Notes: a model not told the origin generated them from the sequence alone. 64,000 nucleotides of DNA from Candidatus Kapaibacterium sp. (GCA_963665665.1 OY762428.1:384001-448000), one strand, 5' to 3'; numbered from the stretch's first letter, positions 1 to 64,000 are shown. Numbers and translations: made by a program.

Positions 1-374
1 AGATAGAAGGGTACCCCAAGTTCTTCTGCAGCCCTTGCCCCGAATTTTTTTGAAATTTCAACACATTCTTCCATAGTAACATTAGCAACTGGTATAAAGG
101 GGCATACATCCATTGCGCCCATACGCGGATGCTCACCACTATGTTTCCGCATATCAATTTTTTCCCGTGCTACTTTGCCAGCGGCAATAGCACCGTCTAT
201 TACAGAATCCGGATCGCCAACAAAAGTATAAACAGTTCTGTTTGTTGATGCCCCAGGATCTACATCGAGAAGTGTAACACCCGGTGTTTCTCTTATTGCC
301 TTTGCTATTGCATCGATTACTTCTTTATCTCGTCCTTCCGAAAAATTCGGAACACATTCTACTATTTTCTTCAT
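1..374 (-). CDS. ftcD: Glutamate formimidoyltransferase, N-terminal part (runs off the left edge)
   Basis: Own translation from ATG at 374: [27 protein letters not shown]...[15 protein letters not shown]...[17 protein letters not shown], the characteristic FTCD N-terminus. Absent from the ORF track because it is truncated. Confidence 0.95.
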
Positions 375-401
375 AGTTTTTCCGGTCAATTATTTAACAT
401 T

Positions 402-1004
402 TTAAATTTCAAATTTGTAAATTCTAATCTTAATTGCATCAGTTATCCACCTTGAAGTAGAAATATCCATGGGAAAAATGATGCTGCCATTCCTGAAATA
501 GCGCTTTTTTATAGTATCTGATATTTTCTTTATTTGAAGGTGTAACCTTAGATTTACCCGTTTTTTAAATTCTTCGTCAACCCTTGCAAAATCCAGTTTG
601 CCGTCAATTTCTTCAATATCAACAGTATCACCAACCGTTCCAAGCTTTTTATCGAATATCAGAACCGGCATCAGAGGAGTAATATCTTTATCAAAATCAG
701 CAGGAGTAGCAGTTTGAAAGCTCCCGTCAGAAGATTCTATTATTAATATTATCCTGGCATAATCGCCCATCTCGATTTTTGAAAATTGATCTTTAATAAT
801 TTCATCAATAAAAAAACACTGATATTTTCCAATTGATTTTTTTCCTGGAGTATAGAACTGAATATTCTTCGATTCAATTTTTTTTAATAATGATGCCGGA
901 TCAAGGTCAATTTCTCCTTTTAAAACAAGTGACTGCGCGTTTAATTGTACCGAAAATACAATTAAAAGCAAGGTTACAATACCGTATTTAATATTAATAT
1001 TCAT
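402..1004 (-). CDS. Hypothetical exported protein
   Basis: 200-aa ORF with a signal peptide (KYGIVTLLLIVFSVQLNA-Q); no family recognised. Confidence 0.7.
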   Translation of the reverse strand: MNINIKYGIVTLLLIVFSVQLNAQSLVLKGEIDLDPASLLKKIESKNIQFYTPGKKSIGKYQCFFIDEIIKDQFSKIEMGDYARIILIIESSDGSFQTATPADFDKDITPLMPVLIFDKKLGTVGDTVDIEEIDGKLDFARVDEEFKKRVNLRLHLQIKKISDTIKKRYFRNGSIIFPMDISTSRWITDAIKIRIYKFEI

Positions 1005-1157
1005 ATCCGTCTCTATTACTTCAAAAACATCCCTACAAAAATAGTAAGAAGTTCCAAGCTATTAAATTAAAAATTGAAAAATCATTGCAGTCAATCAAAA
1101 TCAATGAAAGATAACAGTACTCGGGATAAACACAAAGGTATTGTTATTCACAAACAG

Positions 1158-1184
1158 AAAAGGAGCCGCCAGGGCTCCTTTTTT
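1158..1184. terminator. Intrinsic terminator downstream of the PTS IIA gene (bidirectional type)
   Basis: aaaaggagcc-gccag-ggctcctttttt hairpin flanked by A and T tracts. Confidence 0.8.
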
Positions 1185-1201
1185 ACAAAGTAATGTGATT
1201 A

Positions 1202-1663
1202 TTATTGATCCTTTTCAATCTCTGTAAGCATTTTTAATACTTCGTCAGTTGTTTTGCATTTCGAAAGGCCCGACCTGAAAGGATCATTATTCATCATGCG
1301 TGATATTTTGCTTAATAAGCGCAGATGATTCCCTACATTAGCTTCCCTGCCAAGAATTAAAAAGACAATATTCACTGGTTTATCATCCAGAGAATCGAAA
1401 TCAACAGGTTCATCCAATATTGCAAGCGAACCAACTGAATCAGTAACGGCGTTTGTTTTTGCATGAGGCAGTGCAATACCCTTGCCAACACCAGTTGACA
1501 TTATTGCTTCGCGGTTCAGAATCTCTTTTTTCGCTTCATCTATATTGCTGATTTTTCCTGATTTCGCCGCCAGGGCTATCATTTTATTAATAACCTCGTC
1601 CTTAGATTCTGCTTTCATTTGCAGTTCAATCGAATCCACGCCAAGTATATCTGTTACCATCAT
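1202..1663 (-). CDS. PTS EIIA component, fructose/nitrogen-regulatory (PtsN-like) family
   Basis: REAIMSTGVGKGIALPHAK motif with the phospho-His; DFDSLDDKPVNIVFL; HLRLLSKISR. Confidence 0.9.
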   Translation of the reverse strand: MMVTDILGVDSIELQMKAESKDEVINKMIALAAKSGKISNIDEAKKEILNREAIMSTGVGKGIALPHAKTNAVTDSVGSLAILDEPVDFDSLDDKPVNIVFLILGREANVGNHLRLLSKISRMMNNDPFRSGLSKCKTTDEVLKMLTEIEKDQ

Positions 1664-1763
1664 TTTATCTATCCCGCATTATGCTTTTTTTCATCGCTTT
1701 ATAACTTCTGCATCGAAAGCAGAATACTAAATTCGTTAATTAAATGATTAATTCCAAAAAATG

Positions 1764-4274
1764 TTACTCATCCTCGTTCAGCCACTGCTGAATAAGGGAA
1801 CTGTATTTTCTTGCAAGGAACAAAGCTTTATCCGGCTGATCACTTTCTCCGTAAATCCCGAATAGTTTTCTTTCTTTAGAAGGTAAAAATAAAACGGAAT
1901 CACCATTTTCGAAGAAAATTTTAACACCTTCCACCAACTGGCGTTCATATTCCTCAGAATATTTCATTGCCTTGCGCATAATTTTACCTTTGTAATCCCA
2001 AGGACAATCCACATCTATCTGGTGCTGGAATCTTCTTGGTAATTCCTCATCAAGTTTTGAAAGGCTATAACCGGTTTTTGCCATCATCTCCAGCGTTTGG
2101 CCTACCGAGAACATACCGTCAGAGGCAAACAGGAAGTCCCTGAATATATAACCCCCAAAAGGGCCGCCTACAAACAGTACTTCAGGATCTTTTGTAGCAT
2201 CCATCATGGACATGTGAGAGTTCTGTATTCTGACAATTTCTACGTTATAATCCTTTGCAATTTCTTCTATCTCGCCACGAGCAAGAATCGAAACAGCAAT
2301 TTTGTAAGGTTCTCTGTGTTTATGTGTTTCCAGGTAAAGCTTAGTCATTATTGTAAGAAGCCTTAGCGGAGTAAACCATTTGCCTCTTTCATCGATAAGG
2401 GAAATTTTTTCGGCACCGGCTTCCAGCCTGAAACCAAGTTCATAACCGAGGGCACTCATTATCTTCCCTGTATTGTCAGAATCTTTCTTCTCCATCCACG
2501 GGTCAGGATGGAACCTTGTAGCATCAACATAATCATTCAATGAAAGAGCCTCGGCTCCGAGTTTTCCAAGGATTGAAGGGAAAATTGTTGAGGCCAGGCC
2601 AAAGGAATAATCCATTAAGAGCTTGAATTTTCTGGAACCAATCAATTCAGTGTCCAGGGATTCTATAAAACGGTTTACATATATTTCATTGGCTCTTTCA
2701 GGATAATTGATTTTTCCGACAGAATCATGGTGAACCCTTTTAATATCCTCTCCAAAAAAGAATCTTTCAATTGATTTTGTCTTGGATATTGATATATCCC
2801 TGCCGTCTTTGTTAAATATTATGATATCTGTTTTGTTCGGGTCGCGAGGTGAACGCCTTACATGGAATCCCCCCTGGTATCTGCCTGTTGTTAATTCCTG
2901 CCTTGTTTGCGGAATTGATACAACCTGGAGGTCGTTTACATTTGAGCCAACGGAAACCAGGCCGGCACTTATTGAACGTTTCATTATCCTTGACACCCTG
3001 TCTGGATCGCGGCTTGCAATCAGATTAACGTTCTGCCCCAGAGCCATACCTATTGCAGAACCCAATTTTGCACCAAATTCAGGGTTGATCTCAATATTTG
3101 AAAGGCCGGATATCCTGGCATCAGTAAATAGTTCGCGAAGCCATTTCTCTTCCTGAACCAGAGAACGACTGAGTATAGCACCGGATTCAACATTTTTGTC
3201 AGGCCATAATTTAATATTCGGATTCAGCCTGGCATCTTCTCCGATATGACAATTCTCGGATATAAATACGTTATCCGATATTGCAGCAGCAGTTTCAATA
3301 ACTGAATTATTGCAGACCACATCATGTGAAAGCTCGGCAAAATCGCCAACTTTTACATTATTCCAGAGTGTTGTACCGTTCAGGTTAGCTCCAGTTCCAA
3401 TAGTGCAGTTATCACCAATTACACAATCAGTTAGAACCGTATGTTCTCCGATTTGGCAATTATTACCGATTATATTTCTTCCGATCAATTTAGTAGAAGG
3501 ATTTATTACAGTATTATCACCTATATATGATTCACCGTTTCGAATACCTTTATATTTCAAATCAACTTTTCCGGACAGCGCATCAGCCTGCCCGCTTTGA
3601 TATTCATTCAGGTTACCAATATCACGCCAGTATCCGTCAGCAATATATCCGTAAAGTGGCATTTTCTTTGCAAGCATTGTAGGAAATAAATCCTTGCTAA
3701 AATCAAATTCCTCCCTGAATGGAATAAGATCAAGGACTTCAGGCTCGAGTATATATATCCCGGTATTGATAGTATCAGAAAATACCTGCCCCCACGATGG
3801 TTTTTCAAGGAAGCGGGTAATTTTGCCGTTATCATCAGTCATTACTATTCCGAACTGCAAAGGTTTTGTAACCCTGGTAAGAAGAATAGTTGCTTTGGCA
3901 CCTTTTTCTTTATGAAATTCAAGGGCCTTTGTCAGGTCAAAATCAGTTAGCACGTCGCCGCTGATAATTATAAATCGGCTGTCGAGATGTTCATGAGCAT
4001 TTTTAACAGCACCAGCAGTACCATAGTCAGCCTGTGCTGTAACATAGTTCATATTTATACCATGCTTGGAACCGTCTTCAAAATAATTAGTGATAACATC
4101 AGGATGGAAATACAGTACTGATACTACATCATTTACACCATGTTTTTTAAGAAGGTTTACAATATGCCCCATCATCGGTGTATTGGCAACTGGTGCCATT
4201 GGTTTTGGTATTGTCATTGTTAAGGGCCTGAGCCTGGTTCCAAAACCGCCTGCCATGATAACTGCTTTTTTCAT
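1764..4274 (-). CDS. Mannose-1-phosphate guanylyltransferase (NTP transferase + left-handed beta-helix) fused to a phosphohexomutase-like domain
   Basis: MAGGFGTRLRPLT, GTAGAV, FLEKP and YWRDIG motifs; hexapeptide repeats; C-terminal PGM/PMM-like domains. Confidence 0.9.
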   Translation of the reverse strand: MKKAVIMAGGFGTRLRPLTMTIPKPMAPVANTPMMGHIVNLLKKHGVNDVVSVLYFHPDVITNYFEDGSKHGINMNYVTAQADYGTAGAVKNAHEHLDSRFIIISGDVLTDFDLTKALEFHKEKGAKATILLTRVTKPLQFGIVMTDDNGKITRFLEKPSWGQVFSDTINTGIYILEPEVLDLIPFREEFDFSKDLFPTMLAKKMPLYGYIADGYWRDIGNLNEYQSGQADALSGKVDLKYKGIRNGESYIGDNTVINPSTKLIGRNIIGNNCQIGEHTVLTDCVIGDNCTIGTGANLNGTTLWNNVKVGDFAELSHDVVCNNSVIETAAAISDNVFISENCHIGEDARLNPNIKLWPDKNVESGAILSRSLVQEEKWLRELFTDARISGLSNIEINPEFGAKLGSAIGMALGQNVNLIASRDPDRVSRIMKRSISAGLVSVGSNVNDLQVVSIPQTRQELTTGRYQGGFHVRRSPRDPNKTDIIIFNKDGRDISISKTKSIERFFFGEDIKRVHHDSVGKINYPERANEIYVNRFIESLDTELIGSRKFKLLMDYSFGLASTIFPSILGKLGAEALSLNDYVDATRFHPDPWMEKKDSDNTGKIMSALGYELGFRLEAGAEKISLIDERGKWFTPLRLLTIMTKLYLETHKHREPYKIAVSILARGEIEEIAKDYNVEIVRIQNSHMSMMDATKDPEVLFVGGPFGGYIFRDFLFASDGMFSVGQTLEMMAKTGYSLSKLDEELPRRFQHQIDVDCPWDYKGKIMRKAMKYSEEYERQLVEGVKIFFENGDSVLFLPSKERKLFGIYGESDQPDKALFLARKYSSLIQQWLNEDE

Positions 4275-4901
4275 TAAGAATAATCTCCCGGGGAAATTAG
4301 TGAATTTTAACTTGATAAAAGACGCATCTATTTACTGATTATTTTTTCTATTTAACTTACGATATTTTTAATAGAACGCGAATCTACAATATATGATAAA
4401 TTTTAAAGAGCACCAATCCATATTGCCTGAATAATTAATATTTTCAAACCAGTCGCAACAATTTTATATCTAAAACATCTAATAAGTTTTTTAAATATCA
4501 TTGCCAACAAGGAATGTAATTTTTCTCGCATATAATTAAATAATTTCCCCTACGCCCCATTCTTCAGGAACTGAATCATTTACTTAGAAGTTCACGCTTT
4601 GAGTTCGATTAAGAAAGCATTCTTTTACCCAAATATAATTAACGGATAATGAAAGAACTATTCAGGGTATCCTTATACCCACGCAAAATTGGAGAAGAAT
4701 TATCCGGTCCTTTTTTTTTCATAGAATATCCGAAATAAAGTATAATACTTCACCCCGAATTCCTGGCATTTCTCCGAGAAAATAAAAGAAAACTGAACCT
4801 CTGCTTCAAAGGATAATTACATTACAATACCAGGGTTTCGTGACAGGTATACATAAATAAGCATCATGTGCTATCCACAAATAAATTTGAAGGTAAATAA
4901 A

Positions 4902-5882
4902 CTACTTCAGCTTTTCGATATCCTCCCTTTTTAAACCTGTGGCAAGAATTATTACATCAATTGGCATTCCTTTATGCAACATATTCACGGCCACTTCAAG
5001 TTTTCCTTGCAGCCTACCTTCTTCTCGTCCTTCTTCTCGTCCTTCTTCTCGTCCTTCTTCTCGTCCTTCTTCTCGTCCTTCTTCTCGTCCTTCTTCTCGT
5101 CCCTCCTCTCGCCCTTCTTCTCGTCCCTCCTCTCGCCCTTCTTCTCGTCCTTCGTCGCGCGCTGTATCAATTGAATTTTTCAAGTCCCTGTAATATTTCA
5201 GACTGTCTTCGTAGTTCATTACCTGCTGTGGGGTAAATTTAGCTATCTCGGCTATTTCAAAAAGCTTTTCGAAAATTCTTTCCCTAAATTTATCAGGAAG
5301 GCGATCCAGCCTGTTTAAATTCCTGAGTACATAAAGCCACTTATCAAAACGCGTTTGCAGCTGATCAATAGTTTTGTTAAACTTCGGCATTTCAAGATAG
5401 ATAAATGTCCATTTGTCATAAAATACTTCATGGCTGTCTATATCGCTCAATTTAACATTGTAGCGAAATTTTTCCGGTTCGTTTTTATCTTCGTCAAAAA
5501 CAAAATCAAGTATGGCAATGGTATAAACAGGTTTCAGTTCATAGTTCCAATCGCCGCGTTTGGCCTGATCCTTAATTGGAAAAGTAGAATAATAAACTGT
5601 TCTGTCCTTAAAATAATTCTGTTTAGTTTTCTGAAGCTCAACAATAAATTTTTCACCTTTTTCATTTTCGCAGAACAGATCGAAAATAGCCCTTCTATCA
5701 GCTTCAGCGGAAGGAAGATTCTCGCTTTTCAGGTAAGTCAGATCTTTGATTTCTCCCTGTTCTTCTCTGAGCAGCTCATTAAGAAAATCAAGTAAAAGAT
5801 CTTTATTAGGTTCTTCGCCGAAAAGCTTTTTAAAACCGTAATCGGTGAATGGATTTATATATTTTTCTTCAAAATAGTACAT
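4902..5882 (-). CDS. Rpn family PD-(D/E)XK nuclease / putative transposase
   Basis: NPFTDYGFKKLFG, RRAIFDLFC...FIVELQ, DRTVYY and FIYLEMPKF motifs; C-terminal EEGR repeats plus a small helical domain ending ATGLKREDIEKL. Confidence 0.92.
   Translation of the reverse strand: MYYFEEKYINPFTDYGFKKLFGEEPNKDLLLDFLNELLREEQGEIKDLTYLKSENLPSAEADRRAIFDLFCENEKGEKFIVELQKTKQNYFKDRTVYYSTFPIKDQAKRGDWNYELKPVYTIAILDFVFDEDKNEPEKFRYNVKLSDIDSHEVFYDKWTFIYLEMPKFNKTIDQLQTRFDKWLYVLRNLNRLDRLPDKFRERIFEKLFEIAEIAKFTPQQVMNYEDSLKYYRDLKNSIDTARDEGREEGREEGREEGREEGREEGREEGREEGREEGREEGREEGREEGRLQGKLEVAVNMLHKGMPIDVIILATGLKREDIEKLK
5017..5160 (-). repeat. 12-bp tandem repeat x12 encoding DEGR/EEGR
   Basis: ccttcttctcgt x7 (5017-5100), then ccctcctctcgc and ccttcttctcgt alternating twice, then ccttcgtcgcgc. 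Confidence 0.97.
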
Positions 5883-5991
5883 ATATTACCTCGAACCTTT
5901 ATTATCACTAAAACTAATACGTCCAGTACCATAATTTAGCATAAATTAATAATTATGTTCAATAATGCAAAGCATTTTTGGTTATTCTAAC

Positions 5992-6019
5992 AAAAAACCG
6001 CCGGAGAAAACTCCGGCGG
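5992..6019 (-). terminator. Intrinsic terminator of hppA
   Basis: ccgccggag-aaaa-ctccggcgg 9-bp stem, followed by a U6 tract on the minus strand. Confidence 0.9.
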
Positions 6020-6048
6020 CAGAAGGAAAAAATTTATTATATCAATTA

Positions 6049-8235
6049 TTACAGGGAAGCTGCAATAACGAGTGAAACAACAGACATCAGCTTGATAAGG
6101 ATATTAAGTGACGGGCCGGATGTATCTTTGAAAGGATCACCAACTGTATCGCCAGTAACGGCTGCTTTATGCGGTTCTGATCCTTTGTAGTATTTTTTGC
6201 CATTAATTTCAACGCCTTCTTCGAACATTTTCTTTGCATTATCCCATGCGCCACCTGCATTTGACTGGAAGATAGCCATAAGAACACCTGTTACGGTAAC
6301 GCCTGCAAGCATACCTGCAAGTACCTCTGCTTCGAAAACGAAACCAACAACAACAGGAACGATAACTGCCAGAAGTCCCGGAAGAACCATTTCTTTGATT
6401 GAAGATTTTGTTGAAATATCGACACATTTTGCATATTCAGCTTTACCTTCGGCAGCTTCATAAGTTTTCTTGTCAGCATCAGACCATTTTGAATGATCCT
6501 CGCCTTTTTCTCTCATAATTTTAAGAGCAGCTGTAAGTTCCGGAATATCCTTGAACTGACGGCGTACTTCCTGGATCATAGCCATGGCAGCGCGGCCAAC
6601 AGCACCCATTGCAAGAGCTGAGAAAACAAATGGCATAATACCCCCAACAAACAGGCCGGCCATAACATTTGCTTTTGAAATATCAATTGATGTGATATGT
6701 GCTGCTGTCATGAAAGCTCCAAAAAGAGCAAGAGCAGTAAGAGCAGCAGAACCGATGGCAAAACCTTTACCGATGGCAGCAGTAGAGTTACCTACAGCAT
6801 CAAGTTTATCAGTACGTTCGCGAACTTCACTCGGAAGTTCAGCCATTTCAGCAATACCGCCTGCGTTATCAGCAACTGGTCCGTAAGCATCAACAGCAAG
6901 CTGAATACCTGTTGTAGCAAGCATACCAACAGCTGCGATAGCTATACCATAAAGGCCTGCAAAATGGAATGAACCCATGATAGCGCCAGCAATAAGAAGA
7001 ACAGGAATAGCTGTTGACATCATACCTGTGCCCAGGCCTGCGATAATATTTGTAGCGCCTCCGGTAAGTGACTGCTGTGCAATTTTTACAACAGGAGGTT
7101 TGCCAAGGCCGGTGTAATATTCAGTTATTGCACCAATACCAAGGCCTGCTACGAGTCCGATAATAGTTGACCAGAAAACACCGAGTGAGGTTATAGTTCT
7201 TTCTGCTCCGTAAAGTAAATCCATATAAGTCCAGGATTCAGGAAGAATCCATTTTATGATAAAGAAGGATACAGCAATCATTACAATACCAGCAAGATAG
7301 GTACCTGTATTTAATGCCGCCTGCGGGTTACCGCCTTCTTTAACGTTCACAAAGAATGTACCGAAAATGGAAACAAGGATGCCTGCCCCGGCAAGAAACA
7401 GCGGAAGCAGGATTGCTGCCAATGGGTTAACACCCTCCATACCGGCAAAAGTAGAAATAAATGCAGTACCGAGAACCATAGTACCGATAATCGAACCAAC
7501 ATAAGATTCAAAAAGGTCTGCTCCCATACCGGCAACGTCGCCCACGTTATCGCCCACGTTATCAGCGATAGTTGCAGGATTCAGCGGGTGATCTTCGGGA
7601 ATACCTGCTTCAACTTTACCCACCAGGTCAGCACCAACATCAGCTGCTTTGGTATAAATACCGCCGCCAACCCTGGCAAACAGAGCGATTGATGAAGCGC
7701 CAAATGAGAAACCAGTCAATACTGTAATCACTTTAGATACAGTTGCAGGATCATCGCCCGGCCACATCTGAGAATAGATTATGAACAGAACACTAAGCCC
7801 AATAACACCAAGGCCTACAACGCCCATACCCATAACCGAACCACCTGTGAAAGCAACTTTAAGAGCTGAGTTAAGGCTTGTCTGTGCTGCATTTGTTGTT
7901 CTGACATTAGCTTTAGTAGCTATTTTCATACCGATAAAACCGGCAAGTGCAGAGCAAATTGCACCAACAATAAACGAAAGAGCAACAAGCGGTGATGATG
8001 TTTCACCAAGTGCGCCACCCTGAATACCAAGCAAAATTGCAACAATAACAACGAAGATTGCCAGCATTTTGTATTCTGCCCTGAGGAAAGCCATAGCCCC
8101 GTCAGCAATAAATTTTGCGATATTCTTCATTTTGTCGTTACCGGGATCCTGCTTTGTGACCCAGGCAGATTTTACATAAGTAAACAGAAGCGCTAAAATT
8201 CCGACTGCCGGAATTGCATAGAGAATCGTATCCAT
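6049..8235 (-). CDS. hppA: Membrane-bound K+-dependent pyrophosphatase, probably Na+-translocating
   Basis: [20 protein letters not shown] and [10 protein letters not shown] motifs. GNSTAAIGK has Ala at the K+-dependence position. ADLFESYVG has Glu at the position typical of Na+-PPases. Confidence 0.95.
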
Positions 8236-8863
8236 AAGCTCTACTTATAATTGTTAATAATAAAATTAATATATCTAAGCGAATAGTCTTATTCCGTTTT
8301 TAGTAAGAATAGCGCTTTTCACGTTAAGCACATATCCCATATCTTAGCCCAAGCGTATCATTCAAATAACATCCACCAATAAGTTAATGAATAAATAAAA
8401 TAAATCAAAAATAATTTCATTCTAAGGGTAATTATCTTTTTTTCTCTGTAAAGCAGATGTTGCAGCTTATTAACCTTAACAGAATAAGAAGTTATCATGC
8501 AAATCATTTTTTTTCATTTTTTTTAAAATTAAAAATTCATATTTAGTCACTGATTTCCATCATTTAAATCAATAGAATTTCAATCTAAATCCAAACATTT
8601 TTCCAATGAAAACAGAAATTTGAAATAAAAAAAAATTATTGAATTATTCGAAATTCATGGAATTTTTAAAATTTTATTCGTATCTTTTGCAGGGAAATAG
8701 CTAACAGTAATATTGCAGGCATAATAGTTGCATTCCAAATGACCAATCGGTTGATAACTGCCTGATAAAATGATAAAATAGTTTGTTATAGATCAGAATT
8801 TGATAATATCATTATTTATTTTCAAATATCAACTTGTTTCATATTATACCTGAAGGATTTAAA

Positions 8864-9742
8864 ATGAATATTAAAAAAGTTCTCGTTCTCGGCGCCGGAA
8901 CAATGGGAAACGGAATAGCCCATGTATTTGCTCAAACAGGATTTGAAGTTCTACTTTGTGATATTGACGAAAATGCGCTGAACAAGGCAGTTGCTACTAT
9001 CGAAAAGAATCTTGGAAGGCAGCTAAAAAAAGGAAAGATTAGCGAAGACGACGTTAAAAATACAATGGCAAATATCAATACGTCTACCAACATGGAAGAT
9101 GCAGCAGATGTTGACATAGCTATTGAAGCTGCTACTGAAAACAAAGAAATTAAATTTAAACTTTTCGAAAAAATGAGCGAAATTACCAGCGATGATGTTA
9201 TTCTTGCTTCAAACACTTCCACTATTTCAATAACCGAAATTGCCGCTCATACAAATCGCCCTGACAAAGTAATAGGTATGCATTTCATGAACCCGGTTCC
9301 TGTGATGAAACTCGTGGAAGTTATCAGGGGCCTGATTACAAGTGACGAATGCTACAATGATGTTAAAGAATTATCAGAAAAACTGGGTAAAATACCGGTT
9401 GTTGCAAATGATTATCCCGGATTTATTGCCAACCGGATTTTAATGCCCCTGATTAACGAGGCTGTTTTCGCAGTGATGGAATCAGTTGGAACAGTTGACG
9501 CTATCGATAATGTTGCTAAACTTGGACTGGCACATCCCATGGGCCCACTATTCCTTGCAGACCTGATTGGCCTGGACGTAACCCTTGCCATTATGAAAGT
9601 GCTTCATGAAGATATCGGCGATCCGCGCTTCCGTCCATGCCCCCTTCTTAAGAAGATGGTTGCGGCAGGATACTTTGGAAGAAAATCAGGAAAAGGCTTC
9701 TATGATTATAGCGGAGAAGCTCCTGTTCCAATTAAGTTCTGA
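8864..9742 (+). CDS. hbd: 3-hydroxybutyryl-CoA dehydrogenase
   Basis: [35 protein letters not shown] and PMGP motifs. Start moved to ATG 8864, which has aagga upstream. Confidence 0.93.
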
Positions 9743-9827
9743 TATATTCGTTCATTAATATAGAATTGTTCCTTATAGGGGGAAATATTATTGATAATCA
9801 CATCTATCATGAAATACAGGAGTACAC

Positions 9828-10526
9828 ATGAGAGGTAAAGAACAAAAATTTGACTCGGACGACCCGAATGTATTGGCCGCTTACCAGGCTGAAACTCAGG
9901 GGCAATACTTAAAAGCGATTGAACATTATGAAAAAGCTCTGGAAGACAATCCGGATCTTGGAATAGTTTTCAAACATGCAGGTAACATCCGCTACCGGCT
10001 TGGTATGCTGGACAAAGCTGTTGAAAATCTTGAAAGAGCCTGCGAGCTTCTCCCGGATTTCCCGACTGCATGGTATGACCTTGCACTCGCATATTACCGC
10101 CAAGGCAAGATCAAAATAGCGATCGAAAAACTGGATAAAGTAATTAAAATGGATTCAACATTCCTGATGGCATTTTACTGGAAGGGAATTCTTTCATACC
10201 ACTATGGCGATCTTTTTGTTGCCAGAGAGCAATTTTCAAGAGTAACCAGGGAAGCCCCGGATTTCACAATTGCACATTTTCACCTTGGTGTTGTACATCT
10301 CAGGCTGGGCAAATACGAAGAAGCCGTTGAAAACTTTGCGTTTCTTATAGGGAAAAATCCGGAAAGCCCCGCAGCATATACTCTGAAAGGCGAAGCACTG
10401 CTTAATCTTGAAAGAAATTCTGAAGCAAGAAAATGCTTCAAGGAAGCTTTAAAATATGATCCTAACGATCAGAAAGCCAAAAACGGCCTTGCAGCCTGCG
10501 ATTTCTACAAAGGGGATCATTTTTAA
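9828..10526 (+). CDS. Tetratricopeptide repeat protein
   Basis: About six consecutive 34-aa TPR units; aggag SD upstream. Confidence 0.88.
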   Translation: MRGKEQKFDSDDPNVLAAYQAETQGQYLKAIEHYEKALEDNPDLGIVFKHAGNIRYRLGMLDKAVENLERACELLPDFPTAWYDLALAYYRQGKIKIAIEKLDKVIKMDSTFLMAFYWKGILSYHYGDLFVAREQFSRVTREAPDFTIAHFHLGVVHLRLGKYEEAVENFAFLIGKNPESPAAYTLKGEALLNLERNSEARKCFKEALKYDPNDQKAKNGLAACDFYKGDHF

Positions 10527-10543
10527 TTAAATATTTGTTACTT

Positions 10544-10578
10544 AAAAAGCCCTTTCTTTCCCGGAGAGGGCTTTTTTT
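10544..10578 (+). terminator. Intrinsic terminator of hbd-TPR
   Basis: aaaaagccct...agggcttttttt. Confidence 0.85.
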
Positions 10579-10580
10579 AT

Positions 10581-10609
10581 AAAAAATGGCTGCCCAAACG
10601 GACAGCCAA
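10581..10609 (-). terminator. Intrinsic terminator of the OPT gene, back-to-back with the previous one
   Basis: Minus strand reads tggctgtcc-gttt-gggcagcca-ttttt. Confidence 0.8.
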
Positions 10610-10638
10610 ATGAATTTGAAGTATTTCAGTCTTCGGAA

Positions 10639-12681
10639 TTATACTTCGTCAATTTCCTTCTGGGATACTTTATTGCTCATGAACCAGAACAATACGACGA
10701 TACCTATAAAGGCAAAGAGAGCAAGAATTTCCGGGCCATGTCCGGCTGCTTCGCCCCAAATACTCTTAGCTACGCTGATACCGTCTTTGGCAAGATCGGT
10801 TCCGGGATACATAACTCCGAGCAGATATTTAATAACAGCACCGATAACACCGAATATGGCTGCACCGGCAATAAATCCTGAAGAAATAAGAGTTCCTTTC
10901 GCATGACGTGCTTTGTTGACTTTTTCATCTTTAGAACGTTTCTGGATGAAGTGTGCCAGTAAACCGCCAACGAGAAGAGGAGTGTTCAGTTCAAGAGGCA
11001 GGTACATACCAAGTGCAAATGCCAAAGGTGAAATATTAATAGCATTAAGAAGCAATGCAATAATAGCTCCAACAAGGTAGAATACCCAAAGAACCTGCGC
11101 ATCAGGAGACATAAGTGGTTTGATAATAGCTGCCATAGCGTTAGCCTGAGGAGCGATCATCGGATCAGGATGATCCGCTGTCATTACAAAACCATAAGCT
11201 TCGTTAAGAACGAATATTACTGCGCCTACAGTTGCAGCTGATATTAATGTTCCGAGAAATTTCCAGGACTGCTGCTTAACAGGAGTGGAACCGAGCCAGT
11301 AACCAACTTTAAGGTCAGTTATGAAACCTCCGGCCATTGAAAGGGCTGTACATACGACACCGCCGATTACCAGTGCGCTAATCATACCCTGCTCGCCACT
11401 AAGGCCTGCAGCAGAAAGTATAACTGATGACAGAATAAGTGTCATTAACGTCATACCTGATACAGGGTTTGAACCAACAATAGCAATAGCATTTGCAGCT
11501 ACAGTTGTAAACAGGAAGGAAATAACACCAACTGTGATAAATGCAAGCAATGCCTGAACAAATGTTACTTCAACACCAAGGAAAATGAAAAGGAATATTG
11601 CAATAAGCGTAAGAACTGAAAATACTGCAATGAAAGTCATTTTCAGGTCTTTCTGTGTTCTTTCGGCATTGGCATCATCGCCACCGCCGCCTTTAAGGCT
11701 TCTTACAGCCAAACCAAAGGCACTGCCAATTATCTTGGATGATTTAAGGATACCAATAATACCGGCCATAGCAATTGCGCCTATACCAATATGCCTTACA
11801 TAGTCAAAGAAAATGGTAGATGCAGACATATCAGCAAACATATTTGTTCCGCCGCCTGCTTCTGCAACCATCGCTCCAACTTCATTTATCAATGGTACAA
11901 GTACGAACCATGATAGTAAAGAACCTACAGCAATAATGGTGGAGAAACGGAGGCCGACAAGATAACCAAAACCAAAGATCATGGAACTTACATTCAAATG
12001 GAATTCCATTTTCATGTCTGTTGCAAGTTGCTGTCCCCAGCCAAAGATTTTGGAAGAGAATGCCTCAGACCAGATTTTCAGGGATGAGGCAACGAAATCA
12101 TACAAACCACCAATAAGGCCTGCAACAATCAAAAGCTTTGCATTTGTGCCGCCTTTTTCGCCGGTAATCAGGATTTCAGTTGTAGCGGTAGCTTCCGGGA
12201 AGGGAAACTTACCATGCATATCCTTAACAAAATATTTCCTGAACGGTATCAGGAACAAAATGCCAAGAAAACCGCCAAGCAGCGATGCAAAAAAGATCTG
12301 ATAGAAACTTACCTCAAGATCCAGAATATACAATGCCGGCAGAGTAAAAATTGCACCGGCAACAACAACACCTGAACTGGCGCCGATTGACTGAATAATA
12401 ACATTCTGTCCAAGAGCCTGTTTCTTTTTGAGTGCCGCAGATGCGCCAACGGCAATTATAGAGATGGGAATAGCAGCTTCAATTACCTGGCCAATTTTCA
12501 GGCCGGAATATGCTGCCGCCGCTGAAAAGATAACGGCCATTAGCAAACCCATGAAAACCGAGTAAGGAGTTACCTCGGGAAATTTCATATTAGCCGGCAT
12601 TACCGGTTTATACTCTTCACCGGGCTTCAATTCCCTGTGGGCATTTCCGGGTAAACCGTCTTTACCGATATTTTGTTCCAT
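10639..12681 (-). CDS. Oligopeptide transporter, OPT family
   Basis: FPFPEATAT, GSNPVSGMTL, DLKVGYWLG and APQANAMA motifs; many TM helices. Start placed at MEQNIGK (ggag SD) rather than 12759. Confidence 0.92.
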   Translation of the reverse strand: MEQNIGKDGLPGNAHRELKPGEEYKPVMPANMKFPEVTPYSVFMGLLMAVIFSAAAAYSGLKIGQVIEAAIPISIIAVGASAALKKKQALGQNVIIQSIGASSGVVVAGAIFTLPALYILDLEVSFYQIFFASLLGGFLGILFLIPFRKYFVKDMHGKFPFPEATATTEILITGEKGGTNAKLLIVAGLIGGLYDFVASSLKIWSEAFSSKIFGWGQQLATDMKMEFHLNVSSMIFGFGYLVGLRFSTIIAVGSLLSWFVLVPLINEVGAMVAEAGGGTNMFADMSASTIFFDYVRHIGIGAIAMAGIIGILKSSKIIGSAFGLAVRSLKGGGGDDANAERTQKDLKMTFIAVFSVLTLIAIFLFIFLGVEVTFVQALLAFITVGVISFLFTTVAANAIAIVGSNPVSGMTLMTLILSSVILSAAGLSGEQGMISALVIGGVVCTALSMAGGFITDLKVGYWLGSTPVKQQSWKFLGTLISAATVGAVIFVLNEAYGFVMTADHPDPMIAPQANAMAAIIKPLMSPDAQVLWVFYLVGAIIALLLNAINISPLAFALGMYLPLELNTPLLVGGLLAHFIQKRSKDEKVNKARHAKGTLISSGFIAGAAIFGVIGAVIKYLLGVMYPGTDLAKDGISVAKSIWGEAAGHGPEILALFAFIGIVVLFWFMSNKVSQKEIDEV

Positions 12682-12760
12682 CAATACTCCTGATGTATAA
12701 TTTATCAAATGTGTGAATGTTCTGAAAATTAGAAAATTGATATATAATGTTTTGAACAAC

Positions 12761-12868
12761 TGTCATTCCCCGACCTGTCAGGGCAGGCTTCAGGAGCAAA
12801 GCGACTGAAGAATCCATTTTAATCAAATTTCACAGATAAATGGATTCTTCGCTACGCTCAGAATGACA
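12761..12868. repeat. REP-like palindromic element (GTCATTC...GAAGAATC/GATTCTTCGCTACGCTCAGAATGAC type)
   Basis: Terminal inverted repeat tgtcattc/gaatgaca; inner perfect 13-bp stem gaagaatccattt (12807-12819) / aaatggattcttc (12838-12850). Confidence 0.8.
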
Positions 12869-12899
12869 TTATCAACTTATGACAACATCAATTATCAAT

Positions 12900-14150
12900 T
12901 TATGATTTCTTTTCAACCCAGATTCTGCCAAGATTAATAATTGTCTCAACAGCTTTTACAAGAGCATCGGCAGACATCCATTCAGTTTTACTATGGAAAT
13001 TCTGGCCGCCTGTGTAAATATTCGGGCAGGGAAGTCCCATTTCAGTCAGCCTGGAACCATCCGTTCCACCCCTGATCGGACTCCAATGCGGTTCAACTCC
13101 TGAAGCAACTGCTGCTTCCCAAAGATAGTCGCAACCTTCGGGTTTTTCTTCAAGAGAATCACGCATATTTCTATACATTTCAATAATTTCAAGATTGATT
13201 TCAGCTTTAGGATGCATTTTACGGGCAACTTCAATTATGTTTTCCATGATCTTTTTCTGATCATCCAGTCCGGCAGTAACGAAGTCACGGAATAATATTT
13301 TTAAAGTGGATTTGCCAACGCCGCCTTCAAGTATATATGGATGAATATAAGGTTCATAGCCTTCTGTTGTTTCAGGAGCCATAAGTTTAGGCATCATTGC
13401 GATAATATCAGCCATAACCCTGATCGAGTTCACCATGATATCTTTTGCTGCACCGGGGTGAATGTCGCGGCCTTTAACCGTAACGATAGCAGAATTGGCG
13501 CTGAATGTTTCTTTGTTAAGTTCGCCGGGCATTTCACCATCAAGAGTGTAAGCATACTCGCAATTGAAACCTTCAAGATCGAAAAATTTAGTTCCCTGGC
13601 CAATTTCTTCATCAGGAGTAAAGCTGACACGAATATCTCCATGAATTGCTTCAGGATTTTTTGTCCAATATTCAAGAGCAGTCATAATTCCTGCAACACC
13701 GGATTTATCGTCAGAACCGAGAAGAGTTGTTCCGTCGGTTGTAATAATAGTATGTCCGATACATTTTTCGAGCGCAGGATTTTCTTCTGTTTTCAGGGTA
13801 ATCTCTCCGTTAGGAAGCTTGATATCACCGCCCTGGTAATTTTCGATTATTTGCGGCTTCACATCTTTTCCGGAAACTTCAGGTGATGTGTCCACATGTG
13901 CAAGAAAACCAATCGCGGGAACTTTACCATAAGCAGGGTGGTCAGTCGGGACATTGCTTTTCAGTGTAGCTGTAACATAGCAATGATCGTCGATTTTCAC
14001 ATCATCAAGCCCAAGCGCTTTAAGTTCCTCAACAAGAAGGTTGCCAAGGTCAAATTGTTTCTGAGTACTTGGTGTTGTGCCTGTCTCATCCTGTGATTGC
14101 GTATCTATCTTCGCATATCTCAGGAATTTTTCAAGAACAGTTTGCTTCAT
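12900..14150 (-). CDS. pepT: Peptidase T (M20 tripeptidase)
   Basis: AHVDTS, LGSDDKSG, FTPDEEIG, IRGGTDGS and NFHS motifs. Confidence 0.95.
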   Translation of the reverse strand: MKQTVLEKFLRYAKIDTQSQDETGTTPSTQKQFDLGNLLVEELKALGLDDVKIDDHCYVTATLKSNVPTDHPAYGKVPAIGFLAHVDTSPEVSGKDVKPQIIENYQGGDIKLPNGEITLKTEENPALEKCIGHTIITTDGTTLLGSDDKSGVAGIMTALEYWTKNPEAIHGDIRVSFTPDEEIGQGTKFFDLEGFNCEYAYTLDGEMPGELNKETFSANSAIVTVKGRDIHPGAAKDIMVNSIRVMADIIAMMPKLMAPETTEGYEPYIHPYILEGGVGKSTLKILFRDFVTAGLDDQKKIMENIIEVARKMHPKAEINLEIIEMYRNMRDSLEEKPEGCDYLWEAAVASGVEPHWSPIRGGTDGSRLTEMGLPCPNIYTGGQNFHSKTEWMSADALVKAVETIINLGRIWVEKKS

Positions 14151-14283
14151 ATTATTACCTGTTTTATTATTTAAAAATATATAAAAAATTGCCGTCTAAA
14201 AACATGCAAAATTACAATTTAAGAAATTAAAGGCGGAATATAAAGCATTGAATTGGAATGTTAATAAATTGATTCCAAAATAT

Positions 14284-14312
14284 AAAAAAATCCGGCAAAT
14301 TATGCCGGATTT
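14284..14312 (-). terminator. Intrinsic terminator
   Basis: aaatccggca-aatta-tgccggattt, with a U tract on the minus strand. Confidence 0.8.
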
Positions 14313-14334
14313 GAATTTTTTTATTTTTTTTATT

Positions 14335-14712
14335 TTATTCCTTCAATGATTCTGTCAGAGCTGTTACAAACCTTTTGTGTTTATTTGCATCCACACCCTT
14401 TAGTGTAACCCTTTGCATCAGATTAATCAGATCGCTTATAATTGTTCTCTCAGTGGGAGCTTTAATCTTGTCAAACGATTTTAATTTTTGCTGTTGTGCC
14501 TGGTTAATGGCATTTTCGAGATATGATTTAACATTAATATAGGCATCTACCTCGGCCCCCTTGATTTCAATTGTTTTCAGCGAATGATAAGCATAAGCCA
14601 TATCTTCAACCAGGAATTCCGGGATAACAATATCGGGACCATCCTTTGCGTAAGAAATCCCGATTAGTAAGAATGCTGTAACAGCAATTAATATATTTCT
14701 AATAATTATCAT
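14335..14712 (-). CDS. Hypothetical exported protein
   Basis: 125 aa with a signal peptide ending ISYA-K; starts 2 nt after the porQ stop. Confidence 0.7.
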   Translation of the reverse strand: MIIIRNILIAVTAFLLIGISYAKDGPDIVIPEFLVEDMAYAYHSLKTIEIKGAEVDAYINVKSYLENAINQAQQQKLKSFDKIKAPTERTIISDLINLMQRVTLKGVDANKHKRFVTALTESLKE

Positions 14713-14714
14713 AG

Positions 14715-15656
14715 TTATAAATTAAGCGCAACACTAAATCTGTGGAGTGAAGCAGATGAACCCATCATAGATATTGCATAGTCAATATTAAATTTATTTG
14801 CCTTTATACCAACACCACCGGAAAATCCCGACATCTTGCGATCGGACTGAATACTTGTAAGCCTGCGAATCTGATTATCATATCCAAGGCGTGCCTGGAT
14901 ATATTCACCAATATAAAATTCGCCGCCAACAGAGAAATTCATAAATTTATCAAAGAAATTATCTTCCTCATCGCCAAGATGGTGGAAAGAGAAATTAAAC
15001 AGCAGTGGCAAACCGCGTAGCCTGTGGTTAAAGCCTGCACGAATATCAAGAGGAAGTTTTTCACTCATCCCCCCTACCTTGGAAAGCTGAGTTCCTGCAT
15101 GAAGAACAGACAATCCAATATGCGTTCTGCCATCCGGCATCCTGTAAAGAAGGCCGGCATCAATTGCAAAAGCAGTTGAATTAGCTTCTTCAAGAGTAAT
15201 GAAAATAAATTTTCCTGTTACTCCGTAAAAAAGATTTGTATCAAGTTCATCTGCATAGGAAACTCCGAGGGAAATATCATTGGCTCCGAAAGTGCCGTCA
15301 ATATTTCCATACATATCAGCCCTTTCAAAAGAACCGTAATTTGTATAATTAATTGTTCCTGAAAAAATGCCTGTTCCTTCAAATTCACGTGTATATGTCA
15401 CCATACCGGAATTGATATCAAGGACATGCTTCAGGAATGTTGCAGAGAATTTTTTTTCTTCAACCGTGTAAATTGTAGCCGGATTGAAAACCACGGCAGC
15501 AGGATCGCCCGGCATCGATACATAACAACCCGAAAGAGCCGCAGCCCTGGCATTTGATGCAGTTCTTAAAAAATGATAAGGAGAAACCTCGGTTGCCTTC
15601 ACGTCTAAAATACTGATAAATAAGATTGTTGCTAAAAATACAAAAAGCTTTTTCAT
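14715..15656 (-). CDS. porQ: Type IX secretion system outer-membrane barrel, PorQ/PorV family
   Basis: FLRTASNARAAALSG, AVVFNPA, NYGSFERAD.YGN..GTF and beta-strand pattern ending HRFSVALNL. Start at MKKLFVFL. Confidence 0.78.
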   Translation of the reverse strand: MKKLFVFLATILFISILDVKATEVSPYHFLRTASNARAAALSGCYVSMPGDPAAVVFNPATIYTVEEKKFSATFLKHVLDINSGMVTYTREFEGTGIFSGTINYTNYGSFERADMYGNIDGTFGANDISLGVSYADELDTNLFYGVTGKFIFITLEEANSTAFAIDAGLLYRMPDGRTHIGLSVLHAGTQLSKVGGMSEKLPLDIRAGFNHRLRGLPLLFNFSFHHLGDEEDNFFDKFMNFSVGGEFYIGEYIQARLGYDNQIRRLTSIQSDRKMSGFSGGVGIKANKFNIDYAISMMGSSASLHRFSVALNL

Positions 15657-15778
15657 AGATATAAATCCTGATAATTCACAAAAATGAAGGCTCAAAATTC
15701 ATAGGCAAATTTTACTTTTTAATTTAAATTACACTTACGCCATTCATTAAAACCTGAAAATAAGCATTCTCAGACAAA

Positions 15779-16234
15779 TTATAAACGATTTTTTATATTA
15801 TTAATTGCTTCCCTAAATATTTTGGGAGGTTTAACAGGCCTGCCGGTTTCGATATTAAGAAAGGAATGAACCGTAAAACCTTCAGCAAGAAGTTCATCTC
15901 CACGCCAAACCCTGTAGTCAAACCTTAGCAATGGTTTTAGTTCAAGTGGCATAATTGCCTCGATATCAAGAAGGTCGTCATAATAAGATGACTTGATATA
16001 TTTCGCATAAGATTCGACTAACGGCAGAAGATAACCCGCTTTTTCAAATCCGGAATAAGGAGAGCCAAAATGGCGCATCAGCTCCGCCCTGCCAACTTCA
16101 AAATAGGTAAAATAGTTTCCGTTGTAAACAACTCCCATTTTATCGGTATCCGCATATCTGACCCTGACCTGCGTTCTGTGCCTTACTATCGTTTCATTTA
16201 CTTCAGCTTTCATATCAAACAGCGCCGGCATCAA
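15779..16234 (-). CDS. Acyl-CoA thioesterase, YbgC/FadM (4-HBT) family
   Basis: VRVRYADTDKMGVVYNGNYFTYFEVGR motif. Confidence 0.9.
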   Translation of the reverse strand: MMPALFDMKAEVNETIVRHRTQVRVRYADTDKMGVVYNGNYFTYFEVGRAELMRHFGSPYSGFEKAGYLLPLVESYAKYIKSSYYDDLLDIEAIMPLELKPLLRFDYRVWRGDELLAEGFTVHSFLNIETGRPVKPPKIFREAINNIKNRL

Positions 16235-17195
16235 TCTGAGACATCAATTCAATTATCCTTTCCAGGTCGTCCTTGGAATAAAATTCCAGTTCAATAATTC
16301 CGCTTTCCTCAGATTTGGGATTAATTTTTACCTGTGTACCAAGAATATGCCTTAATTTATCTTCTGTATCTTCAAGTATAACAGCGATATCCGGAGCTAA
16401 GCCCGGTTTATTTTTCTTCGGCCTTCCCTTTTTCTCAACAATTATTCTTCCGTGATCGTCAAGCTTTACTTTGCCATCTTCGATTTCCTTAACGAGAGCT
16501 TCTGTTGCCCTTACGCTTAGCTTGTTTTCCTCTATCATCTTGTGGGCAGAAAGCATTCTTTCGGTTGAACTAAGCGACAACAATGCCCTGGCATGCCCCA
16601 TCGATAATGATTTATGCCGCAGACTGTCCTGTATCTGTACGGGAAGTTTAAGAAGCCTGAGGAAATTTGTTATAGTCGAGCGGTCTTTACCGACTTTAAC
16701 AGCCACCTGTTCCTGTGTAAGGTGGCATTCCTCTATAAGCCGCTGATAACCTGAAGCCGTCTCGATAGGATTAAGGTTCTCTCGTTGAATATTTTCGATA
16801 ATTGTGATTGCAAGGCTGTCAACACCGCGATCAAGATCGAGTATATACGCGGGAATTTCGCTAAGCCCGGCAGCTGTAGATGCTCGCAGACGTCTCTCCC
16901 CGGCAATTAATTCATAGCCGTTAATATCTTTTCTTACCGTTATAGGCTGAATAACACCATGCTCCTCGATAGAACGTTTTAAACCGTCCAAAGCAATCGG
17001 ATCGAAATCCTGGCGCGGCTGGTAAGGATTTGTATGTATCTTTGATATTTCTATCATTGCAAGCTGCCCGCCTGTCTGATTTTCATCTTGTTCTTCGGGG
17101 GCAACTTTAAAACCTTTCTCCCTGAATTCAATTGAAGGGAGAAGTGCTCCCAGCCCTTTGCCTAAGCCAGTTTGTATTTTTTTCTTTTTAGTCAT
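16215..17195 (-). CDS. parB: Chromosome partitioning protein ParB/Spo0J
   Basis: GLGKGLGALL, NPYQPR, IAGERRLRA and ENIQRENLNPIE motifs; HTH region TQEQVAVKVGKDRSTITN. Confidence 0.96.
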   Translation of the reverse strand: MTKKKKIQTGLGKGLGALLPSIEFREKGFKVAPEEQDENQTGGQLAMIEISKIHTNPYQPRQDFDPIALDGLKRSIEEHGVIQPITVRKDINGYELIAGERRLRASTAAGLSEIPAYILDLDRGVDSLAITIIENIQRENLNPIETASGYQRLIEECHLTQEQVAVKVGKDRSTITNFLRLLKLPVQIQDSLRHKSLSMGHARALLSLSSTERMLSAHKMIEENKLSVRATEALVKEIEDGKVKLDDHGRIIVEKKGRPKKNKPGLAPDIAVILEDTEDKLRHILGTQVKINPKSEESGIIELEFYSKDDLERIIELMSQIDAGAV

Positions 17196-17219
17196 TTATA
17201 ATATGCTGTTTGAAAAACA

Positions 17220-18002
17220 TTATTTCTTTACAAGATAATTTTTGTTCTTGCTGACAATTTCCCTTGCAAGCTGCAGGTAATTCTTAGTACCATTGCAGGA
17301 AGCATCATAAAGAATTACCGGCTTGCCGTGGCTTGGTGCTTCGGACAATCGGACATTCCTTGAAATAATAGTCTGAAATACTTTATTCTCGAAATGCTTT
17401 GTAACTTCTTCAACAACCTGGTTGGAAAGCCTTAGCCTGGCATCGAACATTGTAAGCAATACACCTTCAATATCCAGATCGGGATTCAAATGATACCTTA
17501 CAATTGATATGGTATTCAGTAACTGCCCTAATCCTTCAAGAGCATAATACTCACATTGTACGGGAATTAGTACAGAATCCGCAGCAGTAAGGGCATTAAG
17601 TGTCAGTAGCCCGAGTGAAGGCGGACAGTCAATGATAATAAAGCTGAACTTATCCCTAACGTCATCCAGAGCTTTTTTCAGAACCATTTCCCTTTTGCTC
17701 ACATTAACCATTTCAATTTCAGCGCCAACAAGATTAATATGAGAAGGTAGTAGTTTCAGATATGGCATTTCAGTTTTCTGAAGCGTATCAGGAACGGGGA
17801 GGTCATTTACAAGAACTTCATAAATAGTTCTGTCAAGTTCTTTACTATTCACACCCACACCGTTTGAAGCATTTGCCTGCGGATCGATATCCACAAGCAG
17901 CACAGGATGTTCTGCCGCTGCCAAAGAGGCAGCGAGATTGACGGATGTTGTGGTTTTACCAACACCGCCCTTTTGATTTGCAACTGTTATTATTTTTCCC
18001 AT
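17220..18002 (-). CDS. parA: Chromosome partitioning ATPase ParA/Soj
   Basis: [24 protein letters not shown] and [12 protein letters not shown] motifs. Confidence 0.96.
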
Positions 18003-18032
18003 TTCAATCTAAATTAAATTTCGGCTATGCCG

Positions 18033-18590
18033 TTAAAAATTATATTTTTTACCAAATTTCATCATAAAGGAAAAAAAAGCATTCAACACTAATGAATGAT
18101 CAATTCTGCCATCTAAAATCATTTCTTTAACTTCTGCGAAACTATATTCCACCACCCTGATATCTTCGTTGCCATCTAAATGCTGATCCCCTTTTTTTTC
18201 ACAATCAAACCATACATAAGAATAGCAGGTATTGTTTAGAAAGGCGGGATTTGGCCTTACCTTGCAAAGTAGTTCCGCATTTAGTGATGAACTGTACCCG
18301 GTTTCCTCCGAACATTCTCTTTCACCCGCAGTTCCCGGCATTTCACCTTTTTCAATCAGCCCACCGGGTATTTCAAGCGTAATATCGTCAATACCATGGC
18401 GATATTGTTCAACAAAAACAATTTTATTATCCTTCGTTATAGGAATAATATTTACCCAGTCGGCAGAATCAAGAACAACAAAATTTGATTCTTTGTCCCA
18501 TTCAGGATGCCTGCGTTTTATCCAGGACACATCAAATATCTTGAAATTATCTGCCTTCTTTTTACTGACTGTTTCCCATTTCGAAATCAT
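18033..18590 (-). CDS. NUDIX hydrolase (ADP-ribose pyrophosphatase-like)
   Basis: VEQYRH..LEIPGG and Nudix box GLIEKGEMPGTAGERECSEETG. Confidence 0.9.
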   Translation of the reverse strand: MISKWETVSKKKADNFKIFDVSWIKRRHPEWDKESNFVVLDSADWVNIIPITKDNKIVFVEQYRHGIDDITLEIPGGLIEKGEMPGTAGERECSEETGYSSSLNAELLCKVRPNPAFLNNTCYSYVWFDCEKKGDQHLDGNEDIRVVEYSFAEVKEMILDGRIDHSLVLNAFFSFMMKFGKKYNF

Positions 18591-18647
18591 AATATCCTTT
18601 ATACGGCTTCCAGATTACAACTGATAAAAGAGTAATTATATAAATAA

Positions 18648-18679
18648 ACCTGACAGGATTACAGACCATCCTGTCAGGT
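18648..18679. repeat. Perfect 12-bp inverted repeat (REP-like or 5'-leader hairpin)
   Basis: acctgacaggat-(8 nt)-atcctgtcaggt. Confidence 0.7.
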
Positions 18680-18831
18680 ACAAAAATACATAAAATATCA
18701 AAGACTTTATGAACGTCACACAGTTTTCATTATAAAAGTTTTCAACAAAATTCTTTAGCAATTTGATACTTAATTACATATATATCATAATATTACTTCA
18801 TCAGATACACAAAAGCAACAATGTGGAAAAC

Positions 18832-21800
18832 TTATTTGATTATATTGAAAACCCGGCTGTAAATATCTCCCGGTGTTTTCATAATAATAATATAGGAACC
18901 CGTAGAATATTCCGAACTATGTAATTGAAATTCCATTCCTTTCGAATCAGTATGTCCTTTGAACAAGGTTTTAATCCTATTACCAAGAATATCAGTTACG
19001 AATATTTCTGTCTGGCCTTCTTCAAGAAGGTCTATAATTAAATCAGAAGTTTCATTCACTGGATTGGGCAATACCCTTATAGTGGTGGTATTTCCCCAGG
19101 GGTCTATAAACCGGGGATTATCTCCCTCGATACAAATATCAGTCAGAATAAATTTACCTCCGCTGGTATCGAATTTGATAAATCCGTTTTCGGCCGTCGC
19201 ATTATGAATAATCAGTTCGGTTTCTGCTTTTCTTCCGAGCATTGCCCTGAAACTAAAACTTTCAACGGGATTATTTTCTACCCATTCGGACAGGCTAATG
19301 TCAGATAACTGTATTATTCTCATTCCTTCAGAGTCAACATACCCGGTGGGAGTATTGCCAACAGGTTTTAAAAGTGTGGCATCAAATTTTAGTTCGGCCG
19401 AGATACTTTTATGAATTGCGGGAACAACATTGACCGTATTTTTCAGGAACAATTCAAACTCTATATAATCCCCTGCAGAAGCAATAATTTCTTCAGGTGC
19501 GGCTATAATCGCCTGCGAACGTAAATATGTAAATTTTCCGCCTGTTTCAACAAAAGAAATTTTTCCGTTATCAGAACTGGTTGAACTAAATGTCAGGTCG
19601 CATTCATTCTTTGTTTCTGAATGCAATACGTTGAAAACAACAGTTGCAACTATCTGGTTATCTTCATTTACATCAATTGGCAGGCCAGCCAGGTCAATCA
19701 TCCCGGTATTTGAAAATCCTACAGGCTCCAGAAGATCAGTATCATAACTTAAAACGGAAGACAAAGAGGCTGATCCGCTATATTCAATAAAACTCAAATC
19801 ATCAAGCTCAATTTCAACATCAATAGTTCCTCCTGATACCTGCGAATACTCACCTGTGGAAATTTCAGCAAGAGCAGCTCCGGGATTACCAATCAAACGT
19901 ATTGAGTTCCCGTCAGAAACAGAGCAAGGTTCCGCATTGATAATCAGATAAGAGGTAACCGAGCTTGGATCATCCGGGTTATACCTGATTTCAACACTTA
20001 TACTATCAAATGCAGGAATAGTATTTGCTGAAAAGGACAGGACAGTAAACTGCGAGTTGTCCGGTTGAAGATCAGCCAAAGAACTAATGGAAATATCCAG
20101 CGGAGTTTCGTTTACAAGGTAAATAGTCTGATCTTTGGGTGTTCCAAGGTCAGTTGTAAAAATATAGTCCCTGTCAGCAAATTCAGGCTGATAAACATCA
20201 ACGTTAAGAACAACTTCCGTTATTGAATTGCAGAGAGTATCGGTTATCTGCAAAATTTCAGTATAGCTTCCGGCATTAGGATAATTTACATAAATTGATA
20301 ACTCACCGCTACTCCCCCAGTCAATAGTAATATCCGAATTGTCAGGAGTGAAACCTCCGACTGAAGGAATACTTAGATCAGCAGCTATTGAACCATCATT
20401 TGTAATAGTTATTGATTTAGTGATTGTTTTACCGGGACAATTGAATCCAAAATCAAGAGTATCTAAATCCGAAGATATTTTTATATCGTCAATAAATCCA
20501 TTTAATGGAATTTGAAAATCAGCAGCATTCTCGGAATTATTTGAAATTTTTAAAGAGGCACTTTTTGCTCCTGCCATATATCCTTTGAAATACAATGTCA
20601 GTTCAGTTTCCGTATCAGGATCAATTGTAACAGGATATGCAAGCGTATCAAAATAGAAATATTCCGGATTACTACCTGTAATTTCAATATTATTAATTTC
20701 CAGAGGCCCCAAACCGGAATTTTTAAGTGCAATTTTAGTTGAAGTCAGTGTATCCCTGCAATTAAGGTTATCAAATTCCACGCTGGCAACTGATTCAATA
20801 TTAGCCCTGCCTTTACCCATGGCTTTTAATTGTCCTATCACACTGATTTTGTCTGTTTTTATAAGAATTTCAGCTTCATAAGACCTTGTCTCGTCCGGCA
20901 CAAAATAATATTCAAAATCAACACACTGGCCGGCTTCAATCTCCATTCCGCGATAAATACCATCTGTAATATGAAAATATGTAGCGTCAGATCCCTGTAT
21001 ATAGTAGTCGGTAATTTTAATTTTATTGCAAGAATGATTACAGAAAATACCTGTAAAATTTTTTGTTAGTGAAACATTAAGCGGGGTAGATCCCAAATCG
21101 GCAACAGAATGATAAATATAACCGGCAGAAGGATTAATAATTGTTCCGCTGCATGCATTTGTTTCCAGCATTATAGCAGCCTGATGGCATAAAGAATCAT
21201 TCGGGGTATATCTAAGCCGAACATCTCTTACATCTCCGGGCTGCATAGTTCCGCCAAGCCCTGATTCTATGCCGAACCTGCCGTCATTTGATGAAAAACC
21301 GTCAAGAACCACAGGATTATTTATCGCTTTAAATTCAAGAACTATTTCCGAATATCCCGGAGTTCCGGGATCAATATTTAAGAACTCATGGTTTGCATTT
21401 TGAATTATTAGGGCTGGCTTAACAGTTTCGGGAATAGTGTATTCAAAATAATCATCAGCCGGCCCTAATGGGGGATTCAGCCTTATATGCAAATCACCTC
21501 CGTCGCAGCAGCTTGTCCATTCTATTTCGCAGGGAGCCGGATAATCGTCCGGATCAATATTATCAAGAATATAATCATAGATATCCTGTACCTGCTCTTC
21601 TCCTTTGAAATCCGGAAATACTTCTCCGCCGGAAGATCCTGCTATTGCACCAAGTTGTTCTATTGATCCTCCCTCTATTACACCCATAGTCAGAGCGTAA
21701 AAAGTAGCATTTATACTTAATAGTGAATCCTGTACTTCACCTGATTTGAAAGGCCCGTAGGTTACTTCTTTATGTTCCCCGTCGGTAAGAAATATTATAA

Positions 21801-22413
21801 TAGGTTTGTACTTTGCTTTCTTGGCCTGTTCTATCAGCCCGATATTTCCCTCGGTACCGAAAAAGGCTCTGTTATAATCCGTTCCCCCGAGAGCACTTAT
21901 CTGGTTAATTGAACTTTTTAATTCCTGCTTATCCGTAGAAAAATCATGAACTAACTGGGGATTTTTATAAGTCCCTGCGCTGAAAGCCATTATTGCACAC
22001 TCCGACCTGTTCCCCGGAAGTTTATCAACCCAGCTTCTGGCAGCCTGTTTGGCAAAATCCATCCTCAACAAACTGCTGTTATCATCCGGGTCTATCCTGA
22101 AATTCTGCATAGACTGAGATTTATCAATAAGAAGTATCAGAGAGAATTTTGATATATTTTCCTCGCAGACTATTGTTTCTGCATTTGTAATATCGCATGA
22201 ACCGTCAGTAATAGTAAAATCCACAGAGGGATCGAAATTCCTCAGTGCTTTGCCATTGCTTCCGGTAATATACAATTCACCCTTCATTATGGGATAATTC
22301 GAAGCATCAACACCAACTATTCTTATTTGCTGGGCCTGCAGAAACATAGGAATTAAAAGAAAAAACCATAAAGCCGTTTTTAATATCTTGTAATTATTCA
22401 TATTCCTTCTCAC
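18832..22413 (-). CDS. Large T9SS-secreted protein: VWA domain, ASH/Ig-like repeats, cohesin-like domains, T9SS CTD
   Basis: Signal peptide; MIDAS DKSQS...GGT...FLTDG; repeated 'L.N.G...L.I..I' Ig-like units; C-terminal VLPNP...DILGN...STGSYII...FNIIK. Confidence 0.85.
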   Translation of the reverse strand: MRRNMNNYKILKTALWFFLLIPMFLQAQQIRIVGVDASNYPIMKGELYITGSNGKALRNFDPSVDFTITDGSCDITNAETIVCEENISKFSLILLIDKSQSMQNFRIDPDDNSSLLRMDFAKQAARSWVDKLPGNRSECAIMAFSAGTYKNPQLVHDFSTDKQELKSSINQISALGGTDYNRAFFGTEGNIGLIEQAKKAKYKPIIIFLTDGEHKEVTYGPFKSGEVQDSLLSINATFYALTMGVIEGGSIEQLGAIAGSSGGEVFPDFKGEEQVQDIYDYILDNIDPDDYPAPCEIEWTSCCDGGDLHIRLNPPLGPADDYFEYTIPETVKPALIIQNANHEFLNIDPGTPGYSEIVLEFKAINNPVVLDGFSSNDGRFGIESGLGGTMQPGDVRDVRLRYTPNDSLCHQAAIMLETNACSGTIINPSAGYIYHSVADLGSTPLNVSLTKNFTGIFCNHSCNKIKITDYYIQGSDATYFHITDGIYRGMEIEAGQCVDFEYYFVPDETRSYEAEILIKTDKISVIGQLKAMGKGRANIESVASVEFDNLNCRDTLTSTKIALKNSGLGPLEINNIEITGSNPEYFYFDTLAYPVTIDPDTETELTLYFKGYMAGAKSASLKISNNSENAADFQIPLNGFIDDIKISSDLDTLDFGFNCPGKTITKSITITNDGSIAADLSIPSVGGFTPDNSDITIDWGSSGELSIYVNYPNAGSYTEILQITDTLCNSITEVVLNVDVYQPEFADRDYIFTTDLGTPKDQTIYLVNETPLDISISSLADLQPDNSQFTVLSFSANTIPAFDSISVEIRYNPDDPSSVTSYLIINAEPCSVSDGNSIRLIGNPGAALAEISTGEYSQVSGGTIDVEIELDDLSFIEYSGSASLSSVLSYDTDLLEPVGFSNTGMIDLAGLPIDVNEDNQIVATVVFNVLHSETKNECDLTFSSTSSDNGKISFVETGGKFTYLRSQAIIAAPEEIIASAGDYIEFELFLKNTVNVVPAIHKSISAELKFDATLLKPVGNTPTGYVDSEGMRIIQLSDISLSEWVENNPVESFSFRAMLGRKAETELIIHNATAENGFIKFDTSGGKFILTDICIEGDNPRFIDPWGNTTTIRVLPNPVNETSDLIIDLLEEGQTEIFVTDILGNRIKTLFKGHTDSKGMEFQLHSSEYSTGSYIIIMKTPGDIYSRVFNIIK

Positions 22414-22467
22414 ATCAAATCACGTTCATCTAAGATTAAAAACAGTTAGCTGAACTGTTTGTCACAA

Positions 22468-24006
22468 CTACTTAATAAATTTTATATAATAAACATATTG
22501 TCCCCGGCTTACCATCGCAAAATAGACCGAATTTCCGAGCCGTGAAATATCAACACAAATAATATTACCTGAATCAATAATATCATTGGATGTTATCATA
22601 CTTTTTCCGTTCATATCATAAATTTGCCTGAGAATAATACCAGTTTCCTGGTTTTTATTAATATACAAGCTCTCGTTTCTTAAATAAAAAGAAATATCAG
22701 CTAATTCGTTTTCTTTTGCTTCGAGTATGCTACTATGGTAAAAAGTAAAGCCTGTACAGAGATTCCCAATAAAATCAAATGTTGCATCAGTATTATGTAC
22801 TCCGTCGGGAGTGAAAATTATTTCAAAGGAGTATGTATCCCCAACATCAAGTTCAAGTGGCAGGTCATCTTCAAGCCCTGGAGCAGAGAACTGATCGTTA
22901 TCAATATCCAATGATTCGATTCTCACCGGGCTGAACCTGGCTTCGATAGTAATAGTAGTATCGTAGTTTTGTCCGGATTCGTAGTTTTCGAAAGTGAAAA
23001 GTTCCGGAGCAATTTTTAAGGCTGGTTGTATCCAGTGAGGCACATCAATAATAAATGAAGAAGCAGCCTGAGTTTTTCCGCTATAAACTAATTTCCCGTT
23101 ATCGCTGCTACAATCACCATCCCACTGAACCATTAAAGGATCGGCATATCCATAATACCAGTTATCAAGAATTATTTCATTGAATTCATACCTGAGAGAA
23201 TTGTAATCACTTATTCCATAAATATTGCGGCTGTTATTGCCAGCCTCATCAGCAATATAATCAAGGGTTGCCCTGGTCAAAGAATCCGGTTCAAAAGCAC
23301 ATAAAGAATAAAAAAGAGAATAATTTTTAACAAATTTCCCGATAATTTCACCTATTTCAGGTATCCCGCTATGGTTCAATTCATGGTTTCCTCCAAGCAG
23401 CATGATAACTGCCGGCTGATATTTCGCGCTGTCCATCAGGTCGGCAGGAGCAGGGTCTCCCCATCTGTCTCCAAGGAAAGCGGAATTCAGGTCAATTCCA
23501 CCAGCAAAAGGAATACTATCCAGACAGCTTCGGAGTGAATCCTTATCAGTTGTAAAACCGGCCCTGATCTCTGAAAAATGAGAAAACACAGTGATTGCAC
23601 ATTCGGTTCTATTTATTTTCAGGCTGTCGATAAACTGTCTGACAACGTTAATAAATGCCTCGCTTTTTGTATAATTTTCATCACCTGGAAAATCCTGGTA
23701 GCCGGAAGCAAGTGAACGGTCGATCAAAAGAAGATAAGAGTATTTTGATATACTTTCAGGAGCATGGAAATCGGTAATTGTACTTGATTCTCCATTTATT
23801 TCAAGAGAAAAATCGTCCATTTTTATTCTGCGCAACTCATTACCATCATCATCGAAAAGACGAAAGTAATACTGCATATCAGGATAATTATAAACCTGCA
23901 GCATACTACTGTCAATTGAACCGGAAGTTAAATTCAAAGGGAGAAACAAGCTGAGAATTATCAGGTTGTACATTATTTTTGATTTATAATTCATATTGTT
24001 TTTCAA
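22468..24006 (-). CDS. T9SS-secreted VWA-domain protein, shorter paralog of the neighbour
   Basis: Collinear similarity with 18832..22413 (ISKYSYLLLIDRS vs ISKFSLILLIDKS; RTECAI vs RSECAI; AKYQP vs AKYKP); CTD IYDMNGK...YIKFIK. Confidence 0.82.
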   Translation of the reverse strand: MKNNMNYKSKIMYNLIILSLFLPLNLTSGSIDSSMLQVYNYPDMQYYFRLFDDDGNELRRIKMDDFSLEINGESSTITDFHAPESISKYSYLLLIDRSLASGYQDFPGDENYTKSEAFINVVRQFIDSLKINRTECAITVFSHFSEIRAGFTTDKDSLRSCLDSIPFAGGIDLNSAFLGDRWGDPAPADLMDSAKYQPAVIMLLGGNHELNHSGIPEIGEIIGKFVKNYSLFYSLCAFEPDSLTRATLDYIADEAGNNSRNIYGISDYNSLRYEFNEIILDNWYYGYADPLMVQWDGDCSSDNGKLVYSGKTQAASSFIIDVPHWIQPALKIAPELFTFENYESGQNYDTTITIEARFSPVRIESLDIDNDQFSAPGLEDDLPLELDVGDTYSFEIIFTPDGVHNTDATFDFIGNLCTGFTFYHSSILEAKENELADISFYLRNESLYINKNQETGIILRQIYDMNGKSMITSNDIIDSGNIICVDISRLGNSVYFAMVSRGQYVYYIKFIK

Positions 24007-24021
24007 TTAATTTAAGATACA

Positions 24022-26049
24022 TCATTTTTGTATTTCAATTTCCACGGTTCTTGAATAGAAACGACCTTCAGGAGTATTGTTATCATATATTATTTTGCTT
24101 TCTCCCACTCCTCTTGCTCTGGACGATCCTACACCAAGAGCAGAAGCAGTTGTTTTTGCTCTTCTCAGTGATAACTTCATATTATAATCTTCGCTTCCGG
24201 TTCTGTCCGAGTAGCCTGTAATCGTAATTCTGGCGCCTTTACTCAGCTTTTTCCTGGCTTCACTAACCAGTCTCATATTTGCAATATCTAACTGATCTTC
24301 ATCAAAATCAAATAAAATCAGAGAGAACTTTTGTATTTCATTTTGAGACGTACTATTTGCCTCGGCCTTTTGCTCAATTGTAACCTGCTGCACCGGAAGT
24401 GTCTGAACAAGAGACTGCCATATTTTTTGATCATTGTCAGTGGTGATAAGAACATAATTGATCGGATGATCAAATTTTAGATTCGAATTAGAAACATCTT
24501 CTTCCTCAATTTTCCAGTCAATAATTGCAGGTGGGTGGCCTTCTCCGGAAAATCCACGAATTTCCTCACCTTTCTGATAAACAATTACTTTCCATTTTTC
24601 GATACCAATGCTGGTATTCACCCTTATCTTGAATCTTATTTGCGGCGGATGTGAAGTTCTGATAGTATCAGTTATTTCCAGATAGGATAAAATATTTTCA
24701 TCATCGGATGTAATTTCCACCCTTCTGTTTTCAGCATTACCGTCCGGGTCCCCTATCTTTGAAGCTTTTCCGGGCAATCCCCTTGCTTTGATATTTATCC
24801 TGCCCGGCTCCAATCCCCAGATATCCTGTAAATAATCCTTTACAGTATTGGCTCTGGATTCAGAAAGTTTAATATTATTTTTTTCCGGCCCGAAATCGCA
24901 ATTGCATCCTGTTAATTCGATTTTTGCATCCGGATTTTCTATCATTCGTTTTCCGACAATATTCAGGATATTCCTGTAAACTTTCATTCGCTCCATCCCG
25001 GAAAGCATAATAAAGTCAAAATTTTCTGCTCCTGTTTTATTCATCAAAGAAAAACGTTCCGGAATTTTTGATGAATTTTCATCGAAAAATACGTAACTAA
25101 GAAGAGGATATACATGCCGCAACAGCACTTCTTCAACTTTGATTACTGAAAAGTCCTGTTCGATACCTTCATCATAGCCAACAGCTGTAATTGATGCGTC
25201 CAGTACCGGTGGCAACGGAGGCTCGGGCATAGGCGCCATTGGTGGCGCTACTGGCGGAACAACCGGTGGCGGTGGCGGAACAAGTTTGCGTGGCGAATAT
25301 TTAACAGCTATTTCACCGCTGATTACATTTGTATTCCAACTCAGGTTCTTTACAACCGGAACAAGCCCGTACTCCAGGTTTATCCCTGGTGTGAAAAATA
25401 ATGTCCGGGAATTATTCATAGGGAAATCATAGCTTATACCTGCCACAATTGAAAAACTTAATTTGTTATGATCAGGTATTTCGCCTGAATACTCATGTCG
25501 TATTTTACTTTTTGTATCAGTAAAAACTGCATAATCAGGAGATAAGATTTTCTCCTTTTGTGTAAAATCTGCCTTTACCACTATTGAGGTATTGAATCCA
25601 AGGCGAAACCTAAACCTGTCTGAAAACCTATAATTGAATAAAGGAGATATTCCTATTGTATTGATCCTGGCATCCAAACTGTGCTCAATACGTCCGGCAA
25701 TTGTCCCGCCGGTATTAGGATTTAATATTTCTGCAATATCCTCCTCGCTGGTAAGCAAGCCGCTTAAATCCCCGTATAAAATTCTGGTATCTATTTCCCA
25801 CTTGCCCGATAAAGGTATAATAAAGAAAAATCCACCTGCAAGATGAAGCCCGTTTCCTGATTCAAATTTAAGGCAGCAATTAGGATATGGTTCAAGTTTT
25901 TTAAAATCTGCACTATATATATTCAGGCCCGGATCGCCAAATATGCCGTATGCAAATCTCGACTCATAAGGATAATCAGCATAACGCTGAGCCATAGCGC
26001 CATATATTAGAAATAAAAAAAATAAAGCAAACACCTTCAAAAACTTCAT
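24022..26049 (-). CDS. OmpA-family protein: N-terminal beta-barrel, Pro-rich linker, two OmpA-like peptidoglycan-binding domains
   Basis: VFFDENS...NIKLSESRA...ENRRVEI and ILFDFDED...NMKLSLRRA...GRFYSRTVEI; linker PPPPPVVPPVAPPMAPMPEPPLPP. Confidence 0.88.
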   Translation of the reverse strand: MKFLKVFALFFLFLIYGAMAQRYADYPYESRFAYGIFGDPGLNIYSADFKKLEPYPNCCLKFESGNGLHLAGGFFFIIPLSGKWEIDTRILYGDLSGLLTSEEDIAEILNPNTGGTIAGRIEHSLDARINTIGISPLFNYRFSDRFRFRLGFNTSIVVKADFTQKEKILSPDYAVFTDTKSKIRHEYSGEIPDHNKLSFSIVAGISYDFPMNNSRTLFFTPGINLEYGLVPVVKNLSWNTNVISGEIAVKYSPRKLVPPPPPVVPPVAPPMAPMPEPPLPPVLDASITAVGYDEGIEQDFSVIKVEEVLLRHVYPLLSYVFFDENSSKIPERFSLMNKTGAENFDFIMLSGMERMKVYRNILNIVGKRMIENPDAKIELTGCNCDFGPEKNNIKLSESRANTVKDYLQDIWGLEPGRINIKARGLPGKASKIGDPDGNAENRRVEITSDDENILSYLEITDTIRTSHPPQIRFKIRVNTSIGIEKWKVIVYQKGEEIRGFSGEGHPPAIIDWKIEEEDVSNSNLKFDHPINYVLITTDNDQKIWQSLVQTLPVQQVTIEQKAEANSTSQNEIQKFSLILFDFDEDQLDIANMRLVSEARKKLSKGARITITGYSDRTGSEDYNMKLSLRRAKTTASALGVGSSRARGVGESKIIYDNNTPEGRFYSRTVEIEIQK

Positions 26050-26341
26050 TACAATCTCCGCTCTCTTTCCCGACTAAGTATCTCATAGTATATAACAGGT
26101 AAAATTAGTTTTTTTTTCACTTTTTTAAAAAAAATGTTATATTTTTTTTAAAGGCTCGGGGATAGTCGACAATTCAACCGAAAATATACCACAAATAAGC
26201 AAACTTTAGAGATAGATTCTGCTGCCATCTGAGTTGGTTTTTGCACCCGAATTTATTTTTGAACCGCAGAAGCTAAAATATTTATTATCGCTCGGCTAAT
26301 CAAATTTTGGTCTGCGAATAAATCCTCATCTCAATAAACAA

Positions 26342-27181
26342 TTATTTACAAGATTTACTGCAGCAATTTTCACGCAACTTAAAATATTTCTTAACCGCAT
26401 TAATAAAACTTACAGCAATTGGCCTGGAAAGCGGGTTTGACTGTTCCATTCTTTCAGGATGCCATTGAACAGCCATCATGTATGGTTTCATGCATGGATT
26501 AATCCATTCATAAGCTTCCACCAAACCGTCTATTGATCTCGAAGTCACTTTCAAGCCATCAGCTAACCTTTCAACAGCCTGATGATGATTAGTATTAACT
26601 GTGCCACCTGTTACATTAGAAATTTTATTCAGCATCGAGCCTTCAGCAACAGCAACTTCATGGAAACAATCGGCAGGGTCTTCGCACCTGTGAGTAATGG
26701 TTGTATCAAAATCGGTGGGTATATCCACCACAAGAGTACCGCCAAGATATACATTAAGTATCTGTTCGCCACGACAAATTCCGAGTATTGGCATTTTTGT
26801 CTTGTTTAGGGCGTATTCAATAATTTTGAATTCCAGGGTATCCCTCATATAATCTATCCCGCAACGCACCGAATCAAGAGGATCGCCATATACACCGGGA
26901 GCCACGTCGGGGCCTCCGCTGAGGACAATACCATAGCATTGCTTTAATTCTTCAATTGCCTCATCATATTCCAGGCCGTACAGATTAACATATTCAAATG
27001 AAGGGTCAATTGATTTCAGCCATTGTTCATACTGAACATAATGAGCACTGCCCCAGGATTTTGAAACAGCTATTTTAATTTTATCTTCTTTTCGAAATTC
27101 GCAGGAATAAATTCCCGCTATAAAAATCATTAATAAAAAAACTATTCCGGATTTCGCTTTTGCTGAGGTTTTTTGTTCCAT
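26342..27181 (-). CDS. Peptidase C26 / gamma-glutamyl hydrolase family (class I glutamine amidotransferase), predicted lipoprotein
   Basis: LSGGPDV, LGICRGEQ, NTNHHQAV and VQWHPE catalytic motifs; N-terminal h-region ending IYSC. Confidence 0.88.
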   Translation of the reverse strand: MEQKTSAKAKSGIVFLLMIFIAGIYSCEFRKEDKIKIAVSKSWGSAHYVQYEQWLKSIDPSFEYVNLYGLEYDEAIEELKQCYGIVLSGGPDVAPGVYGDPLDSVRCGIDYMRDTLEFKIIEYALNKTKMPILGICRGEQILNVYLGGTLVVDIPTDFDTTITHRCEDPADCFHEVAVAEGSMLNKISNVTGGTVNTNHHQAVERLADGLKVTSRSIDGLVEAYEWINPCMKPYMMAVQWHPERMEQSNPLSRPIAVSFINAVKKYFKLRENCCSKSCK

Positions 27182-28323
27182 GTTTTCCTGTTATTTTTAT
27201 TATATTTTCTCTTTGGATTATCGGATTTGTAATTCCGGTTTTTATTTCCTGACGATTGTTTATTTTTATCGTAATTTGTTTTTTTTGGAAGAACTTTCCT
27301 GGGTTTTGTATTTAATACTTTTCTTAATTTCCCACCCAGAGGCTTAAAGTTCTTAACAATTTTCAAATATATCGGAATAACAGCTATTTCAATATTTGCT
27401 GTTTCAAAATACTCTTTGAATTTCTGAAGTTTCCCTGCATCTTTTTCGGTAGTTATCAGCCTGTAACAATTATGCTCTTTGCACTTTTCTTCAAGCATTG
27501 TCATGTCATTTAAAGTATAGTCATGATGGTCATCAAGCCGAATATTATCCAGGACATTGTATTTCAATTTATTGAGCATAGTTTCGAACCTTTCGGGCCT
27601 TGCTATACCCGAAATACTTATAACGCCGCCCCTGAAGGAGCTTTCGGTATCATGATCATATTGCTTATCGCTGTTAATCATGTATGGCCTTGCAGCTTTT
27701 CCGCTGGCCCTGATAACTATTTGCCTGTCACTGATAAACGGTTTGATCTCGTCTGTTATCCTTGTACTTCCCATCAAACAAATAATATCCGCTCTTTCAA
27801 TACTGTTCAGTGGCTCTCTTAGCCTGCCCTTGGGTATAAGGTCAGGATTGTCAAGTGTATCCTGGTCAAGAAGCAGAATATCAATATCACGATGAAGCCT
27901 CCTATGCTGGAAACCATCATCGATTATAATACAATCGATATCAAACTTATCGGAAGCCATAACGGCAGCATCAGATTTTGACTTAGCTGAAATTACAGGA
28001 ACTTTGAACTTTCCGGCAAGCATATACATCTCATCGCCCGCATCATCAACATTCAGCAGTATCTCCTTGCCATCGGAAACAATCACATCGCCCTTGCTTT
28101 TTCTTTTATACCCTTTTCCTATGATGGCTGGCTTATGGCCATACTGCAATAAAATTTTCATAAGGAATTCCACGAAGGGGGTTTTACCTGTTCCCCCGGC
28201 GCTAAGGTTGCCAACACTGATAACTGGAACGGAGGCTTTGATTATTTCCTTGCTTTCCTTATCAAACCCGGTGTTTCTCTTTGCCACAAATTTCTGATAA
28301 ATCTTTGATAATAATCCTATCAT
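27142..28323 (-). CDS. lpxK: Tetraacyldisaccharide 4'-kinase
   Basis: VISVGNLSAGGTGKTP, GDE, DDGFQH, GRLREP, DHH and TTEKD motifs. Confidence 0.95.
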   Translation of the reverse strand: MIGLLSKIYQKFVAKRNTGFDKESKEIIKASVPVISVGNLSAGGTGKTPFVEFLMKILLQYGHKPAIIGKGYKRKSKGDVIVSDGKEILLNVDDAGDEMYMLAGKFKVPVISAKSKSDAAVMASDKFDIDCIIIDDGFQHRRLHRDIDILLLDQDTLDNPDLIPKGRLREPLNSIERADIICLMGSTRITDEIKPFISDRQIVIRASGKAARPYMINSDKQYDHDTESSFRGGVISISGIARPERFETMLNKLKYNVLDNIRLDDHHDYTLNDMTMLEEKCKEHNCYRLITTEKDAGKLQKFKEYFETANIEIAVIPIYLKIVKNFKPLGGKLRKVLNTKPRKVLPKKTNYDKNKQSSGNKNRNYKSDNPKRKYNKNNRKTWNKKPQQKRNPE

Positions 28324-28350
28324 CCGGTTTTAGCCTTTTATTCAAAAAAA

Positions 28351-28947
28351 TTAGTATAGTCTGTTTAACTCACTTTCACATTTACAAATATAAGAATTTA
28401 TTTGTTCTTTGTCAGCATCTGCTGGTATAATAATTCCATCAGGCATAAACAAATCTATTTTCGAAAATGGAAGCGGCAACATAAAATGATCCCAACTTTT
28501 GCCGAAAATCTTAGCATTTCTAATTCTAACACCACAAAGATACAGGGGAACAGAAGCCCTTTGGGCAGTAATTACCGCTCCTGCCTTGAATTTCCTTTCA
28601 GGGCCTCTTGGGCCGTCGGGAGTTATCAGAAAAAGCCTGTCCCCGCTAAGAAGAGTCATTTCCCGAAGTGCTTCCCTGCCACGCTTATGAGATGATCCCC
28701 TGACAACATTATAGCCCCATTTTTCAAGTAATTCCGTCAGTATCTGTCCGTCTTTGCTTGAACTTATTAACGCTCCCGGTTTTCTTTTCGAGAAATATTT
28801 CCAAACAGGCATCATATAGCCATGCCAAAAGGCTATTACACCTTTTTCTTTTGGCATTTCACCGGAAATTCTGATTCTCCACGTTGCAGCAAGTAACCTT
28901 AAAAGAAATACGGCAACCCGATATTTAAATGACAGCCTGATCGTCAT
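28351..28947 (-). CDS. DUF374 / LpxJ-like lysophospholipid acyltransferase family protein
   Basis: AFWHG, SSSKDG, VRGSS, ITPDGPRGP and SWDHFMLPLPFS motifs; lies between lpxB and lpxK. Confidence 0.85.
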   Translation of the reverse strand: MTIRLSFKYRVAVFLLRLLAATWRIRISGEMPKEKGVIAFWHGYMMPVWKYFSKRKPGALISSSKDGQILTELLEKWGYNVVRGSSHKRGREALREMTLLSGDRLFLITPDGPRGPERKFKAGAVITAQRASVPLYLCGVRIRNAKIFGKSWDHFMLPLPFSKIDLFMPDGIIIPADADKEQINSYICKCESELNRLY

Positions 28948-30053
28948 AACAAGTAATCCTTAGTACAAATTTTTGCCGCATTTTCCGATGCTCCTTTTTT
29001 TCCGAGAATTTCCCTTATTTTTTTAAATTTTAATATCTGATTGTTAGCATAATCACCATCAACAGCCAGCTTAACTATCTCAGATGAAATATTTTCCGGC
29101 CTGGCATCTCTTTGAACAAATTCTTTAACAACAAACTCTTTCATCAATATGTTTGCCAACGATATATATTCAAGGTTTATCAATTTTTTACCCATAAAAT
29201 AAGTTAATGCCGAAGCATGATAAAACATAGAATAGGGCATCAGGCACAATGCAGCTTCAAGAGTAGATGTTCCTGTTTTTACAAGCCCGGCCCGACTAAG
29301 TTTCATCAATTCTATTGAATCCGACATCAAGTTCCATCCAGATTCATCAGGACAAATATTTTTATAAAGACTGATATCAACAGATTCAGGCCTGGCAATA
29401 CATATTTCAAATTCAGGCAGTTCCTTTTCAACCAGGATAGCTGTTTCGCGAATTAATCTGCCATGCCTTTTTATTTCCTGGATCCTGCTTCCGGGCAAAA
29501 AAGCAATAATATTTTTTTTATCTGCCGGATCAACTTCATCAAACATAGAATTATCAAGCAGAGGATGGCCAACAAATGTGGTGTTTATTCCGAAGGAGGA
29601 AAAATACTCTTCCTCGAAAGGGAATAATACAAGCAATCGGTCACAAACTCGGGCAAGTTTTTTTGCCCGGTCTTTCCCCCATGCCCATAGCTGAGGAGCA
29701 ATATAATATACAACAGGTACTTTAGCTTTTTTTGCATTAGCAGCAAGGCGCATATTAAAGCCCGGATAATCAATAGGTATGAACAGATCAATATCACCGG
29801 AAGAAATTATTTCAGAACATTTATTTAATACTTCTTTAAAAAACCTGTATTTCTTTGCTACCTCCCAGAAACCAACAACTGAAAGATCAGATATCGGGAT
29901 AATTGACCGAAGGCCTTCAGCCTCCATCCTGTTACCGCCAAGTCCGACAAACTCAATTTCAGGATATATTTTTTTAATTTCGGCCATAAGCCTTGCTGCA
30001 TGTAAATCGCCTGAAGGCTCTCCGGCTGATATAAATATTCTCTTCTTATTCAA
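28944..30053 (-). CDS. lpxB: Lipid-A-disaccharide synthase
   Basis: SAGEPSGDLH, IDYPGFN, APQLWAW, LFPFE, FVGHPL and LPGSR motifs. Confidence 0.96.
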   Translation of the reverse strand: MNKKRIFISAGEPSGDLHAARLMAEIKKIYPEIEFVGLGGNRMEAEGLRSIIPISDLSVVGFWEVAKKYRFFKEVLNKCSEIISSGDIDLFIPIDYPGFNMRLAANAKKAKVPVVYYIAPQLWAWGKDRAKKLARVCDRLLVLFPFEEEYFSSFGINTTFVGHPLLDNSMFDEVDPADKKNIIAFLPGSRIQEIKRHGRLIRETAILVEKELPEFEICIARPESVDISLYKNICPDESGWNLMSDSIELMKLSRAGLVKTGTSTLEAALCLMPYSMFYHASALTYFMGKKLINLEYISLANILMKEFVVKEFVQRDARPENISSEIVKLAVDGDYANNQILKFKKIREILGKKGASENAAKICTKDYLL

Positions 30054-30081
30054 CTCAATCCTTTGATCAATAATATTTGTA

Positions 30082-30089
30082 CAAATATA
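30082..30089 (-). promoter_or_regulatory. Bacteroidota-type -7 promoter element (TAnnTTTG) for the lpxB operon
   Basis: TATATTTG on the minus strand about 30 nt before the start; the same motif precedes several other transcription units. Confidence 0.55.
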
Positions 30090-30242
30090 ATTATCTTTAA
30101 TTGAAATTCAACTGCCATAATATTATCAGCTTAATTTTTCATTTTTGCAGGAAAAAAAACAGAACAGGATCATTTTTTTGTTGATTTTTTTGAAATAAAT
30201 GTTTATTATTACAGTTGCTGTTGAAAAAATAACGGATTTTAG

Positions 30243-32069
30243 TTGAAAAGAAATTATTACCTGAGATTTAAAAAGTACTGGCTGTTGGCAATAACAATTA
30301 TTTGCGGCGAAATATTTATATTTTTCGCAATTGATTATTATAATGATCAGCTTATATCCGATTATCTGAAAAAACAAACTACCGACTTCAAGATCAAGGT
30401 TCAATCAGTTGTTAATTCATTCAACCTGGTTAGTAAATCTATATATGAAGAAACTTTAAATCAACAGTCAATCCTTGAATTATATAGTAAAAACAATGAA
30501 ACAGACAGCAAACAAAATGATGAAATCAGAAAAACCTTGCTTGATAAACTCAATCCTACTTATGACAATCTGAAATCAATCGGAATAAAGCAGTTACATT
30601 TTCATACCAGGAACAATTATAGTTATCTCAGATTTCACAGGCCGGGTAAATACGGAGACGACCTGACCAATATCAGGCTTTCGGTTAAGATTTGTAATGA
30701 AAAAAAAATTGAAGTACATGGATTTGAAGAAGGCAGGATTTACAACGGTTTCAGAAATGTATTCCCGCTATTTTATAATAAGGAACATATTGGTAGTGTT
30801 GAAACAAGTTTTTCTTTCGGTGCGATAAGAGACCAATTAGCATTAATTAACGAAAAGAAAACATATTTCATCATAAAGAAAAAAGTGGTTTTAGAAAAAT
30901 TATTCAATGACGAATTAGAAAATTATTTGCCATGTTCGCTATCAGAAAACTATCTATACGAAAAGAAGTTTGACCAACATTCCCCGAAAAATGACAGCAT
31001 AATGAAACAAATATGCACTAACGTAAAACCATTCATACAGGACAAATTAAATAGCAACCGTAATTTTTCTATTTATCAGAACATCAACGGCTTATATTAT
31101 TCAATTTCTTTTTATTCCATAAAGAATATTAGCAACAGCCCCGTTGCCTATATAATTTCATATAACGAAAATAGTACAATAGAATCCCTGATAAGCAGAA
31201 ATAAGATATTCCTTTTAATAACTTTAACCATATATCCTTTTTTAATTTTATTTATCGGATTATACATAATTAAAAACATTAAAACAAGACGCCTGAACAA
31301 GCAGCTTATAAGCTCGGAGTTAAAGTTAAAACAAACTAACCGGGAACTGAATATCGCAGTTAATACAAAGGATAAATTCTTTTCAATTATTGCTCACGAC
31401 CTGAAAAACCCTGTTGCAGGTATAGTCGGCCTTTCAAAATTACTCGATGAAGACTTCGACTCTTTCGATAAGGAAGAAACAATTGAATTCGTTTCTGAAA
31501 TTCATTCAAGTTCTTCAAATTTATTAAAATTATTGGAAAATCTTCTATCATGGGCCAGGTCCCAGAGTGGTAAAATAGTTTATTCTCCACAACCTGAGAA
31601 TTTGACAACACTGACTAAACCGATAATTGACTTATTTAAACTGCCTGCAAAAAATAAATTAATTGAATTATCAGACCACATAGACGGCAATTATACTGTG
31701 AATGTTGATGAGTACATGTTTAACACAATATTAAGAAATCTGATATCAAATGCAATCAAATACACACAGGAAGGTGGTAAAATAATTATTGCAGCCCAAA
31801 AATATGATGATACAGGTTTTATTTTACTATCTGTAGCAGATAATGGAACCGGTATGTCGGAAAAAACCAGAAATTCAATTTTTGAAATTGAGAATACAAT
31901 ATCAGTCCCCGGTACAAATAATGAAAGAGGAACGGGACTTGGTTTGATTCTGTGTAAGGAATTTGTTGACAAACATGGCGGCAAAATATGGGTGGAAAGT
32001 GAAGAAGGCAGGGGAAGTAAATTCTTTTTTACAATTCCCTTGGGCACAGCGCCAGATTTGAATCTATAA
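30243..32069 (+). CDS. Membrane sensor histidine kinase with periplasmic Cache-like domain
   Basis: Two TM helices; YLRFHRPGKYGDDL...GFEEGR...GFRNVFPL sensor; AHDLKNP, RNLISNAIK, DNGTG and GTGLGL boxes. Confidence 0.9.
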   Translation: MKRNYYLRFKKYWLLAITIICGEIFIFFAIDYYNDQLISDYLKKQTTDFKIKVQSVVNSFNLVSKSIYEETLNQQSILELYSKNNETDSKQNDEIRKTLLDKLNPTYDNLKSIGIKQLHFHTRNNYSYLRFHRPGKYGDDLTNIRLSVKICNEKKIEVHGFEEGRIYNGFRNVFPLFYNKEHIGSVETSFSFGAIRDQLALINEKKTYFIIKKKVVLEKLFNDELENYLPCSLSENYLYEKKFDQHSPKNDSIMKQICTNVKPFIQDKLNSNRNFSIYQNINGLYYSISFYSIKNISNSPVAYIISYNENSTIESLISRNKIFLLITLTIYPFLILFIGLYIIKNIKTRRLNKQLISSELKLKQTNRELNIAVNTKDKFFSIIAHDLKNPVAGIVGLSKLLDEDFDSFDKEETIEFVSEIHSSSSNLLKLLENLLSWARSQSGKIVYSPQPENLTTLTKPIIDLFKLPAKNKLIELSDHIDGNYTVNVDEYMFNTILRNLISNAIKYTQEGGKIIIAAQKYDDTGFILLSVADNGTGMSEKTRNSIFEIENTISVPGTNNERGTGLGLILCKEFVDKHGGKIWVESEEGRGSKFFFTIPLGTAPDLNL

Positions 32070-32096
32070 TATTCTGTTAACAATCTATACTCCTTT

Positions 32097-32105
32097 TGTG
32101 GATAA
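32097..32105 (-). promoter_or_regulatory. Perfect DnaA box upstream of dnaE
   Basis: tgtggataa (= TTATCCACA), 58 nt before the dnaE ATG. Confidence 0.5.
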
Positions 32106-32163
32106 CTATTAGTCAGTTTTTCATAAATTTGTCCATTATTATGAAATTTGGAGAATCGTATAA

Positions 32164-35100
32164 ATGTCGAACTTTGTACATTTACATAACCATACACATT
32201 ATTCATTACTCGATGCAATTACAACAACTTCCGAACTTGTTGACGCTGCCGTTGCCGACGGCCAGCCGGCAATAGCGCTAACAGACCATGGTGTTATGTT
32301 CGGATGCTACGAGTTTTATAAAAAATGCAAATCTTCCAATATAAAGCCAATTCTTGGTTTTGAAGCCTACGTGGCTTCAGTTAACCGATTTGACCGGACT
32401 CCGACAAGAAAACTGCCCGACGGCAAAAAAACAAGAAATTACCTGCACCTGCTGTTACTGGCAAAAGACTGGACCGGATATAAAAATCTGATGAAACTTA
32501 CTTCGCTCGGGCATACCGAGGGATTTTACTACAGGCCAAGAATCGATAAGGAGCTTCTTGAAAAACATCATGAAGGAATTATTGCTGCTTCAGCCTGCCT
32601 CGGCGGTATAATTAGCGCTCATATTGTTGACGGTAATGTTGAAAAGGCAAAATCCGAAGCTCAATATTATAAAGACCTTTTTGGTGATGATTTTTATCTT
32701 GAATTACAAAGGCATAATTTCCCGGAAGACGACCTGATAATTGAGCATGTTCCGAAAATTGCTGCTGAACTCGGCATTAAAATGATAGCAACAAATGATA
32801 TTCACTATCTGAAGAAAGAACACGCCACCGCTCATAACGTTCTGCTTCATATAAAAGATAGCAATGCATCCAATTCAGGGACTGCAAATGTTGATGACTT
32901 AAGATATAAAACTCCGGAGTTTTATTTTAAAACAACTGATGAAATGCAAAAACTCTTCCCGGAATTTCCCGAAGCACTTACAAATACTGTTGAAATTGCC
33001 GAAAAATGCAATGTGGAAATGCCAAAAACATTGCACATGCCGGTATTCCCTATTCCTGAAACATCTAAAGCTACTAATCTTGATGAATATCTCGAAGAGC
33101 TTACTTACGAAGGCCTTAGAGAAAAATATCCTGAAATTACCGATGACATTGACAAACGGGCAAAATATGAGCTTGGTGTTATCAAACAAATGGGTTTCCC
33201 GGGTTATTTCCTGATAGTCTGGGACTTTATTCGCGCAGCAAAGGAACTCGGAGTCAGGGTAGGCCCCGGGCGTGGGTCTGCCGCCGGAAGCCTTGTTGCT
33301 TATGCATTGAGCATAACCAATGTTGACCCTCTGCCCTATGATCTTCTTTTCGAAAGATTCCTTAATCCTGAACGTGTTTCAATGCCCGATATTGACATCG
33401 ACTTCGCTGACGATAAACGCGACAGAGTTATCGAATATGTAAAGGAAAAATACGGTGCCAATGCTGTTTCTATGATCATTACTTTCGGAACATTATCCAC
33501 AAAAGCAGCACTTAAAGATATAGGCAGGGTACTGGGAATAGATCATAATAAAATAAACGACATAAACAAAAAAATCCCCGTTAAAGGCGGCAAACCGATG
33601 AAACTGGCTGAAGCCGTTAAACTTCCCGAGTTAAAAAAATATCTTGATGAAGACCCAAAACTGAACAGGCTGGTAGAGTTTGGAAAAATACTGGAAGGGA
33701 AAAACAGGAATACCGGAACACATGCCGCCGGAGTTGTTATCGCTCCCGACGAGCTTACCGAGTTTATTCCTGTGTACCAATCCTCGAAATCCAAAGGACA
33801 ATCAGTTGAAGTAGCTTCACAGTTTACTAAGGATGAAACAGAAGAAGCAGGCCTTCTGAAAATGGACTTTCTTGGACTTAAAACCCTTGGAATAATTGAA
33901 GACGCCCTTATTATGATTAAAAATAACACGGGTGAATATATCGAGATCGATGATATTGATTTCGAAGATAAAGAAACTTATGATATGCTCGGCAATGGTA
34001 ATACTCAGGCAATATTCCAGTTTGAGTCCGGAGGTATGCAGGAATACCTGAGGCAGCTAAAGCCAAAAAACCTTGAAGAGCTGACTGCCATGAATGCTCT
34101 ATACAGGCCCGGGCCCATGGAAAACATCCCGACATTTATAGACAGAAAATTCGGCAGAAAACCTATTGAATACCTCCATCCAATTATGGAACAGTCTCTG
34201 AAAAACACTTATGGCATTATAGTTTACCAGGAACAGGTAATGCAGCTTGTTCAGCATATTGCCGGATTCACCCTGGGGCAGGCAGATATTTTGCGTCGTG
34301 CCATGGGTAAAAAGAAAAAAGCACTGATGGATGCGCAAAAACCTGCCTTTATTGAAGGAGCCGCCAAACACGGAATTAGTGAGAAACTTGCTCTTGAGAT
34401 TTTTGAATTAATCGAAAAATTTGCCAGCTATGGCTTCAATAAATCACATTCACTTGCTTATTCCTACCTTGCATATCAGACAGCCTGGCTGAAAGCACAT
34501 TATCCTGCCGAATTCCTTGCTGCAAATATGACTGCTGAAATGAATGACCAGAATAAAGTTGTTGAGCTTATTGATGAAGCAAAATCATTCGGAATTGAAG
34601 TATTACCTCCGGATATAAATAAATCAATTGCGACGTTTAATGCCGTTGGTAAAGAAATATACTTTGGGCTTGCCGGATTGAGGAACGTAGGAGTCCCGGC
34701 TGTTGAAGGAATTATCGAATCCAGGAACGAGCAGGAGTTTTCTTCCTTCTTCGATTTTGTTGCAAGGGTCGACAAAGGACATGTGAACCGCCGTGCAATC
34801 GAAGCCCTGATTTGTGCCGGAGCGTTTGATAAACTCGGAACAGGACACAGGGCTGCTCTGCTAGCCTCTATCGATTCTGCACTGGACTATGCAAAAGCTT
34901 TCTACCAATCCCAGAACTCACAGATGGACAGCCTTTTTGGTGATGTTGCTGAAATGAAGCTGTCCGAGCCGGCAGTAGCGGAGGTAGAAAAATGGACAGA
35001 AAAAGAGCGGCTGGAGCATGAAAAAGAAGTACTCAACTTTTATGTCAGCGGGCATCCGTTAAAACGTTTCCTGCCATATATTAATTCTTTTTCAAGTTTG

Positions 35101-35646
35101 AATCTCGGTGATAAAAACAGTAAGCTCATCGGCCAGCAGGTTATGATCTGCGGCTTTATTGATGAAGTAAGTGAAAAAAGAAGCAAGAACAACAAAATGT
35201 TCGCCATCCTGACCTTTGAGGACTTTTCAGGTAAAGCAGAAGCAATAATCTGGCCTAACACCTATAAGAAATGCGCTCATAATGTGGATAAAGACAAGGT
35301 AGTTATTATTACGGGCAAAGCGGAAGTAGAAAATGACAAGATGAAAGTTTATGTTGATGAACTTATGCCTGTTGACGAAGCATTATCAACTTATGCCAAA
35401 GGATACAAAATATGGGTTGACCTGAACAGGGACGATATGATAATGCCAATTGAAACAATGAAATCTACATTATGCGGTAATCAAGGCAAGGGAGTAAGGA
35501 TCATGTTCAATATTTATGATGCTTCGAACGGATACAGAAATATGCTGCTTGCTGAAGACGTGAAAATACCGCTCAACCATGAGACAGTAAAAAAACTGAT
35601 GAAACTTTTCGGCCAAAAAAATGTAGGATTTATATTAAGTTCATAA
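32164..35646 (+). CDS. dnaE: DNA polymerase III alpha subunit
   Basis: FVHLHNHTHYSLLD PHP domain, GPGRGSAAGS, PDIDIDF, KMDFLGL and YGFNKSHS motifs; no intein-sized insertion. Confidence 0.98.
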   Translation: MSNFVHLHNHTHYSLLDAITTTSELVDAAVADGQPAIALTDHGVMFGCYEFYKKCKSSNIKPILGFEAYVASVNRFDRTPTRKLPDGKKTRNYLHLLLLAKDWTGYKNLMKLTSLGHTEGFYYRPRIDKELLEKHHEGIIAASACLGGIISAHIVDGNVEKAKSEAQYYKDLFGDDFYLELQRHNFPEDDLIIEHVPKIAAELGIKMIATNDIHYLKKEHATAHNVLLHIKDSNASNSGTANVDDLRYKTPEFYFKTTDEMQKLFPEFPEALTNTVEIAEKCNVEMPKTLHMPVFPIPETSKATNLDEYLEELTYEGLREKYPEITDDIDKRAKYELGVIKQMGFPGYFLIVWDFIRAAKELGVRVGPGRGSAAGSLVAYALSITNVDPLPYDLLFERFLNPERVSMPDIDIDFADDKRDRVIEYVKEKYGANAVSMIITFGTLSTKAALKDIGRVLGIDHNKINDINKKIPVKGGKPMKLAEAVKLPELKKYLDEDPKLNRLVEFGKILEGKNRNTGTHAAGVVIAPDELTEFIPVYQSSKSKGQSVEVASQFTKDETEEAGLLKMDFLGLKTLGIIEDALIMIKNNTGEYIEIDDIDFEDKETYDMLGNGNTQAIFQFESGGMQEYLRQLKPKNLEELTAMNALYRPGPMENIPTFIDRKFGRKPIEYLHPIMEQSLKNTYGIIVYQEQVMQLVQHIAGFTLGQADILRRAMGKKKKALMDAQKPAFIEGAAKHGISEKLALEIFELIEKFASYGFNKSHSLAYSYLAYQTAWLKAHYPAEFLAANMTAEMNDQNKVVELIDEAKSFGIEVLPPDINKSIATFNAVGKEIYFGLAGLRNVGVPAVEGIIESRNEQEFSSFFDFVARVDKGHVNRRAIEALICAGAFDKLGTGHRAALLASIDSALDYAKAFYQSQNSQMDSLFGDVAEMKLSEPAVAEVEKWTEKERLEHEKEVLNFYVSGHPLKRFLPYINSFSSLNLGDKNSKLIGQQVMICGFIDEVSEKRSKNNKMFAILTFEDFSGKAEAIIWPNTYKKCAHNVDKDKVVIITGKAEVENDKMKVYVDELMPVDEALSTYAKGYKIWVDLNRDDMIMPIETMKSTLCGNQGKGVRIMFNIYDASNGYRNMLLAEDVKIPLNHETVKKLMKLFGQKNVGFILSS

Positions 35647-35705
35647 ATTAAAATTATTTTGTTTCGTTAAAATTATAAAGTATTTGGAATAAACAGGAAA
35701 AAAAG

Positions 35706-35897
35706 ATGTTCAAAACAATTCTTGCATGGATTATCGCTATTGTTGTCGCAATTATTGCAATTCAAATGATTTTCGGTTTAATGGGCATAGTCCTATCCGG
35801 TATTTTTACAGGCCTGAAGATCTTAGTTTTTGTTGTACCTGTTATCATAATTGCTTTTCCCGTGTATTTAATTGTAAAGAAAAAATTTCTAAAATAA
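35706..35897 (+). CDS. Small membrane protein (two TM helices)
   Basis: 63-aa hydrophobic ORF with a basic C-terminus; agga upstream; fills the gap between dnaE and the next gene. Confidence 0.7.
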   Translation: MFKTILAWIIAIVVAIIAIQMIFGLMGIVLSGIFTGLKILVFVVPVIIIAFPVYLIVKKKFLK

Positions 35898-35908
35898 ACG
35901 GAAATACG

Positions 35909-37171
35909 ATGAAAAAGATTCCGATAGTATTTATTCTGTTACTGATAGCATTTTCAAACGCAAAATCCGAATACAATGAAACATCAGTTGAACTGACAAG
36001 GGAGTTGACTAAAGAAATTTTTCAATTGAACGGCATACCATACCTCCAGCCTTTAGTTGAATCAATAAATTCAACATCGAACTCCCGCTTTTTTCATCAG
36101 GCATATGTTCCCGAAAAGGTGGACAAGCCATACTTCAGGGTATCAGTGAACGGAATGACTGGCTTTGTAAAGGATGATATGCTATGTTATACTCCACAAT
36201 TTCCTACAGATTCATTTGATATTAGAAAAGCAGGAGAATATGCCTCGATAGATTATATAAACGGATCATTCAATATCAAAGATACCGTAGGCCTGATGGT
36301 TTACCTTCTGAAAAATATGCTCTACGACGGAGTTAAGTCCGGCGACTTGCGGCCACCTGAAAAAACTGCAACAATACTTGGTAATCTGGACTCTTCACTT
36401 ACTTTTGAAGACGGAGTACTGCAAAAGCTTGCAAAAAGGCATCCCGCATGGGGATTTTTACCAAAGGATGTTCAGGACAGCGTTCTGGCAGTTCTTGACG
36501 GCATGCCAAGTTATTTCAGCCTGCCTAAAGGCGCAGATATGTCAACATTGTACGCGGCAGTTCCCCAGTTCGAGATCGGTTCATGGCATGGCACCGAGGC
36601 GCTGATACGTTTTATCCCGCCGGTTAATATGGGAGAAACCGTTGGCGAATTTGCTTTCTGGGGCCTGGGATTGAAGCACAGCCTATCGCAGTATTTTGAT
36701 TCGCTTGGTGTTGATATTGCCGTCCAGGCAGTTTACCAGGGAACCAGCCTGGAAAACTCAATCGGAGAAACAAATGCAGATATGAAATCTAATGCTACTT
36801 TCTGGAATTTCAACCTTCACGCCGGCAAAAGATTCGGAGATTACCTGGAGATATACTCTGGTATTTCAGTTGAACTGGTTAATATTTCAGCTGATTATAA
36901 ATATTATCTGCCTGTTGAAACACAGGCACAGCTTGGACTTTTAAGATATACAATGGATCCCGACGGAGTAAACAACACAATTCATCCGCCGGAACCGGAA
37001 CTCGGATACCCGGGTGATACCAAACCACAAACAGCAACCCTGAACCTTAACGATCAGAATGTGAAATTTACTTTTGGATTGACAAGCCATTTAGGGCCGG
37101 TAGATATCTATCTCGATTTCAGTTTCAGCAGGCTGAATATTCTCAGCGGCGGCCTTGCCTACAGATTCTGA
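35909..37171 (+). CDS. Exported outer-membrane beta-barrel-like protein (DUF6588-like)
   Basis: Start moved to MKKIPIVF (signal peptide); VPQFEIG, IRFIP and WGLGLKHSLSQYF motifs; C-terminal Phe (LAYRF). Confidence 0.72.
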   Translation: MKKIPIVFILLLIAFSNAKSEYNETSVELTRELTKEIFQLNGIPYLQPLVESINSTSNSRFFHQAYVPEKVDKPYFRVSVNGMTGFVKDDMLCYTPQFPTDSFDIRKAGEYASIDYINGSFNIKDTVGLMVYLLKNMLYDGVKSGDLRPPEKTATILGNLDSSLTFEDGVLQKLAKRHPAWGFLPKDVQDSVLAVLDGMPSYFSLPKGADMSTLYAAVPQFEIGSWHGTEALIRFIPPVNMGETVGEFAFWGLGLKHSLSQYFDSLGVDIAVQAVYQGTSLENSIGETNADMKSNATFWNFNLHAGKRFGDYLEIYSGISVELVNISADYKYYLPVETQAQLGLLRYTMDPDGVNNTIHPPEPELGYPGDTKPQTATLNLNDQNVKFTFGLTSHLGPVDIYLDFSFSRLNILSGGLAYRF

Positions 37172-37197
37172 AATAATTTAACATTTTTGCATTTACT

Positions 37198-37230
37198 AAT
37201 AATCCGGCGGCTTCGTTCCGCCGGATTATT
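37198..37230. terminator. Bidirectional terminator between convergent genes
   Basis: Perfect 13-bp stem aataatccggcgg / ccgccggattatt. Confidence 0.85.
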
Positions 37231-37292
37231 TATTTCCTGATAAAGATGGAAATATTAGCAATGTGTTTTTTTGAATGAAAGGCCACTTGTAT

Positions 37293-38153
37293 TTACAAAA
37301 ATTCCAGGTGTATATCAGCACTTTTCACACTGTGTGTAAGTGCCCCGGTAGATATGGCATTCACGCCGGTTTTGGCATAAGCTTCTATTGTATCGAGCGT
37401 AATTCCTCCGGAAGCTTCAAGGAAAAGCTTGTCGCCGCCGGCATACCTGCGCACCAGCCTTACGGCAAAATCAACCATATCCGGGGGCATATTGTCAAGC
37501 AGGAAACCGTCAGCGCCGGCTTCTATTCCGGCTTTTAGCTGATCAATACTTTCCACTTCAAGTTCTACGGGCAAATCATGGCCCGTATTTTTGATTTTTT
37601 CTACAGCTTCCATTAGTCCGCCGGCAGCCTGGATATGATTATCTTTAATTAAAATTCCCGACGACAGGTCGAAACGGTGGTTGTACCCCCCTCCCATTAC
37701 AACTGCATATTTTTCAAATAAGCGCAGCCCGGGAGTAGTTTTTCTAGTATCAAGTGTTTTAACATTGTAAGGATTGGTTATGGCAGCATATTTCGCGGCC
37801 ATAGTAGAAATGCCGCTCATCCTCTGGATCAGGTTCAGTAGAACTCTTTCTTTTGTGAGTATTTCTGCCGCCGGGCCCTGCATTTCAGCAATAATATCGC
37901 CCTTTTTTATACTGTTGCCATCCTGAACTTTTGTATCCAGTTCAATCTCATCCGAAAAAATTGCCCTGATTACAGGCATTCCGCAGAATATAATATCCTC
38001 CTCAGCCTGGATAAAAGCGTCTGTATATTCTTCCGGATCTACAGTTCCCAATGTTGTAACATCACCTTCGGGTGCATCTTCGGAAAGGAATTCTTCAATT
38101 TTCCTATGAAGGTATTCTGCCGGTATTGTCTTTATTTGCGGGTATTCTATCAC
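37293..38153 (-). CDS. nadC: Nicotinate-nucleotide diphosphorylase (quinolinate phosphoribosyltransferase)
   Basis: ERVLLN, DTRKTTPGLR, NHRFDL, IKDNH, LDNM and EASGGI motifs. Confidence 0.96.
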   Translation of the reverse strand: MIEYPQIKTIPAEYLHRKIEEFLSEDAPEGDVTTLGTVDPEEYTDAFIQAEEDIIFCGMPVIRAIFSDEIELDTKVQDGNSIKKGDIIAEMQGPAAEILTKERVLLNLIQRMSGISTMAAKYAAITNPYNVKTLDTRKTTPGLRLFEKYAVVMGGGYNHRFDLSSGILIKDNHIQAAGGLMEAVEKIKNTGHDLPVELEVESIDQLKAGIEAGADGFLLDNMPPDMVDFAVRLVRRYAGGDKLFLEASGGITLDTIEAYAKTGVNAISTGALTHSVKSADIHLEFL

Positions 38154-39073
38154 TTGCTAAGCTCCAGCATTCTTTCCAAAGGTTTCAGCGCGCCAAGCCT
38201 GAGTTCTTCATCCATCACTATTTCCGGCTGAAGCGTTTCAAGGGCTTTTATCATTTTCTCTATCGTATTCAGCCTCATGTGCGGACAGTTATTGCAACTG
38301 CATCCTTCAAGGTTAGGCACTTCGATGTATTCTTTTTCCGGAGCTATTTTTTTTAACTGGTGGATAATTCCGGGCTCTGTACCTATCAGGAACTGCTTTT
38401 TATCCGATTCAACGGCATTTTTGATAATCCCGGTGGTAGATCCCACAAAGTCGGCATACTGAAGAATATTTTCCGGGCATTCCGGGTGGGCAAGGAACAA
38501 AGCTTCCGGGTATTCGCCCTGCAGGCGTATCAGCTCGGATTCCGAGAATATTTCATGCACCTGGCAGGATCCGTTCCATAGAACCATATCGCGTCCTGTC
38601 TGCTTACTAACGAAAGCCCCGAGGTACTTATCAGGAGCAAAACATATATTCGTATCCTCAGGAACAGAGTTTACGATCTTCACCGCGTTGGACGATGTAC
38701 AAATAATATCCGACATCGCCTTAACCTCTGATGAACAATTGATATAAGATATAACAGTATGTCCGGGATGATCTTCCTTCCATTTTTTGAACTCTGCCGG
38801 GGGTGCACTGTCCGCAAGAGAGCAGCCGGCATCCATATCCGGAAGAAGCACAGTTTTCGTCGGGTTAAGTATTTTAGCAGTTTCAGCCATGAAATGCACG
38901 CCGCAGAAAAGTATCACGTCTGCGTCAGTTTGCTTTGCCTTCTGTGCCAGGGCCAGCGAATCGCCAAGAAAGTCAGCTACATCCTGAATTTCCGATTCCT
39001 GATAGTAATGGGCAAGAATCACGGCATTGCGTTCTTTTTTCAGTTCGAGCAGCCTTTGTTTTAATTTTTCCAT
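38150..39073 (-). CDS. nadA: Quinolinate synthase
   Basis: ILAHYYQ, CGVHFMAE, GCSLA, YINCS, CQVH, AHPEC and CPHM motifs. Confidence 0.96.
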   Translation of the reverse strand: MEKLKQRLLELKKERNAVILAHYYQESEIQDVADFLGDSLALAQKAKQTDADVILFCGVHFMAETAKILNPTKTVLLPDMDAGCSLADSAPPAEFKKWKEDHPGHTVISYINCSSEVKAMSDIICTSSNAVKIVNSVPEDTNICFAPDKYLGAFVSKQTGRDMVLWNGSCQVHEIFSESELIRLQGEYPEALFLAHPECPENILQYADFVGSTTGIIKNAVESDKKQFLIGTEPGIIHQLKKIAPEKEYIEVPNLEGCSCNNCPHMRLNTIEKMIKALETLQPEIVMDEELRLGALKPLERMLELSK

Positions 39074-39218
39074 TTAAATCACCGGTTTATCCAAATCCAA
39101 TTTTTACATTTTATCGTTTATTCCGCCTGTTTATTGTCTGAAACGGGCGCAGTTACAAATTTAATCAGATTGTGATTATTAAAAAAATAATTGGCGCAAG
39201 GTGTGATTGGATTTATTC

Positions 39219-39248
39219 TAAATAGCTGCCCCGTTTTACCGGGACAGC
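39219..39248 (-). terminator. Probable terminator after the LamG/T9SS gene
   Basis: Minus strand gctgtcccg-gtaaaa-cggggcagc-tattt. Confidence 0.65.
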
Positions 39249-39288
39249 ATTTTATTTATCGATTCTCAATATCAGCGAACATTTAATA

Positions 39289-42200
39289 TCACCTGACAAT
39301 ATTTAGAACCTTTGTTTTAGCAAGTCCGTTAACGGTAAGCTTATAATAATATGTTCCCGAAATAAGGTTGGAAATATCATAGGGAACAACATGCGTTCCG
39401 GCATTCAGATTTTGGTTTTTCATGATATTTCCGATATTATTTCCAAATTCATCATATAACAACAAACTGACATTAGTTATAACTTTAGATGTATGAATAT
39501 CAAAAGTAACAGTGGTTTTGGCAGGATTCGGATAGCAGCTAATTTCAATATCATTGTCATTATTTTCAATCCTTATAACTCCTGAAACCGGCATATTCAA
39601 ATCGCCTTGTGAAAGTTGGATACCTTCATTATTATATGTTGTATAGTTAATAGTCATCTGGCCTTCAAGTTCTTCAGGCATCAATACTGTAACATAAATT
39701 GGGCTTGCAGTTTCATTCGGCTTTATTCCTGCCCAATTTTCAGGCCACAGGACAGGTATTGAATCTAAAATATAAGTATCGGATATTGAATACATTTTAT
39801 CTTCAACATCCAAAGTCTTTATCAATACTTTTCCAGCCTGATCTGATAAAGGTTTTCCAACAGCAGCAATTTCACAATCTTCACAAGTCGGATGTAATTT
39901 GAAGAATGCAATTGGCTCTTCGTAGATATTGTTATTAGTAAGATATAAAGAGAAAGTCTTAATCATCATCCCTTCAGGAATATAATCCCTGCCAAGTATA
40001 TCCGGGCTATCATCACTCGGAACCTTTGCAGTAACTATGAATTCTTCCGGCCATGTTACTTTTTTATCTTCATTTTCACCACCTTCAAACAGGATCGTTA
40101 CTTTATTCCTGAACATGAAGTCCCGGTTTGGATTAGCAAATTCCATTGGTAATTCAGGAATTGAATCTAATATAAATGGGCCTGACAGAGTAGCAATATT
40201 GTTTTCAATTATCGCATCCTCGCCCGTTATCGGATTCTTCATCGAGGTAACTTGAACATCTTCTCCAAGAGGTTCCAAACAAATCGATTTAATATTAATT
40301 ATCTTCACAGGCGGAAAATACAGAGAGTCATTTATATAATTCAATGTTCCGGTTGTAAGATTATCCATATTTATTGACATAGTTGAAACAGCCGAAGAAT
40401 TATTTTTGTTTACCGGAATAACAATCGTTCTTTGAACAAGTGTATCGCAGGTACAGCAATCTTCATCGGTAATGTAATAACGTATCCAATACTTGATTGT
40501 ATCAGCAAGAATATTTCCAAAATCGACGTTATTGCAGGTCTTCCGGAAAGTAATTCTATAGTTAACACTGTTATTATTATCAGAATCATCGGAAATATCA
40601 GTGGCAGGAATGCTGTTGAATCCTCCCCATATCAATTCAGAGCGGCTGTTATTATGTAAATAACTTATATAATCTAAATCCAGGTAAGGATGATTTTCAC
40701 CAAGCGATGCCGAATTGCCTGATCCCGTGAACGGCACCCAAGGGTTCCCCCCCGGAGGATTACATGTAGGACACCAGGACGTGGGAGTACTTGTTGAAAC
40801 AAAAAATGCTAATAACGGAATAGTATGAGTAGAAACCGAACCATTCCACAGGTCTTCGATCTGATATGTTCTGATGGCTTTTGTAATTTGCATTGCTACC
40901 CGGGAAACAGGTTTGGGGCCGGCTTCAAGAGTTACAAATGTATATTGGGTTTTTGAACAATTGCTCCAATTTGATATATTATACAAATTGTATGTGGTTC
41001 TGAATTCAAAATTATCGCAGCAACCGCAAGCCAGATCGAATGTATCAGGCGGGCAAACGTCATAATCACTCGCTCCGTGATAATGTAGAATTATTGTTGT
41101 TTTGTGTATATCAATAGGAAAACAAAACATAAAGTTATGATCTCCGGTTAGAATATTACCGGCATCAGCTTCATATTTATCACTATTATTAGTTCCGCTG
41201 AGCGATGTCCAGCCGGAGGATGTACTCCATGAACTTATCAGGTTGTTTTCATATTCAAATTCCAGATAAACTATCTCTTGTTTATCACAATCAGCACGAA
41301 CCGTAACTTCATGGCAGCATCTGTCATCAGGCAAACTATCATTTTTAATATCAGAAATATATATCTGGTCGCAAGTGCAAATAGAATCACACTGAATTAT
41401 TGCAGTCAACGGATCACATTCTTCACTGTAATTATTATCATCATAATAATCGAGCAAATGAATTTCAACCGGAAATTGAGCAGGGTTTGTAGGAGAACTA
41501 AAACACATGTCGAAAACATGAACTCCCTGCGGCAAAAAGCTTCCGGGAAAATCAAAAATATAACCATTACCACTTCCCAAAGCGGAAGGCACAACATTCC
41601 AGCCTGAAGGAGCTGATATAGGTGATAAAGGTGAAACTGCAGGAAAGTCAAACCAGAGCCTGTTAATAAACAGCATATCACATTTAATATCAAGCTCTAT
41701 TCTCCAGCAGCAATCATCAGGATCGTTCAGGTTGGTAACGTTAATAATTTCATAATTCAGATTTCCCTGCTCATCCTGGCACAGGCATGGAGTAGAATGA
41801 AGGGAATCGCAGCATTCAAGTGGAGCATTTTCGGGATCCCAGTCAGTACCGCAACTGATTTCAGAATTCAGGTTATTTGTAGTATGATCAATCAAATAGC
41901 AACCCCATTCCGCCGGATTCGTCGGTGTTGCAATATCATTGATAGTAATGGGATAATAGGCATAAAGGTACTGATCAGAAATATCGCATTCGTACATATC
42001 ATCTACAATTTCGTAAGACGTTTTTGCTGTTTTCCAGAAACGAATTTCATCAAGCATCCCTTCGAAATAATAATCATTATCATACCACCTGCCGATATCA
42101 ATACTGTTCAAAGAAATGGGCAAATTGCTACTCGCTGAATTACTAACACCCAATCCGTCAAGATAAACACTTATTATACCTGAGGGGGTCCACACACCGG

Positions 42201-42954
42201 CGGCATGATGCCAGCCTGCCGATACACCGCTCATATCCATATTTGCAATATCAGTTCCAACATTAAATACAAGGTGGTTTTTCGGCAGGTTTGCATGGCC
42301 GAATCCGAGGTAAACATCACAGTTACCATCAGAACCGGCATCAAAATCTGCCGATGCGATCATCATATTATATCCGTCAGAATTATCAGTCAGATGCTGA
42401 TTTATATAAAACCAGGTTTCCCAGGTAAATCCGCTGCCGGTAAAGAAATTACCGTCTATTCGAATAAATTCTTCTGCACTTGCCGTTCTGCTAATCGACC
42501 AGCAGGATGCATTGTTGGCAGTAACAGGAACTTTAGAAACCCCTGTTTTGAGTACTCCGCCAAGAGTATCTAAGGTACTCCATTGAATGTCGACTATACC
42601 GTCATCTCCTGCCAGTTCAAAATGAAAGACACCGGCAGTTTGACCAGGACTAAATGGTACATCTACACCTGGTTCTCCTGAAACATAGATTGAATCATAC
42701 GCAACGGGAGCCATTTCCCAGCCTCTTGTTTGCGCCTCTCCGCTGATAGAAGCATCGGTAAATGAATAACCATCTGTTAATATCCGCAATTTTACACCGA
42801 GAACTGACACCTGGCTTTTGTTTTCAAATGAAAATTCGAATCGGGTATGATCATCCGGGCTTTCGGACCTGAAATATATCTCGGTGGAATCCTGAGATAT
42901 CAGCTGGAAAGCTCCAAATAAAAAAATAAGGCAAGATGTGATGAGAAACTTCAT
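39289..42954 (-). CDS. Large T9SS-secreted protein with LamG-like jellyroll and Cys-rich modules
   Basis: FTWETW, GWHHAAGVW, VYLDG and FEGMLDEIRFW (LamG); CTD CYPNP...LYDEFGN...SGTYYYKL...KVLNIVR. Start at MKFLITS. Confidence 0.85.
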   Translation of the reverse strand: MKFLITSCLIFLFGAFQLISQDSTEIYFRSESPDDHTRFEFSFENKSQVSVLGVKLRILTDGYSFTDASISGEAQTRGWEMAPVAYDSIYVSGEPGVDVPFSPGQTAGVFHFELAGDDGIVDIQWSTLDTLGGVLKTGVSKVPVTANNASCWSISRTASAEEFIRIDGNFFTGSGFTWETWFYINQHLTDNSDGYNMMIASADFDAGSDGNCDVYLGFGHANLPKNHLVFNVGTDIANMDMSGVSAGWHHAAGVWTPSGIISVYLDGLGVSNSASSNLPISLNSIDIGRWYDNDYYFEGMLDEIRFWKTAKTSYEIVDDMYECDISDQYLYAYYPITINDIATPTNPAEWGCYLIDHTTNNLNSEISCGTDWDPENAPLECCDSLHSTPCLCQDEQGNLNYEIINVTNLNDPDDCCWRIELDIKCDMLFINRLWFDFPAVSPLSPISAPSGWNVVPSALGSGNGYIFDFPGSFLPQGVHVFDMCFSSPTNPAQFPVEIHLLDYYDDNNYSEECDPLTAIIQCDSICTCDQIYISDIKNDSLPDDRCCHEVTVRADCDKQEIVYLEFEYENNLISSWSTSSGWTSLSGTNNSDKYEADAGNILTGDHNFMFCFPIDIHKTTIILHYHGASDYDVCPPDTFDLACGCCDNFEFRTTYNLYNISNWSNCSKTQYTFVTLEAGPKPVSRVAMQITKAIRTYQIEDLWNGSVSTHTIPLLAFFVSTSTPTSWCPTCNPPGGNPWVPFTGSGNSASLGENHPYLDLDYISYLHNNSRSELIWGGFNSIPATDISDDSDNNNSVNYRITFRKTCNNVDFGNILADTIKYWIRYYITDEDCCTCDTLVQRTIVIPVNKNNSSAVSTMSINMDNLTTGTLNYINDSLYFPPVKIINIKSICLEPLGEDVQVTSMKNPITGEDAIIENNIATLSGPFILDSIPELPMEFANPNRDFMFRNKVTILFEGGENEDKKVTWPEEFIVTAKVPSDDSPDILGRDYIPEGMMIKTFSLYLTNNNIYEEPIAFFKLHPTCEDCEIAAVGKPLSDQAGKVLIKTLDVEDKMYSISDTYILDSIPVLWPENWAGIKPNETASPIYVTVLMPEELEGQMTINYTTYNNEGIQLSQGDLNMPVSGVIRIENNDNDIEISCYPNPAKTTVTFDIHTSKVITNVSLLLYDEFGNNIGNIMKNQNLNAGTHVVPYDISNLISGTYYYKLTVNGLAKTKVLNIVR

Positions 42955-43406
42955 AATAATCCCTGAAATATTATTTGAGAATTGTGATAGCAAAAAAATT
43001 CAGATTTCAAAAATATTTGAATAAAAATACTCTTGCATTTATCATTATACAACAAATTAAAATATTCTATCTGCTATATTCTATTTAGCAATAAACAATT
43101 CCAAGCTCAACTTAGGAAATAATTTGAATATTTCATAATAATTTATATAGAATAAAATAATAATTCAATTGAATATTTATCAAACCATGTTAGCTAAGTG
43201 TATCGTAAATTTTATTTTTTTCCTATAGAAGATGATTTGTTTTTATTCTTAAAATATCAATTTGAAGTTCTTGCCTTTTTCAACAAATTTTTGTATCTCC
43301 GATTTAAGAAATTTTATTTACTGAATACATCTAATTTGCCTTGCTTTTAAGCAAATAAATATATAAATTTTAAAGATTTTTGGATTATCAATATCCGGGG
43401 ATAAAA

Positions 43407-44897
43407 GTGAAAGTATTTGTATTAATTATTTTGAATTTTGCCATGTTCTCATTTTCATGTTCGCAGGATGCTTTAGATGAAAGTATGATTAGTACCAGGC
43501 CCGCAACCGTAGCCGGGACATTTTACCCGTCAAATCCTGACACTCTGGGCAGGATGATTGATGAATATCTTGATAATGCCCGGGATTCCGGAATAGAAGG
43601 AGCAATCCGCGCTATTGCCGTTCCTCATGCGGGTTATGTTTACAGCGGCTGGATTGCCGGGATGTCTTATTCAGCAGTTCGGGGCCGGGAATATGATGCA
43701 GTGATAATTATCGGCCCAAGCCATTCCGAGCGATTTTACGGTGCTTCCATTTTTGACGGTGAGGGTTACAGCACTCCATTCGGGGTTGCTGAAATTGACC
43801 GGGATATGGCCCAACTAATTGAAAAGGAAAGCGAAACAGTAATAATTTCAAGGAACGGACATGGGTGGAATAGCAGCAGTTCCGAGCATTCAATTGAAGT
43901 TCAGGTTCCGTTTATCCAAAGGGTATTGCCTAAAGTACCTATTGTACCGATTTGTATGGGCAGCCAGGATTTCAGGACTATTGACCAGTTAGCACAGGCA
44001 ATTATTCGCGGAGTAAAGAATTCCGGGAAGGAAGTTCTGATTGTTGCCAGTACTGACCTCTCGCACTTCCATAAGCAATCGGAAGCCAGGGAAATTGATA
44101 AGCGTTTCGTTGAGTCATTCGAAAGATATGACTATTTTAAAATTTCGCTTGAACTGGCCATGAGAAAATGTGAAGCCTGCGGCGGCGGCCCTGTGGCGAC
44201 AGCAATGATTGCTGCCGAAAATCTTGGAGCAACAGAATCCATAGCTCTGCATTATGCAAGCTCAGCGGATTCTCCCCGGGTAAATGCCGATACAAACCGC
44301 GTTGTAGGATATTTTGCAGGCCTGATGTTCGAAGGAGATGACAGCTTTGATATACTTCCTGATCTGAATGAAGATGAAAAGAATATTCTCAAAAAATTTG
44401 CTATGAACGGAGTTAAAAAGGCTGTTAAGGATAAAGAACTTGATAATATAACAATTGTACCTTCTTCAATCAAATATCCGTTTGCCACATTTGTAACAAT
44501 CAAAAAGGACGGAAGGCTGCGGGGATGCATGGGCCATACCATTGCAGGCAGGCCGCTAATGGACGAAGTTGAAGAAACCGGCTGGATGGCAGCAGCAAAA
44601 GATCCGCGTTTTACACCCCTGAAAAAAGCTGAACTTGATAAAATTGACTTCGAGATAACAATCCTTTCAAGATTTAAACGTATTTTTGCATCTGAAGAAG
44701 TTGATGTCGGCAAAGACGGTGTTTATCTTCGAGTTGGAAATGCTTCCGGGCTTTTCCTTCCGCAGGTAGCCCCGGAACAAGGCTGGGACAGGGAAACCTT
44801 TCTTGAGCAGCTTGGAAGGAAAGCCGGCCTGAATGATTCTGCTTATCTTTTGCCTGAAGCGGAGCTTTATATCTTCAGGGCTGTGATTATTGAATGA
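43407..44897 (+). CDS. AmmeMemoRadiSam protein B (MEMO1) - protein A (AMMECR1) fusion
   Basis: MEMO motifs PHAGYVYSG, GPSH, EHSIEVQ, STDLSH and CGGGP; AMMECR1 motifs FVTI...LRGCMG, DPRF and FLPQVA. Start uncertain (GTG 43407 or TTG 43380). Confidence 0.9.
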   Translation: MKVFVLIILNFAMFSFSCSQDALDESMISTRPATVAGTFYPSNPDTLGRMIDEYLDNARDSGIEGAIRAIAVPHAGYVYSGWIAGMSYSAVRGREYDAVIIIGPSHSERFYGASIFDGEGYSTPFGVAEIDRDMAQLIEKESETVIISRNGHGWNSSSSEHSIEVQVPFIQRVLPKVPIVPICMGSQDFRTIDQLAQAIIRGVKNSGKEVLIVASTDLSHFHKQSEAREIDKRFVESFERYDYFKISLELAMRKCEACGGGPVATAMIAAENLGATESIALHYASSADSPRVNADTNRVVGYFAGLMFEGDDSFDILPDLNEDEKNILKKFAMNGVKKAVKDKELDNITIVPSSIKYPFATFVTIKKDGRLRGCMGHTIAGRPLMDEVEETGWMAAAKDPRFTPLKKAELDKIDFEITILSRFKRIFASEEVDVGKDGVYLRVGNASGLFLPQVAPEQGWDRETFLEQLGRKAGLNDSAYLLPEAELYIFRAVIIE

Positions 44898-44912
44898 TGA
44901 AACAGGAACGGA

Positions 44913-46418
44913 ATGACTGAAAAAAAGATTGATAATGAGAATATTGAGCAAGGACTACTGGAAAGAATAGAGAATTTTGAAAAGTCCGGAAGAATTCCGA
45001 TTCAGGAAAATATCCTGAAGGAAATTGGGAAATTTGCAGGGGAAAATGATTATCAGGTACATGTTGTGGGAGGTTATGTCAGGGATTATTTTCTGGACAG
45101 GCCCAGGCACGACCTTGATTGTACCGTTGAAGGTGATGCGATTGAATTCGCCCGGAAACTTGCCGAAAAATACAACACTAAAGCAGTGATATACGAAAGG
45201 TTCCGTACAGCCCTGGTACCCATTGGTGAATATCATTGTGAATTCGTTGGAACCAGGAAAGAAATTTATCAGGAAAATTCAAGAAAACCAATTGTAACAG
45301 AAGGGACGCTCGAAGACGATATTAAGCGCCGTGACTTTACGATAAATGCATTGGCAGCATCGCTGAATCCTGATAGGCTAGGACAGATAACCGACCTTTT
45401 CAGTGGTATTGAAGATATGAAAAAAGGTCTGCTGAAAACCCCGCTTGACCCGGAAATCACATATAGTGACGATCCGCTCAGAATGATGCGCGCTGCAAGA
45501 TTTGCATCCCAATTGGATTTTATGATAGAAGAAAACAGCTTTGACGCAATAAAGAATATGTCGGACAGGATAAGTATTATATCACAGGAACGTGTAACTG
45601 ACGAGCTTTTGAAAATTTTAAATTCAAAAAATCCTTCCAAGGGATTTTATATATTATTTTTTACCGGATTGCTGGAAAAAGTTTTCCCTGAACTTTATAA
45701 CCTTGCAGGTGTTGAAATTGTCCAGGAAGGAAATAAGGAGTTCGGCCATAAAGATGTTTTCAGGCACACATTGAAGGTTTTGGATAACCTTTCTTCAGTA
45801 AGTGATAAAACATGGCTGAGATTTTCGGCCCTTGTTCACGATATTGCAAAACCTCAGACCAAAAGATTCAGCGATGGAACAGGATGGACCTTTCACGGAC
45901 ACGAGGAGATAGGCGCCAGGAAAATGAAAGGCATTTTTAAAAGGCTTAAATTACCAATGGACAATCTCCCGTATGTTGAAAAACTGGTAAGGCTTCACCA
46001 GCGCCCTATGGCGCTTGTTGATGACGGAGTGACTGACTCAGCCGTCAGGCGGCTCGCAGTAAAAGCAGGAACTGCCCTTGAAGATCTTTTTATGCTTTGC
46101 CGTGCTGATATAACAACTAAAAATCCTAACCTGAACGCTAAATACCTTGCTAATTACGAGAAGGTAGCACAAAAGGTAATGGACGTACAGGAAAAAGATA
46201 AACTGCGGGAATTCCAGTCACCGGTCAGGGGAGAGGAAATTATGGAGATTTGCGGATTACCGCCGTCGCGTCCCGTTGGAATAATTAAAACTAATATCGA
46301 GGAAGCCATACTTGAGGGTATAATTCCGAACGAGTATGACAATGCGAAGCAATACTTCCTTGAACATAAAGACAAATGGATAAATGATCTTGTTGAACAG
46401 GGTATGATAGAAAGATAG
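44913..46418 (+). CDS. cca: Class II CCA tRNA nucleotidyltransferase with HD domain
   Basis: VGGYVRD, DLD, RKEIY..NSRKP loop, RRDFTINA, DDPLRMMRAARF and HDIAKP motifs. Confidence 0.9.
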   Translation: MTEKKIDNENIEQGLLERIENFEKSGRIPIQENILKEIGKFAGENDYQVHVVGGYVRDYFLDRPRHDLDCTVEGDAIEFARKLAEKYNTKAVIYERFRTALVPIGEYHCEFVGTRKEIYQENSRKPIVTEGTLEDDIKRRDFTINALAASLNPDRLGQITDLFSGIEDMKKGLLKTPLDPEITYSDDPLRMMRAARFASQLDFMIEENSFDAIKNMSDRISIISQERVTDELLKILNSKNPSKGFYILFFTGLLEKVFPELYNLAGVEIVQEGNKEFGHKDVFRHTLKVLDNLSSVSDKTWLRFSALVHDIAKPQTKRFSDGTGWTFHGHEEIGARKMKGIFKRLKLPMDNLPYVEKLVRLHQRPMALVDDGVTDSAVRRLAVKAGTALEDLFMLCRADITTKNPNLNAKYLANYEKVAQKVMDVQEKDKLREFQSPVRGEEIMEICGLPPSRPVGIIKTNIEEAILEGIIPNEYDNAKQYFLEHKDKWINDLVEQGMIER

Positions 46419-46419
46419 A

Positions 46420-47316
46420 ATGAAAACAGCCTTAAAAGCAGGTTTGGTTATTGCAGTTATTGCCACGATTTTTGCAGCATTGTTGTATTATTTCGGAGCG
46501 CCTTATGCAGTAATAAAGCCACAGAGTTCATTTGTAATGTATAATGCTGATGAATCAGGTTTGGATAAGAAAGAATTTATAACCACTACTGATGACGGCA
46601 CAAAATTATCATCAATATTTATCAGAACGGACAGGCGGGATTCGGCAGCAACAATTTTTATTCTACATGGTATATGGGACAGAAAAGAAACCAATCTCCC
46701 GCTTGCAAATGTTTTCGCGCAATACGGTTTTAATACAATACTTACAGACTTACGAGGACACGGAGATAGCGAAGGTGAATTCTTCACCTATGGCTACAGG
46801 GAGAAAGGGGATGTAAAAGCAGTACTGGACGATGCAATCAGCAGATTTCATTTAGGTGAGAATATCGGGCTGTTTGGCTTTTCAGCCGGAGCAGCTATTG
46901 GCTTACAGTTTTTAGAAAAAGACACAATGGTTGACGCCGCTGTTATTGTATCTACATTTTCAGATCTTAACAAAATTATTCCTGATTATCTTCAGAGAAT
47001 TACCAGGCTCAGAAGCCCGATGCTTTCCGATATTTTAATTAACAGGGCTGAAAGCATTGCAGATTTCGAGACAGATTCGGTAAGTCCCCGAAAATCAGCG
47101 GCCAAAATCAATATCCCTATTTTGATGATACATGGAGAAAAAGACAGAAAGATAAAGTTAGAATATGGAAAAGAAGTATTTGAGGTTTTGAAATCAGAAC
47201 ATAAAGAATTTCTTCCCATGAAAGATGCCGGCCATCTGGATGTTTTAGAGAAAGGCGGCAGAAACCTGGAAATGCGGCTTGTGAATTTTTATAAGAAAAA
47301 TTTGAAAGATCAATAA
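46420..47316 (+). CDS. Membrane-anchored alpha/beta hydrolase
   Basis: N-terminal TM helix; LHG, DLRGHGDS, GFSAG, IHGEKD and AGH motifs. Confidence 0.88.
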   Translation: MKTALKAGLVIAVIATIFAALLYYFGAPYAVIKPQSSFVMYNADESGLDKKEFITTTDDGTKLSSIFIRTDRRDSAATIFILHGIWDRKETNLPLANVFAQYGFNTILTDLRGHGDSEGEFFTYGYREKGDVKAVLDDAISRFHLGENIGLFGFSAGAAIGLQFLEKDTMVDAAVIVSTFSDLNKIIPDYLQRITRLRSPMLSDILINRAESIADFETDSVSPRKSAAKINIPILMIHGEKDRKIKLEYGKEVFEVLKSEHKEFLPMKDAGHLDVLEKGGRNLEMRLVNFYKKNLKDQ

Positions 47317-47468
47317 CACATAATCCGAAAAGATCATTTATACAATATATAATTCATTAAATCATTAACCAGACTTCTGAATTCGCAAATACTTATGGAA
47401 GTTCCCCTGTTTGTCCCTTTCGTGAAAAAGGAGCTTACGTTATTAGTAAAAATCAACAAAACAATTCG

Positions 47469-49814
47469 CTATTGAGAATCACCAACTAAATATTTATAGC
47501 AATTTTCTGCAGCGTTTTGTTTTGATTTTTTCTTGTTTAAACCGTGGCTTGAAAACGAAAGTCTTTTACCTGAGTAATACAAATTAATATTACATTCAAA
47601 AACAGGTTCATGCACGCTGCCAATTTGCTTGTATTCATATTGTGGTAATTGGAGATTAGACTTAACGCAGAATTCCTGTAATAATCCGATATAGTTTTTC
47701 GAATCAGTATTTTTTACTATTGTTTTTTCTTCGATTATAATTCCGGATTCGTTAATTTTTTCGAGAATTTTTTTTGCGGCATCCTGCTTTGCCCTTTTTT
47801 TATTGTTTGAAAGTATCTCCACAAGAATTGTTTCCGAAGAAACTACAAGATTGCAAATACACTTTATTACGGGCTGATGATGAGGCCCGCTGATTTCAAA
47901 ATTGAATACGGGATCTGACCAATCTTCATTTTTTGCACATAATTCAAGGAGCCTGCCTACATAGTTTTCCTCTTTAACGCTATCTTTAGTATTATCCGAA
48001 ATAATTTGAGGCTGCACAGGAATTTCTTCGTCATTATCAATAGTCATAGCATATTCACCATTTTCAAAATACTTTTTTAGATCATAAATTGTTTTTTCAT
48101 CAGATATTATCTCATCCGGTAAAATATTTTGTTCCTTATTTGCAATTGAATCATCCGTTTCGATTGAAAAATTTGAATCGTTTATAACTGTTTCACAGCT
48201 ATCATTACAGCAGTTACTATCTTTGATTTCAATTATTTCAGTTTCCGGAAAATCCAGAATTTCGATCAGAATATCAGCCGCACACAGGTGAGCAGCATCT
48301 TTTTTTCTTTTTGAATAAATAAATTGTGAATTTTCTACAGTTTTGTCTTTTATGTTTAGGATTACTTTAGCATTGAAACCATCGGATTGATTATTGTATT
48401 CGAAATCGTACCTGTCGATAACATCTTTTTGTTGAAGAATATTTAAAAGCTGTACAGCAGCCCCCTGTGTCTCTTTTATATATCTTAAAGCACACTTTTT
48501 TATGGGAAACCATTCTACACTTTTTTTATCAGTTTTGAATAATAATATATAAAGAATATTCATATCAATATTCTTTGATTCAAATCTTTTTTTCAATGCA
48601 GATTCAAGTTCTGGCAAAAGTACATTTTCTTTTACGGCAGCTTTAAGTACCGGTGCAAAGTCTGATGTTTGCATTTTTACAAGCTGTTCTTCCGTGGAAT
48701 AGTTCAGTTTAATTTTTGAGGCAAAAAAAGCAGTTTCCTTCATATATTTTGCTTTTTCTTCCATAATGGCAGTATTTTTATTATTAATATCATTAGCCAT
48801 TTCATGAAGCAGGTCAATCTCGAAAGATGGTTTTCCCTGATGCAGGAAATCTTTCAACACAAATTGATTAATCAGATCGGCAATTCTTCTGATGGGGGAA
48901 GTAACGTGAGTATAAGCAGGTTCATTCAAACCATAATGCCCCTGTAATGCCAGGCCGTAAGTAGCCTTATTGAACCAGAGTTTACTACGTTCGCGCAAAG
49001 AATTCAGAAATTTTGAGTTAACTAGAGCTAAATTAATTTGTTCGAGTATTTGCTGCCTGTCAGGAGCATTCATCCTGACAGTATGATTTCTATATAGCAA
49101 CGGAATATTGTTTTCAGCGCAAAATACAGCCAAAGCTTTATTGGTTAAAATCATAAATTCCTGTACAACAATATTGCCAATATGTGCCCTGCCTTCATTC
49201 AGCGGAAGAATATTCCCTTCTTCGTTAGTATAAATTCCCTTTTTTAAATCATAAATGGCCAAAGCGCCGGTATTTTTTCTTTTTTCGAGTAACAATTCAG
49301 CTAATGAAGCCATTTCTCTGAATTTATTATAATCCTGGTCAGATTTCAAAGCCCTGATAATTGTATCGAAATCGCCGTAGCATAATCTCCGAGTGTTTGT
49401 AAAAACTGATTCATAAAATTTAAAATCAAGAATATCAGCCTGCGACGATAATTCAATTTCAAAAGTGATAGCAGCTTTTTGGGTACGCGGCAACAAACTC
49501 AGCTTAGAATCGGAAAGTGCCTTTGGCAGCATGGATTCATTCCAACCGGAATAATACCTTGTTTCAATTTTTCGGAGAGCTTCCCTGAAAATTTCGGAAT
49601 CTGGTTTTACCAATACCGGAACGTTGGCAATAGAAACCTGTAGCAAATAATTCTTGCCATTTCTTTTTAAATCAATTCCGTCGTCAAGGTCTTTGGATTC
49701 GGCCCCGTCAATAGTGCAACCTGAAACTTCCGGTTTGTCTTCAGAATAGTCTTCCGGGAATTTCAAGGATTTCAGTTCTTTTAAAATCTGAGTTGAAATA
49801 TTATTTCTCTCCAT
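47469..49814 (-). CDS. RNB-domain (RNase II/R family) exoribonuclease with three C-terminal dsRNA-binding domains
   Basis: TIDGAESKDLDDG, VQEFMILTN, LYRNH, HYGL...YTHVTSPIRRIADL; dsRBD-like segments ending KRKKDAAHLCA, NKKRAKQDAA and NKKKSKQNAA. Confidence 0.88.
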   Translation of the reverse strand: MERNNISTQILKELKSLKFPEDYSEDKPEVSGCTIDGAESKDLDDGIDLKRNGKNYLLQVSIANVPVLVKPDSEIFREALRKIETRYYSGWNESMLPKALSDSKLSLLPRTQKAAITFEIELSSQADILDFKFYESVFTNTRRLCYGDFDTIIRALKSDQDYNKFREMASLAELLLEKRKNTGALAIYDLKKGIYTNEEGNILPLNEGRAHIGNIVVQEFMILTNKALAVFCAENNIPLLYRNHTVRMNAPDRQQILEQINLALVNSKFLNSLRERSKLWFNKATYGLALQGHYGLNEPAYTHVTSPIRRIADLINQFVLKDFLHQGKPSFEIDLLHEMANDINNKNTAIMEEKAKYMKETAFFASKIKLNYSTEEQLVKMQTSDFAPVLKAAVKENVLLPELESALKKRFESKNIDMNILYILLFKTDKKSVEWFPIKKCALRYIKETQGAAVQLLNILQQKDVIDRYDFEYNNQSDGFNAKVILNIKDKTVENSQFIYSKRKKDAAHLCAADILIEILDFPETEIIEIKDSNCCNDSCETVINDSNFSIETDDSIANKEQNILPDEIISDEKTIYDLKKYFENGEYAMTIDNDEEIPVQPQIISDNTKDSVKEENYVGRLLELCAKNEDWSDPVFNFEISGPHHQPVIKCICNLVVSSETILVEILSNNKKRAKQDAAKKILEKINESGIIIEEKTIVKNTDSKNYIGLLQEFCVKSNLQLPQYEYKQIGSVHEPVFECNINLYYSGKRLSFSSHGLNKKKSKQNAAENCYKYLVGDSQ

Positions 49815-50065
49815 ACGCTAACCAATTAAAATCACAGATTATCCTCTTCCACATATTTCACAATATTTGAAATATTTCAGAGGTTTGAAATATTGATTTT
49901 CAATAAAAATTCTTCTGATTTCAAGAATCAATTAAATATCTAATAATTTATTATTCAATTTATTCAATAATTAAGATATTAGCAAATTAATTTACATGTT
50001 TTTTTCAAAATCTGAATAATTTAATTATGATTTTGATCAGAAAATATGGTGGCTATTTTCTAAAA

Positions 50066-50108
50066 TAAAAAAGGCAGGAAGTATTTATCGTTATAACTTC
50101 TTGCCTTT
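50066..50108 (-). terminator. Terminator of tRNA-Leu
   Basis: Minus strand aaggcaagaagt...acttcctgcc-tttttt. Confidence 0.75.
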
Positions 50109-50125
50109 ATTAGTGTTAATCACTG

Positions 50126-50209
50126 TGCCCGGAAGAGGATTCGAACCTCCACGCCCGTACGGACACTACACCCTGAATGTAGCGCGTCTACCAATTCCGC
50201 CATCCGGGC
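50126..50209 (-). tRNA. tRNA-Leu(CAG), CCA end not encoded
   Basis: GCCCGGA acceptor stem; D-arm GGCGGAATTGGTAGACGC; anticodon arm CTACA-TTCAGGG-TGTAG; long variable arm; GGTTCGAATCC; discriminator A followed by CAG. Confidence 0.97.
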
Positions 50210-50364
50210 AGACTCTGTTGTCAAAAGAACGAATACAAATATAAGAATAATTTTTTAAAAACAACAATGAAATTTATTTTTATTTTGTCTGTTTTATTGT
50301 TGAATTTAATAATTTAATGTTTTATATTTGAATAATAAGAGTCCACAACTTAAGGGTTTGAAAA

Positions 50365-53300
50365 ATGAATAAGTTAAATTATATATATACAACATTAGCC
50401 ATCATTGTTTTCTTATCAGCCGGAATTGCGCATAGCCAGCATTATTATATCAACGAATACCACAATGCATCTTCCGCATCAGAGGAATGGACGGAAATTA
50501 TTGTTGTTGATAATGATGCCTCGCTTGCAAATGTTGTTCTCAGGGATAATTCCACATCTTCTCAGTGGCCCGAGAACTGGCAGGGCGGTGTCAAATTCCT
50601 TGATATTCCTTTTTGGAGAAACATTCCTGTTGGAACTATAATTGTAATAAATCACAGGGGAAACGATGCTGTTGACATTAACCCACTTGACGGTTATATT
50701 GAAATTGATGCTGAAAACGAGAATTTCTTTGAAAAGGTTTGCTATGCCTGCACTCCCACTAACTGGCAAATAGGAGCGCTGAATATTGCAGGCAGCATGG
50801 ATATCGTTCAACTTTGCCACACTGATGGTGAAAATATCCACGCCCTGGCACATTCACCAAATTATGGTGGAGATATTTTGGATATTTACGGAAAGAAAAT
50901 CTGCTATCCCGAAAGTATTAGCTCGGGAGAAAGTGTTCAGATACTGCCGGGAGATAAATGGTATGCTTATGAAGGAGCTTACGATTCAGGAAAGTCCAAA
51001 ACCTGGGCCGGACAGCCAAGCAAGGGAAAAGCAAACAGCAACACGGCTTACCCGAATTCAAACTTTGAATACCTTCTGGGTAAAAGAAAACCTACATGGA
51101 TGGCTGCAAACGCAGACTGTGAAATAAACACGAATTCAGTAACAATCAACTGGTCGCAGTATCCTATGATATCTCCGTCCAACTTTATAAATTTCTTACT
51201 TGTCAGAATTCCGGAATCTGTATATTCAGGAGCAGATCATCCGCAACAGGGGAAATACTATGCCCCGGGCGATAAGATTGGCAGTGGAGAAGTTGTTTAT
51301 AATGGCAACAGACGACTATTCAAAGATCAGTACAGAATCGAAGCTAATGAGAAATGCTATTACCGCCTTTACGTATATCGTTACGGCCGTGACGATATCC
51401 TTGATAATAATACGATCGAAAGTGATATTGCCCGCGGCCCTGCTTATGATATGGATAATTTTGTTGAAGTTATGCTGGAAAAATATGAGCAGACAAGTGT
51501 TGAAATATTAACAGAAAACGGCATGAATGAATTCTGTGAGGACGACACTATGATACTTTGGGCAGAGGTTGAAGGAGCCGATCCGCCATTTGATTTTATG
51601 TGGTCTCATCACGGAGTTGTTGTGGCTGATTATAATGAGGAGGTTGATCAACTTCAAATTTCTTCCGGCGGACGATGGGAAGTTGAAGTTAAAAGCAAAT
51701 CGGGCATTATTGGTTACGATACAATATGGATAGACATGGTGGAAAAAGCCGAACCAATAATTATTCTTCCAGACGGTACTCCCGTTATAAACGACACAAC
51801 AGTTTATATTTGTGAGAACTCCGAACTGCAGGTATATGTAACAGAAGGTACTGAATGGCGCTGGGAAAAGGATTTTAAGTTAATCTCCGGGGCATCTGAC
51901 AGCCGTCTGACAATAAAAGAAGAAGGCAAATATGTGAATATTGCAAGCCTTTTCGAAAAATGCGAAGGTACATCCCCTGTTTTGGAAATTAAAAATTACT
52001 ATATTGATATCACACCTGACCCGGCTGATCTGGAATATCACCTTAGCGTAGGTGAAAATGTGCTCGATCAAAACCTGAAACTTACTAATAACAGCTACAT
52101 ACAATACGAATTTTCTGAAGATGATGTCGATCTTCCTGAATATTATGAAATTATTTCTCCTGATTTTCCGATAATTCTTGAACCTATGGGTGAAGTTAAT
52201 CTGACAATCAGGTTCAGGCCGGAAGTTCCCGGAAATTTTGGTGGTAATATAGTTTTCGAAACCGATTGTGATTTGGAATATTCATATTATATTTATGGAA
52301 CAAGTCCAAGCCAGATAGTATTTGCAGAATTCAGCGAACTTGATTTCGGCCTTATAGCGGATTGTCTTTCAGCTGATACAACACTCACATCAAGCGTATA
52401 TAATTCCGGGGTTGAAGACGTTACCTTGTACGAACCAATAGTAACGGAGCCATTTTATATTGCAAACCCATACTCATATCCTCATAATTTCGTTTCGGGT
52501 GCTACATGGCCTGTAAAATTTGCAATTAATGCCCCCGCTTCCGGTGAACATGAAGGAACAGCACTTTTCCCCATTAAAATCGGCGAAAGTATTGATACAT
52601 TGAAAATTTTACTGGAATGTGAAATCCGTTCTCCGGAGTTTAGTATTCTTAACAATAACATTTCCCTGACTATTCCGGAATGTGAAAATTCTGTTGACGA
52701 AACAATACAAGTTCGAAATCAGGGATTTTTTGACCTGACGATTGAAAATAATCCTGCACCTGAAATAGAAATCCAGGGATTACCCCTGACAATAAAAGCG
52801 GGTGAATCTAAAGCTATGACTTTTACATACAGCCTGCCGGACGGTTTTACAAATGGCAGCCTGTACAATTATCATATTGAAGCAGAACCATGCCAGGCCA
52901 TTTCCGATATTGACATCACTGTTCAGAAAAAAGGATATAATTACCAATTTTCAGATAATTCTGTAATTGATCTGGATACGCTTGTTTATTGTAGTGGAGA
53001 GATAAATATTGATGATGCTATTGAACTTCTGATTGAAGGCGTATCAGATAATTCAGCTACAATCGTTAACTTTGAGTATTCAACAGATATTAACAACCTT
53101 TTCGAAGCTGATTTCACTGAGGGAAATATTCTCGAATCCGGTACTCATCCACTGAATCTGAAAGTTACCGGATATCGTGAAGGTTACTTTGAAGGAGAGA
53201 TAACGCTAAGTATTGAACCTTGCTCAGAAAGAAAATCATTTTCAATCAAAGGATATATTTATCAACCTGAGATCAGTATTGATAATACATCCTTAAATTT

Positions 53301-54312
53301 TGGAACAGGAAAAATACCTTTTTCAAAAACAGACAGTATAAAAATTGTCAATGATGGTATTATTGATATTACAATTGATAAAATTGTAGGAATTGCAACT
53401 CCGTTTTCCGTTGATTATTCATTATCGTCTCCTATGCCCAGCACACTGAAGAGCGGCGAAACATTCTATTTGGCAATTACATATTCAGCCAATATTGCAG
53501 GAACTGATAATCTTGATATCAACCTGATTACAGAACCATGCAGTAATTCTCATATTCTTAGCCTGTCAGGGACCGGAAGCAATATACTAAACGAAGTTCT
53601 TGATATTGCTATCGACAACAAAAGAACCGCAAAACCCGGGGAAAAGATCGATTTAAGAATTGTTGTAAATGAAAACTCTCAAACTGACGGAGTTCTGACT
53701 TTTAAAAAGTTCGATTTTTCTATTGCTTACGATCCCGAAGTATATTATCCACAAAATATTCTTGCCGGAGAAAAAATTCCTGTCAATGATATTGTAAACG
53801 TATCAATGGATATCTTCACACCCGGTGATGTACGCGGAAGTATTGAATTAAATAATCACCAGGATGTGGAATATGGTGAATTCGCCATTATTGAAGGGGT
53901 AACAATGCTAAACTCTAAGCTGAGAACTGAACTATATCTCGGACGTTTGCAATTTGACTCTCCCGATAATATCAGCATTGATAATATTACTGAAAGCCTG
54001 ATAATACTGGACGACGGATGTGCTCTTGACAGAAGGTTAGTCGGCAATGCTCCCCCCCCTGCAATAAGGGTAATCAAAGATGATGACAACAGCGATATTA
54101 CTCTGAAATACAATATTATGAGCGAGGATTACTCAAGCCTTGATATTTATGATTCTTATGGCAATAAAATCAGATCAGTTGAAGCCGGATATATAAAACC
54201 AGGAGAATACGAAAAGAATCAGGATATAATCAATCTGGCTTCGGGCCAATATTTTGTTGTTCTTAACAATGGGAATATAATGGTAACAGCGAGGTTGATA
54301 GTATTGAAATAG
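50365..54312 (+). CDS. Large T9SS-secreted protein (lamin-tail-like N-terminus, Ig/ASH-like repeats, cohesin-like domain, CTD)
   Basis: Signal peptide; YINEY...EEWTEI start; repeated 'L.FG...S.YNSG' units; C-terminal IYDSYGN...LASGQYFV...RLIVLK. Confidence 0.82.
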   Translation: MNKLNYIYTTLAIIVFLSAGIAHSQHYYINEYHNASSASEEWTEIIVVDNDASLANVVLRDNSTSSQWPENWQGGVKFLDIPFWRNIPVGTIIVINHRGNDAVDINPLDGYIEIDAENENFFEKVCYACTPTNWQIGALNIAGSMDIVQLCHTDGENIHALAHSPNYGGDILDIYGKKICYPESISSGESVQILPGDKWYAYEGAYDSGKSKTWAGQPSKGKANSNTAYPNSNFEYLLGKRKPTWMAANADCEINTNSVTINWSQYPMISPSNFINFLLVRIPESVYSGADHPQQGKYYAPGDKIGSGEVVYNGNRRLFKDQYRIEANEKCYYRLYVYRYGRDDILDNNTIESDIARGPAYDMDNFVEVMLEKYEQTSVEILTENGMNEFCEDDTMILWAEVEGADPPFDFMWSHHGVVVADYNEEVDQLQISSGGRWEVEVKSKSGIIGYDTIWIDMVEKAEPIIILPDGTPVINDTTVYICENSELQVYVTEGTEWRWEKDFKLISGASDSRLTIKEEGKYVNIASLFEKCEGTSPVLEIKNYYIDITPDPADLEYHLSVGENVLDQNLKLTNNSYIQYEFSEDDVDLPEYYEIISPDFPIILEPMGEVNLTIRFRPEVPGNFGGNIVFETDCDLEYSYYIYGTSPSQIVFAEFSELDFGLIADCLSADTTLTSSVYNSGVEDVTLYEPIVTEPFYIANPYSYPHNFVSGATWPVKFAINAPASGEHEGTALFPIKIGESIDTLKILLECEIRSPEFSILNNNISLTIPECENSVDETIQVRNQGFFDLTIENNPAPEIEIQGLPLTIKAGESKAMTFTYSLPDGFTNGSLYNYHIEAEPCQAISDIDITVQKKGYNYQFSDNSVIDLDTLVYCSGEINIDDAIELLIEGVSDNSATIVNFEYSTDINNLFEADFTEGNILESGTHPLNLKVTGYREGYFEGEITLSIEPCSERKSFSIKGYIYQPEISIDNTSLNFGTGKIPFSKTDSIKIVNDGIIDITIDKIVGIATPFSVDYSLSSPMPSTLKSGETFYLAITYSANIAGTDNLDINLITEPCSNSHILSLSGTGSNILNEVLDIAIDNKRTAKPGEKIDLRIVVNENSQTDGVLTFKKFDFSIAYDPEVYYPQNILAGEKIPVNDIVNVSMDIFTPGDVRGSIELNNHQDVEYGEFAIIEGVTMLNSKLRTELYLGRLQFDSPDNISIDNITESLIILDDGCALDRRLVGNAPPPAIRVIKDDDNSDITLKYNIMSEDYSSLDIYDSYGNKIRSVEAGYIKPGEYEKNQDIINLASGQYFVVLNNGNIMVTARLIVLK

Positions 54313-54329
54313 TTCCGGTTAACTAATTC

Positions 54330-54515
54330 TTACGGAATTAAAATTTCAAGATATTTGCAAATATGTTTAATTAAATCGTTATCAATTTCATTATGACGAG
54401 GGACAGGTTGTTTCCTGCCGTTTTTAATATTAACGAATATATCATGATTAGATCCATGTCTTAATAGTTGGCAGCCATGCTTATTCAAATATTTTATAAA
54501 CTGTTTTCGCTTCAT
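54330..54515 (-). CDS. hicA: HicA family toxin (mRNA interferase)
   Basis: MKRKQFIKYL..HG...RHGSNHDIF...VPRH with the catalytic His. Confidence 0.9.
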   Translation of the reverse strand: MKRKQFIKYLNKHGCQLLRHGSNHDIFVNIKNGRKQPVPRHNEIDNDLIKHICKYLEILIP

Positions 54516-54730
54516 ATAACAAGTTCTTTTACCTTATAATCATCAGGAACATCATCCATTTTCATTAAGATAAAAGCTTCTCTTATATTTTCTTCAAGCT
54601 CTTCTACCGAATTTCCCTGTGTCATAATATCAGGATATTCCAATAACTTACCGAGCCAAAATTTTTCGCTTTTCCAATAGATCAAAGTCATTTTGGAATT
54701 AATTTGCTTCTTTTTATCATTATCTATCAT
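54512..54730 (-). CDS. hicB: Short HicB family antitoxin
   Basis: YPDIMTQGNSVEELEENIREA motif; 4-nt ATGA overlap with hicA. Confidence 0.88.
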   Translation of the reverse strand: MIDNDKKKQINSKMTLIYWKSEKFWLGKLLEYPDIMTQGNSVEELEENIREAFILMKMDDVPDDYKVKELVI

Positions 54731-54801
54731 TAGAAACCCTTTTATAATTTATTTTATGGAAGCATAATACTGATAATTATTTTCCCATAAAAATAAAGTT
54801 T

Positions 54802-55584
54802 CTAATAATTTTTCAATAACCTTTCAAGTTCTTTCAGATAAATCGGGTTATTGTTTATACCATTATGCCTTTGTCCGTAAAGTGTTATTAATGTATCACC
54901 TGCTTTGAATAACTTTTCAAGTTTCTTCGAAGAACCATAATATATCGTTTCATCAATATCGCCATGAAAAATAATCACAGGGCATTTTGTTTTGCGGATA
55001 TATTTGTTAGTCTCCAATTTGTAACTTACAAACGAAGAAGGAATATACGAAACCAATTCATTAGCAAGATCCGGGATGTTATAGTAAGGAGCTTTAAGTA
55101 TCAGAAGTTTAGGATTGTTTTCTGAAGCAAGAAAAGCTGCTAAACCCGTACCGATAGAATACCCGATAACAACAATATCCTTTTCCCTGAATTTTGTTTT
55201 CATCGTATCATAAGCAATCTGCATATCGCTAAGTAATTGTTCTTCCGAGCTGATTTTTCCTCCGCTTTTTCCATAACCACGGTAATCGATAATGAAGAAA
55301 TCATAATTATTATCAAGATAAGTACCGGCAATTTCTCCCCATGTGTTCAAAGCTCCGGCATTGCCATGGAGATAGAACACAAGTCCTTCGGAAGTATCTG
55401 CCCTAAACCACAATGCGTTCAAATTTATACTATCACCGACGGGAATATTTAATTCCGTAAAATTTTCTGTGAAACCGAAATGATAATCATCAGGAAGCCT
55501 GGACGGATGAAACAGATATTCCTCCTGATTGCAAGAACTTAACAACAGTGAAATATAAAGAACGAAAGACAATCTTAACAACAT
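54802..55584 (-). CDS. Alpha/beta hydrolase (ABHD13-like), predicted lipoprotein
   Basis: LSSC lipobox; HGNAG, DYRGYGKS, GYSIG and FHGDID motifs. Confidence 0.88.
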   Translation of the reverse strand: MLLRLSFVLYISLLLSSCNQEEYLFHPSRLPDDYHFGFTENFTELNIPVGDSINLNALWFRADTSEGLVFYLHGNAGALNTWGEIAGTYLDNNYDFFIIDYRGYGKSGGKISSEEQLLSDMQIAYDTMKTKFREKDIVVIGYSIGTGLAAFLASENNPKLLILKAPYYNIPDLANELVSYIPSSFVSYKLETNKYIRKTKCPVIIFHGDIDETIYYGSSKKLEKLFKAGDTLITLYGQRHNGINNNPIYLKELERLLKNY

Positions 55585-55601
55585 AATATTACCTATAAAT
55601 T

Positions 55602-56063
55602 TTACCCGTCAAGTTCACTCAGGAAATCCCGAAGAATTATTGCAGCAGCAATTTTATCGGCGCTGCCTTTAGTCCTGCGCTGTTTTTTCTTCTTCCCGAT
55701 GCTGATCATAGTTTCCATGGCGCGACAGGATGAAAAGGATTCATCATAAGGATATACTTCCAATCCGGTTACTTCTTCAACTTTAGCTATAAATTCTTTT
55801 ATTTCCTCTATAACATCAGTTGTCTGGCCGTCATGGCGGTAAGGAATCCCGATAACAATAGCGCCAAGCCTTTCCTTTATTACTTCCTCAGATATTTCAT
55901 CCATAAGGGTTTCGCTGTCGGCATCAAATATTCTTCTGGGTGATGTAGTTATATGGAACTCGTCGGTAACGGCAAATCCAATTCTTTTTAAACCATAATC
56001 AAAGGCACCAATTCGTTTACCCTTGAGTTCTTTCCTGATTTTATCATTAATATTATTGATCAT
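55602..56063 (-). CDS. ruvX: YqgF/RuvX family nuclease (pre-16S rRNA processing)
   Basis: FDYGLKRIGFA, IGIP, DESFSS and DKIAAAIIL motifs. Confidence 0.93.
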   Translation of the reverse strand: MINNINDKIRKELKGKRIGAFDYGLKRIGFAVTDEFHITTSPRRIFDADSETLMDEISEEVIKERLGAIVIGIPYRHDGQTTDVIEEIKEFIAKVEEVTGLEVYPYDESFSSCRAMETMISIGKKKKQRRTKGSADKIAAAIILRDFLSELDG

Positions 56064-58333
56064 TTGTCTGTCTCTATGCTTTTTTTATTCTTCCTTCCCA
56101 AAACCGGAATTATAAAGATAATTTCAGTACCTTTACCTATTCTTGATTTTATTTCAATTCTCCCGCCGTGGGTTTCAATAACCTGTTGCATTATCATCGT
56201 TCCAATTCCAAAACCGCCATGCTTTTTTGATGTTGTGAAATATGGCTTAAGCATTTTGGCCTGTGTTTCTTCATCCATTCCTTTGCCGCTATCGGCTATT
56301 GTAAAATAGAAAAAACGATTATCCTTTCTGCATGATATTGTAATATTTCCATTCTGCTCCGGTATAGCTCTAATACCGTTTTCAACGGCATTCCTCATAG
56401 CACGTGTAAATTTTGCCCTGTCGCAATGGAATGTGAAACTTTCAAGTTTCAGATCGAAGTTTATTCCAGGAAAAACAATATCATCAAATTCAAATCGGAC
56501 AGTATTGCATAGTTCTACTGAATTAACAGGTTCAATATTTAATTTATCACTTCTTCCTACTGTTACAATATCCCTGACCCGCTGAATCAGAATATTTGTC
56601 TGATGAATTATTTTATGTCTTCGTTTAAGATTATCATTATTATCAGTACAGCTAAGCTGGTCAGCATTCAATTTAATTGTTGCAAGATTGGTTTGCATGT
56701 CGTGAGCAAGCTGGGCCCAGTTGGAAAGCCTTTTCCTTTCAAGCTGCTCGGTAATATCAATACCTGTAAATAGTATCCCCCTGAAATTCCCCGTGATATT
56801 CCTTACAGGAACAATTGTACAAAGAAGTTCCTTCATATCATCGTTAATTTTCAGGCTTACTTTTCTTTTAATAATATCCTTCTCTGCAAGCGCTTCTTCC
56901 ATTATTTGTTTCATCGGCAACAGATTATTCTGGACAAAATAATAATCAAGCATTTTTTTCAGGGGAATCGCTCCTGTAATTTCCAGCAGTTCCCTTGCGC
57001 TGTTATTTGCATAGTTCAGCTTGCCCATTTTGTCTGTTATTAAAAGAATACCTGATGTGGGTAGTTCCAGGATCTCTTTGAAAAATCTTTTTTGATGTCT
57101 GTACAGCTGAATAAATATTATCAGAAATACAATTAAAATACCCGGGAATAGATAAATACCCCTGTTTCGGACAAACCTGTTAAATAACCATGCGGGATGT
57201 TCTTTTTTCTCGAATATCAATGTTCCGGAATTTGATGCTGCTATCAAATTGCCATTCAGGAACGAAAGCTCCGGTTTGTCCCGGAATGATTCTGAAAAAG
57301 GGAAATAATCAGCCGATATAATTTCCTCATCGGCAATACCCGCAATCCCATTGCGAAAAACAATATAAATCATTTCCCCAACGGGTTTTATTAACATTGG
57401 CTCAATAAACATTTCCGGCATTTCAATTGGCAAAGCCTCTTTGTTATTTTTCAGCCCGTCAATCCCTACAGAATTTAAATAGTATCTGCTCTCGGAATAA
57501 GTAAGATATGATATTAATATTTTTTTATTTATATCGGTAATCACTATCCTTTCAGCCGGGCTCTCAATCCAGCCTGAAAACTCTATTCCATTTTCATTTA
57601 TAACATTTAGCAATGACTGGCCAATGCCGGAAGAAGAAAGCAGATAAATTTTGTCTCCGAAAATTTTTATAACTGCATTATCATATACAGCTGTTCGTGC
57701 AATTAATTTCTCTTTTCCGTCAATAACAGCATATACTACGTTGCTCAATCCCTTCCGAACAACATAAACAGCGCTGATACGGCTGATCTTATCATTTCCG
57801 TAATCAAAATCAATTACTCCTGAATTTACATAGCTATTATTAATTCTCCCGCCGTCGATCCTGGTTCTGAACAATTCTCCTTCAACAAGAACATAAAACA
57901 AATCTTCATCTACCGTCCTGAACCATTGCGATCGCAAGCGTGAAAAAGATTGTTCCAGGGACTGCAATTCAGTTATTGCTTTCAGTTCCAGGGCAGTATC
58001 CAGTATAGCAGTGTAGCAGCGCCCTTTGTCCTGCCATAATAGCAGGATATCATCGCCCCGGGGAATTGCCGAATTAATAAAAACCTCCCCGAGTGATGAA
58101 GCCTCAGCATTCTTCCTGATAATGCCTTCCCAGGTATATAGCACTTCAGAATCTGCCCAGTTCGGCTTTATCATATAAGTACGGATATAACTATCTATTT
58201 CCGACGTATATATTTTACCTCCCTCGTATGACTCGATAAGGCTGAAGGAAATTGGATAGGTATCATCAGCCCGTAAAATATTAACAGATAATATCATCCA
58301 TATAATAAGCGTTATTTTAGCAGTTTTTTTCAG
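56060..58333 (-). CDS. Sensor histidine kinase with large extracytoplasmic domain, TM, PAS and HATPase
   Basis: WAQLAHDMQTNL, NAVENG, DSGKG, PYFTT and GFGIG boxes. Start extended from ATG 58297 to CTG 58333 (see findings). Confidence 0.85.
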   Translation of the reverse strand: MKKTAKITLIIWMILSVNILRADDTYPISFSLIESYEGGKIYTSEIDSYIRTYMIKPNWADSEVLYTWEGIIRKNAEASSLGEVFINSAIPRGDDILLLWQDKGRCYTAILDTALELKAITELQSLEQSFSRLRSQWFRTVDEDLFYVLVEGELFRTRIDGGRINNSYVNSGVIDFDYGNDKISRISAVYVVRKGLSNVVYAVIDGKEKLIARTAVYDNAVIKIFGDKIYLLSSSGIGQSLLNVINENGIEFSGWIESPAERIVITDINKKILISYLTYSESRYYLNSVGIDGLKNNKEALPIEMPEMFIEPMLIKPVGEMIYIVFRNGIAGIADEEIISADYFPFSESFRDKPELSFLNGNLIAASNSGTLIFEKKEHPAWLFNRFVRNRGIYLFPGILIVFLIIFIQLYRHQKRFFKEILELPTSGILLITDKMGKLNYANNSARELLEITGAIPLKKMLDYYFVQNNLLPMKQIMEEALAEKDIIKRKVSLKINDDMKELLCTIVPVRNITGNFRGILFTGIDITEQLERKRLSNWAQLAHDMQTNLATIKLNADQLSCTDNNDNLKRRHKIIHQTNILIQRVRDIVTVGRSDKLNIEPVNSVELCNTVRFEFDDIVFPGINFDLKLESFTFHCDRAKFTRAMRNAVENGIRAIPEQNGNITISCRKDNRFFYFTIADSGKGMDEETQAKMLKPYFTTSKKHGGFGIGTMIMQQVIETHGGRIEIKSRIGKGTEIIFIIPVLGRKNKKSIETDK

Positions 58334-58805
58334 GTATAATCTCCTTTAATTGGCAGACTGAATAAACGGCTACCCCTTCTCCCCTGCCTTCAGGCCCCAT
58401 TTGCTCATTTGTTGTTGCTTTGATATTTACCCTTTTTACTACTAATCCGCATGCATTAGCAATACTTTCGCGTATTTGCTGTTTATAGGTTGATATTTTT
58501 GGCTTTTCAAGAACAATAGTGGCATCTATATTTACAAGTTCTAAGCCTTCCTCTTCTATCAACTCAAGGCATTTTTTAAATAAAAGCATACTGTCAGCAT
58601 TTTTATAAACCGGATCAGTATCAGGGAAGTGTTCACCAATATCATTCATTCCGGCTGCACCAAGAACGGCATCTGAGATAGCATGAAGAAGGACATCTCC
58701 GTCGCTGTGTGCTACGGTTCCAAAGTCAGAAACAATTTTCACTCCGCCCAATATCAGGCTTTCTCCTTTTGCAAGCTTATGTACGTCGTATCCAAAACCA
58801 ACCAT
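58317..58805 (-). CDS. ispF: 2-C-methyl-D-erythritol 2,4-cyclodiphosphate synthase
   Basis: GFGYDVH, HSDGDVLLHA, DIGEHFPD and NIKATTNE motifs. Confidence 0.97.
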   Translation of the reverse strand: MVGFGYDVHKLAKGESLILGGVKIVSDFGTVAHSDGDVLLHAISDAVLGAAGMNDIGEHFPDTDPVYKNADSMLLFKKCLELIEEEGLELVNIDATIVLEKPKISTYKQQIRESIANACGLVVKRVNIKATTNEQMGPEGRGEGVAVYSVCQLKEIIPEKNC

Positions 58806-58989
58806 TTAACAGGAATCCAGGAAAATTAGAAAAACTTTCGTCCAAAATATTAAAAAAATTACTATAATCCTTGGCTTAAACAGATTTTTTTATTTAATTA
58901 TTGAAATCTTTATTGATTTACATTTTTTCGTTCTGTAAAAGTCATTATTTTTGTCTGAAATATTTTGTCATTAATTTGGATACTCCGAA

Positions 58990-59529
58990 ATGAAATTATT
59001 AGCATCAGTTGTTTTATTTTTTGCAGTTTTGCTAATGTCATGTTCTGACGATACTGGCAGCGGACCTGAAAATGTTACTACAGATTACAATCTGAAAGTT
59101 AATGAATTTGTAGCAGCAGGCTCGGAGCAATTAAATGAATATGCTGAAAATGCAGACTGGTTTGAAATTTATAATGCCTCTGATAAAATTGCCGAATTGA
59201 AAAAAGGAAGCTGGTTTTTCTCCGATGATACTACTCAACTGGATAAATGGGTTCTTCCTATCGACACAACAATTGAAGCCGGTGGATTTCTGATAATCTG
59301 GTGTGATGATAATAATAAATGTGAAACCGAAATCCATACTTCTTTTAAGCTGGGTTCAGCAGGTGAAACTATTTGCATATCCTGCATGAAGGACGGTGAA
59401 ATTCAGATTATTGATTCGAAAGAATATTTCAATGCTGAAGGCGCTATTAGTTATGGAAGGTTCCCGGATGGCAGTGAAATATGGGAGGAATTTGAAACAC
59501 CGACCCCCGGAACAACGAACGTAAAATAA
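58990..59529 (+). CDS. Lamin-tail-domain lipoprotein
   Basis: LMSC lipobox; VNEFVA, DWFEIYN, GGFLIIWCD, SYGRFPDG and PTPG motifs. Confidence 0.85.
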   Translation: MKLLASVVLFFAVLLMSCSDDTGSGPENVTTDYNLKVNEFVAAGSEQLNEYAENADWFEIYNASDKIAELKKGSWFFSDDTTQLDKWVLPIDTTIEAGGFLIIWCDDNNKCETEIHTSFKLGSAGETICISCMKDGEIQIIDSKEYFNAEGAISYGRFPDGSEIWEEFETPTPGTTNVK

Positions 59530-59548
59530 CAATAAAATTTTGTATGCG

Positions 59549-59575
59549 AAACCGGGCAAATGTCCGGTTTTTTTT
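59549..59575 (+). terminator. Terminator between convergent genes
   Basis: aaaccgggca-aa-tgtccggtttttttt. Confidence 0.8.
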
Positions 59576-60530
59576 ATATACATATTTTGATAATAGTATA
59601 ATCATCGTCAATGCAATTATCAGCAGATTTATCTATCAGGAAATTATACAATTTCTTCAATTCAGATGATTCATCATCAATATTATCCTTCAGAAATTCA
59701 ATCATTTCACTAATTTCAAACATCTCACCTGATTTCTTTTCAATTTCGTATGCTCCGTCGGTGTAAATATACAGGGTCATTCCGGGATCGAGGACTTTTG
59801 ATTCGGCAACATAGCCCCAATTTGGCATTGGCCCTATCATTGCATTCTGAGATTTCAACTGAACTGATTCATGTCCGTTCAGAATTATGATGGGAGGATG
59901 GCCTGCTCCGCAATAAGAAAGTTTTCTTTTACCTTTATTGTAAACACAATACCACATCGTAAAAAACATATTATTATGATCGGACATTTGAAAAGCGTTA
60001 TTAAGCGAAAAAACAACATCTTCAGGGTCAGTAAAATCCACTCCCGGAAGGTTTTGAAATTTAATTGTATTTATTACTGATACTGAATATAAGGCCGGAC
60101 CAACACCGTGACCGCAAACATCAATAATATAGATTGCAAGGTTGTCATCATCAATCTCATGATAACCGTAAATATCACCCCCAAGTTTATCCGAAGGAAT
60201 AAATTCACCGCAAATTTTCAATTCATCGTCAAGTTTTTCAGGAAGGAGCGAGCGTATATACTCTGCTGCATGAGTAAGCTGCTCATCAATAATATCATAC
60301 TTTTCTTTCAGTTCCGCACGGGTATCAAAAAGGTCTTTCTGGGTTTTATCACTTATTACAAGTAATTTTTTCATCTGTTTGAACTGTCGCTTATATTCCC
60401 GCGCAAGAACTTCAAACTCTGAAAACATCGGATTATCTGAATTAGCCCAATCGTTGATTACGGAATCAATCCTGGATATAATTCTGTTCTCTTTTCTAAA
60501 ACTATTTTTATTATCTGAACTTTTTTCCAT
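59574..60530 (-). CDS. SpoIIE/PP2C (RsbU-like) phosphatase with N-terminal coiled coil
   Basis: GGDIY, DVCGHG, AGHPP, YTDG and DDYT metal-binding motifs intact; N-terminal YKRQFKQMKKLLVISDKTQ helix. Confidence 0.9.
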   Translation of the reverse strand: MEKSSDNKNSFRKENRIISRIDSVINDWANSDNPMFSEFEVLAREYKRQFKQMKKLLVISDKTQKDLFDTRAELKEKYDIIDEQLTHAAEYIRSLLPEKLDDELKICGEFIPSDKLGGDIYGYHEIDDDNLAIYIIDVCGHGVGPALYSVSVINTIKFQNLPGVDFTDPEDVVFSLNNAFQMSDHNNMFFTMWYCVYNKGKRKLSYCGAGHPPIIILNGHESVQLKSQNAMIGPMPNWGYVAESKVLDPGMTLYIYTDGAYEIEKKSGEMFEISEMIEFLKDNIDDESSELKKLYNFLIDKSADNCIDDDYTIIKICI

Positions 60531-60548
60531 TATTTTTCTATATCCGGA

Positions 60549-60926
60549 TTAATTCATTTCAATTATTTCAAAAGGTATATCCATATCTTCGGCAAATTCC
60601 TCACCGCTTTCGAATATACTTTCGTTACCGGATTTGTAATACCATTTTATTTGAATTTCACGCCCATTTAAAAAGCTGTCGTTCAAAATATCCATAATAT
60701 CCAAAAGTGCTTTTGATGAGGATGTATTGAAATAAACCAACTTGAAATTAAAAACAACTTTTTTCTCAGAATTTTTTAAATAATTTTCAACCCAATCAAT
60801 CACAGGATCGAAGAATTCCAAAGCATTTTCCGGATACGATGAACCTGCTAACAATAACTCGCCGGTCTCAAAGTTGAACTCAACCTCAGGCGAGGCTTTG
60901 TCTGCTTTAACAGTTAAATTTTTCAT
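60549..60926 (-). CDS. siaC: SiaC family (DUF1987) phosphoprotein
   Basis: SPEV, GSSYPEN, YFNTSS (Thr is residue 68), IKWYY and GEEF motifs. Confidence 0.9.
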   Translation of the reverse strand: MKNLTVKADKASPEVEFNFETGELLLAGSSYPENALEFFDPVIDWVENYLKNSEKKVVFNFKLVYFNTSSSKALLDIMDILNDSFLNGREIQIKWYYKSGNESIFESGEEFAEDMDIPFEIIEMN

Positions 60927-60927
60927 C

Positions 60928-61491
60928 TCATTCTCCCTTTTTTATTTTTACAGTTAATTCCATAAATGTTGTTTCGGAATCAATGTCGTCAAAAGTATAT
61001 TCAATTCCATCAGTAGATTTACGTGCAATATCGATTAGCCCGAGGCCTGCTCCCTTTGAGTCATCCTCGCGGGGCATTCGGCGCTGTGTTTTATACATTT
61101 TTTTCAATTCCAGTTCATCTGATTTGTTTATCAGCTCAAGCCTGTCTGTAATTTCCTTTATTCTGGTTTTATCAATTTTATTTCCAGCAAGAATTGAGTA
61201 ATATTCCGGCTCCTCCATGAATAAAATTATCCCGACACCAAATTCGCGTCCTTCAATTTGTTCACGTTCGGCAGAATAGTTCATAATATTCTGCGCCATT
61301 TCCACAAAAACAGAAAAACAACGCCTTATTTTATCCGGAAAATCACTCGCGTGGTTATTTATCAGGTCTCCCATTTCAATTAATATTTCCTGGGATAGCG
61401 CACCCTTAAAAAGTAGCAGGATATTAAATTTATTTATTATCCTGTTATAGAATCCGAAAAGTTCGCCCCGTTTCATATCTTTTCCTGTCAT
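60928..61491 (-). CDS. siaB: SiaB family (DUF6272) protein kinase
   Basis: FKGALSQE, FSVFVEMAQNIMNYS, GNKI, LELIN and KGAGLGLIDIARKS motifs. Confidence 0.9.
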   Translation of the reverse strand: MTGKDMKRGELFGFYNRIINKFNILLLFKGALSQEILIEMGDLINNHASDFPDKIRRCFSVFVEMAQNIMNYSAEREQIEGREFGVGIILFMEEPEYYSILAGNKIDKTRIKEITDRLELINKSDELELKKMYKTQRRMPREDDSKGAGLGLIDIARKSTDGIEYTFDDIDSETTFMELTVKIKKGE

Positions 61492-61646
61492 TTTTGCAAA
61501 TCAATTTTTTGGGATTTTAATTAAATCAAAACCCTATATATATTTACAACAATAATGATGCCAACGCTCAATATTAAAAAAAATATCTTATTAATCGAAG
61601 TCTGCATCAAAAACTATTTCCATTTTTAACCTCTGCCTGTTTACAT

Positions 61647-63668
61647 TTATTCAGCAAGAGGACATGTAAACTTAAACGACGTTCCCTGCCCTGGTTGGCT
61701 TTCAACCCATATTTTACCGCCATTCTTCTCAACAAATTCCTTGCAAAGAATTAATCCCAGTCCGGTGCCTTTCTCGTTTTCAGTCCCGGGTTTGGAATAT
61801 TGCACATCAATCCTGAATAATTTGTCAATATCTTCCGCCGCTATTCCCACGCCGGTATCATTTATTTCAATAATTATTTTATTATTTTTTACTGAGGAAT
61901 TTAAAAATATCTTACCCCCCGAAGGAGTAAATTTAATTGCGTTTGATACAAGATTTCGAATAACTGTTGTAATCATATTTGAATCAATATTGGCAAATAA
62001 TTCACTTTCAAAATCGGTAATCAGTTCAATATTTTTCGAAGCTGCCGGGCCGGTCATTAAATTTTTATTATTTTCCAACAGATAGGCAAGGTTCGTTCTA
62101 TCAGGATTGTAATCTAACCTTCCGGTTTGTGATCGCGCCCAGTTCAATAGATTTTCAAGAAGTTCGTAGAGCTGCTTGGCAGATTGATTCATCAATGTCA
62201 GGAAATCAATTTTATCTTCTTTGGAAAGATCATCAAACTCTTTTATCAGCAGTCCGGATATTTGACGAAATGAACCAAGGGGATTTTTCAGGTCGTGGGC
62301 AATGATAGAAAAGAATTTATCCTTCGTTGCATTCAACTCTTTTAACTGCCCTTCTGATCTTGATATTTCCTGATTTTTCTCAGCCAGATCTTTATTCAAT
62401 GACTCAAGTTCAAGGAGTGCATCATTGATAATTTTATTTTTTGATTCAAGAACTACAGAATGGCGTTTTTTATTCCTATAAAAAATCATGATGACAACAA
62501 GAACAACAAAAACAAGAACCAACATAGCAGCAATAAAGTATGTAATTTTCTTTTGTAATGAATTCTCCTTTTTAAGATATTCAATTTCCTTTTCCTTAAG
62601 ATCGTTTTCACGTTGAGCTTCAAGATTAGCAATCTTAGTTTTGGTTTCACTATTGAACACAGAGTCCCTCAGGTCAACCTGCTTTTCAAAATATTTAAGT
62701 GAGTTTTCGAAATCACCTTTTGCTTTATATGCTTTGGAAAGGATTAATACATCCTGGTGATTGTTATACATCTCTCCAACTTTTTCATAATACTCAAGAG
62801 CTTGCAGAAGATATTTTATAGATTTATCGAGTAGTTGGGTTTTACTGAGTTTAAGACTTTGGCTTTTACCTTTCTGAAGATTAGTAATTGAGTCAAGGGT
62901 TTGTTTGTAATAAATATTACCGAGCCTTCCGTATGTAATTCCAATACCTCTGACATCATCATCTTTTTTATAAAAATCAATGGATTTTTGAAAATATTCT
63001 TCAGCTTTAATATAATTCATTTTTTCACTGAAAATTTCACCTATATTATGCATCGAATTCGCAATACCCTGATAATCTCTAAGTTCCTCTTTCTTTTTCA
63101 TCGATCTTTGAAACATAACCAAAGCACTGTCGTATTCCTTTTCCTGCCAATAAATTGCTCCGATATTGTTTATTGCATTAGCTATCCCTCTTACATCATT
63201 GATTTTTTCTTTTCGTGCAAGAGATTTTCTGAAATAGAGCAATGCCTTATCGTAATTTTGCAATTTCCAGTATATTGTACCAATATTGTTCAAAGCACTT
63301 GAAATACCTTTCTCATCGCCAATTTCCTCTTTTATTTTTAGTGATTTAATAAAATAATCCAGGGTTCTGTCAAAATCCGATTTAGTATAATAAGACAAAC
63401 CAATATTTAGTAGAGCTTTTGCTTCCCCGGGTTTCCAGTTCAAATCCCTCGCAAGTTTTAAAGCCTTATTTCCATATACAATACCCTTACCCGGATCCGT
63501 AGAATAATAGTGATAAGTTAATTGAACAAGTAGTGTAACTTTATTGGTATCTTCTTTCATTTTTGGCAATTCCAATAGCAGGGAATCAATCAATTCCTGG
63601 CCATGTTTTCTTGCCATTGTAGGAGTAAAAAGAACAAATATCAGTAAAAGAGTGAAAAACCTTCTCAT
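61647..63668 (-). CDS. TPR-repeat sensor histidine kinase
   Basis: Signal peptide; TPR units (ALNNIG, AINNIG, SMHNIG); TM helix; AHDLKNP, RNLVSNAIK and GTGLGL boxes. Confidence 0.92.
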   Translation of the reverse strand: MRRFFTLLLIFVLFTPTMARKHGQELIDSLLLELPKMKEDTNKVTLLVQLTYHYYSTDPGKGIVYGNKALKLARDLNWKPGEAKALLNIGLSYYTKSDFDRTLDYFIKSLKIKEEIGDEKGISSALNNIGTIYWKLQNYDKALLYFRKSLARKEKINDVRGIANAINNIGAIYWQEKEYDSALVMFQRSMKKKEELRDYQGIANSMHNIGEIFSEKMNYIKAEEYFQKSIDFYKKDDDVRGIGITYGRLGNIYYKQTLDSITNLQKGKSQSLKLSKTQLLDKSIKYLLQALEYYEKVGEMYNNHQDVLILSKAYKAKGDFENSLKYFEKQVDLRDSVFNSETKTKIANLEAQRENDLKEKEIEYLKKENSLQKKITYFIAAMLVLVFVVLVVIMIFYRNKKRHSVVLESKNKIINDALLELESLNKDLAEKNQEISRSEGQLKELNATKDKFFSIIAHDLKNPLGSFRQISGLLIKEFDDLSKEDKIDFLTLMNQSAKQLYELLENLLNWARSQTGRLDYNPDRTNLAYLLENNKNLMTGPAASKNIELITDFESELFANIDSNMITTVIRNLVSNAIKFTPSGGKIFLNSSVKNNKIIIEINDTGVGIAAEDIDKLFRIDVQYSKPGTENEKGTGLGLILCKEFVEKNGGKIWVESQPGQGTSFKFTCPLAE

Positions 63669-63675
63669 TTAGCCC

Positions 63676-64000
63676 TCATATTTTTAAACCCATTACAGTT
63701 ATATCATCCCTGAACGGGATACCATTGGAGAATTTATTCAATTCCTCTGATAATATAATTCTTTTTTCATTAAAATCTATATCTCTTTCGAGTAATTCTT
63801 TTAATTTTTCTTTACCAAAGAATTCATCTTTTTCATTATTCTGATCTAATATCCCGTCGGAGAACATGAAAAGCCTTGTTTCGCTTTTTAATTCCAACGT
63901 TTGCTGTGTAAAAATTCTTTCTTTCCTTACCCTACCTCCAATACCAAATTTGTCACCCTTTATCTCTTCAATTTTCCCGTTCGTTGAATACCAAAGCGGA
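63676..64000 (-). CDS. C-terminal part of a SpoIIE/PP2C phosphatase (SiaA-like), runs off the right edge
   Basis: Frame is open to the window edge: PLWYSTNGKIEEIKGDKFGIGG...FTQQTLEL...MFSDGILDQ...FGKEKL...RDDITVMGLKI. Confidence 0.85.
   Translation of the reverse strand, partial: PLWYSTNGKIEEIKGDKFGIGGRVRKERIFTQQTLELKSETRLFMFSDGILDQNNEKDEFFGKEKLKELLERDIDFNEKRIILSEELNKFSNGIPFRDDITVMGLKI

Follow-up and report, generated by a model that had tools for sequence, protein, structure and literature searches.

A SiaABC-type partner-switching locus in Candidatus Kapaibacterium with a PP2C phosphatase as candidate output enzyme

To our knowledge, all work on the Sia system so far concerns Pseudomonas aeruginosa and treats it as a pathway to c-di-GMP alone. 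A literature search found no paper on a Sia output other than c-di-GMP, and a search with family terms was also empty. In the stretch of Candidatus Kapaibacterium DNA analysed here (64,000 nucleotides, hereafter the window), the gene that follows siaB and siaC encodes a PP2C phosphatase, which raises the question of what SiaC controls at this locus. On balance, we favour a partner switch of the SiaABC type in which this PP2C, and not the diguanylate cyclase SiaD, serves as output enzyme and is probably switched by the docking of SiaC.

Genes of the locus and their identities

Five co-oriented minus-strand ORFs occupy 59574..64000, namely a partial PP2C, a TPR histidine kinase, siaB, siaC and an intact PP2C:

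63676..>64000, minus strand: SiaA-like PP2C, 3' end encoding the last 107 aa (SpoIIE/PP2C, E 6.1e-11)
61647..63668, minus strand: sensor histidine kinase, 673 aa, with signal peptide, TPR repeats, membrane helix, HisKA and HATPase_c
61492..61646, no strand assigned: AT-rich spacer between the kinase gene and siaB, 155 nt, read from the sequence
60928..61491, minus strand: siaB, SiaB-family protein kinase, 187 aa (DUF6272, E 1.7e-38)
60549..60926, minus strand: siaC, SiaC-family phosphoprotein, 125 aa (Pfam SiaC PF09345, E 1.9e-43)
59574..60530, minus strand: downstream PP2C, whole gene, 318 aa, SpoIIE/PP2C, intact
59548..59571, plus strand: terminator-like hairpin, a 10-pair stem then a T run, between the PP2C gene and a convergent LTD-domain gene

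The TPR histidine kinase gene separates the input phosphatase gene from siaB. Its spacer to siaB may contain a promoter; a sigma-70 scan was not above chance (21 sites found against 20.1 expected), and no terminator-like site was found on the minus strand of the spacer. The hairpin at the other end likely marks the end of the operon.

The 107-aa fragment of the upstream PP2C matches positions 551-656 of the 658 in the NCBIfam SiaA model (E 5.7e-11). The full-length protein, P0342 (826 aa, on a contig of 5,458,198 bases, with 100% identity over the window fragment), consists of a signal peptide, TPR sensor, membrane helix, coiled coil and PP2C. On the SiaA model it aligns through residues 535-825 with positions 359-656 and scores 184.3 bits (E 4e-54), below the equivalog cut-off of 700 bits (NF038263), and the N-terminal sensor is of TPR type. 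In a tree it clusters with PP2Cs whose genes precede siaB in Leptospiraceae, Opitutales and Bacteroidota, and a long branch (SH-aLRT 99-100) splits this SiaA-position group from the clade of the downstream PP2C. Judged by position and clade, the upstream PP2C can be classed as a SiaA-type input enzyme, though not as a SiaA equivalog.

The kinase carries the HisKA and HATPase_c pair of a two-component kinase (33.2 bits against a cut-off of 26.9, E 5.3e-08, and 91.6 against 26.4, E 5.7e-26, respectively), together with TPR_12 (E 1.4e-31), the sequence FFSIIAHDLKNPL as phospho-acceptor His box, and its strongest hydrophobic 19-mer beginning at residue 378. Over 364 aa, its N-terminal half shares 37% identity with the sensor half of the upstream PP2C. 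The two proteins have the same type of sensor, and the kinase probably reads the same cue as the input phosphatase, via a parallel two-component branch. No cognate response regulator was found in the window, and a profile search found no SiaC-receiver module in the kinase, which thus gives no sign of being a SiaC target.

SiaB matches the NCBIfam SiaB_fam_kinase model NF038262 over residues 17-183 (159.4 bits, cut-off 85) and PF19788 (131.8 bits, cut-off 26.6), misses the stricter equivalog NF038264 (109.9 against 225), and aligns with chain 6kko_A of P. aeruginosa SiaB at E 8.3e-19. SiaC scores 147.4 bits against PF09345 (DUF1987; cut-off 24.5), falls narrowly below the NCBIfam equivalog NF038265 (134.2 against 150), and forms a gap-free alignment with P. 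aeruginosa SiaC (6kko_C, E 1.8e-29) from residue 2 to 121, with T68 on T68. The Thr68 codon lies at 60723-60725, and Y65, F66, N67, T68 and S70 are invariant across 41 homologues. At the 14 contact positions listed in the accessible part of PMC8457831, SiaC is identical at eight (Y31, Y65, N67, T68, S69, D79, E110, D114) and differs non-conservatively at five. The nearest SiaC match (53%) is from Kapaibacterium, and orphan siaB-siaC pairs are common in Bacteroidota.

ORF calling with Pfam and NCBIfam searches bears out every gene call of the original prediction for these five co-oriented genes, including the partial SiaA-like PP2C, which rests on SpoIIE and NCBIfam SiaA matches and on the tree. 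Its placing of SiaC Thr68 in YFNTSS agrees with the minus-strand translation YFNTSSS at 60714-60734, and the ORF coordinates return its siaB-siaC and siaC-PP2C gaps of 1 and 18 nt, the PP2C-kinase and kinase-siaB gaps being 7 and 155 nt. The further claim that there is no diguanylate cyclase stands for the 64-kb window of a genome of ~5.46 Mb and is limited to it: the scan of 44 ORFs of at least 100 aa turned up no GGDEF domain (64 are listed in the window; the other 20 are shorter and lie within, or overlap, longer genes on the opposite strand). A SiaD, or another target that carries the module described below, may be encoded elsewhere in the genome.

The N-terminal stalk of the downstream phosphatase

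The downstream PP2C scores 127.8 bits against PF07228 (cut-off 25), and in the PDB it is most similar to the SiaA PP2C domain (6k4e, E 4.4e-09) and P. aeruginosa RssB (3eq2, E 1.5e-08). D119, D137, D258, D309 and D310, which we take to be metal ligands, are invariant in 13 PP2C sequences that share its N-terminal module. The parts of the protein are:

59583..60152, minus strand: PP2C (SpoIIE-type) catalytic domain, residues 127-316 (PF07228, E 6.2e-37)
60243..60530, minus strand: SiaC-receiver stalk module, residues 1-96 (~95 residues), from a SiaD model match and module profiles
60339..60356, minus strand: core motif I59-S60-D61-K62-T63-Q64 (ISDKTQ), from translation, the predicted docking site of SiaC Thr68

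No Pfam model covers the stalk, of which residues 19-79 match positions 3-63 of the NCBIfam SiaD model (NF038266, E 1.2e-4). The protein has the I-S-D-x-x-Q stalk motif of SiaD and no GGDEF domain. In module profiles A2 and A4, ISDKTQ aligns with I81-S82-D83-R84-Y85-Q86 (ISDRYQ) of P. aeruginosa SiaD, whose S82 and Q86 bind SiaC T68 in the crystal structure according to the available text of PMC8457831. Compared with the 13 SiaD contact residues named in that text, the stalk has six identical residues (K55, I59, S60, D61, Q64, D69), two conservative changes and five non-conservative ones. When profile A2 was searched against 177,635 PDB sequences, SiaD (7e6g_A) came first at E 0.0014, with coiled-coil proteins scoring close behind (next, a myosin coiled-coil chimera at 0.0028); profile A4 also put 7e6g_A first, at E 0.014, with the next match at 0.26, ~20-fold apart. 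SiaD did not appear when residues 1-126 were searched against the PDB as a single sequence, the sole match being a mitochondrial ribosomal protein. In terms of E-value (family model and both profiles alike), the sequence link between stalk and SiaD is weak.

The stalk is common to a range of other proteins: cyclase, GGDEF, kinase and small proteins whose genes follow siaC have N-termini that align with it. In a phmmer search that used only the window PP2C as query, residues 2-87 match GAF-cyclases and a 160-aa protein, all from genes immediately behind siaC (loci L006, L008, L014). The module was defined from alignment A2 as N-terminal, with conserved F11, E14 and Y46 and a [VI]-[SG]-D-x-x-[QE] core, in a gene directly after siaC. 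The downstream PP2C has all of these features, scores 100.1 bits on the first module profile (itself one of the seeds), and is the only module match in the six-frame translation of the window. Among 3643 ORFs, this profile found 15 more module ORFs (20 matches at E ≤ 3e-6, of which 4 were its own seeds), and no further match reached E ≤ 0.01. At the A2 threshold, 14 of 80 SiaC loci from other species contain module ORFs, 19 in total; all 19 share the strand of siaC and either start -4 to 101 nt past it or stand second or third in line behind it. Loci L003, L014, L018, L032 and L079 have two or more module-bearing genes for one siaC.

A search of 1.84 billion representative proteins returned 1058 module proteins (about a thousand clusters). 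Among the 53 top matches of at least 230 aa are 24 histidine-kinase, 9 GGDEF, 6 class III cyclase, 3 Ser/Thr kinase and 3 PP2C proteins, and one representative, P0265, in which SiaC is fused to the module. The core motif is the most conserved stretch across 150 module proteins (D61 in 148, S/G at position 60 in 146, Q/E at 64 in 143, V/I at 59 in 131). SiaD is the best NCBIfam match for seven of the nine GGDEF module proteins scanned, and several of these matches span both stalk and catalytic domain. The module is present in 12 of 120 PP2C homologues from metagenome protein sets and absent from REC- and PAS-fused relatives, and is therefore not a generic PP2C linker.

A complex of two stalks (residues 1-96) and two SiaC chains was modelled with a score of 0.80, against 0.32 for the best of three controls; between runs, at least 84% of the contacts are the same, and the partner pLDDT is at least 90. 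Stalk residues 55-66 lie in the interface, and SiaC Thr68 sits between the two stalk helices, where it contacts residues 56, 59 and 60 in one stalk and residue 57 in its partner. The interface is thus compatible with docking. Among solved complexes, 116 of 157 reach the mark passed here, as do 2 of 215 mismatched pairs, and since a like complex (7E6G) had already been solved, passing it shows likeness to SiaC-SiaD rather than binding of this pair.

A proposed switch and its competitors

In the switch that we favour, the SiaA-like membrane PP2C with its periplasmic TPR sensor would remove the phosphate from SiaC Thr68, and SiaB would restore it. Within the cell, unphosphorylated SiaC would dock its Thr68 loop onto ISDKTQ of the downstream PP2C stalk, bridging two parallel stalk helices and thereby stabilising the dimer, while phosphorylation of Thr68 would block docking. 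As the stalk runs into the linker helix that controls the catalytic domain in related REC-PP2C proteins, docking should switch the phosphatase, most likely on, by activation rather than inhibition. Its target may be a Ser/Thr phosphoprotein or SiaC-P itself. The original prediction that SiaC talks to the downstream PP2C and not to a GGDEF enzyme draws support from the SiaD-type stalk motif, the position of the module after siaC, the complex model and the SiaA-type upstream PP2C. Conservation of siaC-PP2C adjacency in relatives, which it had put forward as a check, was not found, a PP2C following siaC in 0 of 80 species loci; what speaks for the link instead is the module itself and its presence on PP2Cs of metagenome protein sets (12 of the 120 homologues, 3 of the 53 top matches). 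Contigs of equal size (P0003/P0122, 12557 bases; P0018/P0130, 2264 bases) give no more than a hint of such adjacency among module PP2Cs.

The same genes could also form a feedback loop, in which the downstream PP2C mainly dephosphorylates SiaC-P and is activated by the free SiaC that results, giving more free SiaC and a self-reinforcing switch whose true output lies elsewhere. The SiaA catalytic domain being its best PDB match, SiaC-P could also be its substrate, SiaA being the enzyme that dephosphorylates SiaC in the accessible text of PMC7278518. Its gene is close behind siaC, and the several loci with more than one module gene per siaC make further targets elsewhere in this genome plausible. 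We nonetheless hold such a loop to be rather unlikely as the main role: the catalytic domain falls outside the clade of all seven SiaA-position enzymes in the tree, the SiaA model gives it 37 bits against 184 for the upstream PP2C, and the other large module proteins are signal-generating enzymes (kinases, cyclases), which fits an output role.

In Bacillus subtilis, RsbU and RsbP both act on RsbV. The two PP2C genes of this one locus, both products being weakly to moderately similar to SiaA, might in the same way serve two inputs and dephosphorylate SiaC-P on different cues, with the N-terminal helix as a sensor or dimerisation element that does not bind SiaC. This would be very surprising for a SiaD-type stalk with a SiaC-binding motif, which is also found on non-phosphatase enzymes encoded after siaC and on which the complex model places SiaC (as a likeness to SiaC-SiaD only). 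It is hardly credible that the N-terminal likeness is that of a generic coiled coil and that a PP2C of an unrelated pathway lies beside siaBC by chance, given that all 19 module ORFs come after siaC and none elsewhere among the 3643, that the motif is sharply conserved and non-heptad, that a SiaC-module fusion exists, and that the second profile sets SiaD well apart from its next match; the marginal SiaD E-values, with the myosin chimera so near in A2, and the lone ribosomal match in the single-sequence search speak on the other side.

Relation to known switches and wider meaning

The favoured switch resembles P. aeruginosa SiaABCD (6KKO, 6K4F, 7E6G) in its SiaB and SiaC families, the conserved Thr68, the SiaA-like membrane PP2C upstream, the SiaD-type stalk motif in the gene after siaC (ISDKTQ against ISDRYQ) and a modelled interface that uses the same residues on both sides. 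It differs in having a PP2C rather than a GGDEF output, one stalk motif where SiaD has two, a TPR sensor in place of the N-terminal part proper to SiaA, and a TPR histidine kinase gene inserted between the input phosphatase gene and siaB. The host also differs, being low in GC and having a T9SS sorting-domain protein, and the nearest SiaC is not from a pseudomonad.

Comparable arrangements are known for other phosphatases and cyclases. In the accessible text of Baral et al. (eLife 2025, PMC12143880), B. subtilis RsbT binds the N-terminal helical region of the PP2C RsbU, rigidifies its dimeric linker and activates it, and the same N-terminal regulatory domain, part of an 'exchangeable toolkit', is also described on histidine kinases and GGDEF cyclases; SiaA and SiaC have 0 occurrences in that text. 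Both systems place a small partner on the N-terminal helices of a PP2C; however, RsbT is a kinase and its receiver a four-helix bundle, whereas here the partner is the phosphorylatable SiaC (DUF1987) and the receiver a SiaD-type stalk. The catalytic domain and linker are most closely related to REC-PP2C 'fused response regulator/phosphatase' proteins such as RssB (3EQ2/3F7A), with 40-47% identity over ~75% of the query; RssB 3eq2 aligns from query residue 60, and the layout of linker plus domain is alike. In place of their receiver domain the protein here has a SiaC-receiver stalk, and we propose control by a partner rather than by aspartate phosphorylation. The STAS-type switches HsbA-HsbD and BgrV-BgrR control diguanylate cyclases (PMC8457831, accessible part). 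There too a phosphorylatable small antagonist directly binds and switches a signalling enzyme, but the antagonist is a STAS protein rather than DUF1987/SiaC, and the output is another. That DUF1987 proteins modulate adjacent proteins was no more than a suggestion in a 2021 structure paper.

With a SiaD-type docking helix on the downstream phosphatase, this helix looks like a plug common to many kinds of signalling enzyme. More tentatively, the SiaD stalk could be a portable receiver and SiaB/SiaC a general phosphorylation-gated clamp, pluggable onto any dimeric signalling enzyme and working much like a two-component receiver domain, with a two-tier phosphatase cascade at this locus. If so, its hosts would include histidine kinases, diguanylate and class III nucleotide cyclases, Hanks-type kinases, PP2C phosphatases and small membrane anchors. 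In the cascade, the sensor PP2C would free SiaC and so turn the second PP2C on, and ultrasensitive or bistable behaviour would be possible if the second PP2C also acted on SiaC-P. With the present evidence, the suggestion made in 2021 becomes a testable rule, that a ~95-residue stalk with a six-residue core marks SiaC targets, across at least five signalling enzyme classes. The module could annotate many 'hypothetical' N-termini and predict the targets of orphan siaB-siaC pairs. It would provide a second independent example of exchangeable partner-binding helices among phosphatases, kinases and cyclases, and the window PP2C would be a compact model for how a coiled-coil clamp switches a PPM phosphatase.

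Layout of the Sia locus and its two phosphatases

The Sia locus consists of five genes that are separated, in transcription order, by gaps of 7, 155, 1 and 18 nt.

Genes and hairpin of the Sia locus, with their family matches (window positions)
63676..>64000, minus: partial PP2C, last 107 aa (upstream PP2C; SpoIIE E 6.1e-11; SiaA model 551-656 of 658, E 5.7e-11)
61647..63668, minus: TPR / HisKA / HATPase_c kinase, 673 aa (TPR_12 1.4e-31; HATPase_c 5.7e-26)
60928..61491, minus: SiaB, 187 aa (NF038262 159.4 bits, cut-off 85)
60549..60926, minus: SiaC, 125 aa (PF09345 E 1.9e-43)
59574..60530, minus: PP2C, 318 aa (downstream PP2C; SpoIIE domain at 127-316, E 6.2e-37)
59548-59571: terminator-like hairpin, 3' of the downstream PP2C and ahead of a convergent gene

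The original prediction described five co-oriented genes for a partial SiaA-like PP2C, a TPR kinase, SiaB, SiaC and an intact PP2C, with siaB, siaC and the PP2C gene only 1 and 18 nt apart. The ORFs with their domain and family matches bear out the former, and the ORF coordinates the latter. SiaC gave an ungapped alignment with its P. aeruginosa counterpart (6kko_C, E 1.8e-29), placing Thr68 within YFNTSSS, in agreement with the predicted YFNTSS, while SiaB matched the P. aeruginosa SiaB chain (6kko_A, E 8.3e-19). Of the 64 ORFs of at least 100 aa in the window, 44 were scanned and none of these contained a GGDEF domain, which agrees with the description of a locus free of a diguanylate cyclase. 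Given these gene identities, gaps, Thr68 and the GGDEF-free scan, the observation holds as it was written. A sigma-70 promoter scan returned 21 sites against 20.1 expected, no more than chance. GC content was approximately 0.32-0.42 across positions 50000-64000.

The full upstream PP2C was recovered as an 826-aa protein (P0342), which is 100% identical over the fragment and shares its contig with the other proteins of the window. Besides a signal peptide and TPR repeats, it has a cytoplasmic part and, near residue 498, a membrane helix; its residues 535-825 match SiaA model positions 359-656 with 184 bits (E 4e-54). The downstream PP2C was considered as the SiaA orthologue and rejected, as it scored 37 bits on this model and the upstream PP2C is both far closer and a member of the SiaA-position group. 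This group was seen in a catalytic-domain tree built by a quick method from 84 rows (the first 50 homologues, every third of the remaining 70, and 10 added sequences). There, the upstream PP2C and its paralogue P0344 clustered with PP2Cs whose genes precede siaB in loci of Leptospiraceae, Opitutales and Bacteroidota, and a long, well-supported branch parted them from the downstream PP2C and its REC- and PAS-fused relatives. Judged by the SiaA-model scores and this grouping, the upstream PP2C is the predicted SiaA-type input and the downstream PP2C is something else. The sensor halves of the upstream PP2C and the neighbouring histidine kinase share 37% identity over 364 residues, a match that takes in the membrane helix and the juxtamembrane coiled coil; on this similarity the two look like paralogous sensors with different transmitters. 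The genome encodes at least one further TPR-PP2C paralogue, the aforementioned P0344 (746 aa, 61% identical over the fragment).

Several other features of the window were recorded. At 1.3 kb downstream from the Sia locus, and on its strand, is the gene for an orphan sensor kinase of 745 aa (56060-58297, minus); the kinase carries PAS and HATPase_c domains, and its large N-terminal region had no Pfam match. Convergent with the downstream PP2C is a putative lipoprotein of 179 aa (58990-59529) whose weak lamin-tail-domain match, at 33.7 bits, narrowly misses the cut-off of 34.3. A 61-aa ORF of the HicA toxin family (E 8e-11) overlaps the end of a 72-aa ORF by 4 nt. The latter had no Pfam match; the two (54330-54730, minus) are probably a HicAB-type toxin-antitoxin pair. 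Two large surface-type proteins are also encoded, one of 1315 aa with Ig-like domains (50365-54312) and one of 1234 aa (39289-42993) whose T9SS C-terminal sorting domain points towards the FCB group. At gathering threshold, Rfam models matched the window once, at a tRNA-Leu with anticodon CAG (50125-50209, minus).

A module encoded after siaC and its spread

Residues 19-79 of the downstream PP2C matched the N-terminal part of the NCBIfam SiaD model (E 1.2e-4), which gave the first hint that its N-terminal stalk of approximately 95 residues may be a SiaC receiver. SiaC loci were collected with each species represented by a single genome. A relative was encoded in 578 of the 601 matched stretches; the 80 best, all from genomes other than the window's own, were kept with up to 7 kb fetched on each side of siaC. 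The closest SiaC among them, from a Kapaibacterium, shared 53% identity. When the downstream PP2C was used as a lone query, its residues 2-87 matched two Leptospiraceae proteins, both with GAF and class III cyclase domains, and one small Bacteroidota protein, all three encoded directly after siaC. Alignment revealed one module common to the PP2C subfamily, the Leptospiraceae cyclases, a small membrane protein and, from a Chloracidobacterium genome, a GGDEF protein resembling SiaD. Among 3643 ORFs, the first module profile brought in 15 more with the module and had no other match at E <=0.01. Altogether, 19 module ORFs were found in 14 of the 80 loci, all on the siaC strand, and these either begin -4 to 101 nt after siaC or are the second or third gene in line. 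In a six-frame translation of the window, the downstream PP2C was the sole match.

The adjacency of siaC and a PP2C gene, for which the original prediction looked to relatives, did not recur, as a PP2C followed siaC in none of the 80 species loci. Within the stretch of up to 7 kb on each side, a module gene was absent from 66 of the 80 loci and a PP2C from 69; seven of the 11 loci with a PP2C anywhere in this stretch also had a module gene. A convergent ABC-transporter gene of approximately 1025 aa was next in 35 of the 80. In Bacteroidota, most siaB-siaC pairs stand alone (e.g., L009:6464-6826 and L010:7001-7363), and the phosphatase and targets of such pairs must be located elsewhere. Four loci (L004, L018, L032 and L079, at about 6400-7400 in each) carry a tandem siaB-siaC-siaB-siaC duplication, which in the last three is preceded by a PP2C of approximately 910 aa and followed by two small module proteins (150-174 aa). 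Unusual genes precede siaB in a Leptospiraceae genome (1776 aa, Ser/Thr kinase, AAA_16, GAF and PP2C; L008:935-6265) and a Cytophagales genome (1455 aa, LRR / NB-ARC / TIR; L015:1041-5408).

The module is present in 12 of the 120 closest PP2C homologues listed (the best 120 of 140 at E <=1e-10), while REC-, PAS- and other-fused relatives and short Roseibium-type enzymes among these 120 are without it. An iterated search drifted into the REC-PP2C linker. The idea that the N-terminus merely resembles an ordinary PP2C linker was nevertheless rejected, since a module profile built almost wholly from non-PP2C sequences matches no more than those 12 of the 120 homologues. In the catalytic-domain tree, the module-bearing PP2Cs did not resolve into a single clade, and support values were low.

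Against 1.84 billion representative proteins, the module profile gave 1058 matches at E <=1e-3 and 261 at E <=1e-10. The module is N-terminal in 149 of the best 150 representatives, and no Pfam model covers it. The commonest module proteins are small ones (among P0191-P0340; e.g., the 160-aa product of L014:1143-1625): 97 of the best 150 have fewer than 230 aa (median 173 aa), and in 71 of the 97 a strongly hydrophobic, membrane-helix-like segment stands right behind the module. Membrane tethers and SiaC sinks are possible roles for such proteins. The other 53, of at least 230 aa, were scanned against Pfam.

Domains accompanying the module in the 53 longer proteins
Histidine kinase after the module: 24, 7 of them hybrids
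GGDEF after the module: 9
Class III cyclase after the module: 6
Hanks-type kinase after the module: 3
PP2C after the module: 3
GAF only after the module: 1
MFS after the module: 1
SiaC then the module (fusion): 1
No domain at E <=1e-8 after the module: 5

SiaD was the best NCBIfam match in 7 of the 9 GGDEF proteins scanned, and in several of them the match extends across stalk and catalytic domain alike (138-195 bits; cut-off 290). In the 315-aa protein P0265 of the representative set, a SiaC domain (11-121) is fused to the module (134-223), which is Rosetta-stone-type support for a link between the two. Judged by these distributions, the module is specific and portable.

Resemblance of the module to SiaD

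In P. aeruginosa, residues S82 and Q86 of the diguanylate cyclase SiaD hold SiaC Thr68 between two stalk helices that run in parallel, and binding is prevented once Thr68 is phosphorylated, according to the available text of the structure paper (PMC8457831). Two module profiles were searched against PDB sequences. A2, made from 20 module sequences with one PP2C among them, ranked SiaD (7e6g_A) first of 177,635 sequences (E 0.0014), with a coiled-coil chimera close behind. A4, made mostly from small module proteins, again placed SiaD first (E 0.014; next match 0.26). Both align the module core, I59-S60-D61-K62-T63-Q64 in the downstream PP2C, with SiaD I81-S82-D83-R84-Y85-Q86, and A2 also aligns with a second SiaD motif, ISDGFQ around S50/Q54. 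Among the contact residues named in the available text of PMC8457831, 6 of the 13 in SiaD are identical and 2 conservative in the downstream PP2C, and 8 of the 14 in SiaC are identical in the window SiaC. The core is also the most conserved stretch of the 150 representative module proteins (D in 148, S/G in 146, Q/E in 143 and V/I in 131). A single-sequence PDB search with PP2C residues 1-126 missed SiaD, and its top match, to a mitochondrial ribosomal protein (E about 1e-3), we took as chance helical similarity. An ESM Atlas search with residues 1-100 gave a best score of 0.89, to unnamed clusters and under the tool's 0.9 line. With such modest E-values, the proposed link to SiaD rests on several weak lines agreeing, not on one strong one.

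A complex of two stalks (residues 1-96, A2) and two SiaC chains (SiaC alignment A1) was modelled, and scored 0.80 against 0.32 for the best of three controls. The mark used is one that 116 of 157 solved complexes attain, as do 2 of 215 mismatched pairs. Contact agreement between runs was at least 84% and partner pLDDT at least 90. The modelled interface comprises stalk residues 10-13, 48, 51-53, 55-66 and 68, and SiaC residues 31, 36-37, 40, 43, 65, 67-69, 71-72, 75-76, 79, 103, 106-107, 110-111 and 113-114, thereby taking in, from the contacts of the crystal structure, 12 of the 13 positions equivalent to SiaD and 12 of the 14 in SiaC. One stalk copy contacts Thr68 through residues 56, 59 and 60, the other through residue 57. 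As the complex of SiaC with SiaD has already been solved, the model's pass may reflect memory. As modelled, the pair is compatible with the SiaC-SiaD interface; this does not show binding.

A proposed switch with a phosphatase as output

We propose that, on perceiving a cue through its periplasmic TPR sensor, the SiaA-like upstream PP2C would become active and dephosphorylate SiaC in opposition to SiaB, and that free SiaC would then clamp the dimeric stalk of the downstream PP2C at ISDKTQ. The downstream PP2C has no hydrophobic segment, in keeping with a soluble enzyme, and its catalytic aspartates are conserved. Its stalk runs on into a helix aligned with the linker of P. aeruginosa RssB (3eq2, aligned from query residue 60). 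The catalytic domains of RsbU and RssB-type phosphatases are reported to be activated when their dimeric linker is rigid (PMC12143880, available text). By analogy with SiaD and RsbU, activation of the downstream PP2C by SiaC is therefore the likeliest sign of regulation.

Two candidate substrates of the downstream PP2C fit the data. Were it a second phosphoprotein, the locus would form a cascade; were it phosphorylated SiaC, it would form a positive feedback loop. We put the cascade somewhat ahead.

Among the papers listed in the literature searched, SiaB, SiaC and SiaD appeared only for P. aeruginosa or as names of unrelated genes, DUF1987 appeared in a single paper, and family terms such as DUF6272 and 'SiaC family' were absent; the EMBO J 2020 Sia paper falls outside that literature. 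In the available text of the 2021 structure paper, the proposal goes only as far as a modulation of adjacent proteins by those of the DUF1987 family (PMC8457831); the available text of the 2025 RsbU paper proposes exchangeable partner-binding domains with no mention of Sia (PMC12143880). Beyond the PP2C locus, the wider point is the predicted existence of a portable SiaC-receiver stalk.
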